Shown piece after piece: positions 1 through 64,000 of a stretch of DNA of 64,000 nt. Positions within the stretch are counted from its first letter, which is position 1, and the number at the start of each line of letters is the position of its first letter. Location: the NCBI GenBank assembly GCA_027923505.1, contig BROI01000002.1, forward strand, positions 868,001-932,000, given 5' to 3'. The notes beneath the pieces were generated by a model that ran no database searches, had not been told where the DNA came from, and saw only the letters and a list, made by a program, of their open reading frames with translations. The position numbers were made by a program, and so were the translations under genes. The DNA is from Mayamaea pseudoterrestris (lineage: Eukaryota).

Positions 1-795
1 GAGCCAAAATGTACCCAGGACTATGATGATGAGATATTATGAGTATGATACGCCTGACGAGCACACCAGCCAAGAAGGGACGGAACGAACGACGTACAGA
101 CGGAATGAAGGACTACCACAAGATCAACGACGAGCTTGCCTTCAAGGCCATCCGCAAGAGGACTAAAATATATTGTGTACAGCTATTGTTTACTATGAAG
201 ATCGAAATAGTCAGAGTGAATCGATACAAAGACTTACCACCGTACCTGGACAGCATTACTCACTGTCAATAAATAATCGCACCTGTCGTTGATATTAATA
301 CTTACCCGATCATTTTATTCCGAGCAAGGCCTGCCAGCGCATTGTCCTCCAATCAGATCAATCGTTTTCACACAGAACAAAACATACATACATTGACTGT
401 GACTGACAAATATGTCGCGCGATCAACAAAGCAGTGTAGAACAAAGTAAACAAACAGAAGGACGGGATAAGCATTTCGGCTAATCAAGTGATCTTGTCAA
501 CAACAAGATAGATCACACTTTAATATGTAATTGCTCTTATTTGTTCCTGGGCAGTGAGTCATTTTATTCCGCATGCACTTCACGGAGCACGTGCATTAAT
601 TGCTCAAATCATATAGCCCCATTCCCCTACTGTAAATACATTGTCTGTCCAATCATATCAATCGTGTCAAGCATTGGGCAGCTCACATATTGACCAACAA
701 AAATGTCGCGATGCCAGATCCATGCAATCTCGATCATTCATTTCCTTCACTAACCATCATTTTTTTGGTTCACGGCGCCACAAGAGTAAACAAAC

Positions 796-2813
796 ATGAA
801 GTTGTTGTTTGCAGCCGTCGCAATCTGGTTGCTCCCCGCACCTGGCCAGAGTGCAGTGACCTTTGCTCGCCACGAGTATCATTACTTCCCTTATATTGCC
901 TATAAAGATTTTGGTGACGGTAGCGGTAGCCAAGCAGCAGCGGCGGCATATGCGGACAGCTTAATTGTGGTAAGTAGTAGTTCTCGCCTCTTATCATGGT
1001 CTAATGCTGAACGCGCTGCTTCGTTCGTCGAAATGGAGATTGACTCGCCACTCGAACCTCTTTTGCACCTCGCTTTCGATTCCTGTGAACTCATGGACTC
1101 TCGTCTCTGAATTTGCAGTGCGGCGTGCGCGGGCATCTGGCCGACTTAACGACACGAGAAGAATTCCAAGCAATCACGGCCTCTGGAATTGTTACCGGCC
1201 ACAACGTATGGATTGGACTAACCTACTCTGAAAGCGAAGGCAAGTACATTTGGACAACCGGTCAGCCTCTTTCGACTGTGCCTAACAATGACAACTGGAA
1301 TTCTCCTACGGAGCCTAACGGAGTGTTAATTGGTGAAAATTGTGTCATAATCGAAAGTTCGACCGGCAAATGGTATGACACCGTTTGCTCCACTCCAGGA
1401 TACGATGTTTTGGTCGAATTTGACTGCGCTTATCCTTCACCAGCTGCGATAAGAGTAGTCAGTGGCCATCGCTATGAGTACTACACAACCGCATCCCTTT
1501 CATTGAGTTGGGAGGCGGCTGTGGTTGCATGCGCACAGGTAAGAAAAGCGAGAAGGGTGCCCAAAATTTATATTTAACGCGCTCACTGAAACACTTCTCC
1601 CTCCATTTTGTCTTGCTTTCTAATTGCATTCGTACAGATGGTGCGCTGTGGAGTGTACGGGCATCTTGTTACCTTGACCACGAAAACTGAACAAGATGCA
1701 GTAAAGCTGGCTTTTCAATCACAATTCTCAAGTGATACAAAAGCTTCATGGATTGGATTAAGCGACACAATTACCGAAGGAACCTTCCTTTGGGTCAATG
1801 GAGAGACTTATGTGAAGGACGACCCGAACAATGCAGTTTTCGTCACTGGAGAGCCGAATGATTATGATGGTTTTCCGCCGGGCGAAGACTGCGTTTCGCA
1901 GCGCTTATCAGATTCTTTGTTGAATGATCAACTGTGTGGCGACGCAATCACTCAAGGCGGAATTTGTGAGTTTGATGTTGACTGTCCGACGGAAGCACCA
2001 AGTGCTTTCCCTTCTTTGAGCCCAAGCCGTTTACCAAGTTCATCTCCTTCGTTGCATCCAAGTCGTTTACCAAGTCGGCGACCAAGCAACTTTCCGTCGA
2101 GAACCCCATCATGGCGCCCAAGCAGGGTACCGAGTCAGACACCAAGCCGCATTCCGTCCAGGACGCCTTCAAGAAACCCGAGCAGGGCACCGAGTCAGAG
2201 ACCGAGCCGCATTCCGTCCAGGACGCCTTCAAGAAACCCGAGCAGGGCACCGAGTCAGAGACCAAGCCGCATTCCGTCCAGGACCCCTTCAAGACACCCG
2301 AGCAGGGCACCGAGTCAGAGACCAAGCCGCATTCCGTCCAGGACCCCTTCAAGACACCCGAGCAGGGCACCGAGTCAGAGACCAAGCCGCATTCCGTCCA
2401 GGACGCCTTCAAAACAGCCTTCGAAAAATCCCTCTTCAAGTCCAAGTTTGACCCCTAGCGTTTCTCCGTCAGTCAAACCGAGCGCCGGCCCAACGTCGAT
2501 TCCAAGCCAGGTCCCCAGCACGCTGCCGAGTGTCAACCCGTCCGCCTTGCCGAGCTCGTTGCCATCCCTTATGCCATCGTTCAGATACGAGTACAATGTG
2601 AAGAAGTGTATCCGATTTGTTTTCAAACGATGGTGCACGTGCGAGCAGGACGGGAAGGAGTGTCTGACGACAACGCGCGTTCGCAATTGTATTAGAAGAT
2701 ACGAGAAGAAAAATCGTATCAATGAGAGAGATGAGATGGAAACCTTCAAGAGAAAGCTCAACATTGCGTTCAATCGGGAATGCCGTCGTCGCCGCCGCCG
2801 TGGAATTGAGTAG
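796..2813 (+). CDS. Secreted protein with two C-type lectin domains, a Pro/Ser/Arg tandem-repeat stalk and a Cys-rich basic C-terminus; exons 796-969, 1119-1538, 1638-2813
   Basis: Signal-like MKLLFAAVAIWLLPAPGQSA; CTLD motifs WIGL..EG.Y/F.W..G, EPN, E-N/D-C and WYD/LND occur twice; GT-AG introns 970-1118 and 1539-1637 join three ORFs in frame. Confidence 0.85.
2121..2412 (+). repeat. 60-bp coding tandem repeat, about 5 copies, with a 12-bp sub-period; encodes SRAPSQRPSRIPSRTPSR(N/H)P
   Basis: Near-identical consecutive 60-nt lines between 2121 and 2412. Confidence 0.95.
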
Positions 2814-3462
2814 TTGCAAGATATTGTGTGTTTGCGGTTGACCATGCAAAGCCGCACTTTTTAAAAGACTAAGCAAGCCATCAACACGAACAATATAGCT
2901 ATAGGCAAGGATGGTAATAAAAGTAAAAGGTTATCTGTTGAGCTTCTGTTGCTTGTCTTGTAATGCGATCGTAATAGGGCACTCGGCCAGATTGATCCAT
3001 CATCCATGTCCCGCGCTAACACACACAATGGTCCCGTTTCTAGAAGCGAATCGCGGGTATAACAAATTGACGCAACGATTGAACGGGTGAAGTACAAGTG
3101 TTTGCGCGACATGGCAAAAGAGTAAAAAGCCCTCGCTGGTCCTTGCTGCCTTTATGTCATTGTCCGCAAAACTTCATTGCACGCAACGTTCCTTTCTTGT
3201 TCTGAAGAAACGCCAATATTCTTTATCAAGCGAAGCGGGATTTTAGTAGTCAGAAGTGCGGGACACAGCTATCGATATGGAAGTCTCGGGTGAGAAGTTT
3301 CGCCTTGGCGACGATGCAAGCATGTGACGATTGTCGCATGTGCTCCACTTGTCTCACGCTGCGACATTGTGGGTCTCAGTCCGCTCCACATCCACGAGTC
3401 GCGACCATGACGAGATTGATCAAATCTTATAGTTCGAAAAACTCGTCGGCATACATACAATC

Positions 3463-4611
3463 ATGTTGGACGCCGTCGTGCAGCTTCTTCGCAATGGGCT
3501 TTGTTGCATCAAGAACTTACATCTCTTTGAAAAGACGTTCCTCTGGGACAGTTCCATTCCACCAAAATACTACGACCTTCCAGAGCCACTTTCTCACACA
3601 ACGCCACTGGAAGTATTAATTAGTATTTTTCAGCTGTATGCTCTCATTAGCTGTACGCGTGGAGGCTTGTCCATGATGAGCCAGTCGTTTGGAAAGCTGC
3701 GCCGACTGGGAAGCATCATTGAGTATGTCACCAGCGATGCAGCAATCACGAATGCAACAAAGAAGAATGATGACACTTGCGACAATCCTCTTGCTTTGAC
3801 AAGCGACAGGATTGTGCAGCAGTCGCTCATGCAGGAAGCTAATAATGCGATTCGCAGTTTGGTGACTGGATTTTTGGTTTTCTTCATTGGATGTGGTTTC
3901 GTCTGGTTGGTGGCCAATTCGTGGCACGTTACGTCGACGGATTGGCTTGGCGGCACGCAAGGCTTGATTCATGCGCTGTCGGTGCAGGAAATATGTTTAT
4001 TGCCATGTCTATACTTCATGATTGCCTTTGGGCAGACGCTTTTGTCGAAAGCCAAGCGAATGGAGCGATTGGTCAGGACGTTGCGGGGCCAAAAAAAGCT
4101 CACCCCGACCCAGCTTGGAGTCGAGGAACTCGAGCTTTTTGCGCAATACACTCCCGCTTGGGAGGCGGGTGTAAGTGCTTTCGAGTCGCATAATGCTGCC
4201 GCGGATGAAAAGCTTGTGGCAGCGGAGAAGGAACGAATTGAACGTTGCTTGCAAGAGCTTGAGAAGAAGAGTCCACAGCAAGTCTTTGACATGGCCGATG
4301 ATCTTGTTGCTGCCGCTCGCGTGACTCGCATGGAAGGTTACCGGGAGTTTCTCTACTTTTTGATCAATTTGTCGGCCTTTTACGGGTATATGATGGGAAT
4401 TGTTTGCTATTACTGGCAGGAAGAGGTGAAGCACCCGACCTGGGTAAAGAGTTTCCTCTTGAACATGACAATTGCAGACGCCGACTGGAGAGGAAACATG
4501 ACTGGAGATATGGCATGGACAATCGAGCCGATTGTCATTTTGACCAGTCCTTTCCTTTTGGCGTCGCTCAAGCCGACAAAGAGGGAAAGCAGAAAAGTGA
4601 AGGCGGACTAG
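3463..4611 (+). CDS. Hypothetical multi-pass membrane protein (382 aa)
   Basis: Long intronless ORF with about 5 hydrophobic segments and a lysine-containing C-terminus (RKVKAD). Confidence 0.75.
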   Translation: MLDAVVQLLRNGLCCIKNLHLFEKTFLWDSSIPPKYYDLPEPLSHTTPLEVLISIFQLYALISCTRGGLSMMSQSFGKLRRLGSIIEYVTSDAAITNATKKNDDTCDNPLALTSDRIVQQSLMQEANNAIRSLVTGFLVFFIGCGFVWLVANSWHVTSTDWLGGTQGLIHALSVQEICLLPCLYFMIAFGQTLLSKAKRMERLVRTLRGQKKLTPTQLGVEELELFAQYTPAWEAGVSAFESHNAAADEKLVAAEKERIERCLQELEKKSPQQVFDMADDLVAAARVTRMEGYREFLYFLINLSAFYGYMMGIVCYYWQEEVKHPTWVKSFLLNMTIADADWRGNMTGDMAWTIEPIVILTSPFLLASLKPTKRESRKVKAD

Positions 4612-4957
4612 GATGTGTTAAGAAAACTGCCTTACTGTTAGCTGCTGCTTACACTTGCCGACGGGGTGTACACGCATTTAACCCACGCAGCTTCATTATC
4701 TTTCGGGCTTGAAACATAAGTAGCAAGGAAATAAATATTGTAAACCTGTACAGTTGCATTTCTTCCAAGTGCGTCAATAGTAAATAATGAGATCAGGACA
4801 TAAACTGTAAGGTAGAATATGTCTTACCGCTATCAAGCGTTAATGAAAAGACGACATTTTCGACGAATCGCACAGCGTTCATTTATTTCTGCGACCGCAA
4901 CATCATCCTTTTTCTCCGACTTGCACACCTACTACCATCATTTCCATTATAGTAAAC

Positions 4958-5412
4958 ATGGCAGCCAAAAGTGAAAGACAATATCCTAGCTTGACCAACT
5001 GTCAAATCACGCTCCAGAGCTCCGGCACTGCGTCGCAAAAGTCGCCAATCCGTTTGCCGCCTGCTTGTCTTGGTGCTTTGGAACAATACTCTTCACTGCC
5101 GACTCCTTATGATTTCGCTCTTGGTATGTAAATACCTTGCTTTGCCTTGAGTGTATTCGAAAGCTTCCTTTTGCTCACATTCGCTTGCTTATTGGTTTTG
5201 AAAACCCAGAGAGTCAAATACTCGCATCCGCCAAGGAACGCGAGCAATCGCAGATGCTGACAGCTGCCACGACCCCAGCAAGTCTCCAGGAGACGCTGGT
5301 GGTAAAGATGAAGTCAATTACAAATGCCGACGAATCTATTTGCGTTTCGCTTTTAGAATCAAATAGCTATGACCTGAAGTCTTCCGTTGAAGCGTACTTT
5401 GCGTCGAGCTAG
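4958..5412 (+). CDS. Small protein (~122 aa) with a UMA-like motif and a C-terminal UBA-like domain; exons 4958-5123, 5210-5412
   Basis: ATG at 4958; intron GTATGT...CCCAG 5124-5209 restores PYDFALESQIL; C-terminus KMKSITNADESICVSLLESNSYDLKSSVEAYF fits the UBA_4/TAP-C pattern. Confidence 0.7.
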
Positions 5413-6070
5413 ACTGCAGTGCTGAGATCATGGATACATTCGAGGTTATGGTGTAAGATCATGGTAACTTTTTTGTCGAGCTTTTCTTCTTTGCTGTTGT
5501 GAGATCATGAACGCTGCAACTAGCAGCGGCGATGTTTGGAATCTCTCGTCCTTACGTAGTCGGTAATCAAAACAATCCATGTTGACGGATATTAGATACA
5601 CGTTCAGAAAGTTGTATAGAACATAGTAGTACATGGTTATGCAGACAAAGCGAATTTACTTGTAGCATCAATTGCACCTTAGTGATACATCTGCTTGCGA
5701 ATTGAGGATCCTGTAAGTCGTGTAACTTTTCCAGTTGAAACGCGCCGCCTTTTTTATCCTCGACTTTGCAACATGTCGCGCACTCTCGCCCATCACATTG
5801 GTAGCGACAGACAAAACTAGAGCAGTAAGTGGACATTTCTGCAAGAGCATAGCACGTCGCATTTGGCGTAAAGTCTAAATTCGGCTCGTCTAATCGCTGC
5901 GAGTCGACACACGCCACCTTCGTCATTCTATCCTCGCACGTAAACTATTGGCATCCTTTACTAACAGAAGTTAACCCGCATCTATCCCAAAGAATGTGCT
6001 CGCGTGAATTGTAGGATCACGATGCAAACTCCACAAACTCAAGAATCGAAGTTTCCGTTCATAGAAGTGC

Positions 6071-8527
6071 TCATCGCTGCTTCTTTGGCGCGTTGGCGCT
6101 CCATGATAAAGGTAGTTTTTCAAATCTTATCTGATTGAACATCCAAAGTCTGTCTCGACGTGCATCATCATGTTCCAGTGTCACATTCAGTAGCTTCGCC
6201 ACCAGCTGGGGTCGGTTGCCTTGACAGAGTCTTTTAATGACTTCAATTGACACTAAACCTTTCTGCTTGCATTCTTTAAACGCGAAGCTGACGCACTTGA
6301 CCTGCAAATCGCTTCCGCGTACCAGCAGATTGCTGCAGCAAGAGAGCCAAAAGGCATAGGTAAAACAATCGGGTTCGACGATATCTGAAACTCGCAGTGC
6401 CTGGAACGCCTTAGTGGCAATTTGGAAGGCTTCGGTCTTGTTCGACTGCATCGTATATGCGGCGCAATTCAAAACGTAATTATAAGGATACGTGTTCGGT
6501 CGGAGATTTGGATCCTTGGTTTTCTCATAGAGCTGTAGTAGCTGCTGAAGAAGCTCGTACGTACGCAGCACATTCCCTTGGTTCTTGGCCAACGTGGCAA
6601 TCGCCATGGTAAAAGTTCGAACGTTTGGCCGATCAGTTGCCTGACCAGTTGCTTCATACAAGGCAAACACCTCTTGCAAAAGCTCCTCGGCCTTGTCCGA
6701 CGCGCTTGGTTGACGGGCGTTGGACAAGCACTCGAGCACCGATGTATACGTGATTATATCGGGTCGGTTAAGCTGCGACTCTTTCATTTGCTGCAGTAGT
6801 TTAAGTGCCTTGTTTGTTGCTTGCGGGTCTTGGCTCTTTGCATAGGCATTGATTAACTTGTTGAATAGAAAATTGTTCACGTCAATTGATGTATCACCAG
6901 CCTTCCACAACCGTACAATGAGAAAGAGCAGGTTTTCAGCTTCTGGCAAAAGCATTGGTTCACCGCTTTGGAGCCAAGCTGTGAATAATACCTTATAGGA
7001 AAAGCAGTTTGGCCGAATATATGGTTTTTCGTATCGATTGTCTTCCATGTATTGAACCAGCCTTCGAATTTTCTCCAAGGCAACCTTTTCCTTTATCGCC
7101 GAGCTCCGTAGATAAGCATTGAGAATGGTGTTGTAGGACACAACGTCTGCAGAAAGGTTGGAGCAAGTCTTGGTTGCCGATTCGATGACTTTGAGTATGT
7201 GCTCCGCTTCCTCGAAGCGCCCGCTCCGACAGTAGGCCAAAATGACGCCGTTGAACGCAATCAAGGACGGCTCCGAGTCTTTTGGTAAAGTTTTCAGCTC
7301 GTGATGTCGCAGCATTTCCTGAAGCAGCTCGTTGCACCGCTCCGCAGCACTCACCTGGTTTGACTTCGACCAAACCAAAATGGCATTCGAGTAAACGTCA
7401 GCGTTGAACCACTGCTTGGCGTCGTCATCATCGCTGTCTGCCAAGTCTGCTCGAGTCGTTTTTAGGTAATTCAAGCATGTTTCAGCGTTTGTTACACTTT
7501 CTTCGCTTCCGCACTTGCTCCAGGCTTCCAACACTAGATTGTGTGCCTCCATTAGTATGCGCGTACTATTCTCGTGCTTTAGAGTGTCAACGATCAGTTC
7601 GTTGAGCAAGTCCTGCGCTCGATCCGCGCAAGCGCTTCCCTGTAGATTGGCTTGCTCGCGGGCACTCGTCCGTAGCACGAGCAGTTTGCTTTCGACGAGT
7701 TGCTGCGACGAAAAGTACATTTTCATTTTCTCGAGCAAAGTTTCCGCCTTTGACGCATAGTTGCATTCACCCCGAGGAGTCGCGCAATTGGCATATGCTT
7801 GTAGCGCAATATTGTAGGTTTTTAAGCTCACTTGATCCGGTGAAACAATCGTTAAGAGCTCTTGAAGCAGTTCCTCCACTCGATCCGCGGCGCGGCGCAA
7901 CACGCGAGTGGATGTTGCATTATTGTTTTGCTGCGGCTTTATTGTCGCATACCACCGAATCCGATCTCGATGGCAGTAAGCCTGCATGACCAACTGAAAA
8001 CTCGTTTCATCTGCCGCTTGTATAGCGACCAAGTGCTTGAGCATGCTGTAGACGCGGTCAGCCCCGTCCAAGTCGGATTCTTCGGTAGATAACAGTGGCG
8101 GCTTGCGTTGGCGCTGGCGCGCGCGAATCAACTGCTGGTTCAAGGCCCCTGCTCTGCTTTCCAGAACTCTGATCATGTCTTGGTGAAACTGTACATTGTT
8201 CTTTCTTGTTGATTGCTGTATTGGTAATGAAGTGGAAGATTCTTGAAATGAAGAAGTTGTTGATGTTTCTGTTAAAGTCGACGAATCGTCGTTTGCTGTT
8301 CTCTCGCTGACACTTGTCTCTCTTAGCTGTATCAACATCTTTGATATCCTTCTTCGCCTACATATTCCAGTCGATTGTATTCGTCGTGTTGAACAAACAT
8401 GCTTTCCATCAAAATAACTTGTAGCAACATGATGCAATGACGGAGCTATCCAGGCAAAGCAAAACTTTGAAGCGACAACAATCAGCAAAAGTAGCTCTCC
8501 GAGTTGCAGAGTTCGTATTATGTACAT
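6071..8527 (-). CDS. Pentatricopeptide-repeat (PPR) protein, probably plastid-targeted
   Basis: Repeated PPR-like units (DVVSYNTILNAY, PDIITYTSVLECL, PNTYPYNYVLNCAA, PDCFTY); signal-like LLLLIVVASKFCFA-W; start placed at MYIIRT although the ORF extends to 8596. Confidence 0.85.
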   Translation of the reverse strand: MYIIRTLQLGELLLLIVVASKFCFAWIAPSLHHVATSYFDGKHVCSTRRIQSTGICRRRRISKMLIQLRETSVSERTANDDSSTLTETSTTSSFQESSTSLPIQQSTRKNNVQFHQDMIRVLESRAGALNQQLIRARQRQRKPPLLSTEESDLDGADRVYSMLKHLVAIQAADETSFQLVMQAYCHRDRIRWYATIKPQQNNNATSTRVLRRAADRVEELLQELLTIVSPDQVSLKTYNIALQAYANCATPRGECNYASKAETLLEKMKMYFSSQQLVESKLLVLRTSAREQANLQGSACADRAQDLLNELIVDTLKHENSTRILMEAHNLVLEAWSKCGSEESVTNAETCLNYLKTTRADLADSDDDDAKQWFNADVYSNAILVWSKSNQVSAAERCNELLQEMLRHHELKTLPKDSEPSLIAFNGVILAYCRSGRFEEAEHILKVIESATKTCSNLSADVVSYNTILNAYLRSSAIKEKVALEKIRRLVQYMEDNRYEKPYIRPNCFSYKVLFTAWLQSGEPMLLPEAENLLFLIVRLWKAGDTSIDVNNFLFNKLINAYAKSQDPQATNKALKLLQQMKESQLNRPDIITYTSVLECLSNARQPSASDKAEELLQEVFALYEATGQATDRPNVRTFTMAIATLAKNQGNVLRTYELLQQLLQLYEKTKDPNLRPNTYPYNYVLNCAAYTMQSNKTEAFQIATKAFQALRVSDIVEPDCFTYAFWLSCCSNLLVRGSDLQVKCVSFAFKECKQKGLVSIEVIKRLCQGNRPQLVAKLLNVTLEHDDARRDRLWMFNQIRFEKLPLSWSANAPKKQR

Positions 8528-8854
8528 TTCGGTGGGCCTAGATGATTGTGCAACTGGTTGCGGCCAAGTAGAAACAATGATGACGGCCATGGTCAAACGA
8601 ACGATCGAGTGGTGCTAACGTGACGCAATGAAGTACCGCTGCGTCATGAAGCTCGCGCGCAAGCCCGGCATCCTTACACTGGACCAAACAGTGGTGTAAT
8701 TTGAATGAATGTGTTTCGTCCATGCGCGTGCCGAGCCACCCGTCAAATTTTGCGGCTCACAAAATAAGACTTGGTGCAACGACTCGATTACTTTTTGCGT
8801 TCACACCCAAAGACGAGAATCTAGGGAGCAATCTGAAAACTTTTCAACACCAAG

Positions 8855-10585
8855 ATGGAAGAGGAACCATGGGATGAGTCTGTGCTCGGGAAGAAAGCAC
8901 GATCAGACTCTTTCGTTCCACCAGACGCGGATGGCCTCGACAGAACTGATTCTCTAGGCAAGAACGACTACTCCAATGAAGATGCCTACAGCGGATATGA
9001 GGACGGTCAATACGAAGAGGACGCTGCAGGAGAAGTCTCTTCAAGTCCTCAAGACATTCGTCAGGAAGCTCTCAAGATATTAGAGCTTGCCGAGTCGCCA
9101 ACCGGACGACGTAGCCAAAGCACCTTTGCCGTTCACCGAACTTCGACTGGAGGCTACACTACTGGAATTTCGAGCGAAGCATCCATGCGACACACGCCAG
9201 CCGCTTTGTCAGGATCTCTCTTTACGACCAACCGCACCAGTGCGGCGAACACCTATCGCGACGACATGAGCAGCAGGCGCCCACCTTGGCAAGCTCCGAC
9301 CACCGAAGACATGGAGTACGGAGATGAAGAGTTGGTGGACGCCATTTCCAAGGTTTATCGCACCGACGCGAGCAACAATTGGTCGTCGCGATATTCACTT
9401 GATCGCACCATGGCTGCCATGATGGCAAGCAACAAAAATATCAACATGAGGTCATTTCGTGACAACGGAACGTCGGAGCGAACGTCTGCCACGGGTCTGA
9501 CTGCATCGAGCGCCTATGATAAGAATGTCGCCGGTAGCGGAGCTGGCAACAGTAACATTTTTGGAAGCGGCTTTTCGTTTCGTCAAAATAGTGTTTGGGG
9601 CAAGCAAAATGCTGTCTTTGAGCCCAATGCAAACTTGCATGACGCGGGTGATCAGTTGCCCGACCTGCCGACGCGCAAGTCATGGCAGGAGCAGGTGCGC
9701 CAGAGGAAGAAACAACGTCGGTGTCTCATTTTTGTTGCCATTGCTGTCTTGGTCTTCATCGTGACAATTTCAGCGACAGTGGCCAGGAAGAATAATAAAG
9801 CGTCAGAGGTTCCATTGACCATTTATGTCACGTCGGATGTACCGTACGCTGTTGCAGATCAGAAGAAGTTTATTCATGATCTTGGCCTTATCAAGACTAA
9901 GGCAAATTATATCGTCCATCTGGGAAATATTCAAAATGTCAGCGAAACGAATTGCGGACTCGCGCAGTACATGGAGGTTGCCGCCATGTTGGAGGAAACG
10001 AAAATTCCAACGTTCATAGTACCTGGAGAGGACGACTGGGCCAACTGCCCAGACCAGCATATTGGCTTTGCAAGATGGAACAACACATTTGCCAAGTTTG
10101 CGCATAAAACGGGGTCTCGTATGAAAGTTGACTACCAGCAACGTCGCTTAGAAAACTTTGCTTTTGTGGAAAAGAACGTGCTATTTCTCAGTGTTCATGT
10201 TATTGGCGGCAAACCAACCACCTACAGTGAATTTTTAAGTCGTATGAAAGATAACATGAATTGGATAAGAGGCATGTACAAGCTTCATGCCGAAGAAGTC
10301 AGCGGTGTTGTCATTTTCGGCAACGCCGCACCAGGCCTTGTGCAGCTCCAGGACTTCTTCGATTCCATGGCATCGCTTCTTGGACCGACGGGTAAGACAG
10401 TTCTCTATATTCATTCCAACTCTGGCTCAAGTGGGGTGAGTCTGCACAAGCCTTTTGGCTACAGCAATATGGTGACGATTCAAGCGCCTGTCGGAGGCAA
10501 GCAACCGCCACTTCCCATTAGTATCGGATCCGGTAAGCATCTCTTCTCGATCGGCGGACTTGATGTCCCTTACCGAAGTCGTTAA
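8855..10585 (+). CDS. Type II membrane protein with a C-terminal calcineurin-like metallophosphoesterase fold (degenerate motifs)
   Basis: Disordered N-terminus, basic cluster plus single TM (LIFVAIAVLVFIVTISATV), then SDVPY / VHLGNI / VPGEDDW / YIH motifs. Confidence 0.75.
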   Translation: MEEEPWDESVLGKKARSDSFVPPDADGLDRTDSLGKNDYSNEDAYSGYEDGQYEEDAAGEVSSSPQDIRQEALKILELAESPTGRRSQSTFAVHRTSTGGYTTGISSEASMRHTPAALSGSLFTTNRTSAANTYRDDMSSRRPPWQAPTTEDMEYGDEELVDAISKVYRTDASNNWSSRYSLDRTMAAMMASNKNINMRSFRDNGTSERTSATGLTASSAYDKNVAGSGAGNSNIFGSGFSFRQNSVWGKQNAVFEPNANLHDAGDQLPDLPTRKSWQEQVRQRKKQRRCLIFVAIAVLVFIVTISATVARKNNKASEVPLTIYVTSDVPYAVADQKKFIHDLGLIKTKANYIVHLGNIQNVSETNCGLAQYMEVAAMLEETKIPTFIVPGEDDWANCPDQHIGFARWNNTFAKFAHKTGSRMKVDYQQRRLENFAFVEKNVLFLSVHVIGGKPTTYSEFLSRMKDNMNWIRGMYKLHAEEVSGVVIFGNAAPGLVQLQDFFDSMASLLGPTGKTVLYIHSNSGSSGVSLHKPFGYSNMVTIQAPVGGKQPPLPISIGSGKHLFSIGGLDVPYRSR

Positions 10586-10886
10586 TCACTGCCTATACAA
10601 TGCCTAGGATATAATGTATTTTAGTGGCATACTTTATCAAAGTAAATCATCATTGTGTAGCAACAGCGATGTCATAAGTGTGACTTAGTGATGGTCGTAG
10701 ACATAATAGTCCTCTACTCAGGATGTCTCAAGCTGTCACAAACTTCCTGTTGCAGAGTCCATGCCCGCATCTTTTCTCGCTATTAAAAAAACTAAACGCA
10801 CAAACCATTGACAGTCAATGTGTCTCCGATGGTACGGAAGCACGCCATGCGTGCCGTCGGTGGATACAAAGCAAAATTCGACTTCT

Positions 10887-13071
10887 TCACGAGTTTGACA
10901 GCGAAAGAGAGTCTCCAGCGACACTGCATGGACCTTCACGCAAGCTATTAATGGCATCATTGTCAACTTCCTGGGCATTCACTGGTCGCAGCTCATTTAA
11001 TGACGCATCCGACAATGAAGCACGCTCCCTAACAGTACCAAGGGGTTGCTCGGTTTCCATTAGAAGTGAGATCGGCGCTGGAGGCAAGTCTGAAAGTGAT
11101 GCATGACGTCCGTTCATTATGGGCCGTTCAAAGCTTGTTTCGCCAATGAAGCGAGAGCTCAATGAAGGTTTCAGCTTTGGCATCAGTATAGCTGCTCTGG
11201 TTTTCTTAGGAGATCTGCCAGTAGCGTCGAATTCAACTTCATCATCGACAGATAGGACTTCTATTTCATCGCAAACGCTCAATTCGCTAAACTCGCTCTC
11301 ATCTTCCTCAAGCTGCCCAAGAGCTTGCATGGCAAGGTGAAGGTTCTCAACAACCAAGAATTGCTGTTCGGCCATGTCGGCAATGTGGTGTTCTAAATGC
11401 AGTACACGATCGTGAAGCTCCCCCTCCTCTCGTTTTTGCTCATCCTTCTCGTCTTGATGTTCAGTGACTTTAACAGCATCACAGACAACAGCAATGATAA
11501 GAGAGTACAGAATGAACGATGTTATAAGAAGGTAGCTTGAAAAGATGGCCCACGACCAAGGATAGGCGTCCCCGACTGTTGGGGAAAGCGCAATGGTTAG
11601 ACGATTTCCGTTCATTCATTTCCTATCCGAAAACGTAAAGCTTACCTTGCCTGGCAATATAAGCCCAGTTATCCAATGTAATACATTGAAACAGTGTGAA
11701 CAGTGACGCAAACAATGTCGAAAAATAATCTTCGTCAGTCAGACCTTCGGTAAAAAGAGTCTTGAAAAGGACAGTGCACATGACGGCATAAATGTACATG
11801 ATAAGTACCAGCAAAGCAACAATTCCTCCCATGCTTGGCGCTACTGCAAAAAGAGCAGTCAGTAGATTGCGAAGAACAGTTAGTCGGGTCACTAACCGCA
11901 GCGCCCGGAAAATTCGAAAGGCTCGAATGATTTGGAAACTGTCGAGTGCCCAGCTCAGCACAATGATACAAAAATCGAACAAGAGCCAGGCATCAAGAAA
12001 CAAGTGAACGCCATGAAAAGCCAGCTGCATCGCCAGTTCAAGCGTAAAGACCGAAAGGAAAACGTCATCGGCTACTTGGAAGGCGTAGCTCACCATGTTA
12101 TTGTCTTGTACAAAACCAAAGGTGGCAACGCCCATCATTATTGCGTTTATGACGATCAGACCAATCATGACAATTTGCACACGCTCATTGTTCACAAGCG
12201 CCCCGCTTACATCACGGAATCGCTGCAGCGCATTCGCACCTTCGTGCCACCAATTTCGAAGTTGCTGAGCGGGTCGTTGTCGCTTGGTCTTGTAGCTCGC
12301 CCTCTTGTTTCCGTTGCCTCCATTTTGTGCGTGAACTACAAATGCCGAAGATGGCTCGCCAAAGTACATGCTGGTTGATCCATCGACAGCACAAAAGGAA
12401 GCCCCGAAATCAACACTAGGATCTGGTTCGGTCGGCATGGACAGGTGCGTCAGAGGCGCCGAGCCTTCCGCATATTTGGATAAATCAATCGGCACGAAAC
12501 CTCCAATGCTAATGTCGTCATTAATCTTTTCCGTCCGATCATGCGCCAAAGACTCATGCGAAAAGGATAGGGTGCTTCGGTGACGCACCGCGTCACTGGA
12601 GGTGCTGTCGTCAATGTTTCCATTCGTCACTGTCGTTGCCGAAGTCCTTGCGCTCAGTCGCTTGGCTGTCATTTGTTTCAAACTGCGAATGGATGCTTTC
12701 GTGGAGTCGAATGAAAGTGATGGCCGACTCGATTGCTGCTTGCTTCCAAGAAAGCGTTTGGATGACGATGGTGAAATGGACGGCCTGAAATTGTTTTCTG
12801 CTACTGATTCACTCCGTAGTGACCTAAATGAGGTTTTCGGCTGATTTGGAAGGCTCCCTAGCGAGAAATGAGGCTTCTTCAGATCCGGGCGAAGCTCAGT
12901 CTGTATGTCTTGATGAGTTTGTTCCTGTCGTTTGGAGCTGTCTTTCTGGGGCGTCGGCGACTGCGGTCTAGGAGAGTCGCACCGAACGCAAGGTTCTTCC
13001 CCGGAAACTGCAGCTTCGTCATTACATATTTCGATGGAATTGTCAAGTATTCGCTCGTTTTTATCCGACAT
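10887..13071 (-). CDS. Single-domain (6-TM) voltage-gated Na+/Ca2+ channel, EukCatA-like, paralogue 1; intron 11576-11645
   Basis: S4 IRAFRIFRALRLVTR, pore FQCITLDNW, S6 YSLIIAVVCDAV, C-terminal coiled coil; 70-nt intron joins ARQ-VGDAYPW in frame. Confidence 0.9.
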
Positions 13072-13583
13072 TATAGAAGGTAGAAGATGGTCTCAAAGTA
13101 TCAAATTTGTTTGAAGGCGAGGACGAAATCTGACAGCTCGGACGCCCGAATAATGCCAGGCTCCCTCCGACAATTGTGAAGCCCTTCAATCTCTTTTTAA
13201 CGACAGTAGAAGTTTGCGTACAAGATCACCCCGACTCTGCCGCCTTGTGTATAATATAATGGTGGCGCGAGCTGCATTATTCGCCATCGTCGCTTGATCA
13301 GCTCGTTCTTTGACGTCATCCTGTGTTTTCAGTCATTACCGGTCATTGTTCTAACGACTATGATCGTTGCAGTAGACCAACGACGTCACTATGACTAAAG
13401 AACCACCGAAGTTCCGATCTCATTTTTCGATTAAAGCCTCAAGTACCGCAAAGACGCCTATTTGTTATAGCCCCACGACATGAACCGCTCCGTTTCGGCA
13501 GAGACTGTCACCATGGCGCGAGCGACACGAAAACAAGTTTGCCTCTCACTTACTGACCTCATTTCGCGTAAAGTTGCACAGCA
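13072..13583. promoter_or_regulatory. Putative bidirectional promoter between the two channel genes
   Basis: 512 bp between divergent start codons with no long ORF; activity is inferred only. Confidence 0.5.
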
Positions 13584-15270
13584 ATGAGTGGTTCGTCGAC
13601 TGCTCCTAATGATAGCTGCGATGACCGAGCGAGCAGCGTAACGTCGTTGGAAGACTCACTACAGCCCGAAGAACGAGGAGGCAATCTTCCAAATGTCGAA
13701 GCTGAGCCTGAACATTTTTTAAGCTACAAACACAAGGATGGAACGAATGAGAATACTACAAATGGAGACAATGAGCTAGCTTCTGTTGAAAGCTTATCTG
13801 CGCATAGTTCTGCTAGTGGCAAAGACAGAAGCTCTGATGGAAGCCATAGCACCTCAAAGGACAAGCTACTAAATGGCAATCATGTCCTGCAGCGCATTCC
13901 AAGGCGAATTTCAACGCAAAACTTCTCCTCAACTTCGTCATCCGTCAAGGACGACCCATTGCAGCATCGCCGCACCATGACGGAGATTCCCTCAACGCCG
14001 ACAAATACATCCTGGCCTAGCATGTTTCTTGAAAAATTCCAGCTCATGCGCTATCAATGCGGCATGTTCATCAACCATCCCAAAGTACAGCTTCTCATTG
14101 TTGCAATGATTGCAGTCAATGCATTGATGATGGGCATTGGAACGTTTGATTTTGTGGAAATGAATGCACAACTCAACTACGCGTTTGACAAGACGGACCA
14201 CGTGTTTTTGATCCTATTCACCATTGAACTTGGTCTGCAGTTTGTCTATCGCGGTTGGCGACTCATAAGTGATGGATGGCTGGTGTTTGATATGCTGGTC
14301 ATCATCATCTCGTGGACGTTTGACTCGTTCCAAATAATTCGAGCCTTTCGTGTCCTGAGGGCGCTGCGACTCATTACACGAATCAAGGTGATGCAGAATC
14401 TCGTCATTGGTAAGGCATATCGAACAACACTTTGCACGCTTAAATACATGTAATGTCGTCGCCTTACCCATTTCTTGCAATTGTAAAGCTCTTTTTGGCG
14501 TCGTGCCTCGCATGTTTGCCATTGGAATGCTGTTGATGCTCGTCTCGTACATTTTCGCTGTCATGCTCACGGAACTATTTCAAGACTCGTACGAAGACGG
14601 ATTGACGGAAATTAACTATTTTGGAAACCTGTTTCGGACCCTGTTTACCTTGTTCCAATTTATGGTGTGTATATGAAAAGCGCAGTGTAATTGTTTGCTG
14701 TCTGGACGAATACTCAACGACTTTCTCTCCCTTTGTTAGACCATGGATGACTGGGCTTCATCTGTGCGAGAATTATCAGTGGAATATCCTTGGGCCTGGT
14801 TCCCGATTGTGGTATTTGTTATCATTACAGCCTTTGTTGTTGTGAACCTCATTATTGCTGTCATTTGCGACGCTGTTTCGGCACTACACGACGACGAAAA
14901 GGCTAAGATTCACGGAACCTTTGAGTCCGACGAGGACCAAGACACCCAAGATGGATCGACTGCTAGCCGCTACAGTCTTCGAAAAGACTTGAATGCACAA
15001 CTTGATGGACTCGAAGAAAATGTTGGCGAACTCATGCGCATGCAGGAAGAAACAATGATTGCCTTGCGCAATTTGGCGGAATACATTGCTGAGAAGCAAC
15101 GACGAAAAAGCTCCAAAATGCGAAGATCGACAATTTCTACAAAGAAAAGCAATAACCCCGAGATATTGCTGACGAGTAGGCGAAGAAATGATCAAAAATC
15201 GACAAAGCAATCGACGAGTTCAAAAAACGCGCATCACGAAAACAGCTTCGGACGTAGGGGTAGTTTCTAA
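13584..15270 (+). CDS. Single-domain voltage-gated channel, EukCatA-like, paralogue 2; introns 14410-14488 and 14665-14739
   Basis: S4 IRAFRVLRALRLITR, spliced pore FQFM-TMDDW, S6 VVNLIIAVICDAV, C-terminal coiled coil. Confidence 0.9.
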
Positions 15271-15303
15271 AAAATTCATGTTAAGATATATTTTAGCAAG
15301 TAT

Positions 15304-16350
15304 CTATTCGTCATGTGCCGCTGATTCCTTTGTCAACACGACGATGTAGCAGAAATGGTCAGGATGAGCAAGCAATTCCCAAAGATCAGACACGCTAACG
15401 TTTAACGGCGGTTGTATGCCTTGTATTCTCCATCCAAGCACTCCTTCGGACGGTGCAACGTCTTGATCGTTATCGCTGGCACTTGCAAACAAATCGGGCA
15501 ACCAATCATGCAGAAGCATGCCAAGCGTCTGCACTGTTCCATCGTTCATACTCTTGCGACACGACCGCTGCATTGGAACTGTCGACGAGCCAACGTACAG
15601 GCGGACTGGTATTAAATGCTCCAACATTAACAGTGCGTTATTTTCCGCGTGAACACTGTCGTAGAGTCGCAAATTGGACGTGCCGACGGCATCCCACAGT
15701 TTCGAGTGCGACTCCTTGGTCACATTCATGGCAACCTTTTGCGATCCATGCTGCAGACAAAGGGCTTGCTTGAGTGAGTTCTTGTAGTAGTACTGCACTT
15801 GCGTCAAGACTTGTGTATCAAATGGGAGTATTTGACTGCTAGGGTAGGCTGTAAAATGGAGTTTTATCCGCCATGGAAGCGAATGATGGGGTGCCTTTTG
15901 ATCCCATAATGTTCCGACGAACACGTGCCAGCGAAGCGCCATTTGCGTCTCCTCGTCTTCAAACCAGCAGACTGGGTATTTCTGTTGTTGCTGTGTGGAG
16001 GTAGAGGTGGCATTGCTTGATGTGACGGATGACGACGCTGCACTTAGCGAGGAATTTACATGACTTGTAGCTTCATCTGTTTCATCATGATGCGACGAAC
16101 TCCCAATATCAGGTTCCTCCTGCACCATTCCCGACGCAAACGACAGTATGGAAGGAGCGAAGCGATGAAGCCTCATGACAGCTGATTCGAGTCCAATGTG
16201 CAGATAGGTTTGTCGCGACACGAGCGAGTGTATCGGATGCGGCATGGTTGGACTGGAGAGCGAGGATGGTGCTAATGAAAGTACAATGGGAATGGAACCG
16301 GCCCAGTTTAAAGATTGAATGGATTGCTGTGAATTGCTAGTATTGTTCAT
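15304..16350 (-). CDS. ATG5: Autophagy protein 5
   Basis: WAGSIPI, LRWHVFVGTLWD, LPWRIKLHF, NSLKQA (conjugation Lys region), HPDHFCYIVV; start placed at MNNTSN. Confidence 0.9.
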   Translation of the reverse strand: MNNTSNSQQSIQSLNWAGSIPIVLSLAPSSLSSPTMPHPIHSLVSRQTYLHIGLESAVMRLHRFAPSILSFASGMVQEEPDIGSSSHHDETDEATSHVNSSLSAASSSVTSSNATSTSTQQQQKYPVCWFEDEETQMALRWHVFVGTLWDQKAPHHSLPWRIKLHFTAYPSSQILPFDTQVLTQVQYYYKNSLKQALCLQHGSQKVAMNVTKESHSKLWDAVGTSNLRLYDSVHAENNALLMLEHLIPVRLYVGSSTVPMQRSCRKSMNDGTVQTLGMLLHDWLPDLFASASDNDQDVAPSEGVLGWRIQGIQPPLNVSVSDLWELLAHPDHFCYIVVLTKESAAHDE

Positions 16351-16564
16351 GGTATGCGGCAGTGCTGATTGTAAGTGAACCTGCACACCTTCGAAAGCAA
16401 CAAAGCAACATGGAAACAGCGTCGTTGCAAATCGCAAAACGTCTTCAGTGTCACACCATCACACGCTTGACGTCACGACGTTTCGAAATCCAAAAGCGTG
16501 ACGCTTTCACCATGGAAAGAATTTGAAGCAGCGCAGCAGCAGCAGAGACAAAACCTCCCTCGTC

Positions 16565-18652
16565 ATGGCGTACCCTGAAAATACGGCTGTGCCTGGAATA
16601 GTCACATCCTGCCAAGGACCAGCGCCTTGTCAATATTTGCTTTTGAAGCTGCAGCGACCGTCGCTGCAGGTGCCATGGGGGCTCACCTTGAGCATGTTTG
16701 ATGGATCAGTGGTACTACTTGGAAATGTCAACCAATTGGCCTTGTCGCGTTTGATGCTGGAGTCACATGAGAAACGCTGCCACTATAGTCCCTGCATATT
16801 TTGGAATCGAGCGAGTCATGTAGATGTTTCAACGTGGACGCGGTTTTTATCGTTGCAGCAGCAGCTACAAGGTTTATCAGCATATGCTACAAGTGTGAAC
16901 AGGAGCGCTTTTGGTGACAATGCGAGACTACTACATGAAACGTTACTCCCAGGCGACTGCATTATCGCAGTCAATGGATTTCGTGTCGTGGAGATTGCAA
17001 GATCGCTCAAGGAGCTGACCGACTACTTGCGACTGCAAACGTCGCTGTCGTTGCTCGTCTATCGCAATCCATGCGCCACGAGCGCTGCCAAGGCTGTCAA
17101 TGGAATGACTGCTACTCCGATCAATGTTTCTCAGGCGGCGTATCAAGCAATTCGCAAAGTCTATCCGCTTTTAGCTGCAGCAAAGCGACCAGTTGTTGTA
17201 ACACCCCCTCGAGGTCAACCTGGAACGAGCCGGCCATTCAAGCTACCCCCATTTCATCAAGTTCAGTACCTGAATCAACCATCGGCACCGCGGCAACTAT
17301 ATGTGACATCTCCAGCTCCGCCCATTTGCTACAGGAATCCCTTGTTTACGGATTCCGTGACTGGCAAGAATTTGCCATACGAGGACAATTGGGAGATTGA
17401 TAATTTCGTTCAAGAGGACGGCATGCAGGAGCACTTGTTCTTAAAACCTATTGATAACTATGCAGCGTGGCTGGAGAAACGAAAACGAACATGGAGGAAG
17501 CGGTATCGAGTATACGCGTTGGATGATGAGCCGCAGCATGACAGGGAAATAGTTGAGCGGCTTGCAACCAACGTGCCCATTGACTTTTGGACACGCCAAG
17601 GTTACAGCTCACTGCAGGAATGGATGGCAGTCTCCACTCGCAAATGGAAGCAATCCTACAGCTGGAACCAACGCAAGCGCCGCAAACTGGAGCACGATTG
17701 TGAGCAAATTGTTTCGCTTGACAATGGGAATTTTGTAGAATGGTTAAGCATCCGCAAGCATCAATGGCTGATTCTTCGGCGAGTGCGTTACCGCCAGCGC
17801 CTGGAGGAGCAGCACGTGGAGATGATGCATACACCGGAGGTGGATTTAGCTGGAATGTCGAGCAACCACGACATTGTCTTGGTAGACGCTCTATTGGAGG
17901 AGCAAGAGAAGAAGCAACGAGCTTTGAAGTCGCGTGACCCGTTGGACTTGCTCTTCTTTTTGGATGGAAAGAATGGAGTACCGGACGATGTTGTTGCACA
18001 CTCTATTCGGTATTTGGAACCTATGGAACGCCGGAACTTACTTGCTATTAGTCGCAAGACGAACCACGCGCTTTGTGCGCGCGAAGATGTATGGCGGCAG
18101 TTGTGTGAGTCACACTGGAAAATACCAAGGAGACCACGAAAGCCATGGCATGAAATTTACTTTACAACTTTACGACGGGAAACAGAAGGCTCGCGAATAA
18201 AAATCGATGCGCTTCTTGCAAACGCATCCGCTATATTACTAAAGGCAGACCACGTTCAAGCAATTGAAAAGCTCGTCAAAGAGGTGGAGAAAGACAAGAC
18301 GCTAGACTTTGTCAACTACAGCAGTGGCGTCGTCTGCGAGCGAAACTCACTGCTTAATTTGGCAGTTATTCACCGTCGTCACAAGACTGTTAAGTGGCTT
18401 TGCGAGAGAAAGGGCGCCGACATCGAGACTTCGGATCGTGGACAATTCACGCCGTTAATGAACGCTGCATGGGGTGGGGATCGTTACCTTGTTCGTTATT
18501 TTATGCATAGAGGTGCCGATCGATTCAAGATAGGAAGATGCCATTATACGAAGCCTTTAGCAGCACCAGATTTTAAAGGATTTGACGCTGCAGGCTGGGC
18601 AGAGCAACGCGGACACCCCGAAATTGCCAAACTCATTCGAATGGGTTTGTGA
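16565..18652 (+). CDS. Multidomain protein: PDZ-like N-terminus, Trp/Arg-rich repeats, F-box-like motif and ankyrin repeats
   Basis: PWGLTL and LLPGDCIIAVNG (PDZ-like); VPDDVVAHSIRYL...DVWRQLC (F-box-like); SLLNLAV, GADIE..D..FTPLMNAA (ankyrin). Confidence 0.7.
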   Translation: MAYPENTAVPGIVTSCQGPAPCQYLLLKLQRPSLQVPWGLTLSMFDGSVVLLGNVNQLALSRLMLESHEKRCHYSPCIFWNRASHVDVSTWTRFLSLQQQLQGLSAYATSVNRSAFGDNARLLHETLLPGDCIIAVNGFRVVEIARSLKELTDYLRLQTSLSLLVYRNPCATSAAKAVNGMTATPINVSQAAYQAIRKVYPLLAAAKRPVVVTPPRGQPGTSRPFKLPPFHQVQYLNQPSAPRQLYVTSPAPPICYRNPLFTDSVTGKNLPYEDNWEIDNFVQEDGMQEHLFLKPIDNYAAWLEKRKRTWRKRYRVYALDDEPQHDREIVERLATNVPIDFWTRQGYSSLQEWMAVSTRKWKQSYSWNQRKRRKLEHDCEQIVSLDNGNFVEWLSIRKHQWLILRRVRYRQRLEEQHVEMMHTPEVDLAGMSSNHDIVLVDALLEEQEKKQRALKSRDPLDLLFFLDGKNGVPDDVVAHSIRYLEPMERRNLLAISRKTNHALCAREDVWRQLCESHWKIPRRPRKPWHEIYFTTLRRETEGSRIKIDALLANASAILLKADHVQAIEKLVKEVEKDKTLDFVNYSSGVVCERNSLLNLAVIHRRHKTVKWLCERKGADIETSDRGQFTPLMNAAWGGDRYLVRYFMHRGADRFKIGRCHYTKPLAAPDFKGFDAAGWAEQRGHPEIAKLIRMGL

Positions 18653-18747
18653 ACGATCCAGAGCTTATTGATTGCGACATGGGCGCTATTGCAGGTTTTA
18701 TTAACAGTTTTTACTTTAGATGGCAGTCGATTCTTAATTTCTCGATT

Positions 18748-21700
18748 TTAAAATAGCTTACTTTTGCTGGAATATAGATCGGCCACCCGTAATCTTCGGT
18801 TCTTCGGTGGGCCAACAGACGTCGGGGACGAAGTTTGTTTGGACGACCTTCCGGTACATTCTTTCCTGCCATGCTTATCTAGCAGGGGTACTGATGGATG
18901 TTCAAGCTGGGAACGGCTGTATGAAAGACTCTCGTCGAACTTGGAAGACTTCAGCTTTGGTGCGCTCTGCTTCTTGGTATTGTCGCGTTTAACAGTGGCG
19001 ACAAGCTCTTGCTGTTTAGCAGTTTCGAAAAACGACGCGCTAAATGCTTCCCATTGTGGTTCTGTGTCTTCCAACTTTCCAAACGTAATATTTTCCGCCT
19101 TGGGCGTTACCGGCTGATTGTCAGTCGATAGAGTCGCTCTACCTCGCCGAATCGGAGTTTTGTGCAGCCATACGACTTCGTTGATTGAGTCCGCTCGATG
19201 CTTTGGTGCGCTGGCAGAGCGTGCTTCCGTTCTACTGTCCGTGTATGTTGTTGTCTCCTTACTCGTACCCTTGTCGGTGGCCAATAACGATACACCGGTA
19301 TTTATGTATTGAATGTCGTTTTTGGTTGTGAAATGCTCCCATGACTCGTTAGGCTTTCCTGGCGGAGCGCTGACGGATCTTGAAAGCAATGCATCAGTAT
19401 GCAGCTCGACGGCAGTAATCGAAGCAGATTGCTTTCGAGGCGGCGTGAAACTCTCCCAGGCGCCAGACGGCTCTACCGATAGTTCATTATCCACAAGCTT
19501 GAACGATCCTTCATTAGTCGCGTATGTGCTAAGCAGGTCGTCATCCGTTGGCGCATCTCTCGAGCTCTCCATCACATAGCAGTCTTTTGAAGAGCCCTCA
19601 ATGTAGTGCAATATGTAAGTGGAGTCATCCTCTTCAAGCACCGATAACGGGACGATATCGTCATCCTCTTTGCATTCTTTTTCAGCCGAGGAATAGTTTA
19701 GAACTAGTCTCTCCTCGTTACTGGATTCCAGGTAGCCGCTAACGATTTCATTGGTTGAAAACCTTTTCTCGTTGGCAAACTCTCCGTCATCCATATCGAT
19801 TTCCATGCAGGAAGTCTTAGCTACATGACTACCTTCCATTTCATCTTGAACAGGCGCTTGCACTGAAGTCACTTCATCCACAATAGCCTCATCGAAGGCA
19901 GAAAACTCCAAAGAAATGCGATCGTCTTCGCCTGAGAAGTCCGAAGTAAAGGTGCTTGTTGGAGCAGACATGAATGTCATGGCTGTCTCTTGTAAAGAAG
20001 AAAGCACGGTTTGAGAGAATGCAAATCCCGTATTCGATATGTAATCAGCAGCTGCGTCGTTGTTCTTAGCATCCAGCACTTCTTCTTTCACAGGCGGTAA
20101 GACAGTTATTGGCGATGGGACTGGCTGTGTAGGTGTTGCTTTTCTATTGGTTTTTGTGCGTCGCGCCTTTGCCTCAAGCTGAGTAACAAGGCTCTGATAC
20201 ATGCTGGGAAATCTTTGCCGACAAACAGATAGCACTTGAGCAGCTTTGCGTCTAGCCTTAGGCGATGCCTTTGATGAAGGAAAAACAGCATTGAATATCT
20301 TCTGTTCGTCGGGTGAGAGATCCTCCGTTCCTCCAGCGACGCTGTCTACATTGTCAATTGATCCACATAAACTGACTGTCCAAGATGGAGGAGTTGTCTG
20401 TCGAGATGTGATTTCGTTCCAAAGACTGTCAAAGAAGGCAACATCATAAATTAAAGTTTCAACTTCTGGGTCGCGATCTTCGAGAGGCTCATTCTGTTCC
20501 AAATGAGTCGACGTGCCAAACTCACCCGAGAGATGTTTTTCCGTCGTCCGGAGAAGTTCATCGCTCCCAACATTGCAATTCATCAGCTTAAGTAGGTCTT
20601 TAAAGGCGATGGAAGCAAACGATGGTCCAGATTCAGTGTCGGTTTCCAAGGTCGCGGCTGAGTACTCTAGTTTCTTCGCTGGTTCTGGACTCACTGTTGG
20701 CAGGTTTTCAACAGGTGGCGAACTGGGAGACACGGCTTCTTTGTTTCCAGAGTCGTCCTCGCCAAACGAAAGAAAACTGAAGAAAGACTTGACCAAACCA
20801 TTGGCTTCCTTGACGTCTGCTTGAGGGATTTCGAGTGTGTGTATGGTGTACGTATCGGAGGAATACGATGAATCGTCGGAGCTTGTGTACTCGTCTGGTG
20901 CAATGTGCTGAAACAAGTTATCTGACTTTACCGGCGATGATACCTGGAACGTAGGGTGTCCGATTGATAATTGCTTCTTCCCACGGGATGACAGCTTTTC
21001 TTTAGTCTGTTGCTCTCGCTGTTGCTGCAATTGAATTTTCTGCTTTGTGCTAAGACCAATATTCTGCGCAGCAGTCGGAACGGTCAGTCGGAGTTTCTTC
21101 TGCGCAAAAGAACGCTTGGACTTGGTAACTGGAGCTCTTAAAGCCTGACTTTGTGCATGTGTGTGAGGCGGACGTAAAGCAGACGTTTTAGAATGTTCTA
21201 AACCAGTCGTCGCTTGTAAATTATTCGTTTGCTCGAGTTCGTCTTTATCTGCTTCCAGCTCAAGCCCTTCGAAGATATCTTCTTCGTCGTCGTAGGTGTC
21301 TAAAGAATGCGGAGTGGAGACACAACTACTGTAGCCTTCCGTCGGAAGCGATGATTCGTTGTCCGTACCATATGAACTTCGAGTATATTCAACCGTACCT
21401 GATATGTCAGTGTCCGTTTGTGTATGTCCAGAGCTGCCGTGAATGCACACCTGTTTCGTGTTTCGATTGAATGGAATGACTCGTTCTAATGCAGCCACTA
21501 TTGAAGACACTTCCGCTTGATAAGTATTTGAGCTGGCAACTTCTCCACGAGGACGGCTTGATGAGTCGGTCGCAACGAACGCTCCGCGTTGCAAGCAATT
21601 TGCTGTAGAAAATCGTTTAGGAATCGCGGGCGGTGGTCGTTTGCTTTGAAAGGACTCCTTGTATGACGACGAATCGTGAGAAGTGAATGACTGATTATTG

Positions 21701-23325
21701 GTTCTGGGCGTTTCCTTGGCAGCAAACTCATCAGTCATTGTAATTACCGGCTCCTGAAATGCATGAGTTGGCGTCATCTCACACTTTTCGGAGAAATGTA
21801 CCATGGGCTGCGTCGGGAGCTGTGTTTCTTGTGGCAAGGGTGAGGATTTGTCGTAAACTCTTAACCCATCGCCTTCACATTCTTGCATCACATTTGTGCG
21901 CAACGCTGGCGCCCGCCAAGACTCTTCAAGCGTCATGAATGACTCATCAGCTTGACCAATCGGACTGGCTTGCAAGCTCGAAATGTCCATGCTGTTATCG
22001 GGTCGACTTGGAGTCGTTGGCAAATCGAAGACCGCTCCGCCCGCGCGAGGAAAGAGTGTGACAAGTGGGACGCGTCGAGGAGTACCCCTGCTTGGCGATT
22101 GACTCGTCTCAAGAGGAGCTTCCGGCTCGAAACTCTTCTCTAGCGCTCCCAAATTCATTTTCGTAGCTGCAACGCTGTCTTTTACCAGCCTAGATATAAC
22201 TCCATTCGCCGCAATTGACGGGGAAGCGAGCAACTCGCTCTCGGCGAGCAGCTTGGATGGCGTCGCCGAGTAATCCAATGTCAAAGTAGTCTCTTCCTTG
22301 TCAGCCGCAGGCTCGTCCACTTTCAAGGGCGAAAGGGCTGGTGGATACTCGCCTTCCTGCTTGATTGGAGACTTGGCAGGCGGGTCCTTGCTGCCAGTTT
22401 GAGCTTGTTTCTTTGCCACTCTATCACCGTCTACTACTTTTTCTTGCCGCACAACATATGAAATTATATCGGTCTGGGTGGCGCTTTGCATGCTTGCCCC
22501 GTTTGATTCACTCCCTTCCGCCTTGTCAAACGTCAAGACGCGGTTTACAATACTTGAATCATTCGATGTATTCCTGCCTTGCTCAAAGAGGGAGATTTTG
22601 TCCATAATCTTGCTCCTCGTTGCTCGCTGCAATGGACTCGGCGTTGGCAATGGACTTGTTGCGACCGCCACCTCGAGCGACTCTGATGACTGTTTCAATG
22701 ACGCAGGTGAACCTGTGGTTGCGAAAGCCACGTCCTGGTTCGCATCAAGATGCGACGTGACGGGGCTTGGGCGCTGCGTGACAGTCATGTTCCTTTCGCT
22801 AAAAGTATTTATAGCACTCTGAAACAGTCGTTGCTGCACTGGAGCAAGGTTAACCTTTTGCGTGGTCATTGGTGCTGATCCGGACAAGCTCTTCTTCTTC
22901 TTACTGCTGCTGCTATTATGACTGTTTTCAATGCCATGTTCCTTCCAAGGCGAATTTTCCAAAACGGATCTTGTAGTCTTTATATTGTTGTTTGGTGAAA
23001 CGCTCTTTTTGGAATCAAACGACGCGACAAGCTCGGACACCTTGTTTAAAGGCTCTGGTGCTCGCTTGACGACTTCCATTTTCGCCGCCATGTTCAAGAC
23101 GAGCGATGACTTTGTCTTTATCGACAAGGCGCTCTCCAACGACTTGTTGAGGTGCTGTTGAATGTGAAAATTGCCGCTGCTCAAATCAACGCCGTCGTCG
23201 CGAGAAGCGTCTGCACCCTTGGAAATCTTTGCAAGCGGCCAGCTTTGAATGCTGCTGGTGCTAGTGTCTCCAACGTTTGGTAGAGCCAATGATTTGCTGG
23301 ACGGTGAAGACACGTGCTGCTCCAT
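18748..23325 (-). CDS. Large, low-complexity Ser/Thr/Glu-rich hypothetical protein (1525 aa)
   Basis: 4.6-kb uninterrupted ORF; no recognisable domain. Confidence 0.75.
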   Translation of the reverse strand: MEQHVSSPSSKSLALPNVGDTSTSSIQSWPLAKISKGADASRDDGVDLSSGNFHIQQHLNKSLESALSIKTKSSLVLNMAAKMEVVKRAPEPLNKVSELVASFDSKKSVSPNNNIKTTRSVLENSPWKEHGIENSHNSSSSKKKKSLSGSAPMTTQKVNLAPVQQRLFQSAINTFSERNMTVTQRPSPVTSHLDANQDVAFATTGSPASLKQSSESLEVAVATSPLPTPSPLQRATRSKIMDKISLFEQGRNTSNDSSIVNRVLTFDKAEGSESNGASMQSATQTDIISYVVRQEKVVDGDRVAKKQAQTGSKDPPAKSPIKQEGEYPPALSPLKVDEPAADKEETTLTLDYSATPSKLLAESELLASPSIAANGVISRLVKDSVAATKMNLGALEKSFEPEAPLETSQSPSRGTPRRVPLVTLFPRAGGAVFDLPTTPSRPDNSMDISSLQASPIGQADESFMTLEESWRAPALRTNVMQECEGDGLRVYDKSSPLPQETQLPTQPMVHFSEKCEMTPTHAFQEPVITMTDEFAAKETPRTNNQSFTSHDSSSYKESFQSKRPPPAIPKRFSTANCLQRGAFVATDSSSRPRGEVASSNTYQAEVSSIVAALERVIPFNRNTKQVCIHGSSGHTQTDTDISGTVEYTRSSYGTDNESSLPTEGYSSCVSTPHSLDTYDDEEDIFEGLELEADKDELEQTNNLQATTGLEHSKTSALRPPHTHAQSQALRAPVTKSKRSFAQKKLRLTVPTAAQNIGLSTKQKIQLQQQREQQTKEKLSSRGKKQLSIGHPTFQVSSPVKSDNLFQHIAPDEYTSSDDSSYSSDTYTIHTLEIPQADVKEANGLVKSFFSFLSFGEDDSGNKEAVSPSSPPVENLPTVSPEPAKKLEYSAATLETDTESGPSFASIAFKDLLKLMNCNVGSDELLRTTEKHLSGEFGTSTHLEQNEPLEDRDPEVETLIYDVAFFDSLWNEITSRQTTPPSWTVSLCGSIDNVDSVAGGTEDLSPDEQKIFNAVFPSSKASPKARRKAAQVLSVCRQRFPSMYQSLVTQLEAKARRTKTNRKATPTQPVPSPITVLPPVKEEVLDAKNNDAAADYISNTGFAFSQTVLSSLQETAMTFMSAPTSTFTSDFSGEDDRISLEFSAFDEAIVDEVTSVQAPVQDEMEGSHVAKTSCMEIDMDDGEFANEKRFSTNEIVSGYLESSNEERLVLNYSSAEKECKEDDDIVPLSVLEEDDSTYILHYIEGSSKDCYVMESSRDAPTDDDLLSTYATNEGSFKLVDNELSVEPSGAWESFTPPRKQSASITAVELHTDALLSRSVSAPPGKPNESWEHFTTKNDIQYINTGVSLLATDKGTSKETTTYTDSRTEARSASAPKHRADSINEVVWLHKTPIRRGRATLSTDNQPVTPKAENITFGKLEDTEPQWEAFSASFFETAKQQELVATVKRDNTKKQSAPKLKSSKFDESLSYSRSQLEHPSVPLLDKHGRKECTGRSSKQTSSPTSVGPPKNRRLRVADLYSSKSKLF

Positions 23326-23752
23326 GCTGTCAATAATGATGCGTCCGTTTTTGTTTTCAAAATAATGCGGGCGGCAATGTCGACGACGACAATCTCAATG
23401 AGCTGACTGCTCCCCTACGCAACTCGTTATTATCTAGAGGCTTCCAATGGATCTTTATGACTTGAAACAGCAGGTGCATGGTCATGCGGCCAAGGTGCGC
23501 TGGAAATCATTGGCGAGCAATGCCAAACTCGTGACGAAAACACAAATTTTCAAGACTGGCTTGCTTGCAACGGAACGAATGAGCCGATGATGAGTATTGA
23601 TACGACAGTCAGATTCAGATATGACGCTGCTCGCATTTACTACAAGTTCTTGCATACAGCACGAGACTAGCGAAAAGTAGTATAGAATCATCTTCTTTTT
23701 ATAAATCTGTAAGTTATTCGCAATAATAATCTTCTCCTCAATTCATGTAAAT

Positions 23753-25234
23753 TCACGGCGCCATGCGAGGAACAAACGCGGGAATGCCAGTTATGGCTTT
23801 CCCCAATATAAGTGCATGAACATCGTGCGTTCCTTCATAGGTATTGACAGCCTCCAAATTGACCATGTGACGCATGACGTGATATTCGTCCGATACGCCG
23901 TTTCCGCCAAGCATGTCGCGAGCAGTCCGAGCAATCTCCAATGCCTCGCCGCAATTGTGACGCTTCATCATGGAAACCATTTCCGGCTTGGCCTTGCCAG
24001 CTTCCATGAGTCGACCCAAATGTAGACAACCTAGTCGTCCCAATGTAATGTCAGTACTCATGTCGGCAAGCTTCTTTTGAACTAATTGGTTCGCCGCCAG
24101 TGGCGCACCAAACTGCTTGCGGTCAAGCGTATACGCGCGCGCCAGATGCATGCAAGCTTCCGCGGCACCAAGCACGCCCCAGGAAATGCCGTAGCGCGCA
24201 TGGTTGAGGCAGCTGAATGGACCTTTCAGGCCTTGCACGTGGAGCTCGTTGTCCATGGGGACGCGCACGTCGTCGAGAAAAATCATGCCAGTCTCCGAAG
24301 CGCGCAAAGACATTTTGCCGGGAATCTTGGGAGCCGATAAACCAGGTGTGCCTGCGGAATGGAAGAATGAAAGCGTTATAAATTCGAAAATAAGAAAAGG
24401 CTCGTGTCACCTCCGAATTACCTGCGGACGCAAGTTTTCATCAATAAATTCTCATTTACCTTTCTCAATGACATAGCCTTTGATCTTGCCTTCCTCATTA
24501 CATGTCCATACAACAAAGACATCCGCGATTGGCGAGTTTGTAATCCAATTCTTGCTGCCATTCAATACAAATTCGTTCGTGCCCTTGTCGAATCGACTCT
24601 TGGTTTCCATACTACTTGGATCACTGCCATGATTTGGTTCCGTCAAACCAAAGCATCCAATCATTCGTCCCGCTCCAAGTTCCGGCAAGTATTTTCGTTT
24701 AATGCTTTCGTTGGCATACGCATAAATGGGATACATGACCAGGGACGATTGCACGCTCATGGCGGACCGATAGGCCGAGTCGACTCGTTCCACCTCCGTC
24801 GCAACGAGTCCGTAACTCACATATCCCAGTCCACCGCCGCCATAGTCTTCCGGCAAGGTGCATCCCAGTAAACCGACGCGGCCAAACTCCTGCATCAACG
24901 CGTGGTCCAATGTACGCTCGTTGCGATTCGCCTCGACAATTATTGGTTGGAGCTGCGACTGACAAAAGTCTCGGACAGAATCCTGAATCATTCGTTCATC
25001 GTCCGTCAATTGCGACCGAAAGAGCAATGGATCGTTCCAGTCATATGCGTTTTTGGTTGCAAAAGCATCGTGACGAGTGGTGTCAAGCGGAGGCGTCGTG
25101 GAAGAATGAGGGTGGTCGGACGCAGATGAGGCAGTCGACGAAAAAGCAAAGGACGCTCGTTGAAAGGTCTTTTTGCCAATTGCAACAATCTGACTCGATC
25201 GTCCAGCCATGGTGAAGGAGCTCCGCATCATCAT
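23753..25234 (-). CDS. GCDH: Glutaryl-CoA dehydrogenase, mitochondrial; intron 24352-24459
   Basis: [53 protein letters not shown]; Arg/Ser-rich presequence. Confidence 0.95.
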
Positions 25235-25501
25235 GTGTTTGTATGATTGCTACTCACTTGACTGTGAGCGATCATTGTCAAGTCGAAACGAACCTTCGTT
25301 TTCGACGCGTCGTCGTGATCGTGATTAGTAAGAACCGGTAAGACGGGATTGAACCGGTGCGATGTTCATTCGCGCCAAAGTTGACGTTTGCCCGTGACAT
25401 GATCGCCGCTTCATCACAGATCACAGAACATAATCCACCGCCAAGGCAGTGGCACTAGATCCTAGGATGCGCTATTTGAGAGTGTCTTTATCACCGGCGA
25501 C

Positions 25502-27417
25502 ATGACAAGCCACGCACTATGCCGCTCCCTTTTCGTGTTGGGCACGTACATTGTCGGTTCCATGCTCGGTGGTACGTCATCGTCGGCGCCCCAGTCGACC
25601 GCTCGTTCGAACCATCAAAGATCCGGCGAATCGCCAAGGACGCAAGAAGCCCTACATGACCAAGTGCATGACTTGCCCGGTTTGGAATATAGACCCAAAT
25701 TTGAAATGTTTGCCGGCTACTTGGATCCCGTTCCGTCACGGCACGTTTTGTACGTAACATTAGATCGAATGATGCGCGAGACTGCTTTGTATTCGTACTC
25801 GGCGTTGGCTAAGTAAAGAGTTCGTCCTCCACACAGCTACTGGTATGCTGAAAGCTTGAATGATCCAGAAAATGATCCAGTCGTTCTCTGGACAAACGGT
25901 GGCCCAGGCTGTTCGGGGCTGCTTGGTTTTGGGACAGAGAACGGACCTTTCTACATTGGCAAGCAAGGTACACCGATTCATCACAATCCCAATAGCTGGA
26001 ACCGAATTGCAAACATGCTCTACGTGGAGATACCCGCTGGTGTTGGTTTTTCCTACACTGACTCGCCGAATGACAAGATTACTGGAGATGCGCAAACGTC
26101 GTTGGATAACTATCAAGTCATTGTGGAGTTTTTCAAGCGGTTCCCAGAGCGATCAAAAAACGACTTTTACATTGCGTCGGAGAGCTATGGTGGACATTAC
26201 ATTCCACAGCTAGCCTTGGATATAATTCGAAGAGACTATGACCATGCCATCAATTTCAAAGGTTTCATGTTAGGCAACCCATACGTGGACCCTTACTCGA
26301 ACGAAGTGGCACAGTTTGAAGCCTACTACAGGTGAGTCGCAAAATCGTAGTGCGAAAGAAGCTATAATGCTTTTAATGTTATCTTCTCAAACATTTCCCC
26401 TTGTCCGCTGCAGTCATGGATTGATCGCCAAGCCCTTATTTGACCGCTGGAGATACACTTGTGACGATCCGGTTTATTACGATTCGGACGAGGTAAGTCT
26501 GTCCAGCTGGTCAGCAGAGGAAGTTCACATCTGTGCGTCTCATTCTTTTCTCTTGATATTCACAGTGCCAAGACATTATCCAAGACATGTTCAAGTCGTT
26601 TGGTCAAGGTATTAATCCGTACGCACTCGACTTTCCAGTCTGCAACGAAAAAGTAAAGCCTGACTTTCATCGGCAGCTCCGAGAAGGCAACCGTAAGCAA
26701 GATTCGGCACGGCAACGTCGCCACCTCGGTCATCACTTGCATCACAGACATCATCATACAGATGAAGGGACGGTACTAGAGGATGAGGATGCTGACGAAT
26801 ACACTACCTCGTCCCAAGTCAATTTTCTTCTTAATCAAACCATTCGTGACAGGTCACAGCCTGGTTTTCTTCCCATCCAAGAAAAGTACGTTCCCTGCGC
26901 ACAAGTGTACTTGGAGGAATACTTAAATCGCCACGACGTACGGAATGCGCTACATGTTTTGGACATTGCCACCTACAAGTGGAAGCCTTGCGGTGGCGTC
27001 AAATACTCGGAAGGCGACATTACAACGCCAGTCACGTCACTGTACAAGGAGCTTGTGCATCGAGCGCAGCATGGTCTCAGTGACTTGAAAATGCTCATCT
27101 TTTCCGGTGACGACGATGCCATTTGCTCCACGGCAGGAACGCAGCAGTGGATCTGGAACCTTGGCGTCAATGCCAAGGAAACGTGGACGCCTTGGAAGGT
27201 ACATGGTCAGACGGCTGGCTTTGTCACTCACTTTGATTTGGGCAAGAAGGCAAAAGGCAGCTTTTCGTTTGCCACGGTCCATGGAGCCGGGCACGAGGTA
27301 CCAGCTTACCGACCACAGGAGGCGCTAGACTTGTTTCATAAATTCTTGACAAACGACTGGCACAGCTCCTTGCATGAGTGGTATCTGCCGCGAGATGAAG
27401 AGTCGGATGCGGTATGA
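25502..27417 (+). CDS. Serine carboxypeptidase (S10 family); introns 25750-25836, 26332-26413, 26493-26565
   Basis: WTNGGPGCSG, SESYGGHY (Ser), GDDDAIC (Asp), GAGHEVP (His); splice sites reconstruct one frame. Confidence 0.92.
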
Positions 27418-27531
27418 GAGCCATTTTTCAGCACGTACCCTTATTGCGATGACGAGTACGACATGAAACAAATGTCTCATCCTCTAACTCAAAGGACATT
27501 ATAATACCAATCTTCTGAATAAGTTTACAAA

Positions 27532-28407
27532 CTAGTACATCACCAGTGAAGATATAAGAGCATACAACAATGCAACACCGACAGAAACAAACGAGCCACT
27601 TGAAGCTTCGCCGCCACCATCACCGCCATGCGCATCATCATGTTCATCACCATCGTCAACCACTGGTCCCTCACAAACGGGCGGTAGCGTATTGTTACCC
27701 GGTCCATTACCAATACCAGTGCAGTCAACATTGCCGTCGGCATCGGCGTGCGCATAAATTTGCTCGTACAAGTCGTAGCACTCGCTCGAGCTGTTGACGC
27801 CACCAGTTGCCACACTGGCGCAAAGCACTTGGCGCACCTGCGACTGCTTGTTTAGCGCGTACTCGTAGTACATCTGCAAGACTTGCGTGCAAATGAACTC
27901 CACCTCCTCTTGCGCACTGTCCGACTGCGACAAGTAAATGGCCAACTCCTGGTAGCAAAAGGACTCGTCGCTGACGCAATCCACTGGCTGAGCGTTATTC
28001 TCCGACTGAATCGTGTCTCTCCACTCGTAGTTGTTCGTCTCATTGTTCAAGACAAAGTACTCATCGTAGGACGATTTAAGAAAGTTACCAATGGGCGTAT
28101 CGGTGCGAAAGGCGGAAACAATGCTTGTCACATCCGCGTCGGTGCCATTGGCGTACGGACACATGCTAGAGACTTGGTCGACGGAAATCTCATCCTCGGT
28201 GCTAACGTTCAAGTCGCGAAGGCAGCGAAAGTCAACATGCTCCCAGGCCATTAAATGGCCCAAGTGGTAGCCGTAGACGGCGCAGCCGTCTTCGTTTGCG
28301 GCAGGAGTTGTGAGGGAACATTGGCAGGTTGTCAAATCGCCGGTTTCGTGTGCGAGTGAGTGGAGGAGAAGCAATGTAGCTAGAAGCGAATGCAAGAAGG
28401 AACGCAT
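27532..28407 (-). CDS. Secreted acidic Cys-rich protein, probably GPI-anchored
   Basis: Signal MRSFLHSLLATLLLLHSLA; many Cys; Gly/Asp spacer, then SSG and a hydrophobic C-terminal tail. Confidence 0.75.
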   Translation of the reverse strand: MRSFLHSLLATLLLLHSLAHETGDLTTCQCSLTTPAANEDGCAVYGYHLGHLMAWEHVDFRCLRDLNVSTEDEISVDQVSSMCPYANGTDADVTSIVSAFRTDTPIGNFLKSSYDEYFVLNNETNNYEWRDTIQSENNAQPVDCVSDESFCYQELAIYLSQSDSAQEEVEFICTQVLQMYYEYALNKQSQVRQVLCASVATGGVNSSSECYDLYEQIYAHADADGNVDCTGIGNGPGNNTLPPVCEGPVVDDGDEHDDAHGGDGGGEASSGSFVSVGVALLYALISSLVMY

Positions 28408-28751
28408 GATTGATTGAAAAAAGGAATGATAGACGCCGCGCTGTGCTTGTTTGGTCATGCAAGGTGCGGTTTCGACGACAACTTTTTCTTCGCGTCCGCG
28501 AGTTACCATCGTCGTCTTGCGAGGTCGCATGCCCTACCGGTACTCACGAGTCATTTGGGGTCATTTTCAAGCTCTAAACCTTAAGTAAGGATAGCTCCAA
28601 ATAGCTCCAACTTTAACTTTGGAAGACGCAATGCTGGCCGCAGACCGCGATTCACCATGATGCGCATGGATTCCAACGCAATCCAATCGTTGTTCACTTC
28701 GCTCCTCGTCACAACGACTAAAGCGTAGAGCAGCATACCGGTATCGTAACC

Positions 28752-31700
28752 ATGACATCAAATTCATCAGAACCCTACGGAACTACTCCTCTCCCAACAT
28801 CAAGCGCCGGAAGTCCCGTCCACGTCAAGATTGACACGGAAACTATCTTTCATAATGACAATCTCCAGCAACCGCAGACGCAGCACATGATTAAACTCGA
28901 CGCCAATTCTCCCACCGAAGATTCCGCCGCCAGTCTACTGGCCAACAATGAGCATTTCACCGTTTACGCCGTCAAGTCTGGCTTGATTCGCGTCCTGCAC
29001 AAGCATTCGACCATGCGCGCGCTGCTGCGACTTCACAAGCATCAGCTCGTTTCGGATATTCAGTTCTTTCCGAACGGCGACATACTTGCGACGGTGGCGC
29101 ATGACGTTGAAACGGGAAGCAGTAGCGTCATTGTGTGGCGGCTGTACGAAAAGGCTTCGGAAGTGTGTACCGACGTTTTGGTGGAGGTTCGCAATCACAG
29201 CTGCATCGTTTCGCGCGTCGTGTGGCACCCCTTCAACGCCAACCAGTTTTGGATGATTCATGATGCGGCAACTTCGACTACGACTGGACGGCAAACGATT
29301 GCCACCTTGGTGGAAACGACGCGGATCGAAACGGTGCCGCACGAATCGCAGTCGCATTCCGTCTGTCACGTGCCGGCCGAGGATGGCGTCATTGTGGCGG
29401 GTGCCATTCAGTTGGTCGCGTCAAACGAGGCGAGCTTGACGGATTTGGTGTGGAGCAGTCAGCAGTCGAAACATGTATTGTCCACCTTTGACAATGGAGA
29501 TATTGTCTTGTGGGATTTGAAGCAACTGGTGAACCATGCGCATGGAGTCAGTCGCGCCGTGACGCCGTCGCGCTTGGGCACGGTGCACGAAAACGGACCC
29601 ATTTCGCAGTGCGTCCTGCTGCCGCACGATTGCGCCATGACGCAGGCGAGTTCATCATGTGAAAATAATTGGACGCCATGCTTCGTCACTGGAACATATA
29701 AAAACAGAGTCTTGACGCTTTGGTCGGCCTTTGGACCAAACGCGCTGCCTACCAAGCTTCAAGTGGTTTCGTTGGAGCAACAATCATTGCCGTCGTCGTC
29801 CTACCTGTTGAGCGCCTGCTTTCAGCCATCGCCAACGACGGCGTCACCTCCAGCTTGCTTTTTGGTCTTGGCGGATCGTTCCGTGGGTCAAATCTTGGCC
29901 ATTCACTGCAAGTCCGAGTGGAGCGAGCAGAATGGCATATCCAAGCGCCCACTCTTGATTGGCTGCGACTACGTTGTTCCATTCAAGACGGTGCATCCGA
30001 CGTACGCCTGGAGCGTGGAAACAGTGCCAACGACGGATATTTCCGAGGAGGAGTTGAGCGAGCAAGGCAGTTTGGTGTTTGACGTGAAAATGATTTGCTA
30101 CCAAAGCACTGCCGTTCAGGCGCTCACGCTCACGAGCTACATGTGTTTGCCGCCGGAGCATTCGTACACGGATCCAACGAATGGTATAACGGCGGAGCGG
30201 CTAATGCAGGATGCAGTTTCGACGCACGTTTCTGACATTGGTTTGGAAAGTGATGATGATGACTTGATGTACGACGAGCAATATGATATTGCAGATGATG
30301 AATTTGGAAACAACAATTCTATGGATGATGATGACGAATACGAAGCGCCGGATGCGTCGGCCCTTCCGCCGCCGCCGGAGGGGTTCAGCAACGGCCAGCC
30401 AGCGGCGGCATCCCCACTGGTGAGCAATCCTTTTGCCAACTGGCTCGGGTCCATTGCTACCTCTGTCAAGGCACCGATGGCATCGACAGCGGAACCCATT
30501 CCATCGTTTCAGCCGCCGGAGACTGCACCGCCTTCGACGCCACCCACGTTGCCTCCGGGCCTATTGTCGCCCATGGACATTATCAAGGGTTCTGCCGCAA
30601 CATCAACGACGCAGCCAACGTCTAAGACTCCCCATGCCCACAAGGTTCGCGATGTGACGCCGACAACGTCCAACGCCAAGGGACGAAAAAAGCCGCCCAA
30701 GTCTGACCAATCGCAGCCTCAAATACTTCAACGTGAGGAGGAGGCTGCTGCTGCTGCTGCTGCTCGGCCGCTGGCGGATGCACCAAACAACGCTGTCAAG
30801 GAAAGATCTTTGGCTGCGGCCAAGAGCGACGTGGACAGTTCGCTATCGAATAATTTGCGTCAGGCTATTCGTGACGAGATTGAGGCCACAATGATGCCGC
30901 AGCTGCAAAGCATGCTGGAAACGTCGCTAAAGACGATTGTCGTCAGTGATCTTCGTGCGGCAATTGGTCGCATCAAGATTGATACCGGATCTATTTCGTC
31001 GGCAGTTTCACAAAATATTGAATCGTCTATGCAGACTGCATTCGCAGACAGCGTACGCACAGTCATGATTCCAACGCTCGAGTCTGTCAGTAACCAAGTA
31101 CTCGCCAAGGTTTCGGATCATTTGGAGAAGGCCGAGGTTGCAACAAAGACTGAAACGGCCCGCGACATGGATGCGATAACAAAACAGTTGGGAGCCATGA
31201 CGCAACTTGTGGTCAAGCTTACGGAGGAAGTACATTCATTGCGTGAAGCGGTGGCTAGTCAACAAGGGCAGCAACAAAAGCTGGGAACCCCAGTAGCGAC
31301 GGCCAAGGCGCCAGCTGATGGCTCGGCGGAGAAGTTTAAGCACGATATACTGGCGCTACTGAAGACAAAGAACTACGCTGAGGCGTTCACGTTAGGTAAG
31401 CATGTCTGTGCGACGCATTGAAGTTCATCCTTGACATATATTGTTGCTCATGCTGGCGCTTCTCCTCTTTATAGCTGTCTCGGCCTCCACTGCCGAAATC
31501 GCTCTCTTTTGCTGTGCCAATGCCGATGTCAATGATGTCCTTGGCGGATCAACACCAGTATTGAGTCAAATGGTACTCCTATGTCTCGCGCAGCAACTCG
31601 GCACCATTGTTGGTGCGCCGGTAGCTCCAATTGCTAGTGTGCAGTTAAGTCTTGAGTGGCTGCAGGAAATCGCCTTGTCCTTGAATCCACGGGACACTGC

Positions 31701-31836
31701 AATTGCCAGTCATGTTCCCAATGTTTTGCAGCAGCTGGTGGCTGGCATTAACAAGCGCATGGCGCAAAATGATCCGGTGTTGCGTCGGCCGCTACAGCGA
31801 TTGCTGCAAGTTATTCGTGGCATGCAAATGTCGTAA
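28752..31836 (+). CDS. EDC4: Enhancer of mRNA decapping 4 / VARICOSE / Ge-1; intron 31396-31474
   Basis: N-terminal WD40 (YAVKSGLIRVL, RALLRLH, RVVWHP), central Pro/Ser linker, helical region with F..S...MIP..E, C-terminal LSQMVLLCLAQQL..WLQE. Confidence 0.85.
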
Positions 31837-32010
31837 TAAACAGAAGGGAGTGCGACTATTATCGACTACTTAATAACATATTCAGCACGCAAAAGAGTGT
31901 GAGAAAACATAACATAAATTTCAGTCAACATAAGCTAGCTGGATTCGTATCGGTACTCGATTTCAAATTCCTGCTGCCGCACCTCGCAAGATTCCACTTC
32001 AAAATCAACC

Positions 32011-33141
32011 ATGGCGAGACGGCCGAAGGAAGTTGCCCCCGAGCCGGAGGACCCGACGGGATGGCTCATTGACAGCGGCTTTGCCGAGTTTCTGCTACTG
32101 AACACGTACATGATCAAGTACATGTGCATGTTTGGCTACACCTTTTTGCATGGTGAGTGCTGTGCTGCCATATTTTACTGTCCAAGCTGGCTGACTGCGT
32201 TGGCTGATGCGGTGCTGCATCTTAGAATGATAATCAGAACGATGCAATTACTGAAAGAAGCGGACTGGGACAGAAAGCAGGATCAATATTGTTTAACTCT
32301 CTATCTCGCATCGTTTACTATCAGGCTGCAAATTATACTCCAAACTCGAGAGTGAATTGGTTTCTCGGAGCTACAAGTTTATTTCCTTGGTGTTGGCATG
32401 CACTGGAGGTGGAACCCTTGTGCCAATCATTCTCAACAGCATCCCCGTGGCGCTTTCCGTCGATGCCTATGCGATTGCCATTTTGGCGTCATTCTTGGTG
32501 CACGAGTATGTTCCAATCTTGCGAGAAGTTTTGAATGTAAGGGGAATGCGAGAAGAAATAATGAATTGAAGCGTCCTATTCACACGCTAACTATACTGCA
32601 TCTCTTTCATTGCCGGCAGCACTCGAACATTTTGAAGGCAGGCATGATTGTCATGTACGAGACGCTTCGAGCATCCGTCGTTGTCAAGTTTACAGCCGCT
32701 GCCGGAATTTTGATTGCCCCGAGTGATTTTTCCATTCCAATTTTTGGCCCCATTGTTTGCGGCGCCATTGGAGGATGCGGAGGAGCCTTTATGGTGAGTT
32801 TGAAACTTGGGCGGATATTGCCATTGCTGTGTCCAATCGTGAGGCTGAATCATGTTGCCCTGACTTTCTTCAATACACAGCCACTGAACAAGGGACTGGA
32901 GCCAATCAAGGCAGATGGATTGGCCCAACCCATGGTTACGGCGTTCATTGCTGCTGCCTTTTACCATCTCTTTAACGCCACCTCGATTTCGGACGGCGTC
33001 ATTGGAGCGGAAAAGAAGTCGCAAGTTCTCATTGCCACTTTCTTTATTGCGACTAACTTGTACGCGTCAAAGGTGATTGGAGAACTCCCCTCGTCTAGGA
33101 GTACCTTGGCGAATGAAAGTGCATCTAAGAAGAAGAATTAA
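32011..33141 (+). CDS. TRIC/TMEM38-like trimeric intracellular cation channel family protein; introns 32153-32324, 32537-32619, 32794-32880
   Basis: Two glycine-rich helix repeats (LACTGGGTLVPIIL; GAIGGCGGAF) in a multi-TM protein; C-terminal SKKKN. Confidence 0.65.
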
Positions 33142-33337
33142 TGGTTGTTGTAGTAGGTGTTACCAGATATGTGCTTGTTTAAATTTTCTTAAAATGCTTT
33201 GTATTGCGTTGCAGCTGCGTACGAGCATAAACATGCATGATGACGCATCACAGCAGTACAAAAGTAGGAGTACGGCAATGATTAGTAATATTGTTTAAAT
33301 AACGTTCATTAGTTGTCAGCCAAGACCAGGATAGTGT

Positions 33338-36181
33338 TTAACGAATGCAGTCAGCGACCATTCGCGAAACATCAGCATCATCGCTTCTGACAGCAATCTT
33401 TAAAACTACTCCTCCGGCCGACTGCAGGGCAATTTGTGCTCGAGAAAGAACCTGTTGTCCAGAGACAAAGACACCGCTCAAATGCAGCATGTGCGGCTTG
33501 CCTGGAGTCGCAGCCTTGACAGTCGCCGTCCCATCGCATGGCTGCATGCCAAGAAAGTCGACAACGGCAGTGACTGCATCTTCCAATGACTTGAACTGCA
33601 GCGCGAACTTTTCCAATACTTCATTTTCATTTCCAATCGCTTCCCATGCTTTTCTAAAGTCTGGCGAGGCAATCTTGGCCATGAAGTCAGATGTTGAAAT
33701 CTCCAAATCTTCAAGCGGATACTCTTCCTCGAATGTGTTGCCTTCCTCCTCGCCAGTGGCCGGGTCAACTTGAGTCACAGTGAACCTCAACTCGCAAGTA
33801 AAGTGGCTAGGCCCAAGCTGCGCATTTTCATTGTGCTCCAGAATGGTAAAGCAATTCTTAGTCTCGCCATATTTGATAGATGGACAAGCTATCTCACCAG
33901 AGGCGCTAAACACCTCCGAATCGCTATCATCAACAAGAACAGAAACATTGTCGAGACGCTGGTTGTCAATCGTATTCTGTACCGAAAATTGGAGGACAAC
34001 ATGACTCTGGAAAATATGCTTAGTGCACGTCACCACATATTCCGTTTCCGTCTCGGTGAGATAGACAGGCAAAGACGACCGAAAGGCGCGGCCAAGCGAA
34101 GCAAGCTCCGGAATCGCGTATATGACGGAAGCCGGATCAACAGCTTCGGCTGCCTTGTCGTCAGCAGCACCATTCGCCATTTCCGCCTCCATGTCGTCAT
34201 CTCCTGATGTCTCCCGTACCAATTCCTGCACCGTATCCTCGACGATCGGCAAGGCATCAAACGTAATTGGGTCTGCATTCTGCATGGCGTCGGCAGTCGA
34301 CATGTATGCCTTCATACTGCGCTCCAACTTGTCAATCGACATAGGAAGTGACTCGAGAAAAACATAGGCAGCCGGGTCATTCTCATGCGGCTTGTCGGCC
34401 GGGATATCCTCCGCTTCCGCGTCCTCGGGCGGCGCCACGTATGGAAACTCCTCCAACGCCGCCTCCAACGTCGCAACAGCAATGGCCGCTCGATCACGCG
34501 TCTCGTCGTCCTCGTCCATCAAGCTGCGCTTCAACAGGGCCAAGATGGATTGACGCAAGCTTGGGCAGCTCGCGGCAAACTTGGTCAAGGCTGAAACGGC
34601 AGCGGCGCGAACGGCCGAGCTTTCCAAAATGACGCGATTGTAAATGAAGCGAATGTAGCGGGCCGGCGCCGTCGTGGTCGGTCCCAACTCGCCCAAGAGA
34701 TGCAAGATTTGCGTCGACAAGCTGGTAAACTCGCAGTCCTCGATGAACTCGCACAAATGCATGAGCGAGCTTTCCGTCGATTCCGGAACGGAGCGAATCA
34801 GGGAGATAATGCTGTTAACAATCGATCGCTTGAAATCAAACCCGCCTTCCTCACGCAAAAAGTTGCTGAGGAATCCTACCAAAACGCGATGTTTGGCCGG
34901 GTACGTCAAACAAAGCTTCTGCAAGCTGCGCACAACCGTAATCTTGTACTCGTCAGCAATCTCCGTCAAGAATGCCGAGATCTGCTTCAGCAAACGGTCA
35001 ATCGAGTTTTCGCTTCCCGTCTTTAAGAGAGTGGTAATGGCCAAGGTTGCAATGGAACGATTCGAGTCAGCAATCAACGCCTCCAAGTCTTCATTGCACT
35101 TGCTGACAACCCGAGGATGCGCGTTCGCAATGGCCGCCAATGTGCGAATGGCTGCGAAGCGGACCGTTGGCTTGGGCGAGCTCAAAAAGAGCTGCAAGAC
35201 GGAAATGGCCGCACCAAGATCCTGAGGTTCCGGTCGCGACAAGTTGCAAATGGCACGAGCCGCTTCGTAAACGACAAGCTCCGACTTGTGCTTCAAGGAA
35301 GCATCCAAAAAGGCATATCCAGCCACGACAACCGTGCTTGTCGCGCTCTGATAAGACCCAGAGTGACGTCCTTCCGAAGCTTCATCGTGCAAAAGCTTGG
35401 CCGCGTAACGAACCAAAAGCACCAGCGCCAACGGCGATCGCAAGCTATTATTCTGCGAAAACTGCGTCACAAGCTTGGAAACTCCAAGACGATCATGACT
35501 CTTGATCTGGTACAGGAGCTGCATGGCATGAAACTGCACCATTTCATGATGACTCCGCGTTGCCTCCTGCGTCTCGGGAATCCAGCGACGAACTACCGCC
35601 GCGCACTCTGGACTCGAAACAAACAAATGCGAGGCGGAAACAAGAGCCGACGACGAAACTTGCCCCGACGAGTCGACAATGGCTTGCTTGACGTAGCGCT
35701 CAATTGCTCCCAGCATGGCGGCATCCACAATGCGCACCAATACGCGCAGCGCGTTACCCCGATACAAGTCAACGTCGCAAGTCATATCCTTGGTCAAGCA
35801 TGATGTCACAATAATCACATCATCTGGATTACACGTTTCCGCAACATCCTTGATGAATAGATACACCATGCGGCGGAGCGACGCATCGTCACTCATGAAC
35901 AGCTTGGTGACTCCGAAAAACACTTCCGTCGCTTCATTGGAACTCAAGTACTGACCCGTATTCTGCAAGTGCAGCAGCTGCGCAATGACGGTGCAGCACT
36001 TGCGGGGGTTCTCGCGGACGGCCGTGGGGTCGTGAAAGATGCGCGCCTCCTGCAGGACCGTGGCCTTTTCCAACTGGGCGTAGGGCGACACGTAGTCAAT
36101 GTCTTCCTCCACCTTGAACTTTTCGGCTAGCTCCTGGACTTCCTTGAGCATGGAAGACATGCCGCCGTTGTCGTCAGCCAT
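33338..36181 (-). CDS. COPG: Coatomer subunit gamma
   Basis: EKATVLQEARIF, LRRMVYLFIK, FLREEGGFDFK, HLCEFIEDCEF, ETETEYVV, YPLEDLEI. Confidence 0.97.
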   Translation of the reverse strand: MADDNGGMSSMLKEVQELAEKFKVEEDIDYVSPYAQLEKATVLQEARIFHDPTAVRENPRKCCTVIAQLLHLQNTGQYLSSNEATEVFFGVTKLFMSDDASLRRMVYLFIKDVAETCNPDDVIIVTSCLTKDMTCDVDLYRGNALRVLVRIVDAAMLGAIERYVKQAIVDSSGQVSSSALVSASHLFVSSPECAAVVRRWIPETQEATRSHHEMVQFHAMQLLYQIKSHDRLGVSKLVTQFSQNNSLRSPLALVLLVRYAAKLLHDEASEGRHSGSYQSATSTVVVAGYAFLDASLKHKSELVVYEAARAICNLSRPEPQDLGAAISVLQLFLSSPKPTVRFAAIRTLAAIANAHPRVVSKCNEDLEALIADSNRSIATLAITTLLKTGSENSIDRLLKQISAFLTEIADEYKITVVRSLQKLCLTYPAKHRVLVGFLSNFLREEGGFDFKRSIVNSIISLIRSVPESTESSLMHLCEFIEDCEFTSLSTQILHLLGELGPTTTAPARYIRFIYNRVILESSAVRAAAVSALTKFAASCPSLRQSILALLKRSLMDEDDETRDRAAIAVATLEAALEEFPYVAPPEDAEAEDIPADKPHENDPAAYVFLESLPMSIDKLERSMKAYMSTADAMQNADPITFDALPIVEDTVQELVRETSGDDDMEAEMANGAADDKAAEAVDPASVIYAIPELASLGRAFRSSLPVYLTETETEYVVTCTKHIFQSHVVLQFSVQNTIDNQRLDNVSVLVDDSDSEVFSASGEIACPSIKYGETKNCFTILEHNENAQLGPSHFTCELRFTVTQVDPATGEEEGNTFEEEYPLEDLEISTSDFMAKIASPDFRKAWEAIGNENEVLEKFALQFKSLEDAVTAVVDFLGMQPCDGTATVKAATPGKPHMLHLSGVFVSGQQVLSRAQIALQSAGGVVLKIAVRSDDADVSRMVADCIR

Positions 36182-36374
36182 AACGTAGGTAAGTAAATGA
36201 TTGAGTAAAGGCGTTCGCTTTTACTATCTATTGTAATTAGGATGAGCTACCGAGCGGCGCAAGTTGGTGCTGCATCGGCTGCAAATGACCTTGCTCCCAT
36301 TGATGCGGAGCCACACAAAACACACGTAGAGTTCCTACCAGCCTTCTACATACGGTGCGAGAGCTCATTGCAAG

Positions 36375-36401
36375 ATCTGGTAACGGTACGACAGTCGTAG
36401 C
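36375..36401 (+). repeat. 27-bp direct repeat, copy 1 (ATCTGGTAACGGTACGACAGTCGTAGC)
   Basis: Exact match to 37484-37510. Confidence 0.95.
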
Positions 36402-36521
36402 CGAAGCGCTGTTAACGACGCTACGCTTATTTAGCAATAACGCATTGAAAAACCATTTTGACAAGGCTCTGTTGCAGTGTGCTCGCATAAATTACTATGA
36501 AACGCTATTCTCATCTTCTTA

Positions 36522-37376
36522 CTAAAGCAAACCTTCCATATCGGCTTTTTGCAAAACTTCGATCTGTACTCGCGTCCTGCCCAGGCATTCGTCCGAGTCA
36601 TCCAGTAGTTTGGTGACGTGCAGGCTCCCAATTTGGTGGTCGTCCGCGTACGCCATTCCATTCAAACTATCCATGACAAACTTGGCAAGGTTATCCACAT
36701 CCTTTTTGGTCAACGATAGGAGTGCGTGTGGAGCGTTTTCCTTCAGTCGACCATACCCCGGCCGATTGGCAGTAAAGTGATGCTTGGGTCGTTTCAAGTA
36801 AAAAATCATGGTCATGCGAAGCATATGGTGCGCCGCAAAGAGTGGATACGACGAGTCATTGACGTATTGGGCTGGATCGTTCGTTGCGGCACTGACAACA
36901 TGTTGTACCGTCGTTCGAAAGGACTCTTGCGCCGCTGCGGATGGATTGTACATGAAACCGCGCGAGGAGCGGTGTCGCCGGAGAGGCAAGGGGTTGCCTC
37001 GGATATCAAAGCGAATCTTGGACAGGAAGCGTGAGTTGTCTGTTGCGTTGTGCGTATAGGCAAGCAGAAATTCGTCCGTGTCGACGTTCCAGTGTAGTGG
37101 CTGCGATGGATCAACCTTGGTTCGTTTCTTTTTCGGTAAAATTGGCTCATCTACCGAGTTTAAACATTCCGTCATTGTAGCTTGTAGAGAAGTTTTACAT
37201 TTACGTTGATGTTGCTGGATTCGTTCTCGTTGCCAAGCGAATGGATGAATGTCATCGGCGCTGAATGCTTTCTTCAAATCATGATGCAGGTCGCAGCTTG
37301 AAACCCCACAGCCAAGCGAATACACTTGTGTAACGGCTACAACAAAAACAGCTGCAGAACAACATAATAGATTCAT
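36522..37376 (-). CDS. rusA: RusA-family Holliday junction resolvase with an N-terminal signal/targeting extension
   Basis: IRGNPLPLRRHR, FYLKRPK, KKDVDNLAKFVMDSLNG..YADDHQI..L...K; N-terminal MNLLCCSAAVFVVAVTQVYS. Confidence 0.85.
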   Translation of the reverse strand: MNLLCCSAAVFVVAVTQVYSLGCGVSSCDLHHDLKKAFSADDIHPFAWQRERIQQHQRKCKTSLQATMTECLNSVDEPILPKKKRTKVDPSQPLHWNVDTDEFLLAYTHNATDNSRFLSKIRFDIRGNPLPLRRHRSSRGFMYNPSAAAQESFRTTVQHVVSAATNDPAQYVNDSSYPLFAAHHMLRMTMIFYLKRPKHHFTANRPGYGRLKENAPHALLSLTKKDVDNLAKFVMDSLNGMAYADDHQIGSLHVTKLLDDSDECLGRTRVQIEVLQKADMEGLL

Positions 37377-37483
37377 GAAGGTCTCTTTTCTTGCTAGTTT
37401 TCTATTTCTACAATCCCATGGATCAAAAGGGAGGTGTTCATGCAAATTGCAAATCTCGCCTTCGACGGCCATTTTTGTCACAC

Positions 37484-37510
37484 ATCTGGTAACGGTACGA
37501 CAGTCGTAGC
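37484..37510 (+). repeat. 27-bp direct repeat, copy 2
   Basis: Exact match to 36375-36401. Confidence 0.95.
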
Positions 37511-37622
37511 GGTACCCAACTCGACGCTCGTTTCTTCCACTCGCGCACTGTACCGAAGGGAAGAAATGCGAGACGGTCACTCTACAAGCGAGAAACGCAA
37601 CAGTTCATGTCGCAATCGTTCC

Positions 37623-39109
37623 ATGATGCGTCGATTATGTAGTCTGTTTCGAATACTGTTGCTTGTCGTCTACATTCTGTCGCTATGGGAAAGTTTCCAA
37701 ATGGCAGACGCCAAACGCACCAAAGTCGACGACGAGCAACTCTTGACGGACGAACATTGGGAACACTTAAACTACTACCAGCTACTTGGACTTGACTCGA
37801 ATGACCAAAACATCATTGACGAAATGAGAATCAAAAAGGCCTATCGAACGCAAGCGAAACTATATCATCCGGACAAGATTGCCCAAACAAACAACGCCAC
37901 CAGCCAAAACGTTAATTCACGCTTCGCCAAGATTGCCGAAGCCTACCAGGTACTCATGGATCCGACCAAGAGACGCAACTATGATCAACATTTACGGCAG
38001 GAGGAGTGGAGAAGGCAATTCAAATCGCATGGAGCGACTGCTGCAAGTGACACCGAGTCCAAGTCTTGGTTTAATTCATTCGATGACTCGTTGGATCCCT
38101 TTGCCATCTTTGACATGGTCTTTGGAACAAACACTGCATCATCGAGCTTTGCGTCAAGCGTGGCATCTGCCTTTGAGTCCTTTCGTACCGATGCGGCACA
38201 TGATCAAAAAGCCAGCATTCCGGTTCGCACCACGCAGGAGCAACATGAATTCGTGGACGCGCTGGGACGAGTGTTGACGCGCATGCGACGCGTCGAAGAG
38301 TATTCAGACTCGAGTCGACGCGTGCTGGAGCAAGACTTTGTCCAAGAGTGGGATTCCTACGCGAGGCAGTGGGTGTTAGTGCCGCTGCAGCCTCACCCAG
38401 TCATTGTGGAGGAGAGAAAACATGCGGGGCGAGCGGCGAAAGAAGCAAACGAACAAAGCAGGAGTCGCAAGTCGCATCAGTCATCGTCGCAGGCACAATC
38501 CGAGTGGCTATGGCCTGGGACGATATTGAGACCTGGCATGTACTTGACGAATGGACACTATCAAGCTGGACTGACGCCGACTTGTGAGCTGGTCGTGACG
38601 CGAACATTGCCAGAGCAAAATGACGAGGACGAGATTGTTTGGTCGTCGGGAGCGTCAATGACTGGCAACGGAAGGAGGCACGACTGCGGATGGTGGTTGG
38701 AGGGACGTCGCATTTTGGTTGCCGCAAAAATAAACTCGTCTCCGCAAGTCGTTTGGCACAGCAATCCGGCGAATGATGATGATGACGATGATTCTGTGTT
38801 TATGTACAATTCATGGGCGCGGCGAGTCATGCTGCGCGTCTCGATGATGATGGAAGCTTGTCTGTTTATAAACTGGAGGACCCTGACGACTTTTGGACTG
38901 ATGTCTTCCGCTTAGCAGAGTTCAATCTGCCGGCGCAAAAGGCGATTGCTAAGATTGCTGGCGTTTCGATGTCTTCTCAACGAGGATTGGTTCGAACTGT
39001 ATGTGTCTCGTCAACAAGTCCTTTGGCATGCTCTAGAATTGGGCGCTTATTGCTTTGTATAGTGCGACGCTTAATGAGGCTGGGAGATCGATTGCTAAGA
39101 TCCGCTTGA
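37623..39109 (+). CDS. Secretory-pathway DnaJ (J-domain) protein with a C-terminal bulb-type-lectin-like region; apparent frame change near 38800-38825
   Basis: Signal/TM LLLVVYILSLW; NYYQLLG, LYHPDK, EAYQVL.DP.KRR.YD; B-lectin-like IVWSS, VVWHS and, in a second frame, ARLDDDGSLSVY. Confidence 0.7.
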
Positions 39110-39773
39110 TACTGGGGGAACGCACATCATGCGAGAATCAGGACTACATGAATTCTTACGTTCGTAACGAAGTAATTCATCGTCGCACATAAATGGACGT
39201 ATGACTATTGCGATATTAACATGCGGCCGAGCATTGTGCATCACTGGTTGCGGTTGATTGCAGCAAGCAGGCAGACACCGCCGACCGTATTCGAATCGCC
39301 GACAGGTATGAAAGCAAAATGATAAGCTATGCAACCACTTGCTCACCGTTCAACAGCAAGTCATCGATGGAATGATGCGGGGGAGGGGGAGGCACCGACG
39401 AAAGCAGGGTGTTAAAAGTGTACAGAGTACAGAGTCCATCGGTGCGTAACAGAACCGCCCCATACAGATTGCTTAATTTTAGCAAAACACTTTGATTGTG
39501 GGAAAGTGCTTTGCCTTTTAGATAGATGTTGTAACCTTGGCCTTTCAGTTAAAACTATTTGCAACGCTTTGAGCTTGTTAAGTAACTTTCCCAGAAACGT
39601 ATCTTTCACTAAGTAATCTTAAAAATTGCCAGGCTTGCGCGATTGTATTATCGCCAATCATGAACCGAACGCCACATTTTCCGGTGTCGGCATTGAAAGA
39701 TTGATAGCAGCAAGTATAGTCGAACCTATCTTCCCAACCTTGCAAACCTGTGAGATACCAATAATAATAAGCA

Positions 39774-41363
39774 ATGTCATCAAGAAGCGTCTCGGTGTCA
39801 ATGAGACACATTACTTGGCTTTCAACAACCAACGCGGATGATGCATCAGTCGAAACGAAAAGCGAGAAGAAACTGCGAAGATGGGCTGCGTCGGGGCAAC
39901 GGCCGAGGCTCGGTAGATCACTCAGCCTTTCTCTAGCACGATCATCGACGGTAGCCTTAGAGGCGCCGATAAATATTCAGCGCCAAGACAGCATGTCTTC
40001 GTTAAAGTCGGATCGACTCGCTTCCGACAGATTCACGCGATCGCGTGGTATTTTCAATCGAGCGCCAACATCAAAAGCAATTCCGACTCTCCAGCGACAA
40101 GATAGTTTGCATAGCGTGGCTTCTGAAAAACCATTTAGGTTAGGACGAACTCTTAGTGTCGCACGGCAAAGGCTGATGAACGTCAAAGCTCCAAATGACA
40201 TTCGACGACAGGGTAGCGCAACAACTGCAGCGTCGGAGAAATCAACTAAATCCAGATCAAAAGAGTTCTCCAGGAGAGGTCAACGACGCGGTACAGCTAG
40301 CTACCCGGTGCTCGATCAAGCATTAAGTTTTGCAAGCCGCATGATCAATGGCGACGATGGATCTACGAGTCAAGGCTCAACGGAGAGCGAAAGTTGCGAA
40401 AAGAAAACGAGAAATATTCCCAAGTACAAGCTGGCGATAGAAAGGACTCCTTCTTTCAGTACACGTCGACTGAAAAACATGAAAATGACGAGCGCGTACT
40501 TAGGCAAGGAAGGCACTTTGCTGTCGCGTAGTCGCAGCAGCACGCCCGCCTGCAGACCAAGCTACTCACAATCAATTGCTCCCAAGCGAAGTACCTCGTT
40601 CGATTCGGTCAGAAAGTACTCATCAAATGTTCAAGAAACACGTAAAGGAACCCCACGCAGTAGTACGCCATCTCCCAGGCAAGGGCAGACGCGGGTAGAG
40701 ACTTCAGAGACGGCCGAGTTAGAAATAACGCACCGTACAATGGAGAGTCCACGGTCAACGCGCCCACAAACAACTAGCAAGGTTAAACAGGGCATTTGGC
40801 TAAAGGCAGCACTCCAAGCCATTCGCGCGCATCAAATCAATGGAAGCAAGCAAGCCAGGAAGGAAACATTAACGACAGTCCTCTCTAGCCCACCTGAAGA
40901 GTGCGAGGTCAACGGGCGTGCAACAACGACTTTGAACTCACTAATCATGACAGCTGACCATTATGTTGCTGAAATTTTACCAACAAATATCGGCAAAGTT
41001 AGTAGAGAAAGCAGGTCCGATTTCTTTGGGGGTCAGGTATCTAAAGCACCCAATACTAGTACCACCGTTTCTGACGTTAAAAGCGAAGGGGAGGAACATC
41101 TTACATATATCGACGATGACGACTCGGTGGCGTCCATGGATCTTCTCTGCAAGTGGTTGGCGTGCGAGAATGTGGAGTTAACTGAAGCTGAAGTATACGC
41201 AAAGAAACAACGGGCAATTCAGAATGGAAAGTTGCTGCCAGACACTGTCATTACGAGTTTAAGCGGCAACGAGTATGTCATGCATCCATTGACCCTGCCG
41301 CAAGCACCAGCGCCTCCAGAGCCAACACGAGGACGTCAGCGCAGAAGAACTTCACGACTTTAA
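39774..41363 (+). CDS. Hypothetical basic Ser/Arg-rich disordered protein (529 aa)
   Basis: 1.6-kb ORF with internal repeats of RQDS..S..S; no known domain recognised. Confidence 0.6.
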   Translation: MSSRSVSVSMRHITWLSTTNADDASVETKSEKKLRRWAASGQRPRLGRSLSLSLARSSTVALEAPINIQRQDSMSSLKSDRLASDRFTRSRGIFNRAPTSKAIPTLQRQDSLHSVASEKPFRLGRTLSVARQRLMNVKAPNDIRRQGSATTAASEKSTKSRSKEFSRRGQRRGTASYPVLDQALSFASRMINGDDGSTSQGSTESESCEKKTRNIPKYKLAIERTPSFSTRRLKNMKMTSAYLGKEGTLLSRSRSSTPACRPSYSQSIAPKRSTSFDSVRKYSSNVQETRKGTPRSSTPSPRQGQTRVETSETAELEITHRTMESPRSTRPQTTSKVKQGIWLKAALQAIRAHQINGSKQARKETLTTVLSSPPEECEVNGRATTTLNSLIMTADHYVAEILPTNIGKVSRESRSDFFGGQVSKAPNTSTTVSDVKSEGEEHLTYIDDDDSVASMDLLCKWLACENVELTEAEVYAKKQRAIQNGKLLPDTVITSLSGNEYVMHPLTLPQAPAPPEPTRGRQRRRTSRL

Positions 41364-41558
41364 TTGTACTATAGATTGTGCCACACATTGCAGGAAAATA
41401 TGGCCTTGTCATCAACCAAGGTATAATAACTAGCCGCCGCACCGTTCCAGCCCATAAACAGCACTTCTATATCAGCAGCGTGATTGTACGGTGCAGCGTT
41501 TTAGCAGTTCGTAAACAGATAAAGTTTGCTGTATATTCCCCTCAGATACTCCTAATTT

Positions 41559-42892
41559 TTACACTGGCGGAAAGGCAGCGTCTATTTCTTCCTGAGGGGT
41601 TCCCATCCTTCTCAATTCCTGGCGTTTCTTCAAATGCTCAAAGAGCTGATTGTCCCTGACAATTTTAGCTTCAGCTTCTACTTTGGCAGTTTCAGCTTGT
41701 AACTTTGCAATTTCGGCTTTTGACTTTTCAGCTTCGGCGTCTAGCTTGGCCGCCAGTGCCTTCGATTCTCGGTCTCGGGCTAGTGATCTCCGGTACTTGG
41801 CAGCCGCCTCCATGAGCACGGCTCTCTCAGCAGGAGCAAAGGAAGCCATTACAGGGTCAGGAGGAGGGCCAACGTCGAGCGTAGTGGACTGCGTTTGGTC
41901 AGCAACAACATTGTCGCCAGCGCCCATTTCATTTCGATTATCCGTGGTAATAGAGCTTGCTCGAATGTCATGAGATGCGGCTGGAGATGCAGCAGCAGCA
42001 GCAGGAGGAGGAGGAGGAGGAGGAGCAACAGCGCTACCTTCACCAGCCGGACCATCGGTAGTAGACATGCGTGCACGCACAGCTCTCGAACTTGGGTTGG
42101 CAGTATTGTCCTGGTTGTCACGGCGCTTTTGTCCTTGGGCTCCGGCGGTCGATGGCATGGCCTGTGGAGGTATTGATGTCGAGGCCGACAATGGGGAAGC
42201 CACCAGAGGTTGAGGCTCAGACAACTTCAAAAGTGTACCGTTTCGCCAATGAGAATTCAGTTTCTTCCCATTCTTGAAGGTGACAACACCATGTGCATCA
42301 TGTTTCGAGTCGTTCTTGTAGCCCCCTACGTAGTTGTACGGGCGCCTGGCACCATCGAGGTGAATGATTGGAGTGCGTCTGTGTTTCGTCTTGTTCTTTT
42401 CCCAAGCGTCTGCACATTCCAACCAAGTAGCAGACCCGTTTCCGTGGCAAAGGCCATCTTTCCAATCTCCAACGTAAATCAAGCCCTATAAATACGAATT
42501 AGAATACATAAACGGCTTGTGAGACATCGCTGGCAAAAAATAAAATCCTTGCGAAAGCTTGCAGCTTGTACGCAACGGCTCACCTCGTATCCAACGGAGC
42601 GATTGAACAAGACTCCAAATCCATGCGGCATGCCATTCTTCATTTCTCCATAGTACATGTCTTTGCTGCCACCAAACAGTCGAATGGGTCGATCAGCGGG
42701 CCCACTGAATCGTTCCACGGAGCGGTCACCTAGGTTCATTTCGTACCACTTTTGCTGCCCATCATACAAATCATCGTCTTCGCAGCGGCGCAAAGATTCT
42801 TCCTTTGTGACCCAGCAGTCGTTTGGCGGACTTGCGCTGGACTTTTTCGTTTTTTGATTCTGCTTCATTGAATCGTTTTGCTGCAAAGGCAT
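41559..42892 (-). CDS. MORN-repeat protein with a Pro/Ala linker and C-terminal coiled coil; intron 42486-42583
   Basis: YYGEMKNGMPHGFG, YVGDWKDGLCHGNG, YVGGYKNDSKH; GT-AG intron joins the two ORFs; start uncertain (42892 or 42868). Confidence 0.75.
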
Positions 42893-43290
42893 GACGATTG
42901 ACAATGTCGCGACAACAAGCAAAAGCGTGGTCGGTGACTACCGTATTCAAGCTTCTATGGTACTTCAAGACCGCTGCACCCTCAAATGCTTTAATTAGTA
43001 TCAGCGAGCGACGCAGAGTGTACGGTATACTGTTATGACGCAGCCGAATGTGAGCGCACAGCGCATGTGCTTGTGATATCTTTTGGTGCCAAGGCCGCGA
43101 CGTCACCAACAAGCTAAGAACCGGTACGACATAAAACAAATTTTAAGTTTCGGTACGACATACACGACATCGATGACTCTTTTGGGATGCTGCCACAACA
43201 TGAACCCATGGAACGAAGCATGATTACGGTCTTTGATCATGCAGTAGTCGCCATCTAGTCCTAGGAGTCTCTTTATAAGGCAAAAACAGC

Positions 43291-46200
43291 ATGGATCCAT
43301 TACTAGGAAGTCTTAAAAATTCAGAAGAAAACGATGAAAGCAGCAACACCTACGACGAGGAGCTCGGCAATAGTGGCGCACTCTCCAACATGAGCGACCT
43401 TCCAGCCCCGTATGGAACAAGACCAGCGCCTGTTTTGCAAGGTGCGTTGCTGCAGTCAATACTTTCTGATTTTCCAAAAACTGAAAATAGGCGGGCACGG
43501 AAAACGAATGCTACAAACGACACTGATGATGATCCTTTTGCTTCCACTCCGTCAGACCAAGTAGAAGCAGATGACCTTGACGACGGATCTGATCATGCAC
43601 AAGAACCTGTTACAACGGATCCGACAACTCCACGAGCTAGCAATAGTAAATTACCTCATATCATGTCGTTACCGCCGAGGACAAGGTCATCTGGAGCTCG
43701 CCTGATTGGTGGCGCCAGCGAACATGAGCTGCGAGGATCCTTTATTGACGCGCTTCGCCGCGAAGGCCTTGCCACAATCAACTCGGATCGGTCCTTAATA
43801 CGGCCGGATCAAGGTAGTGCAGGTAGTGTCACGGCTGATGCAAATTATGCTTCTGGAACGTATGATTCTCCAACGACAACGACGAATCTACAACATTCAG
43901 CATCCACTCCTTTGCGATCCTCGGCTGGCGCTCGACTCATCACGACGAGTACTGATATACTATCCGCAGCATCGTTACAGCGCATCGATTTTGCCAGGCA
44001 ACCAAATACTCCCGTAACAAAAAGACCCAGCTTTCTCACGTCCAAGCTCATTAGTGCCCGACTAAAAAAGAGTCGATTTGCTCATCAAGGCAAGTCGCCG
44101 TCCGACTTGAACTATGTGGAGGAGCCAAGTGAGCCAATCAAGGCTGATGCAATGCGTCGCTTCAATCCTGGTCAATTAGTTTTAGTTAATAATCAAACGC
44201 TGGGATGGATGCGACTGGTCAATGCCTACGGCTTTCCGCCCGGATCTGGTGAATCAGTGGACGAACGCAGTGGGCCTTACCAATTCGTCTTGGCAAGCGT
44301 CAAGGAGGTGCACTTTGATGAGGTGCAACCATATTATACAGTCACCATTATACATTCAGGCGTTGAGGAGCGAGCCAATGGCGAGTACATGCACTCCATT
44401 CCCACGCTGGAAGGTGAGCAAGCTGCCATTAGAGCCGCGACGGAGGAGATTGATCAGGATGAATTGAATGACGAACTGGGAGCGGCGGGTCAAGCGGATA
44501 ATGAACATGAATTGGGCATTTGTGATCATTTGGCATTTTGTATCTTGTCCGTACTGGTGCCCTTCGTTTGGACGTATGACGTTTTAATGCATGTTGGGCG
44601 CAAGCACGTGTTACCTCTTGGTCGATTCGTCCTTGAAGTGGCGCGTGCGCAGGGTACCTTGGTTTTGGACGGCAAGAAACCTTACAGATGTCCCATGCGC
44701 TTTACGATTGTGAATTTTGTCGTGCTCTGCAGTGTTTGGTTTGTGTTCATGGACATGATACGACTTGCACTTTTGCCGTCGAGTCTGGATGATGCGATTG
44801 CACAAGTTGACCTTTTTGTCTGGATTGTCTTGATGCTTGAGCTTTTATTTCAGATATTTATTCGACCAGACGGCTTTAATAATTTGATATTATCCGACAA
44901 AGCGTACAGTCCAACGACGATTCGATACATCAGCTGGTTTCACCTTTCAATTGAGTTGATTTCAATGCTGTTGTTCATTCCAGAGTTCATTTGCGTATTG
45001 CCAAATCAGTTTTCTTGCAGCCAGGCATTGCCATTCTCGCTTCATAGAGCACTGTTGCGCGGAATTATTGGGCCGACACGACTACAAGCGTTTTTCGGGC
45101 ACGCCTACATTGCACTTGTACGGCTCCGCGTTTTTGGTTTGATACGGCACTGGAGAAATATGTGGATCACGAACACATTTGTAACAATGAAGTGGGCTGG
45201 ACATCATACAGCAGGCTTGAGAGCGTTAATTCCCTTGAAGACCGGCAAGAATGCACGCGAAAAGAAGGCACTCCTCGCGAAAAAGAAATTGACAACGGAA
45301 CAGCTTGAGCAAAGAAGGAAGGACTCTGTTTTGACCAACGCATCAACTATCGGTACAGCGCTCATGGCGACGAATTCCTATCGCGCACTTGGTTTGTATT
45401 GGTTCATCTTCGGACTGTTCCCTGTCATGTATTGCATCAGCCAATCATTTATAAACCCACTTGGTTACGAGATGACGAACTTACTTGAGCAAACGAACTT
45501 AATGGCAAACGACAATGCTGCTGAGACTTGTCAATTTCTTGGTAGTTCGATTTGGGCATGGATCACCTCCGTGGCAATGCAAAGTGGCGAAAAGGGCCGC
45601 TACAAAGACCCGTATCTCATGACAATGGAGATTGCCCCAAATCGATGCTCTTTTCAAGGCGAAAACGGAACCCTCCGCCAGTACTGCAAGACAGTCCAAG
45701 ATTTGGGTATTCCACAGAGCACCTTAGCGTTGCCGAGCTGGTCCGCGGAACGTCTTGAAGTGTTTCAAACGCTTTGTCAAGCCTGGAGTAAGACTTGGGG
45801 TGCACCCGACAAATCTCCGGAAAGTATTGCCACAGCAACCAACAAGCGAATAGGTTCGATAATGCCCTACAGCTCCATAAACTCGAGCAATCTGACACTT
45901 TATGAGGTTGGAGGAATATCAACTATCGAGAATGCAAATTATTCTGTGACGGCTGTGTTCGACGCGACGCTGAGCATTGAACTTGCGTAAGTATTCTGAA
46001 TTATTGTGATGCAACCATCAACGAAAGAGAATGGCTCATTTTTGCTCTTTGTAGTGCAAGCTCTTGCTTACTGTCACAAATTTGTCTGCTGTTTGTTGTT
46101 CTTGGAGGCTTGTCAGTGCTTCGAAGAGATGCTGAGGTATTGGTTCTTGATCCCTTGCGGCGAATGTTGAAAAAGGTTGCTCAGTACGCCAAAAATCCCC

Positions 46201-47883
46201 TTGCGCAGCCACATGCCAGACATTCCATTTCTCAATCTCAATACAGTGATAGCGATACAAGTACCTCATCTGATAGCAGTGGCGATGGTGAGCGAGAGCT
46301 TGGAAGCTTCGAAACCGAACGGCTAATTACTGCTGTAAATAAAATAACGGACTTGCTTCGGAAGTGTTGGGGTGTTGCAGGCGCTGACATTATCTCCACT
46401 AATTTGGCTGCACGTGAAGGCGCCTTAGAAGTTTTCAATCCTACTGTGCCTGGGAAGAGTGTCTATGCTCTCTTTGGCTTTGCTTATATAAACGACTTTG
46501 ATCATATTTTAATGTCACTCCAAGACGATGTGATGATTCTTATCAACGACGTTGCCGCTGTACTTCACGGGGAAGTATTTCGATGGGGATTTGGTGACTC
46601 AGGTAAAGTGCTGTTGCGTTGATATTTGCTACGCGCCGGATAGATTTGTTTCTGCTCGGTCAGCTGCACTCCCTCTGCTGACGTTGTGGTTCTCTTTCAT
46701 GCTATCAGGACAATGCAACAAGAACCTTGGTGCAGCGTTTTTGATGGTATTTCGCATCGGTCTGGTCAACGAGGTAATTGAAAAGCTAGAGCAAGCAACT
46801 GATGTGATATTTAGCACTTCCAAAGGAACAACGACACAAGGGGCGGCAGCCAATCGTTCACATCGTTCACACCAACGAATATGCTCCCAAGTTAACAGCA
46901 ATCGAAACTCTCAAGAGTCAAACCGATCCGTTGGTTCCAGCGGTCGCGATGACATGTCCACCGGCTCCTCGCATATGCGCACGAAGCGCACTCGTGCACT
47001 CAAGAAGAAGAGAGAAATCGATCCAAAGACACTTTCGCTTCAGTCGCTGCCTGGTATTAGCACATTTACCGACCGGGCGGTCATTGGTATGCTAAAGGCT
47101 TTTGCCGGCGTACATCGTGACAACAAGATTCGTAACTGGAACAATGATTTTCGTCTGAGCGCAGGTGTCGGAGCGTTCGAGGTGAGCATGATATTCGGCA
47201 TGGATGCAGGCTGGGCCGTCGAAGGTGCCGTCGGTAGCGAATATAAGATTGACGCGACCTATCTCAGTCCGCATGTTAACATGGCGAGTCGCATGATGAT
47301 GGCTAGCAAGCAGTATGGTGTTAAAATCATGCTCAGTCAGTCGGTGCAGGAGCTCATGAGCGATGTTGCCAATACCAAGTTACGCCACTTGGATACAGTC
47401 ACAGTCAAGGGGTCGTCCGTGAAGCAGCGAATTTATACGTACGATGCTCGAGCCCAAGGGGTTGATTTCTTCTTGTTTAGTCGGACGGATGAGCAGGCTG
47501 ATTACGATGCGGAAAAATACACTCCTCGTATTTGGGACACGGATCAAGACTTGCTATCCATGCGGCAGCATGTTTCCGAACACTTCCTTACCGTGTACAA
47601 TAGAGGTCACAAGGCGTACATTCAAGGCGACTGGGAGAAGGCTCTTCCATTGCTGGAACGAGCCAACGAAATCATGGTTGAAACAGCGCTGGAGGAAGGC
47701 TATCTAGAGGACCAATTTGAGGCTTTGGAGATGCAATCTGGAGACGACGCCAAGGCAGCCGAGGAGGAGCTCAAGCGCATGAATGGCGACGGTCCTAGTC
47801 TGTATCTTGTAGCATTCATTAAGTCGTTCGGCGGCAAGGCGCCCGACGATTGGGAGGGTTGGCATCCGCTGACTCGCAAATAG
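43291..47883 (+). CDS. Ion-channel-like TM domain fused to a class III nucleotidyl cyclase (ciliate/apicomplexan ACalpha type); introns 45987-46054 and 46603-46708
   Basis: TM block with S4-like VRLRVFGLIRHWR; GVAGADII, PGKSVYALFGF, NKNLG, GWAVEGAVGSEYKIDATYLSPHVNMASR, TVKGS; TPR-like C-terminus GDWEKA...DGPS...APDDWEGW. Confidence 0.88.
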
Positions 47884-48073
47884 TAGATACGAACAATAAG
47901 AAACACAAAAACGCTCATCTACTAATCACGACATGTTGCCGTAGCTCTTATGGCGAAAGACTTCTAAACCAAGGACCAATTAATCAGTTCCGGCAGAAGC
48001 GCCTGCTTAAAGGTCATTCAATCATCTCCAAGGTCATGACATCCGCTCCAGGTGGCAAAAGCCTTTGTGCTAT

Positions 48074-48643
48074 TTACAAATCATCATCCTCAGAAGGATC
48101 AGGCTGCGCAGTAGGAGCTGAATTATCGTTGCTTGACGCGGTCGGGTTTGATCCAAACTCCCAATCCTGTCGACAGATTGGACAAGAATTCTTGGATGTC
48201 GTTTGACTTAACCACTTGCCGACACACTGCAAGTGAAAGGCATGCTTGCATTTACCGTAGACGACGGGGCAGTCGTCGCCCGGATACTTGATTCCAGGAG
48301 CTGTCGATTCGTAGGCGTTTTGACAAATGGAGCAAACGTCGCCCGGATCACCAGCGTTCCAAGTCCACTGCGCGACAGCTGTAAAACGTTATAAATAAAC
48401 AAATCAGACATTTGCGTAATGAGAAATATAAGGAATAAAAGATAGAGAGTAGGAGAAGACCAAAGCCTTCATGAAAGGGGTACTTTCGAATTGGTGTTTG
48501 CACGCATGCGATGTCAATTCTCTCACTCTATTTCGACATGACTATTCTTCTCGTCAAAACGCACCATGAAACCTCTTGACGCGCACCACGAGACGTCGCT
48601 GCGGCTGTTGCTCCGTCAACTGTGTCGTCGGTTGACTCGCCAT
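48074..48643 (-). CDS. APC11: Anaphase-promoting complex subunit 11 (RING-H2); exons 48643-48565 and 48378-48074
   Basis: Spliced product VRVKRFHAVAQWTW..DVCSICQNAYE...PGDDCPVVYGKCKHAFHLQCVGKWL...CPICRQDW; not present intact in the ORF track. Confidence 0.9.
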
Positions 48644-49105
48644 GTAACGATTGCCGCTTGCTGGCTGCTGCTGCTGATTGATTGTTTGTAGTGGCGCTGA
48701 ATGGTGCACAACGGTCTCTCTGGTCGCCCGTTTGCGGCTCGATGACATAAGCAATGGCTACAAACGACTTTTGAAAAACGTCACTGATGGTTGAAGATGC
48801 TGGAAAGATGGATTGTTGCGCTGCGAAACGTTTCAGGCCGCCATGATGGACGTGGGAAACGTTTGGGAGCGCCATTTTGCGCTCGGCGACGCCTCGGACC
48901 ATTCATGTCGTAACGGCAATACGTTATTGTCGCAGTTGAATCGCTGCGGTACTAAAGTAATGATCGGCAGCATCTCCCATGGATTCGAGCAGACGCCAAT
49001 TGAATGAAATAGCTGCAAGGGATCAAATAACACGGGGATCTGCGTCTCTTGCATGGATTTTTGCTGCTCTGGAGTTTTTACAGACGAGTCAAAGTTTTGG
49101 TTAAC

Positions 49106-50749
49106 ATGACCACGAGAAATAACCATCATGTCGACGACAATCTCGTCTCGGCCATGGAAGGCATATCCATGGAACGAAGCACAAGTTTTCGCTACGAGGA
49201 GCTTGGTCCTCCTTCGTCACCACTAGCTTTTGATGCTCCAATACTAGAGCGCGGACGTCGAGACCAAGTTTTGTGCTACATTCCAGCGACTGGCTCGCAT
49301 CAAGTATTCAAAAATGTACTCTTTCGCAATCCGCATCCACTCCACAAGCTCAAACAGGCCTACTGGCCCGTTCCGGAAAAGAGTACCATCAAAACAATCA
49401 TGGGCCACGTTGAAATCTGCTTGATACTAGAACGTTGCATAAGACAGAGAGAGGATGACGAATCATTTGATGACGACTCCGAAAACGACGACGACGACGA
49501 TGAAGAAATTGTATTTGAACTAACTGATCGAATGGTTGCCGTCAAGGTCAATTACATTGAACGCATTGAACGGCTCAAAACCAAGCACGCCGAAGACCCC
49601 ATGAAGGAAATATCCGCCATGCAGCTTGCCGGAAACAATCATCCAAACGTACTTGGACTAGTGGAAGTCTTGTTTGACGGTCGCAACGTGAATTGCGTGT
49701 TGCGATACTGCGACTCGGGCGATTTGTTCCAGCTGCTGCAGGAGAGTCAACCGTCCAAGGCGCCGCAGCAGCAGCAGCAGCAACAACCAGGACAGCCGGA
49801 ACCAGTGGCCCGCTACTGGTTTCGGCAGCTTGTCGAGGGAGTCAAGTATATACACTCGCGGGGTATGTGCATGTTGCGCTGGCTGCTAGGAGTTAGCAGG
49901 TTGCAGGTTTTGTCATCTGATTTTAGGCTTTATTTCTTACTAATCGCGTCTTTCGTCTTTTTAGGCATTTGCCATCGCGATTTGTCTCCGGAAAATGTCA
50001 TGATTGACAAGGACGGCTGCTTGATCATTGACTTTGGCATGTGTTTGCGCATGCCGTATTTAGAAAATGATCACGCCGCAGCAACGATGACGGACGTAAC
50101 GAGAGGGACGCGGCGCTGCTTGATGAAGCCGCAAGGAGCATGCGGAAAGCTGCCGTACATGAGGTGAGTCGGTGATTGTGGGCAGCAGTCTCCTATACAT
50201 GCAGCGGCTTCTAATCGCTCCTTGCATTAATTATGCTTCGCGTACTGACACCCGAAACGAACATGTATGCAGTCCAGAAATTTTCAAGAATCGTGAGCCG
50301 TTCGACGGAGAGCTCGTCGATGTTTGGACCCTTGGGACAATTTTATTCTGTATGCTAACAGGAAATCGCTCATACCAACAGGTAAGCAACATTTGCTCCA
50401 TCTCAACGCAGTAGCCTGCGTTGACACAGATCAACTAATGTCTCAATCTTGCTATAGCCACATCCGTCAGATGCTCAATTTTATTGGATGACTCATGGAT
50501 TGCCTCAGCTTCTGGCCGACTGGTCGGTCAGTCTGAGCTCCGACGGGGTAGATTTGCTTCAGCAGCTACTGCAAATCAACCCGAGATTAAGAATAAATCT
50601 TGCAGGCATTGAGCGACATCCGTAAGTGGAATATGTCTTTCGGTCACTCGTTGTAACAGGTCGACGACTCAGATATCATTCTTTGTCTATACTTTTCTGG
50701 CAGATGGATGATGCTCCCTGATGAAAGACCGACTCAAATCGTCGTATGA
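49106..50749 (+). CDS. Ser/Thr protein kinase (CAMK-like); introns 49863-49964, 50164-50272, 50382-50457, 50622-50703
   Basis: VAVK, EDPMKEISAMQ, HRDLSPEN, DFG, CGKLPYMSPE, DVWTLG, HPW. Confidence 0.9.
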
Positions 50750-50902
50750 GCGTATCGGTGTATGCAGCCGCTTCCCTATTGAAATTGTCGATGCATCGCT
50801 TGTTTGTGAAAAGCTTTAGCTAGCTCGACGAACGAGCCAACCGTATTTGTTGTAAAAATGTATGAATATAACAAGTAACTAGCTCAATCATTTTACATCT
50901 AC

Positions 50903-52138
50903 CTATGACAACATGCCCAACGATGAAGTAATGGCAAGTATGGATGCGATACCTGAAATGAGTGCAGCAAACTTCTTCCATTTGTGCTCTTGGTCTTCCC
51001 ATTCCTCCGGTATTACTTCAGTTGCACCGACGTAGATGAATGTTCCCGCAACAAGTGCAAGCATAATCGAGTCGACAGCAGGTGCGGCAAACTCATTCAC
51101 CGCCATGCCCAAACCAACACCAATAGGCCCCATGCACGAAAATATTGAAAGGTATTGCATAATCTCACTCTCCTTCATTCCAGACTTGAGAAAAGCCACC
51201 AACAAGGCAATCGACTCCGCTGGTTGATGCAATGCTATACTTAACGTGAGCAGCGCGCAATCCTCAAACGAATCAGCCAGGCCCAAGGCCATCATTTCAA
51301 GCACGCTATGCACTGCCAATGCTCCAAGGAGAATGACAGCGCTACGTCCACTCGTGCTTTCCGCTCTCGCAACCTCCGACGGCGTCCGTTGGTGGTTGCT
51401 GTTGCCTATTACTGCTCCTGGCTTGCGTGAGCCGTTGGCAACCGGATGAGCATGTCCATGTTTACTGCCACCATGCTCCAGCTCATGCAACGCCCCGTGA
51501 GCATCAAAGGCAACCTTTTCCACAAAAAAGATTAACAAGTAACCAGCGAGTACCAGCAAATATGGCGTCACTTCCGGAAAAACGTTCTTGTCCAGCCCGT
51601 GGACACACTCTGGAATCAAATGACCAAAGGCTAGCGACAAGAAGACGCCTCCCGAAAACGCATTGGCAAGTCCAAGGGCTACCTTGTTCTCCGTCATTTT
51701 ACGAGACTTTAATGGAACTAACCAAAAGAAGACGTTGATCGCAGTCAAAAGGGCTTGAAAAATAACCTTCCATAGATGCAAGGGAATGCCATAGGGAGGC
51801 TGCTTTGCAGAAACTAGACTCTGCGCATGACTATGCCCACCTCGAGGAATCTTGTCAACGCAGCTGGAGCAGCAGTCGCATTTGGATGGTGCTTCTCGCC
51901 AATATGGTTGCGACACGGATGATGCGAGCAGAATCGCACGAGCCTTGGAGAAATGAGGACTACTGGTGGTGCTCGGGCAGTTCTGCTGTAACGATTGCTG
52001 CTGCCTGTGAGGTTTCTTGTGAAAAAGCTTATTCTTCTTCCAAGCTGAAACTGCTTCTGAAACTGATACAGTCTCTGTTAAAATGACGAGAATGAGCGTC
52101 AAGAGGCCCTTGGTGTGTCGAGCGGATAACGGTAGCAT
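50903..52138 (-). CDS. ZIP-family (Zrt/Irt-like) metal transporter with an N-terminal signal/extension
   Basis: NAFSGGVFL...HLIPE, His-rich loop, HSVLE..ALG, LHQPAE, AGTFIYV. Confidence 0.92.
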   Translation of the reverse strand: MLPLSARHTKGLLTLILVILTETVSVSEAVSAWKKNKLFHKKPHRQQQSLQQNCPSTTSSPHFSKARAILLASSVSQPYWREAPSKCDCCSSCVDKIPRGGHSHAQSLVSAKQPPYGIPLHLWKVIFQALLTAINVFFWLVPLKSRKMTENKVALGLANAFSGGVFLSLAFGHLIPECVHGLDKNVFPEVTPYLLVLAGYLLIFFVEKVAFDAHGALHELEHGGSKHGHAHPVANGSRKPGAVIGNSNHQRTPSEVARAESTSGRSAVILLGALAVHSVLEMMALGLADSFEDCALLTLSIALHQPAESIALLVAFLKSGMKESEIMQYLSIFSCMGPIGVGLGMAVNEFAAPAVDSIMLALVAGTFIYVGATEVIPEEWEDQEHKWKKFAALISGIASILAITSSLGMLS

Positions 52139-52457
52139 GTTTCGCCCCTCTTTTTGTCGTTTGCCTTTCTGTGTTATATTGTCAATTCTGTCACGATCAC
52201 GAATCTTTCACGTCTTCTTGACAATGTATTGGACAATCTACTTGCTCCTTTTGACGGTGAGAAGCGCTGGATACATGCGATTTCTGTGGGATCATGGTGG
52301 CACATCCAATCGATGGACGCATCCAATTTAGCCCCATCCCTAACTCACGGCCGATGCCGCGCCACGCATGCTACCCTTTTAACGGCACGTAGAGTAATCT
52401 ACCTATAACCAATAGCATTAGACACATCGTATAGAAACTATACAGCTCTAAGATTGT

Positions 52458-53687
52458 TTACTTGTCGACTCTTAGCGTAGGGCCAAGCATCGACAAGAAC
52501 TTTCGTCGCGCGGTGGCCAGCGCCTGCACCTGCGACTCTGCCACGCGTAACGCGGCACCATCACTTGGCACAAACAGCAAGACTGGTTCCTCCAGTGGCT
52601 CGGGAATGAGCCCCTGCACCATCAGCCTTCGATGTGCAAACGACGCAGTAGTGTCATGCTGCTGCTGCTGCGATTGCAACCAAGCATGCTCCATGACGTT
52701 TCGACTCGACAGGCGCTTGCGTGGATCCAAAGTGACAAGCTGTTCCAGCAGCTCGACCAAGTGGTCACTCTCTGTTGCTCGTGGCAATATACTTGCCATG
52801 CCTTTGGGCGGAACCGCTTCGAAACGAAGCTTGGTGTAATCTGGAGTAATTGCTGCAACATCTGGCCACGAGTCGATTGTTGGAGTTCCTAGCGCGCGAA
52901 AGATAAGGGTTAATTGATCCAGCACGCTGCGGCCCGGAAACAAGGGTCGTCCCAGTAGCAGCTCGCATACTACCAAGCCAGCCGAGTAAACATCGACAGA
53001 GGCGTCGGTGGGTGCACATCCAAGCAGCATTTCTGGTGGGCGATAGTGCAATGTACAAAGGCCTCGAGGTATTGTCGAATAGCTTGATGTTGCGTCTTGA
53101 TTATTCAAAGCAGCCGCAGCAATAGAAGTAGTGAATTGTGAGAGTCCAAAGTCGCAAATTTGCACGTGGCCGGTCGGTGTCACGAGCAAATTGGCCGGGG
53201 TCACGTCGAGATGCAAAACGTCGTGAGAATGCAAGTGATCGAGACCTGCAAACAAGTCTCGCGCAATGCTTTTAATGACAGGCATGGAAATTAATGGAAG
53301 AAACGATTTTCGTCGCCATTGCATGGTGAATGCAAGGTCCGTCGGACAGTAGTCAAACGCCAGCGACAAGGACGGCCCGCTGGAATACATGGCGCGAAGA
53401 GTCACGACATGGTCATGCGAACCCAACTTCCGAAGCGCCGCAACTTCGTTCGCAACATCTGGACTATACTCTTGGTGGTTGGTGGATTGAAACAAGGCTT
53501 TGACGGCAACGACGCGAACCTCGGAGGCATGATGAATGATTGCCAATGATATTTCTCCAAAGGCGCCGCTCGCCATGCGCGAATTGGGGACTGTTATAAC
53601 GTGTTCCGAGCCAAAATAATCCATCCCAATAGATGAAGAGGATGTTGCTTTATGAGTTACATGGTTGGTCTCGCTATTTTCACTCAT
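52458..53687 (-). CDS. Divergent CDK-like Ser/Thr kinase
   Basis: ASGAFGEI, VAVK, HLDVTPANLL, DFG, TLHYRPPEMLLG, PLFPGRSVLDQL..I...LGTP...WP. Confidence 0.85.
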   Translation of the reverse strand: MSENSETNHVTHKATSSSSIGMDYFGSEHVITVPNSRMASGAFGEISLAIIHHASEVRVVAVKALFQSTNHQEYSPDVANEVAALRKLGSHDHVVTLRAMYSSGPSLSLAFDYCPTDLAFTMQWRRKSFLPLISMPVIKSIARDLFAGLDHLHSHDVLHLDVTPANLLVTPTGHVQICDFGLSQFTTSIAAAALNNQDATSSYSTIPRGLCTLHYRPPEMLLGCAPTDASVDVYSAGLVVCELLLGRPLFPGRSVLDQLTLIFRALGTPTIDSWPDVAAITPDYTKLRFEAVPPKGMASILPRATESDHLVELLEQLVTLDPRKRLSSRNVMEHAWLQSQQQQHDTTASFAHRRLMVQGLIPEPLEEPVLLFVPSDGAALRVAESQVQALATARRKFLSMLGPTLRVDK

Positions 53688-53974
53688 AATGACGGAATAA
53701 ACAAGGATGGTCGCCCATCATGCGTTTCAATGTGATGGAACAAAACATTCATTCATTTTTGTGTCGTATGGTTACTCCTACCACGGTACTCAATTTTCAG
53801 CGATGCAGTACCGATACGACGCTCATTCCTACGTCACTCGCAGATTACGTCACACAACACACAATCGGCGCTTGTTGATGTTTGTTCGACAGCAGGCCAT
53901 CATACAGCCTCCAAGAAGGCCTCCCCCGTCGTCCAAAAGGAAGAACAACATCAGAACCATCAACCTTTGTTGCC

Positions 53975-56020
53975 ATGAGATTCAGCATTGCCGTGCTTGC
54001 GCTGCAACTGCTGCCGGCGTCGCAAGCCTTCACGAATAGTCTTCGACACGCTCGCACCTCCACAGCAAAGAACAAGTTGCATTCGACGGAAGACGACGAT
54101 GACTACTTTGACCCGTACTTGGACAAGGCTCTCCGCACCGACGTCTTTCAGCTCTACAGTCCACCAGGAGGAGGGGCAAGAACCAATGGCATCGTGGCGC
54201 CGTCGGCAGCAAAGAAGGAGCGGCTGCATCAAAAGTCTCCTCCCGCCGTTGTGTTTTACGACAGCAAGCGACGCAAATTCATGCAGGGCTTTAAAAGCAG
54301 CGTACAAACGGTCCGAGATATTTCCAAAAAGACCATTTCAACAGTCAGCAAAGCTTCCATACAGGCTCCCGAGGTTGTCACGTCGCAACTAGAGTCCATC
54401 GTGACCAACGCCAGAACACTGGCGCCATTCCAAAAAGTGCAACGTTTACAAATTCCGCAACTGAGCCACCAGCAGAACGAATATTTCGGCGCCACGGCGG
54501 CTGGCTTTTGCACGTCGCTGACGCTTGCTCCGGAAGCAGTAGCCTTTGCAGTCATGACTGGCGTCAATCCATTGGTGGCACTGTGGACGAGCGTCATTGT
54601 AGGCATGACGGCGTCTTTATTAGGTGGTCGGCCTGGTTTGATTTCAGGTACCAGCGGCGCCTGCGCCATGGTGTGCGCTGGATTATGCGCACAAAAGGGA
54701 CCGCAATACTTGACAGCATGTGCGCTTCTAGCAGGCGTTTTTCAAATTGCTGGCGGAGTGCTGGGTGTGGGAAAGTTTATTCGTCTGGTTCCCCAACCAG
54801 TCATGCTTGGTTTTGTGAATGGTTTGGCTTTACTCATGGCCAAGACGCAACTGATTCACTTTGCCGGCTTGTCGCCGCTGTCGGCACCTGGTGTTTCAGC
54901 CATTGGAATATCTGCCGCAACCATTGGTCTCGTCAAGCTGCTACCCAAGTTTAGCAAAGTGATACCGCCGTCGTTGGGGGCTGTGACGCTGGTATCCATC
55001 GTATCAGCTATATTCAAATTGCCAGTCAAACGACTTGCGGATGTGGCGGGAGCAGGCACGTTTGCTGGTGGTTGGCAGGCGTTACCAAAAATTGGCTTGC
55101 CAAGCGTGCCTCTAAATTTAGCAACTGTACAAACGGTCTTGCCGTATGCCATCATTATAGCTGTCGTTGGCTTGCTGGAGAGCCTTCTCACCACGCAAGT
55201 GGTTGATGGCATGCTTGATGATGGAAAACGCGGCTCGACTGAAAAGGAATGCATTGCACAGGGAGCTGCCAACGTTGCCAGCGGCTTGTTCGGTGGTATG
55301 GCAGGCGGTGTTCAGCTTGGCCAGTCAATACTCAACGTCCAATCTGGCGGCGCCATCAACAAATGGTCAGGCATAAGCGCCGGAATCTTTCTAGCTGGGA
55401 GCATCGTCTTGGGAGCGCCATTGGTGGGAGCCATTCCTGTTGCAAGTTTAGCAGGAGTCATGCTATTGGTGTGTCAATCAACATTCTCATGGTCGTCGCT
55501 GCGAGTAGTGAACAAAATTCCAAAAATTGACGCTTGTATACTGGCCATGACCAGCATTCTCACACTTCAAAAAAATCTTGCGGCTGCCGTTCTGTACGGG
55601 ACAATGGCGTCGGCGCTGGGCTTTGCATGGAGGAAAAGCAAAATGCTACGAGCAGACGAATACGTGTTTGAAGATAACAACGTAAAGCTCTATTCGCTAA
55701 AAGGTCCACTGTTCTTTGGATCAGCGGGTGCTTTCGACTCAATTTTCGACGTTGGTGGCGACCCAGAAAAGGTGATTATGGACTTTAGCGAATGCAGAGT
55801 GCACGATCATTCCGCATTAGATGCGGTTTGCAGCATGGCAGAAAAATATAGCCGGTCGGGCAAGCAAGTCATTGTCCGCCGAGTGAGCAGTGATACTGCT
55901 CAGTTGCTTCGAAAACTGGACAGAAGTGGCTCATTGATTGTTGAGACTGATGCAACCAATGATCCGCAATATCAAGTAGCGGAAAATAGTGAATTGTACG
56001 AGAATCTGCGAATCGGGTAA
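53975..56020 (+). CDS. SulP/SLC26 anion (bicarbonate/sulfate) transporter with STAS domain, probably plastid-targeted
   Basis: PEAVAFA, GGRPGLISG, PVMLGFVNGLA, ESLLT, QG.AN, GPLFFGS, D.SAL; presequence MRFSIAVLALQLLPASQA-F. Confidence 0.92.
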   Translation: MRFSIAVLALQLLPASQAFTNSLRHARTSTAKNKLHSTEDDDDYFDPYLDKALRTDVFQLYSPPGGGARTNGIVAPSAAKKERLHQKSPPAVVFYDSKRRKFMQGFKSSVQTVRDISKKTISTVSKASIQAPEVVTSQLESIVTNARTLAPFQKVQRLQIPQLSHQQNEYFGATAAGFCTSLTLAPEAVAFAVMTGVNPLVALWTSVIVGMTASLLGGRPGLISGTSGACAMVCAGLCAQKGPQYLTACALLAGVFQIAGGVLGVGKFIRLVPQPVMLGFVNGLALLMAKTQLIHFAGLSPLSAPGVSAIGISAATIGLVKLLPKFSKVIPPSLGAVTLVSIVSAIFKLPVKRLADVAGAGTFAGGWQALPKIGLPSVPLNLATVQTVLPYAIIIAVVGLLESLLTTQVVDGMLDDGKRGSTEKECIAQGAANVASGLFGGMAGGVQLGQSILNVQSGGAINKWSGISAGIFLAGSIVLGAPLVGAIPVASLAGVMLLVCQSTFSWSSLRVVNKIPKIDACILAMTSILTLQKNLAAAVLYGTMASALGFAWRKSKMLRADEYVFEDNNVKLYSLKGPLFFGSAGAFDSIFDVGGDPEKVIMDFSECRVHDHSALDAVCSMAEKYSRSGKQVIVRRVSSDTAQLLRKLDRSGSLIVETDATNDPQYQVAENSELYENLRIG

Positions 56021-56272
56021 ATCGGTTGTTTGAGCTAAGCATCCATGCACTGCTATCAGGGTCAAAATAGTTTATATCTGTTTATTGTATTTAACATACA
56101 TTGCAACTTGGTAATATGTGTAGCTGTGAAGTGGTGTAACAAGCAAAACGTCGATTGGGACTTGCAGGCACTTTTAATGCTTTCGCAACGTCTAATTCCC
56201 GAAAGGCTTCAAGTAAGTATCGTTGACATGTCGCTATATTGTGTATGCATCAATCACTGCCTCTACTCCAAC

Positions 56273-57373
56273 TCAGCAGCGAGGATTCGCTGGGTTGCGG
56301 GGGCTCATTTCGGTAACTTTGCCTCCCATGGTATCCGTTGCGGTTGCCGCGTAAACACACGTGGCGCTGGTATGCCGATTATTGAGACCAAAGCCGTGCG
56401 TCCAGCAATAATGACGCCGGCGAGATGTAGCAGGAGTAGTTGTTGTTGTACCAGTTGGGGCAGCAGAAGCAGCATGCGACGAAGCGGCACGAGCGAGAGC
56501 CTGCTCATTCTGCTGCAACTGACGACGGAGATGCCCTTGTTCGATCAACAGCGCATTTAAGCGTGCAGCAAGAGCGTTATCATGATAAACGCCGAAATCA
56601 ATGGCTGTGCGCTGTTCGCGACGCACCCTGTTGGCGCGGTTGAATCTCGCCTGGAAATCTTTCATGGTGCGATCATCGTCACAAACGGCTCGCTCGTAGG
56701 CGGCGATGTCATCAGCAAATACGCCACTGTTGCGTAAAACAAGGAGTGTATCGTAAATTTGGTTCCATTCGTCAATTGGTCCGCCCGCAGCGTCAGCAAA
56801 ATCAGTAATTTCGGTGAGTCGATTCCAAATGGTTTCAATGGGTTCGTTCGGATCCCACGGCGTGAGGAGGCGCTGGCGGTTCTTCTCGCGTTCAGCGTTG
56901 GTGATGCTTCCATAGTTAGTATTCAAATGCGTCAGTAGTTGCATGGTAGTGACGTTGGAGTAGCTGAAGCGACGATGCTTTAGAATGGCGTAGTAGATCT
57001 CGTTGACGGCTGTCATCAACAACGTTTTGAGCGCAAGATCGGCAATGCCCATCGTCTGGTAAACTTCCATAGCTTCTCTGTAGACACGTTCGCGCTCCTC
57101 AAAAAGGTAGTGCTTTGTCATGTCAGGAGGCGGCGCACCCAGTGGAGCTGGAAGTGTAGGTGCTTGAAAAGAAATGGCTGGATTGGGAAAGCGGACGAGC
57201 ATTTCGGCAGGAGAGAGCTTGACGCAGAGGAAATCATGGCCATCAAACCCATTGCGGAAAGGGATTTTGCGAGCGTTCGCAATGAGCTGAGCGGTAGCGG
57301 TAGTGAGTGTAGAGTAGCTTGGTTTGCCGTCAATGACAGTCAACGGAGCAAGTTCGGGAAGCGTGAAATTCAT
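56273..57373 (-). mobile_element. Gag-like ORF related to diatom Ty1/copia (CoDi) retrotransposons; no pol or LTR seen
   Basis: 366-aa ORF with Y..L.H....YSNVT..QLL.HL...YG.I, PWDPNEPIE, and terminal YCWTHG....HTSATC...T.GG, recalled as typical of diatom copia gag. Confidence 0.75.
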
Positions 57374-57978
57374 CGAGGATCAGTTTAAGCAGCTGAGTCG
57401 GAGCAGTTAAAGAGAAGGCGGAGCAATAGTAGCAGGTGAACGGGATGTAACACTTCTGTTGAAGGGTCTTAAAGTCACTACAGCAGACAAGCGATTTGAC
57501 GTGTGATTGCACTTTAATGAGCTCATCATGGCTGCCGTATTCTTTGACTGAGGTGTGAAGCGAAACGCTGGGAATGCATGGTGGAACGAAGAGTGATACT
57601 CATGACTCATGGAAAGACGTACCGGTACTCAAGGCGTCTCGTCGTAGTCGGATTCCGAGTTCCATAGAAACGCGCGATGACCAACGACGATGACGCAGAT
57701 TCGAACTGCGCGCGACAGCGCGCGTGTTATGGGCGACGAAACAGGGAATCTCGGTGCAGACGGTCAACCTTTCCAAAAGCATCAGCATGAGACAAGCACT
57801 TGACTCAGAAGGCTACTATTGTTGATACAAAAAAGCAGGAGAAGCAAAATATCATCAGTGAATGTCTTCGCACAACACTCCGCACCCACAAGAGCATATT
57901 TGCTGTTGTTATCCGATCCGTCAAGAAATGGCGCGTCATCACCAGCCAGAATTACCATCACGTTCCGATGAGCTTACC

Positions 57979-59166
57979 ATGCCGGTTGCTATAAGAAATG
58001 TTCATGGCGCTTATCCAGCCTTCCATATATTCATACTACTACTCATATCAACCCAATGCGCCGATTCCTTCGTGCTTTCACACGCAAATCCCCATGCCCG
58101 AACCAATCGCAGACGGAACAATTTATTCCCAGCGACCAAACTGCAGGAAATAACGTCGACGGCCCCAGATTCTGTCACGACATCAGAGACATGGTCTCTT
58201 TCGGCTTCGAATGCTCGCAGTGAGAGTCGCTTTGGCTTACGACGCCGCGTGAAAGCGGTGCTACAGAATGCCAAGAACCGGACGGGTCTTCCCAATCTGA
58301 ACTCAGAAGACGACGCATTCGTTGAATCATCCATCAGTAGCCAGTCCATGGGCAAAGCTTTCGATGATGCAGAAGAATACTTATTCCATGAGGAGTTGGA
58401 TGATTTTGTTGCATTGCCGAATGAGGAAGTGCCAATCGCCGTGCGAAGCAACTATGTTGCTCCTGTCAAAACTGTCGACCAATCGACTCCAGTTTCATCA
58501 ATATCAGCACAGGCACAAAAACCTCTGCCTTTTACTCTCCCAACATTAACAGAAGAACAGAATGAGCTGCTTCGAAAGGGTGAACGAGTACAGTACCAAG
58601 CCAAAATGGGAGGAGAAGGCAATGGCTTTGTCGTGGTTGACGTTCAAGCTCCACCCTACGTTGTATGGGAGTGTCTGTTAGACTTTGAAGCATACCCGGA
58701 ACAAATTGACACTGTGAGAAGCATGCGCATGTTTACATCGACGCACTTGAACAGCAGCTACATTGCCGAAGACCCCGTTCTGCCTGCCTTGACGCGAAAC
58801 ATGCGACACTATGGTCGCGCGTCAGTGACGCGCGCCTCCTTTGTGTTGAGCAAGTTTCGACTGAACATTGCCGCCGTACACAAGTATCGCCCACATCCAG
58901 ATGGTCACTACATGACGTTTACGCTGGACAAGGCATGCAAGAATGTGGTTCTGCAGGATGCCAAGGGGATATGGTACACGCAGGCATGCCCCGACGGACG
59001 ACAAGACTACACGCGCGTGTGGCTACTATGTGAGCTCAAAGTATCTCCCTTGCTGCCAACCTTTATCGTTGACTACGCGGCGCGCCGAGCTATGCCACGG
59101 GCAACGACCTGGCTCAAACCAGTCGTGGAGACTTCTGCCAATCGATGGCTGGGGACTGGAATGTAG
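57979..59166 (+). CDS. SRPBCC/START-like (polyketide cyclase/Coq10-type) protein, probably plastid-targeted
   Basis: DVQAPPYVVWECLLDFEAYP, G.WY, PLLPTFIVDYAARRAMPRATTWL; presequence FILLLISTQCADS-F. Confidence 0.8.
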   Translation: MPVAIRNVHGAYPAFHIFILLLISTQCADSFVLSHANPHARTNRRRNNLFPATKLQEITSTAPDSVTTSETWSLSASNARSESRFGLRRRVKAVLQNAKNRTGLPNLNSEDDAFVESSISSQSMGKAFDDAEEYLFHEELDDFVALPNEEVPIAVRSNYVAPVKTVDQSTPVSSISAQAQKPLPFTLPTLTEEQNELLRKGERVQYQAKMGGEGNGFVVVDVQAPPYVVWECLLDFEAYPEQIDTVRSMRMFTSTHLNSSYIAEDPVLPALTRNMRHYGRASVTRASFVLSKFRLNIAAVHKYRPHPDGHYMTFTLDKACKNVVLQDAKGIWYTQACPDGRQDYTRVWLLCELKVSPLLPTFIVDYAARRAMPRATTWLKPVVETSANRWLGTGM

Positions 59167-59470
59167 AGCCTTACTAATAAAACTACACCGGTATAAAATT
59201 GACAATATATAGACGTTATGAAAGCGAGCATATAAGCTCTGGTAGCCGCTGCTTATGCGTACGTAATGAAGGTCGTTTGCGCTTTTGCTGAGTAGCAGTC
59301 CACGGGACTCGACAAAGCGTGATTGCTTTGAACCCCAACTCTTTTGGGTCGACCAGGTGACTTTTTGACGCGGACGAGGAAAGATCTCCTTGCTCCTTGC
59401 AGCTTGCCAGTTTACTCTTCGTTGCAATCTATCCTCAATTTCGGTCAAGTGCAGCACAATCGTCAAGAGA

Positions 59471-59829
59471 ATGGTTGAAACAAAATTTGAGGTCGGCATG
59501 ACTTGCTCGGGATGCGCCGACGCCATCAAGCGGATTCTTGGCAAGATTGACGGAGTCCAAAGCATTGATGCAAATGTTGACACTAAGATTGTAACTGTTC
59601 AAGCTGACCCATCGGTGTCTCCACAATATATGCTTGAAAAGCTTGAAAAGGTGAGTTGTTATGGAAATTGATATGTGAAATGCAGACGAATGCTTTTGCA
59701 GCTGGCATTTACTTTTTCGTTCGAATGATGTGCTAGAGTTTGTTCGCTTGTTCGCTGTATTTATTCTCATCCGCTCTTTGCTCATCGCAGTGGGGAACTG
59801 CTGCCAAAAAGACGGTAGCATTGGTATAA
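59471..59829 (+). CDS. ATX1: Copper chaperone (HMA domain); intron 59651-59790
   Basis: MVETKFEVGMTCSGCADAIKRIL...LEK-WGTAAKKTVALV*. Confidence 0.92.
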
Positions 59830-60355
59830 CAACGCGTGATTGATGCCTGCTTCGGGTCGCGCGGCCTATCTTCTGCACCTATGTAAAGCAAGATCTACGT
59901 AGAGTCCTTGACACATAACACCAACAGACTGCGTCTACATGCAAACGAATACAGTATAAATTACTTCGACTTGCTCTCAAACCTATACGATTGCATTAGT
60001 TCCTCCTTCTGACCCCGTTTTCGCCGATAAGCATTCGTTCTTTGAAATTGGTCGAGGAACAATCCAATCAATCATGGCACTTTCTAAATAGTAGCTCAAT
60101 GCATTCATAAAGATTGTTTTCGATAAGCAAGTTTCAGATTCCTTGTAGCTCGTCCTTTGCAATGTATCTCGTGTGACGGTAGATATCGTGGATAGAATTT
60201 GTCTTATCGGTTTTGAAAAGTCAAATGGACGGTGACGAAGCGCACGACGAAACGAATCCAACGCGTTGCCTTTCACAATGGTCGCTGTGACCCCCGACAA
60301 CGTTAATCAAACGGCCATTTCCTGCTATTAAAGTCTTTGCAGCTACATCATTAAC

Positions 60356-63300
60356 ATGTCGTTTCCACCACCGCCGCCTCCGCCGGCGAATTCTAGTCGG
60401 TTTGCTCCACCGCCACCGGGAGGTTCGTTTGCGGCACCTCAACCTGCCGCAGGCCTGGCGCAAAACATGAGCAACCTTTCCATTCAGCCGCCAGCGGCTC
60501 CGTCTGGGTACGTACAATCAAACAAATGTAAAGAAGAAGACGAATAGCGAGATTATGGTAGTGAAAGTAATCGAGCATGAAGAATGCAAAAAATATATAT
60601 TTTGACATTCATGCATTTGCAACTTGCATTGCCAAGAGACTGCAATGACTGCTGACATCTCACCTTTTTTGTTTAATTATTTTCACTACAATTTCAGAGC
60701 ACCAACTGGAGCCGGCATGTTTCGTCCTCCGCCTCCAGGTCAGCCAGTCGCTCCAAGACAGCCGCAATATCAGGGCGGCGCCGCTGCTCCGCCCCATCAA
60801 CCTGGACCCGCCGTCTTCACGCCAGCCGCTCCAAAGGGACCTCCAGCAATAGCTGGCGGCTCCTTTGCTCCTCCTCCACCTCCTGGCGCTCCCATGATGC
60901 CTCCAGGATCATCGCATCAAATGCAAATGCATGCGCCGCCGCAGCAATTTGGCGGTTTGAATCCTGCTGCAGCCGCGCCGTCACCATTTTACCATCCCCA
61001 GCCTACTCCTGGTCAAATGAACCGCGCCATGGGTCCACCGGGAATGGGATCTCCGCCGCCAGCAGCCGGAGGCATGCCGGTTGGTTTACCGAGTGCAGCG
61101 CCCATGACGATTACAGAAAATACAAACATTGACTACAGCATCAAGATTCCTGAACCTTTCTTTCGCCTAGCCTGCGGAAAGCTTCCTCAGACTGCGTCGC
61201 AGGCACCCAAGATTCCGCTCGGTGGCTTGATTCGTCCATTGGCGCCAATCTTGGATGAGTCTGACGACTCACTCAAGGTGGACACGATCCAGCCTGGCAC
61301 GGCTGGCATTGTCCGCTGCAAGCGCTGCCGCACTTACATGAACGCCTTTGTGACGTGGGGCGACCACGGCCGGACCTGGAAGTGCAACATTTGTACGCAA
61401 ATCAACGAAACACCGAGCGCGTACTTTTGTCATTTGGACGACCAAACGGGTCTTCGTCGGGATCGCTACGACCGACCGGAACTGAGCAAGGCGCTCGTGG
61501 AGTTTATTGCGCCGGCCGAGTACATGGTGCGGCCGCCGCAGGAGCCCGCGTACTTTTTTGTCATTGACGTGAGTGCGACGGCTGTACGCAGTGGCATGCT
61601 GGCGAGTGTGGCGGCTGGTATCAAGGCGAGTTTGGATCATTTGCCGGGACGGGGGCGCACCAAGATTGGTTTCGTCACGTTTGATAATTCGGTGCATTAC
61701 TATAACCTGGCGAGCGATTTGACGAATCCACAAGTATTAGTGGTTGCGGATTTGAAGGAACTATTTGTGCCGCTGCCGGATCACTTGTTGGTCAATTTGG
61801 AGGAATCTCGATCGGTTGTGGAAGTGTTTTTGGATAGCCTGCCGGAGATGTTTAGTCGCAACCCCGTCGTGTCGCAGTCTTGCCTTGGACCGGCACTCAA
61901 GGCGGCATTTACCGTCATGAAGCAAGTTGGTGGTAAAATGTGCGTCTTTCAGTCGCTCATGCCAAACTTGGGAGATGGTGCGCTGAAGCCACGAGAGCAA
62001 CCTGGAATTATGGGTACGCCCGCGGAAATCAAATTGCTCAAGCCGGAGCAAACATGGTTCAAAGATACAGCTGTTGAGTTTAGTCGTCAGCAAATTAGCG
62101 TCGACATGTTTTTGTTCCCTTACCAGTACATGGACTTGGCATCGCTTGGAGAGCTCCCTCGTTATACTTCGGGCAATCTTTACTCGTACGTTTCATTTAA
62201 CAGAGCCAAGGATGGAAAACGATTTGAAGATCAGCTTGCGAATACCTTGACGCAGCATACAGCCTTTGAAGCAGTCATGAGGATTCGTTGCAGCAAGGGA
62301 ATGAGAATTACAAATTTTTACGGTAACTTCTTTATTAGAGGGACAGATCTCCTTGCGCTCCCCAACTGCAACACTGATTCAGTCTTTGGATTTGACTTGG
62401 CCCACGAGGAACAAAACATTTTAATGTCCCACGTCACGGTGCAAGCAGCTCTGCTTTACACGAGCAGTGATGGAGAGCGGCGTATTCGAGTCATGACGCA
62501 GACGCTTCCAGTGACACCGTTGAACTCGGAGCTTATTGGAGCAATTGATGCAGAAGCGTCTTGTGCCTTGCTTGCACGGCAAGCAATGGACTTGGGGTTG
62601 AAAACGAGCTTGGACCAGACCCGCATGCGTTTGCAGCAAATTTGCGTGGATGTCATCCGGTCTGCTAAAGGCGGAGACAAGCGGACGGTGTCTGGTTATG
62701 CTGCTCCGGGGCATCATGACGGATCGGATGGCGAGGAGAAGCAGTTGCCTGAAAACTTGCAACTCTTCCCGCTGTATATCCTAGCGCTGATGAAGAATGT
62801 TGCTTTTCGAGGAGGTACGGACGTTCATCCGGACGAACGCATTCAGGCCCACCATATATTGAGCCGCCTGTGGGTTCCAGCGTGCAAGCACTTTATTTAT
62901 CCGCAATTGTTTGAGCTGCACAAAATGGACAATGATGCTGGCCATCCATCTGTTAACGACGACGAGAGTGAACTGGTTGCTGGAAGAAACCGCATTGTAC
63001 TACCCACTGTGGTTAATTTGAGTATAGACCGACTGAGCAGCGATGGTGTTTACTTGCTCAGCAACGGAATTGAATTCTATCTCTGGGTCGGCCGAGATGC
63101 AAACATGAATATTGTGGCGTCGCTTTTCGGTGTTCACACTTTGGATGATGTTGATCCAAATCAAATGGAAATTATTATGAGCGGCGATCCATTCGCGTCA
63201 CGCTTTGGAGCCATTGTTGATGCATTGCGCGAAGAGGTTGATGGCCCTTATTACACTGCGCCAAAGATTGTCGTCATTCGAGAAGGAGATACTCACTTGG

Positions 63301-64000
63301 AGGCACGGTTTTACTGGTTTTTGATTGAAGATCGGGCAAGTTTTCAAGGTGGAACCTACAGCTACGCCGAGTTTATGCAGTTTGTAAACAATCCAAATGC
63401 CACCTCGGGAGGCCGGGGCGTCGCCCCTCCTGGTGCACCCGGTGGAATGGCGATGGGTGCTCATCCTCCTCCACCAGGTCCTCCTGCCCCGCATCAAGGA
63501 GGTGCGTATCCGCCTCAAAAGCCGCAGTACGCTCCCTCACCTGGTCATGGAAACTACGCTCCACCGACACCTCCAGTTGCGCCGCGCGGACCTCAGCCAG
63601 GTGGTTATGGAGGGCCGCCTGCTCCCCCGCAGCCTTCTCAGCAAATTAGTTACAACTCACCGCCGGTGGCATCACACGCGCCATCTCAAGGAGGATACGG
63701 TGGCCCAATGGGATCACACGGCCCTCCGTCAGGTGGCTATGGCGCTCCTCCAACGCCGCCAACTCAAGCAGGACCTCCACAGGTGAACTATGCAGCGAAA
63801 ACTTCACCAGTCGGAGCTCCACCTCAGGCGGCGTACCAAAGCCCTCCTGTGTCTTCTGCCGGACCTTCACGACAAGCTGGCCCTCCTCCTGTACCGGGAC
63901 GGTCAGTAGCTTCTAGCGCTCCTCAACAAGCTCCGGCTTACTCATCCACGCCTCCGCCTCCTCCAGGTGCCGGCGTTGCACGACCTCCTCCGCCACCTCC
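60356..64000 (+). CDS. SEC24: COPII coat subunit Sec24, truncated by the window end; intron 60508-60697
   Basis: Pro-rich N-terminus, zinc finger RCKRCRTYMN..WKCNIC, EFIAPAEYMVRPPQ, FVIDVS, FEAVMRIRCSKG, GERRIRV, gelsolin-like segment; absent from the ORF track because there is no stop in the window. Confidence 0.95.

Follow-up and report, generated by a model that had tools for sequence, protein, structure and literature searches.

Diatoms are major primary producers, in which EukCatA channels serve fast electrical signalling and gliding motility. The closest described systems are PtEUKCATA1 (P. tricornutum 43878; EukCatA-Del, filter TLE-WAD) and OsEUKCATA1 (Odontella sinensis; EukCatA-Full, filter TLDAWAD), each of which gives robust currents alone in HEK293 (Helliwell 2019). 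The division of EukCatA into Del and Full types has been published previously (Irie 2021; Helliwell 2020 preprint). In Irie 2021, the Del type is defined by a deletion of the fourth filter residue (T-L-E-W), which is described as resembling domain II of the 24-TM Nav channels, and the Full subgroup by the filter T-x-D-x-W. An acidic change to TLDDW turns bacterial single-domain channels Ca2+ permeable (cited in Helliwell 2019 and in Irie 2021). Work on EukCatA channels has so far dealt with single subunits in isolation, and native mixing of subunits is raised only as a remark in Yates 2021.

The locus described here was found in a window of 64,000 nucleotides, i.e., the whole stretch of DNA that was analysed, from the freshwater diatom Mayamaea pseudoterrestris. 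Two channel genes, A and B, are located head to head in it, and no third channel copy is present within this 64-kb window. Gene A encodes a protein of 704 aa with the filter TLDNW, and its spliced product is identical to the database protein P0001 (MPSEU_000142300). Gene B encodes a protein of 510 aa with the filter TMDDW, identical to the database protein P0209. Each of the two proteins has a single match to Pfam Ion_trans (PF00520), at residues 299–514 in gene A (E-value, 2e-33) and at residues 168–386 in gene B (E-value, 1e-35). The coordinates of all features are given in Table 1.

Table 1. Positions of the two channel genes, of the region between them and of gene Y within the window.
Feature	Position	Strand	Description	Support
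Gene Y	3463..4611	plus	membrane protein; annotated as P0217; syntenic marker	
Gene A ATG	13071	minus		
Gene A exon 1	13071..11646 (11646..13071)	minus	disordered Ser-rich N-terminus (~280 aa), S1–S5, pore helix, filter	spliced product identical to P0001
Gene A S4 voltage sensor	11884..11925	minus	RAFRIFRALRLVTR	
Gene A selectivity filter	11659..11679	minus	TLDNWAY; full-length, though in the Del lineage	
Gene A intron	11645..11576	minus	70 bp, GT..AG; separates filter/P2 region from S6	joint 11575/11646 in X2 and X4 contigs
Gene A exon 2	11575..10887	minus	S6, acidic neck, heptad (coiled-coil-like) segment, C-terminal tail, stop	
Intergenic region	13072..13583	.	512 bp between start codons; candidate bidirectional promoter	
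Gene B ATG	13584	plus		
Gene B exon 1	13584..14409	plus	disordered N-terminus (~150 aa), S1 through S4-S5 linker	product identical to P0209
Gene B S4 voltage sensor	14340..14381	plus	RAFRVLRALRLITR	
Gene B intron 1	14410..14488	plus	79 bp, GT..AG	joints in X2 and X4
Gene B exon 2	14489..14664	plus	S5, pore helix	
Gene B intron 2	14665..14739	plus	75 bp, GT..AG; immediately 5' of filter	joints in X2 and X4
Gene B exon 3	14740..15270	plus	filter, S6, neck, heptad segment, basic tail, stop	
Gene B filter	14740-14760	plus	TMDDWAS	
Gene B S6	14800-14877	plus		
Gene B heptad segment	14989-15087	plus		

The cores of the two proteins share 48% identity (115/238; E-value, 9e-82), whereas their N- and C-terminal tails, both Ser-rich, do not align, and no intron position is common to the two genes. 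An Arg residue occupies every third position of S4 in both proteins, a motif that is found in most of the 121 sequences compared. Behind S6, a 3-4 hydrophobic repeat was seen by eye at residues 529–561 of gene A and 418–450 of gene B; by inspection, these heptad segments align in register, with Gln at the identical core position. The 80 aa following S6 in gene A carry a net charge of −21, the lowest among 141 sequences. The first-pass annotation of this DNA had described two 6-TM genes starting 512 bp apart in opposite directions, with similar S4 segments (RAFRIFRALR vs RAFRVLRALR), different filters, different intron sets and unrelated disordered N-termini, and the gene models, the alignments and the splice joints bear this description out.

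All three introns of the pair were found as splice joints in contigs of the runs X2 and X4, i.e., in two of four runs, none of which is on record as RNA. A and B are both intact, and the spliced contigs show both to be transcribed; the X2 and X4 data, being assembled contigs, speak for presence and splicing rather than for expression level. In the L001 locus, the clade II gene shows a gap where gene B has its intron 1.

Like PtEUKCATA1, gene A encodes a diatom channel with one 6-TM domain and an Arg-rich S4, and its hydrophobic heptad segment may correspond to the C-terminal coiled coil of PtEUKCATA1. The lineage of gene A, to which PtEUKCATA1-type channels belong, has mostly TL[ED]-W filters, and gene A shares the post-S6 motif IAVVCDAVKVTEH. 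Unlike that of PtEUKCATA1, the filter of gene A has five residues (TLDNWAY); the selectivity position is occupied by Asp, and there is an additional Asn. Its sister P0002 (TLENWAA) has a five-residue filter as well. Gene A also differs in the 280-aa N-terminal extension and the strongly acidic post-S6 region. Gene B falls in the TLDxW lineage that includes TLDAWAD proteins of Odontella aurita, and it shares with the lineage of OsEUKCATA1 the post-S6 motif IAVICDA.SALHDDEKAK.HG. In contrast to OsEUKCATA1, gene B has the filter TMDDWAS, in which Met replaces Leu, position +1 carries a second Asp and the final residue is not Asp. Two introns interrupt the gene, and the N-terminus of its product is 150 aa long.

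Among solved structures, both proteins are nearest to the bacterial channels NavAb, NavMs and NaChBac and to individual domains of four-domain Cav channels (E-values, 1e-29 to 1e-42). By E-value, the top PDB matches of both are domain II of the Cav3 T-type channels (6kzp, 9ayg; 1e-38 to 1e-42), and the best single-domain matches are the bacterial channels (1e-29 to 1e-39). NavAb, NavMs and NaChBac, as well as the engineered CavAb and CaChBac, have the same S1–S6 plan and a T-L-[ED]-x-W filter, whereas the diatom genes are eukaryotic, intron-bearing, provided with long disordered tails and of two paralogous subunit types. Cav3 domain II is part of a four-domain polypeptide; A and B, in contrast, are free subunits.

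CatSper1-4 make up a sperm channel that is an obligate heterotetramer of single-domain, mutually dependent subunits with T-x-D-x-W filters. The proteins of A and B are similar to CatSper in being single-domain subunits with T-x-D-x-W filters, but EukCatA subunits work singly (Helliwell 2019). No CatSper chain is present in the best 60 of the 133–134 PDB matches of A and B, which consist instead of BacNav channels and single Cav domains, and EukCats stand apart from CatSpers in the tree of Helliwell 2019. The analogy with CatSper is one of working principle only.

Phylogenetic analysis, based on trees of 119 of 121 and of 212 of 219 sequences and on a tree of 97 sequences rooted with seven bacterial-like outgroups, places A and B by sequence among the EukCatA channels, a known family to which the first-pass annotation had also pointed. 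CatSper, EukCatB and EukCatC sequences were outside these trees, as was the sequence of PtEUKCATA1, the filter of which was taken from Helliwell 2019. A and B are nested among proteins of Fistulifera, Seminavis, Nitzschia, Fragilaria, Odontella and Thalassiosira, and the seven outgroups are separate. Gene A belongs to the EukCatA-Del and gene B to the EukCatA-Full lineage. The short-filter lineage, with gene A, L001_g2, L009_g1, L002 and L003 among its 52 tips, is monophyletic (FastTree SH-like support, 0.94), and gene B is grouped with Fistulifera, L001_g1 and two further proteins (0.88). Since the Full group is paraphyletic under outgroup rooting, a description of the two as sister clades is insecure.

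The Del-defining deletion of Irie 2021 is missing from gene A, the filter of which has five residues (TLDNW), and likewise from the Del-lineage proteins P0002/P0208, P0123/P0126/P0080, P0013, P0086, P0153 and P0122. Gene B, in turn, has a T-x-D-x-W filter (TMDDW) of the kind given for the Full subgroup by Irie 2021, and it is grouped with TLDxW sequences. Judged from these trees, the published Del/Full division by filter length does not follow descent. Gene A and its relatives, being Del-lineage channels with full-length filters, offer natural variants on how one filter residue shapes selectivity.

Gene A shares 61% identity with P0002 and 57% with L001_g2, as compared to 48% with gene B, and gene B is 57–60% identical to proteins of Fistulifera and Seminavis and to L001_g1. 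A and B belong to two deep EukCatA lineages; therefore, the duplication that separated them is older than the divergence of centric from pennate diatoms. An old duplication with both copies intact had been claimed at the outset, and its age proves to be much greater than was implied.

Divergent Del/Full pairs were confirmed in DNA in the window (512 bp between start codons), in L001 (~875 bp) and in L009 (~436 bp). Among four metagenome loci that were testable, i.e., with enough 5' flank of the Del-lineage gene, two (L001 and L009) have this head-to-head arrangement. L009 is from Thalassiosirales, and L009_g1 shares 84% identity with a protein of Thalassiosira sp.; the Del/Full pair of L009 is followed by a second Full gene. 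The recurrence of the Del/Full head-to-head arrangement is a new result. Synteny across diatoms had been proposed earlier as a check on the pair, and a lack of conservation, one of the outcomes named as counting against the proposal, is contradicted by the recurrence in L001 and L009. The arrangement is not universal. L002 is collinear with the window at 15.3–24.8 kb, but a Del-lineage gene takes the place of gene B, with unrelated genes upstream, and no partner gene was found within 4.5 kb in L003. Starting at the third L009 gene, L007 and L008 match L009 with 95% identity, but upstream of that gene they are divergent from it.

Among 12 diatom genomes for which the supplement of Murphy et al. 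2024 lists at least two EukCats, 7 have consecutive EukCat protein IDs. Such IDs carry neither lineage nor orientation, and recent tandem copies may be among them, e.g., the run of five in F. crotonensis. For Mayamaea, the consecutive IDs 4543 and 4544 are listed there, along with a third EukCat, 4534. Further consecutive IDs are those of T. pseudonana (2433/2434), N. putrida (5119/5120), C. tenuissimus (4201/4202 and 17379/17380), M. variabilis (666123/666124) and S. robusta (2500/2501 and 22984/22985). The IDs are non-consecutive in F. solaris and P. tricornutum (43878, 43828 and 54164 in the latter), and 15–20 apart in F. cylindrus and P. multiseries (Murphy et al. 2024). One EukCat is listed for T. 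oceanica. A and B are two members of a three-gene family; their adjacency is not due to chance and reflects local duplication. As a weak hint, Del- and Full-lineage proteins have longest contigs of equal size in three cases: P0198/P0203 (4276 bp), P0029/P0117 (59796 bp) and P0061/P0108/P0113 (32001 bp).

Besides the channels, gene Y is the sole tblastx match between the window and L009. It is located 6.3 kb from gene A in the window, and its homologue in L009 (33% identity; E-value, 3e-69) is also kept beside the Del gene, tail to tail with it. An ESM Atlas search with gene Y gave no usable match.

The region between the start codons of A and B is compatible with a shared promoter of ~330–512 bp. 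Contigs of gene A extend to 13224 and 13230 (X2 and X4), and the gene B contig of X2 begins at 13559; positions 13231–13558 have no contig cover in X2 and X4. One TGACGTCA palindrome is present in the intergenic region, at 13311–13318, and its count in the window (2, with 1.32 expected) is not significant. The intergenic regions of the three confirmed pairs have three 7-mers in common, against 2.99 expected, and share no 8-mer or 9-mer; this is no excess over chance. A sigma-70 promoter/terminator scan, the model of which does not apply to a eukaryote, found nothing, and the searched locus tags of the pair are absent from two supplement files of Suzuki 2022.

The explanation favored here, at slightly less than an even chance, is that A and B would be two co-regulated channel types, each able to act as a homotetramer, with mixed tetramers possible. 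The pair would most likely go back to the inverted local duplication that founded EukCatA, before the centric/pennate split, with gene A derived from the lineage of the Del channels such as PtEUKCATA1 and gene B from the Full lineage of OsEUKCATA1; the head-to-head arrangement would have been kept in some diatom lineages and broken in others. The subunit encoded by each gene is complete: it has an Arg-rich S4, an acidic filter in its pore, S6 and, towards the C-terminus, a heptad segment. Four subunits would form a depolarisation-activated cation channel. The ~330–512 bp between the genes would act as a shared promoter, so that both subunit types would be made in the same cells, and gene B, with two acidic filter rings (MDDW), would pass Ca2+ better than gene A, with one (LDNW). 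The recurrent pair provides a genomic reason to expect co-regulation, and it points to the subunits to co-express, i.e., A and B or their orthologues.

A possible, if somewhat doubtful, alternative is that A and B are the two subunit types of one native heterotetramer, with the shared promoter setting their ratio and the mixed filter tuning Na+/Ca2+ selectivity. The persistence of the Del/Full linkage in Naviculales-like pennates and in Thalassiosirales, the transcription of both genes in X2 and X4, and the in-register heptad segments with their shared core Gln are consistent with it. When only PtEUKCATA1 is knocked out, depolarisation-activated Ca2+ signals are lost although two other isoforms remain (Helliwell 2019), which also fits a heterotetramer, and in Yates et al. 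2021 native currents are reported to be unlike those of heterologous OsEUKCATA1, and it is stated that the native channel 'may be heteromeric'. In a full-text literature search (bioRxiv preprint supplements outside its scope), EukCat and 'heteromer' occurred together in Yates 2021 only, as far as the accessible texts go. The HEK293 currents of Del-type and Full-type members, each functional alone, speak against this reading, particularly in its obligate form. Moreover, L002 and L003 lack the linkage, as F. solaris and P. tricornutum apparently do, and T. oceanica has a single listed EukCat. Both lineages are acidic over the 80 residues that follow S6 (average net charge, −10.0 for n = 64 vs −7.9 for n = 77); hence, there is no charge complementarity between them. 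None of the computed results speaks in favor of mixed tetramers.

An extended form of this proposal, which is considered unlikely, holds that the Del/Full pair would be an ancestral two-gene module of diatoms because the native action-potential channel would be a mixed Del/Full tetramer. Such a channel would represent a living intermediate between bacterial homotetramers and the four-domain Nav/Cav channels, which are pseudo-heterotetrameric, and gene Y would become a candidate for an accessory protein.

It is also distinctly unlikely that the adjacency of A and B is a neutral leftover of the original local duplication, with each gene under its own promoter and regulation and the roles of the two unrelated. 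The repeated loss of the linkage and the lack of a conserved motif in the three intergenic regions are in favor of this reading. Compact genomes, in addition, often have divergent neighbours separated by less than 1 kb. On the other hand, the retention of a two-gene arrangement (three-gene in L009) since before the centric-pennate split is unexpected for a neutral leftover. Beside the channels, only gene Y is matched between the window and L009. A recent inverted duplication confined to Mayamaea, with rapid divergence afterwards, although recent duplication is the usual origin of adjacent paralogues, is refuted by the identities given above, by the placement of A and B in different deep lineages and by the absence of any common intron.

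The protein P0211 of Nitzschia inconspicua (1282 aa), taken up as a possible two-domain fusion, was rejected as such, since it has a single channel domain. The NCBI name for gene B is 'cation channel sperm-associated protein 3'.

The stop-to-stop ORF list of the window, together with readings of both strands, revealed that genes A and B are transcribed in opposite directions, away from one another, with 512 bp between their start codons, just as the first-pass annotation had described the channel pair. The spliced product of gene A is identical to the database protein P0001 (hypothetical protein MPSEU_000142300), and that of gene B to P0209 (cation channel sperm-associated protein 3), both from Mayamaea pseudoterrestris, the freshwater raphid pennate diatom from which the window originates. 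No third copy of the channel was detected by a tblastn search of the whole 64-kb window. The two proteins share 48% identity (115/238 residues; BLASTP E-value, 9e-82) across S1–S6, and their Ser-rich tails do not align to each other. Comparison of the two sequences bore out the S4 segments reported earlier, the differing filters (TLDNWAY in gene A, TMDDWAS in gene B) and the lack of any common intron position.

Coordinates of the channel genes and their neighbours in the window and in metagenome loci L001 and L009
Feature	Position	Strand	Remarks
Gene A, start	13071	-	strand reading
Gene A, sole intron (70 bp, GT..AG)	11645..11576	-	strand reading
Gene A, stop	10887-10889	-	product of 704 aa
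Gene B, start	13584	+	strand reading
Gene B, intron 1 (79 bp)	14410..14488	+	strand reading
Gene B, intron 2 (75 bp)	14665..14739	+	strand reading
Gene B, end	15270	+	product of 510 aa
Gene Y, 382-aa multi-pass membrane protein	window 3463-4611	+	no Pfam match
ATG5-like autophagy gene	15304-16458	-	Pfam ATG5 UblA, HBR, UblB; tail to tail with gene B
L001, Del gene	ATG ~4989	+	filter TLE-WAD
L001, Full gene	ATG ~4113	-	filter TLDAWAN
L009, Del gene	ATG 7994	-	filter TME-WAD
L009, Full gene (L009_g2)	8431-9871, ATG ~8431	+	filter CMDEW
L009, gene Y homologue	5555-6760	+	SAP domain; tail to tail with the Del gene

For the transcript check, contigs of four sequencing runs (X1–X4) of one study were aligned to window positions 10000..16500. 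The contigs of X1 and X3 resemble DNA, because they span introns and intergenic DNA. Those of X2 and X4 omit exactly 11576..11645, 14410..14488 and 14665..14739; this confirms each of the three introns and shows that A and B are transcribed in X2 and X4 alike. Gene B is spanned by one X2 contig of 1583 nt (13559 to 15281) that lacks both introns, and pieces of gene A extend to 13224 and 13230 (contigs of X2 and X4). These contigs attest to the presence and splicing of the A and B transcripts, and are no measure of their level or co-regulation.

Each of the two proteins contains one Pfam Ion_trans domain. PF00520 was found in all of the 120 best database relatives of gene A, and the organism-named members among these are diatoms. 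Genes A and B belong to the EukCatA channels described by Helliwell et al. (2019), a known, characterised family, as the earlier assignment had it. According to that study, P. tricornutum has three EukCatA isoforms, and both PtEUKCATA1 (TLE-WAD) and OsEUKCATA1 (TLDAWAD), each expressed alone in HEK293, give rise to fast depolarisation-activated Na+ and Ca2+ currents. Among solved structures, A and B come closest to NavAb, NavMs and NaChBac of bacteria and to individual domains of four-domain Cav channels (E-values, 1e-29 to 1e-42), while no CatSper chain occurs among the best 60 of the 133–134 solved-structure matches. What sequence evidence exists thus speaks, indirectly, against CatSper membership, the likeness to CatSper being one of working principle only. 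Since the closest solved relatives are BacNav channels and Cav domains, with CatSper absent from the best 60, the NCBI name of P0209 is probably a similarity-based misnomer. Another relative, P0211 from Nitzschia inconspicua (1282 aa), has one channel domain of the Full type, after which come ~750 unrelated residues, and is most likely a merged gene model.

Based on the filter and the post-S6 motifs, the relatives fall into two types, and the corresponding split of EukCatA into Del (short filter) and Full (full-length filter) is already present in the available text of Irie (2021). Three trees with SH-like supports were built using FastTree: the first from 119 of 121 sequences (P0011 and P0034 were left out for short coverage), the second from 212 of 219 (seven short ones were left out), and the third from 97, including 7 bacterial-like outgroups from metagenome loci. 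The lineage with short filters (T-L/M-E/D-W), which includes gene A, forms a monophyletic group (support, 0.94; 52 tips), whereas gene B is placed among T-L/M-D-x-W sequences beside Fistulifera solaris, in a group of five supported at 0.88. Both lineages contain centric and pennate diatoms, with T. oceanica, a Thalassiosira sp. and a Fragilaria protein among the members of the former, and Odontella, Ditylum, Cyclotella, Fragilaria, Seminavis and Nitzschia among those of the latter. The Full group is paraphyletic under outgroup rooting, so no claim of two sister clades is made. Judging by the trees, A and B represent the two deep EukCatA lineages, a placement reported here for the first time, and the duplication behind them is old, as had been proposed.

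The available part of the Helliwell (2020) preprint describes EukCatAs as having Asp at position 0, or Glu without an adjacent Ser. A five-residue filter despite Del-lineage descent was found in gene A, its sister P0002/P0208 (TLENWAA) and several scattered others; therefore, filter length and descent do not coincide. According to the trees, gene A descends from the Del lineage but has a restored full-length filter, which is likewise a new observation. Filters devoid of the conserved Trp (TLDALDQ, TLDAMEP, TLDDFST) are found in the Full-lineage relatives P0117, P0113, P0103, P0111, P0043 and P0044. For several of the Trp-less or CMDEW Full-lineage sequences, the largest source contig equals in size that of Del-lineage proteins (4276, 59796 and 32001 bp), which hints at further linked Del/Full pairs.

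Synteny across diatoms had been put forward as a check on the pair. A scan of metagenome contigs with an alignment of 17 Del-lineage sequences matched 84 stretches and returned 42 loci, 13 of which (L001–L013) show at least 45% identity to gene A in the best segment. All 42 loci were queried with the A and B cores (tblastn), and those with a Del-lineage gene and at least 4 kb of 5' flank (L001, L002, L003 and L009) were regarded as testable. In L001, Del and Full genes lie head to head, ~875 bp apart; they join the same tree subgroups as A and B, respectively, and the Full gene has a gap where gene B has intron 1. The head-to-head Del and Full genes of L009 are ~436 bp apart and are followed by a second Full gene. 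The Del gene of this locus shares 84% identity with a protein of Thalassiosira sp. and 73% with T. oceanica THAOC_17701, which assigns this contig to Thalassiosirales. At L002 and L003, neither the core searches nor the 5' flank revealed a divergent Full partner. The pair was thus recovered in two of the four testable loci, and, as far as sequence comparison goes, divergent Del/Full pairing is old and recurrent, but not universal.

The strongest counter-example to conserved pairing is L002, in which positions 5332-14927 are collinear with 15322-24847 of the window, a stretch with two blocks besides the ATG5-like gene. The place of gene B is taken in L002 by a Del-lineage gene (filter TLE-WAD) that has the same orientation, is identical to P0021 across 269 aa and has unrelated genes upstream. 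L007 and L008 share 95% identity with L009 from 10292 onward (its third gene) and 83% across 10106-10273, but do not align farther upstream, in the region of the second channel gene of L009; this reflects either variation of the cluster among close relatives or an insertion. On L020, a 62.9-kb metagenome contig, two tandem BacNav-like genes (10004-11670; ~30% identity to the diatom cores) were found, probably a bacterial tandem duplication.

Independent convergence on the same arrangement is argued against by gene Y, the only match between the window and L009 besides the channels (tblastx). The two copies are 33% identical over the full length (E-value, 3e-69), and gene Y of the window is 6.3 kb away from gene A, flanking it on the side also seen for the Del gene of L009. 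The family is of modest size (220 cluster representatives at E ≤ 0.001, 62 at ≤ 1e-30). That a centric and a pennate diatom both have the order Y-Del-Full speaks for descent of the locus from a common ancestor.

The supplement table of Murphy et al. (2024) covers the EukCat proteins of 14 diatom genomes by ID; 12 of these genomes have two or more entries. At least one pair of consecutive IDs occurs in seven of these 12: C. tenuissimus (4201/4202, 17379/17380), M. variabilis (666123/666124), T. pseudonana (2433/2434), F. crotonensis (6464-6468), N. putrida (5119/5120), S. robusta (2500/2501, 22984/22985) and M. pseudoterrestris (4543/4544). The closest IDs are 3 apart in N. inconspicua, 15 in F. 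cylindrus, 20 in P. multiseries and 50 in P. tricornutum, and F. solaris has no close ones in the table. Consecutive IDs were assumed to denote neighbouring genes, and 4543/4544 to be A and B; such IDs reveal neither the lineage nor the orientation of a gene, and recent tandem duplication probably accounts for some of the runs. Murphy et al. (2024) had evidently included genes A and B in their count, and their available text does not comment on EukCat adjacency, uses "tandem" once, of S. robusta in general, and lacks "heteromer". The third Mayamaea ID, 4534, is nine below the pair, suggesting another family member a few genes before the window start.

Each of A and B most likely encodes a complete subunit, and four subunits would form a voltage-gated cation pore. 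The selectivity position and the one following it are Asp and Asp in gene B, and Asp and Asn in gene A; by analogy with filter mutants of NaChBac and NavAb, the gene B channel would favour Ca2+ more than that of gene A. The intergenic DNA is a candidate shared promoter region, to which the short gap, the divergent orientation, the presence of A and B transcripts in the same runs and the retention of the arrangement in distant lineages together point. No motif common to the intergenic regions of the window, L001 and L009 was found. A perfect TGACGTCA palindrome is located midway between genes A and B (13311-13318), and the sole other copy in the 64 kb (16468-16475) is close to the start of the ATG5-like ORF but not within it (2 observed versus 1.32 expected, not significant).

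That A and B form functional heteromers is possible, yet we consider it rather doubtful. Linkage of Del and Full genes has been kept across distant diatom lineages, which speaks in favour; against it, the linkage has also been lost repeatedly, and T. oceanica is listed with a single EukCat gene. The knockout of PtEUKCATA1 alone abolishes depolarisation-induced Ca2+ signals, which favours co-assembly, whereas working homomers are known from both lineages (Helliwell et al., 2019). By eye, the heptad segments of A and B are in register when aligned, a further point in favour, whereas the segments that follow S6 carry acidic charge in the two lineages alike and therefore offer no charge complementarity, a further point against. 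The accessible text of Yates et al. (2021) remarks that the native diatom channel "may be heteromeric"; the idea has thus been voiced in general terms, and genes A and B now represent specific, testable candidates for it.

The aligned contigs also differ from the window in places. One X1 contig jumps 183 bases, from 10603 to 10787, directly 3' of gene A, and contigs of X2, X3 and X4 stop at 10787, each with the same unmatched 30 letters, which looks like a structural allele. Many mismatches fall within 12400-12900 and 13559-14408; for example, the gene B contig of X2 has 36 differences in 850 bases, and X1 record 4 has 20 in 723, which suggests divergent haplotypes or strains.

Follow-up and report, generated by a model that had tools for sequence, protein, structure and literature searches.

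Fusions between a voltage sensor and a cyclase are known from ciliates and apicomplexans as ACalpha, which Weber et al. are said to have found, in 2004, to be active as a homodimer. Class III cyclase homology domains (CHDs) all dimerise, and mutation of a metal-binding Asp kills activity in the class III cyclases studied. The roles of the catalytic residues of C1 and C2 were reportedly set out by Tesmer et al. PMC5746546 describes Plasmodium ACalpha as having every canonical residue, with activity shown, and PMC8815786 presents the degenerate halves of heterodimeric class III cyclases as inactive by themselves, contributing the base-binding part of a site shared with the partner. In stramenopiles, PPTG_13136 and PPTG_13761 of Phytophthora parasitica join a voltage-sensor domain to Guanylate_cyc without pore-helix homology, and proteins of this make-up are limited to stramenopiles and alveolates, the supplementary table giving one diatom homologue, PHATR_46904 (PMC12223298). 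The accessible text and supplement of that paper carry no comment on catalytic residues, on an Asp-less diatom clade or on PHATR_46904, and no description of an Asp-less clade of diatoms and bolidophytes was found in the literature searched. The gene analysed here belongs to such a clade, whose members we call long forms to set them apart from the short forms (800-1000 aa) of other stramenopiles.

This gene is MPSEU_000143800 of the diatom Mayamaea pseudoterrestris, and it lies at 43291-47883 on the plus strand of the window, by which we mean the whole 64-kb stretch of DNA analysed. It is one gene of three exons between a start ATG at 43291 and a stop codon at 47881-47883, arranged as follows:

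43291..45986, plus strand: exon 1, placed from the open reading frame (ORF), the GT at 45987 and contigs of X2-X4 joining 45986 to 46055; it codes for everything from the disordered N-terminus and Tudor-like domain through S1-S5 to the greater part of the extracellular domain
43441..43554, plus strand: N-terminal intron annotated by NCBI, 114 nt, ORF aa 51-88; the contigs are uninterrupted here
45987..46054, plus strand: intron 1, 68 nt, GT..AG, near the end of the extracellular domain
46055-46602, plus strand: exon 2, flanked by GT..AG introns
46603..46708, plus strand: intron 2, 106 nt, GT..AG, dividing the cyclase domain immediately 5' of QCNKNLG
46709-47883, plus strand: exon 3, from the 3' end of intron 2 to the stop

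Intron 1 is spliced out in one contig apiece of X2, X3 and X4 and kept in the X1 contig, and intron 2 is likewise spliced out in X2, X3 and X4 contigs (joint 46598/46705, cut +4), so that both introns are precisely absent from contigs of three sequencing runs and present in the X1 contig. The 1472-codon frame is unbroken in the window sequence. The NCBI model, P0002 (1434 aa), is 100% identical across the queried part and lacks 38 aa (ORF aa 51-88) relative to the ORF; since X2 record 9, X3 record 12 and X4 record 14 run unbroken over 43441..43554, the true protein is likely 1472 aa long rather than 1434. The gene is real, expressed and conserved, and its product is a membrane protein.

From N- to C-terminus this product consists of a disordered N-terminus, a Tudor-like barrel, S1-S4, S5, an extracellular domain, S6, a long helix, the CHD and a TPR-like tail. 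Outside the CHD the features are these, the S1-S4 coordinates being derived by hand from the ORF, the NCBI model and the alignment:

44137..44460, plus strand: small cytosolic N-terminal beta-barrel, Tudor/SH3-like, conserved among 32 aligned long forms
44701..45168, plus strand: S1-S4, voltage-sensor-like four-helix domain, P0002 aa 433-588, from alignment with short forms
45091-45168, plus strand: S4, bearing R573, R575, R581 and R584
45379..45438, plus strand: S5 transmembrane helix, P0002 aa 659-678, hydrophobic, conserved in all groups and within model helix 257-290
45439..46055, plus strand: extracellular domain between S5 and S6, about 185 aa, with conserved Cys columns and N-x-S/T sites
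46056-46121, plus strand: S6, from the alignment
46128-46202, plus strand: conserved cytosolic helix after S6, LVLxPLxRMLKIVxxYAxNPL, forming one helix with S6 (model residues 466-518)
47533..47880, plus strand: C-terminal TPR-like tail, whose conservation extends to the C-terminus in every group

Alveolate ACalpha has its parts in the same order: S1-S6, including a helix of S4 type, a class IIIb-like CHD containing an insert, and a TPR-like tail. Searches with exon 3 matched Stentor, Eimeria and Blepharisma proteins at about 1e-33 to 1e-36, and the motifs NKNxG and K[IV]DA[ST]YLSPxVN are common to both. By these sequence criteria, the Mayamaea protein shares common descent and domain order with alveolate ACalpha; it differs in its degraded S4, an added N-terminal Tudor-like domain, a 4-residue insert before NKN and a far larger S5-S6 loop.

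The membrane part looks voltage-sensor-like in its S1-S4, with a weakened S4. In the AF2 model (pLDDT 84.7), S1-S4 (residues 43-204) match the sensors of KvAP, Shaker, Kv1.3 and Kv4.3, with Z of only 6.2-7.4. One register position of S4 is missing by comparison with the short forms, whose S4 reads cleanly as RxxRxxRxxRxxK and which match Pfam Ion_trans, whereas the Mayamaea protein itself gave no match to Ion_trans; R575 is invariant in the family alignment. Between S5 and S6 the model predicts a folded alpha/beta domain (helices at 297-423, strands at 430-464), and no K+ selectivity-filter motif or other pore signature is visible in the S5-S6 alignment. Foldseek with the membrane model gave no match at E <= 0.001; K+ and CNG channels appeared among the weak rows (E 0.09-1.4), at TM of about 0.1-0.15. 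The preliminary description had spoken of a channel, voltage- or ion-coupled, and of this only a voltage-sensor-like domain survives, joined to a folded, Cys-rich ectodomain without a pore signature. As to the outer modules, the N-terminal barrel is well modelled (pLDDT 89.8) and its top Foldseek matches in the PDB are Tudor domains (E 8e-3 to 0.1, target-normalised TM <=0.84), which makes a Tudor-like identity a lead rather than a firm assignment; it is present in the aligned long forms, and the aligned short forms start downstream of it. The tail has weak matches to TPR_2 (E 0.015) and TPR_1 (E 0.023) at 47596-47670, both below cut-off, and the short-form profile matches the TPR chaperone PcrH weakly (E 0.79).

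Within the CHD the features that matter are the following:

46311..47445, plus strand: CHD, class III, IIIb-like, P0002 aa 947-1289, from the family alignment (N-terminal half) and the bPAC profile match
46485..46487, plus strand: TAT, coding for Tyr (P0002 Y1005) in the place of the first metal Asp
46720..46734, plus strand: K-N-L-G-A, with the retained Lys K1048 (46720-46722) and Ala A1052 (46732-46734) at the second metal-Asp position
47257..47292, plus strand: T1227 (47257-47259), the purine-position Thr, and the transition-state Asn N1234 (47278-47280) and Arg R1238 (47290-47292)

Intron 2 and a low-complexity stretch of about 75-100 aa both interrupt the domain. PF00211 scored 25.2 bits (cut-off 21.9) on the exon-3 translation at 47179-47442, covering only profile positions 99-179 of 183, and 22.6 bits on P0002. 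The photoactivated cyclase bPAC was matched by the family profile at E 2.8e-10, and no PDB sequences match the CHD better than bPAC and OaPAC, which share the KxDxT...N..AR spacing. FGFAYINDF and NKNLGAAFL, which the preliminary description had read as carrying Tyr and Ala in place of the metal Asp residues, are both found in the predicted protein, and alignment to bPAC confirms the columns: in a profile of 25 family members the Tyr column falls on the Asp of bPAC FFSDILAF, the short form P0159 sets its own D on that Asp and its K...N on the K...D of KFIGD, and family alignments place Tyr1005 and Ala1052 of P0002 in the two metal-Asp columns. Neither codon shows a variant in the DNA-like run or in the spliced contigs. 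The alveolate consensus given in the preliminary description was also correct, with Stentor, Blepharisma and Eimeria all showing FGFCDIRxF and NKNIGDAFL (D/D) against the Y/A of the Mayamaea protein.

K1048, T1227, N1234 and R1238 are invariant in the family alignment and align to bPAC (KMDHT...VNVAAR), the transition-state Asn and Arg being retained as earlier said. The adenine-specifying pair had been given as the Lys of NKN and the Asp of KID; the Lys stands, but the purine-specifying position, 7 residues upstream of the Asn, is the Thr of KIDAT, aligning with the Thr of bPAC KMDHT. Class IIIb cyclases have Thr or Ser at this position, and a Lys/Thr pair denotes adenine, to which the CHD's own pair points. 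With two of the six canonical residues gone, the CHD is, on its alignment, a member of the fold family and not a canonical enzyme. It differs from bPAC, an active homodimer which has both metal Asp residues and a BLUF sensor and no membrane part. The proposed likeness to mammalian adenylyl cyclase C2 was borne out, the metal Asp pair being absent and the purine-binding Lys and transition-state Asn and Arg kept. The Mayamaea CHD nevertheless carries Thr at the purine position and is class IIIb-like, and it is attached to a voltage-sensor-like membrane module, in contrast with the 2 x 6 TM arrangement of C2.

These substitutions are not peculiar to one species. When the orthologues were compared, as the preliminary description had proposed, none of 104 long forms from diatoms and bolidophytes had a metal Asp at either site. 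The first position is occupied by A in 60, G in 24, T in 6, V in 3, Q, S and E in 2 each, and Y and K in 1 each (3 unread), and the second by A in 38, G in 23, S in 19, P in 14, N in 7, Q in 2 and E in 1. The half-site K[IV]DAT...N.A[SA]R, by contrast, is kept in 91/91 long forms having the C-terminal half, a count that leaves out the 13 of 104 without that region. The nearby acidic residues of NDF and GDS, put forward as possible substitute ligands, show no conservation among orthologues: in place of the Asp of NDF any of G/D/E/K/N/Q/Y may stand, and GDS belongs to GDSG, a variable insert of 4 residues that the short forms lack. Across the 104 long forms no acidic residue is conserved at or beside either metal position.

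The short forms, among them the two Phytophthora proteins and those of ochrophytes, belong to the same family, form the nearest outgroup in the tree and differ in their metal sites, with Asp at the first and Asn at the second (D/N in 46 of 180 tabulated sequences). The long clade has 100% SH-aLRT on a stem of 1.53 and is nested within the stramenopile clade, in a quickly searched tree that drew long-branch warnings; the Triparma sequence of this clade is E/A, and the stramenopile proteins group with the alveolate D/D proteins. On these sequences, the long-form clade is nested among stramenopile relatives of alveolate ACalpha, the loss of the metal site is old and clade-wide, and according to the quick tree it had a single origin. 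Diatoms are major primary producers, and both they and their sister group carry an ancient and strongly conserved branch of the ACalpha family in which the catalytic metal site has been lost and the nucleotide half-site fixed, a natural experiment parting nucleotide binding from catalysis. Long-form genes should not be counted as adenylyl cyclases when diatom cAMP pathways are annotated.

What such a protein might do depends on whether a partner can supply the missing residues. The preliminary description had suggested looking for a paralogue that keeps the Asp, and none was found: the only other Mayamaea member among the best 120 of 284 family matches, P0102 (MPSEU_000137800), lies on the same 2.78-Mb contig and has A/G at the metal sites, no second cyclase occurs within the window, and no Asp-bearing short form from Mayamaea or a named pennate appears among the best 120 of 215 short-form matches (to 449 bits). 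Those short-form matches come from centric diatoms, Triparma, an ochromonad and Hondaea. About 35 truncated D/N short-form sequences are without organism name and could have a pennate source. For Mayamaea the search covered NCBI-annotated proteins of one family and relies on the completeness of that annotation.

Because no Asp-bearing member was found among these matches for Mayamaea or named pennates and yet the half-site is strictly conserved, the explanation we favour, tentatively and at a little short of an even chance, is that of a conserved pseudo-cyclase, inactive alone, whose CHD dimer offers a metal-free purine-nucleotide pocket for regulation or sensing. A homodimer would have no canonical two-metal site because both metal Asp residues are gone, and neither it nor a heterodimer with an equally defective paralogue should carry out two-metal catalysis, so the protein by itself probably makes no cAMP. 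The CHD dimer would keep its pocket, probably for ATP, and would serve regulation or sensing, linked by the S6 helix with the membrane module and the extracellular one, leaving the TPR-like and Tudor-like parts free to bind partners. A pure pocket sits less easily with the strict conservation of Asn and Arg, which fits a working C2-like half-site, binding alone having less need of both.

That conservation brings us to the possibility, doubtful but deserving of weight, that the protein is a subunit of a heteromer in which the metal Asp residues come from a partner, be it a short D/N voltage-sensor cyclase, where there is one, or some other class III cyclase. One site would then be active and the other degenerate and regulatory, on the pattern of mammalian C1/C2; a dominant-negative or modulatory version is included. 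The residue split is precisely C2-like, the Asn and Arg are kept in every long form counted, and complementation between subunits is known heterodimeric class III logic (PMC8815786). Long and Asp-bearing short forms occur together in Cyclotella cryptica (P0107, P0159) and Thalassiosira sp. AJA248-18 (P0082, P0340), and the genus Triparma carries both. Against this, C2 has its C1 partner in the same polypeptide, whereas the family search identified no partner for Mayamaea; an obligate heterodimer, as earlier proposed, is thus possible but without a candidate in that search, the detected paralogue being Asp-less and Asp-bearing members from Mayamaea or named pennates being absent from the best 120 of 215 matches. 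The short forms, moreover, keep their own K/T/N/R and so would not depend on the long form, and they themselves have Asn at the second metal site. The long forms raise a testable choice between partner subunit and nucleotide sensor. The two may also combine, and it is conceivable, though we would not expect it, that the long forms of diatoms and bolidophytes represent a novel type of signalling protein, a pseudo-cyclase coupled to a voltage sensor and an ectodomain. Its strictly conserved, metal-free pocket would sense ATP or another nucleotide without converting it, and would double as the C2-like half of a heteromeric voltage-sensor cyclase where Asp-bearing short subunits exist. Membrane potential or an extracellular ligand would then be read together with nucleotide state by one molecule, without cAMP synthesis.

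We consider it improbable that the homodimer makes cAMP in an unorthodox way, its metal ions held by water, by backbone carbonyls, by the triphosphate or by some non-canonical acid. Conservation is strong elsewhere in the pocket, and Asn at the second site is already tolerated in widespread stramenopile short forms, but the long forms conserve no acid at or next to the metal positions, which vary freely (A/G/T/V/S/Y and A/G/S/P/N) in a manner suggestive of relaxed constraint, and loss of the Asp abolishes activity in the class III cyclases studied. There is also little likelihood that the CHD is a structural relic, a dimerisation scaffold whose pocket residues are kept for folding and not for ligand. 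Dimerisation is general among class III CHDs, and function could reside in the gained modules, the Tudor-like barrel and the larger extracellular loop; folding, however, poorly explains why 91/91 long forms have the same Lys, Thr, Asn and Arg in their surface pocket while the adjoining metal positions drift. A decaying or mis-assembled gene, for which nothing speaks beyond the unsupported N-terminal intron of the NCBI model, has a negligible chance and can be dismissed for practical purposes, given the clade-wide residue pattern in more than 100 homologues of like conservation, the undamaged frame, the exact omission of both introns in three runs' spliced contigs and the agreement of these with the DNA-like run at the Tyr and Ala codons. 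Asp-less orthologues also occur in MMETSP/EukProt transcriptome-derived records, from Amphiprora, Aulacoseira and others.

MPSEU_000143800 (P0002 in the NCBI model) encodes a class III cyclase fold in which, as the alignments show, both metal ligands are absent, the other four canonical residues are kept and the same pattern extends across its clade. The two motifs on which the preliminary description based its claim of a double Asp loss, FGFAYINDF and NKNLGAAFL, are both present in the protein. In a profile built from 25 family sequences, the Tyr of FGFAYINDF falls on the Asp of FFSDILAF, the first metal ligand in the photoactivated cyclase bPAC, and KIDATYLSPHVNMASRM is paired with bPAC KMDHTLLGDAVNVAARL. 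A short-form relative from Cyclotella cryptica, P0159, could be aligned to bPAC across the entire N-terminal half, with the Asp of its FGFCDI motif on the first bPAC Asp and its NKNLGN set against bPAC KFIGD, so that the two Lys coincide and the short form has Asn where bPAC has its second metal Asp. Together with the family alignments, in which Tyr1005 and Ala1052 of P0002 occupy both metal columns, these comparisons bear out the loss of both residues.

K1048, T1227, N1234 and R1238 are invariant in the family alignments, so that the Lys, Asn and Arg proposed as retained are indeed there; the Asp of KID does not hold the adenine-specifying role given to it, since that position, seven residues upstream of the Asn, is occupied by the Thr of KIDAT. 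Thr at the purine-specifying position is the class IIIb arrangement, and we reject guanylyl specificity of the cyclase homology domain (CHD), as the Lys/Thr pair speaks against it. The ACalpha consensus that the preliminary description used for comparison can be read in Stentor, Blepharisma and Eimeria ('adenylyl cyclase, putative'), which carry FGFCDIRxF and NKNIGDAFL. Nearby Asp residues in NDF or GDS had been considered as possible stand-ins, and we reject both as substitute metal ligands because neither is conserved in homologues: the NDF Asp position is mostly Gly, and GDSG belongs to a variable insert missing from the short forms.

Three protein searches and one exhaustive representative search (3526 matches at E <= 1e-3, 150 of them fetched) placed about 400 family members among the matches listed. 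Site counts for the short forms come from an alignment-based table of the 180 sequences whose NKxxG motif could be read, in which 21 carry Asp at both metal sites (D/D), 46 carry D/N, and a handful have one acidic residue or a Glu at one site (E/A, E/N, E/K, G/D, D/E); the remaining 105 or so lack an acidic residue at both sites. Where a name is given, the D/D proteins come from alveolates and the D/N proteins from stramenopiles (Chlorochromonas, centric diatoms, Triparma and an ochromonad), while the Asp-less proteins are long forms of 1200-1650 aa with a hallmark 4-residue insert preceding GQCNK. The loss seen in P0002 holds throughout its long-form homologues: none of the 104 among the matches listed has Asp at either site. 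Both positions drift (A/G/T/V/S/Q/E/Y/K at site 1; A/G/S/P/N/Q/E at site 2), and K[IV]DAT...N.A[SA]R is kept in every one of the 91 long forms having the C-terminal half, the region being missing in the other 13.

Metal-ligand loss or swap seems to have recurred in this family. In other stramenopile short-form lineages, degenerate pairs with S4 intact were seen as H/N (P0345, P0352, P0355, P0358, P0360, P0390) and M/G (P0380, P0385, P0389, P0394, P0398, P0243); N/D, also with S4 intact, was seen in P0395, P0396 and P0406, and Y/D in P0399. About 35 sequences (P0343-P0392, 470-580 aa) form a tight D/N subgroup, all ending 60-75 residues past the NKN motif; they are probably the outcome of prokaryote-style gene calling on eukaryotic contigs, with the calls broken off at an intron. 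PF26726 is a precomputed match in nearly all family members and gave no match in local Pfam scans.

The relationships of these proteins were considered in a tree of 60 rows covering the cyclase domain to the C-terminus (quick IQ-TREE search, SH-aLRT support, alveolate outgroup), from which the named proteins P0407, P0099 and P0124 were omitted as the motif pattern missed their domain. All stramenopile proteins fall in one clade (SH-aLRT 99), within which the long forms are nested as a single clade (SH-aLRT 100) that takes in a Triparma long form with E/A; its stem is 1.53, and a long-branch warning from IQ-TREE leaves its exact sister group unsure. In pennate diatoms the long forms fall into two lines of paralogues, clade a with MPSEU_000143800, Epithemia_6040, Amphiprora, Seminavis and Nitzschia a, and clade b with the Mayamaea paralogue MPSEU_000137800, Epithemia_5853, Fistulifera, Nitzschia b, Pseudo-nitzschia and Cylindrotheca. 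According to this topology, the metal sites would have been lost a single time, before the diatom/bolidophyte split, with the genes retained since.

If the protein were half of a heterodimer, an Asp-bearing partner would be expected, and the preliminary description had suggested looking in the genome for a paralogue that keeps these residues. We did not find one among the family proteins in the protein databases: the 64-kb window holds no second cyclase, and the only other Mayamaea member among the matches listed, the clade b protein (P0102, some 60 locus tags from MPSEU_000143800 on its 2.78-Mb contig), has A/G at its metal sites. A profile built from 12 Asp-bearing short forms gave 215 matches, of which the best 120 (to 449 bits, 29% identity) were examined. 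Named rows among these 120 include the centric diatoms Thalassiosira exigua, Cyclostephanos, Thalassiosira sp., Cyclotella cryptica, Minutocellus, Leptocylindrus and Proboscia, as well as three Triparma, an ochromonad and Hondaea; none is from Mayamaea, Seminavis, Nitzschia, Fistulifera, Epithemia or Pseudo-nitzschia, all of which have long forms.

Two-metal-ion catalysis is established for class III cyclases, and we therefore infer, as the preliminary description did for the homodimer, that neither a P0002 homodimer nor a dimer with P0102 would have a working site. Given that pennates keep the half-site strictly and that the matches listed include no family partner with Asp from them, we tentatively favour a pseudo-cyclase, in which the conserved metal-free pocket of the CHD would hold nucleotide and so act as a regulatory or sensing element. 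The main rival, which we consider possible and rather unlikely, is that the protein serves as a C2-like subunit in a heteromeric cyclase; in its favour are the kept transition-state Asn and Arg, and the fact that centric diatoms and bolidophytes have long forms and short forms together. Both the pseudo-cyclase and the C2-like subunit are more likely than the two further readings, namely unorthodox catalysis by P0002 and a CHD that is a mere scaffold, each of which is improbable. Artefact as the cause of the Asp loss can in practice be dismissed.

Two kinds of protein from this family have been described before. Alveolate ACalpha, as described for Plasmodium (PMC5746546), has all canonical residues and measured activity, whereas P0002 has lost both metal Asp; stramenopile voltage-sensor/cyclase proteins were noted in 2025 (PMC12223298). 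The degenerate C2-like logic of class III cyclases is itself textbook matter (PMC8815786). The supplementary table of PMC12223298 holds one diatom homologue, PHATR_46904, and we found no residue analysis for it there. The supplementary figures of that paper aside, we found no published description of a long clade in diatoms and bolidophytes that lacks both Asp and carries a Tudor-like domain.

The preliminary description also called the protein a channel fusion, and here only a voltage-sensor-like domain, seen in the alignment and in the structural model, can be upheld. Neither the alignment nor the AlphaFold model reveals a pore helix or selectivity filter between S5 and S6, leaving the term channel unsupported; Phytophthora homologues are likewise reported to be without pore helix homology in PMC12223298. 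The Pfam Ion_trans model has no match in MPSEU_000143800 and matches short-form relatives over its S1-S4 part only. Their S4 aligns as a clean RxxRxxRxxRxxK; that of the long forms is one register position short and retains R573, R575, R581 and R584, of which R575 is invariant family-wide. The AlphaFold model of residues 390-930 (541 residues, pLDDT 84.7, pTM 0.79) gives, in order, a four-helix bundle, S5, a folded alpha/beta extracellular domain with conserved cysteines, and S6, which runs into the cytosol as one 53-residue helix. Foldseek returned nothing for this model at E <= 0.001. In VIA-align, model residues 43-204 matched the voltage sensors of KvAP, Shaker, Kv1.3, Kv4.3 and Kv3.1 with Z of 6.2-7.4, a range that is not decisive for helical bundles, and since all Z values were <= 8.5, with GPCRs and helical bundles intermixed, a voltage-sensor fold for the first bundle is a supported lead, not proof. 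Against the PDB, the family profile matched Kv1.2/Kv1.3 at just E 0.33-0.4 and the short-form profile matched no channel. Upstream lies a domain of about 100 aa, conserved in long forms and confidently folded (pLDDT 89.8), whose best PDB matches are Tudor domains, weakly; ESM Atlas scores for the N-terminal domain (<= 0.85) offer leads only. TPR matches in the C-terminal tail were below the Pfam threshold.

The locus at 43291-47883 on the forward strand is one single gene of three exons. From the ATG at 43291 an 898-codon frame is joined to two further exons by introns at 45987-46054 and 46603-46708 (both GT..AG), with the stop at 47881-47883; its database entry is 'hypothetical protein MPSEU_000143800 [Mayamaea pseudoterrestris]', 1434 aa, from a raphid pennate diatom. 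Residues were mapped to coordinates by hand arithmetic. The locus is present in four public runs of one study (X1-X4). A 4.5-kb X1 contig is unspliced, and one contig each of X2, X3 and X4 skips both introns exactly, which is the only reason for reading these three runs as RNA-derived. As the joined forms are such as spliced mRNA would give, the gene is taken as expressed. The NCBI model treats the 114 nt at 43441-43554, coding for 38 aa, as intronic, but the X2, X3 and X4 contigs are continuous across them, so the deposited protein is probably 38 aa too short and more likely 1472 aa long. The Tyr and Ala codons at the metal sites are variant-free in all four runs; with spliced contigs unvaried at both codons and more than 100 long forms sharing the pattern (Asp in none of 104), a pseudogene is ruled out. 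At 43239-43401, X1 and likewise X2 have two alternative 163-nt contigs with 6 and 7 differences from the window, which look like two alleles of the gene's 5' end, and about 40 more single-base differences are scattered over the gene across runs.

Genes and open reading frames (ORFs) neighbouring MPSEU_000143800
33338-36181, reverse strand: coatomer gamma
36522-37580, reverse strand: RusA Holliday-junction endonuclease family ORF (PF05866, E 6e-12)
48074-48388, reverse strand: APC11 RING-H2
49049-50167, forward strand: protein-kinase ORF
50903-52138, reverse strand: ZIP transporter
52458-53687, reverse strand: protein-kinase ORF
53882-56020, forward strand: SulP/STAS transporter
60624-63998, forward strand: Sec24

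The coatomer gamma, APC11 RING-H2, ZIP, SulP/STAS and Sec24 genes are ordinary housekeeping genes, and nothing suggests a functional cluster with MPSEU_000143800. The RusA-family ORF sits, in this diatom nuclear window, between the coatomer-gamma gene and a DnaJ gene.
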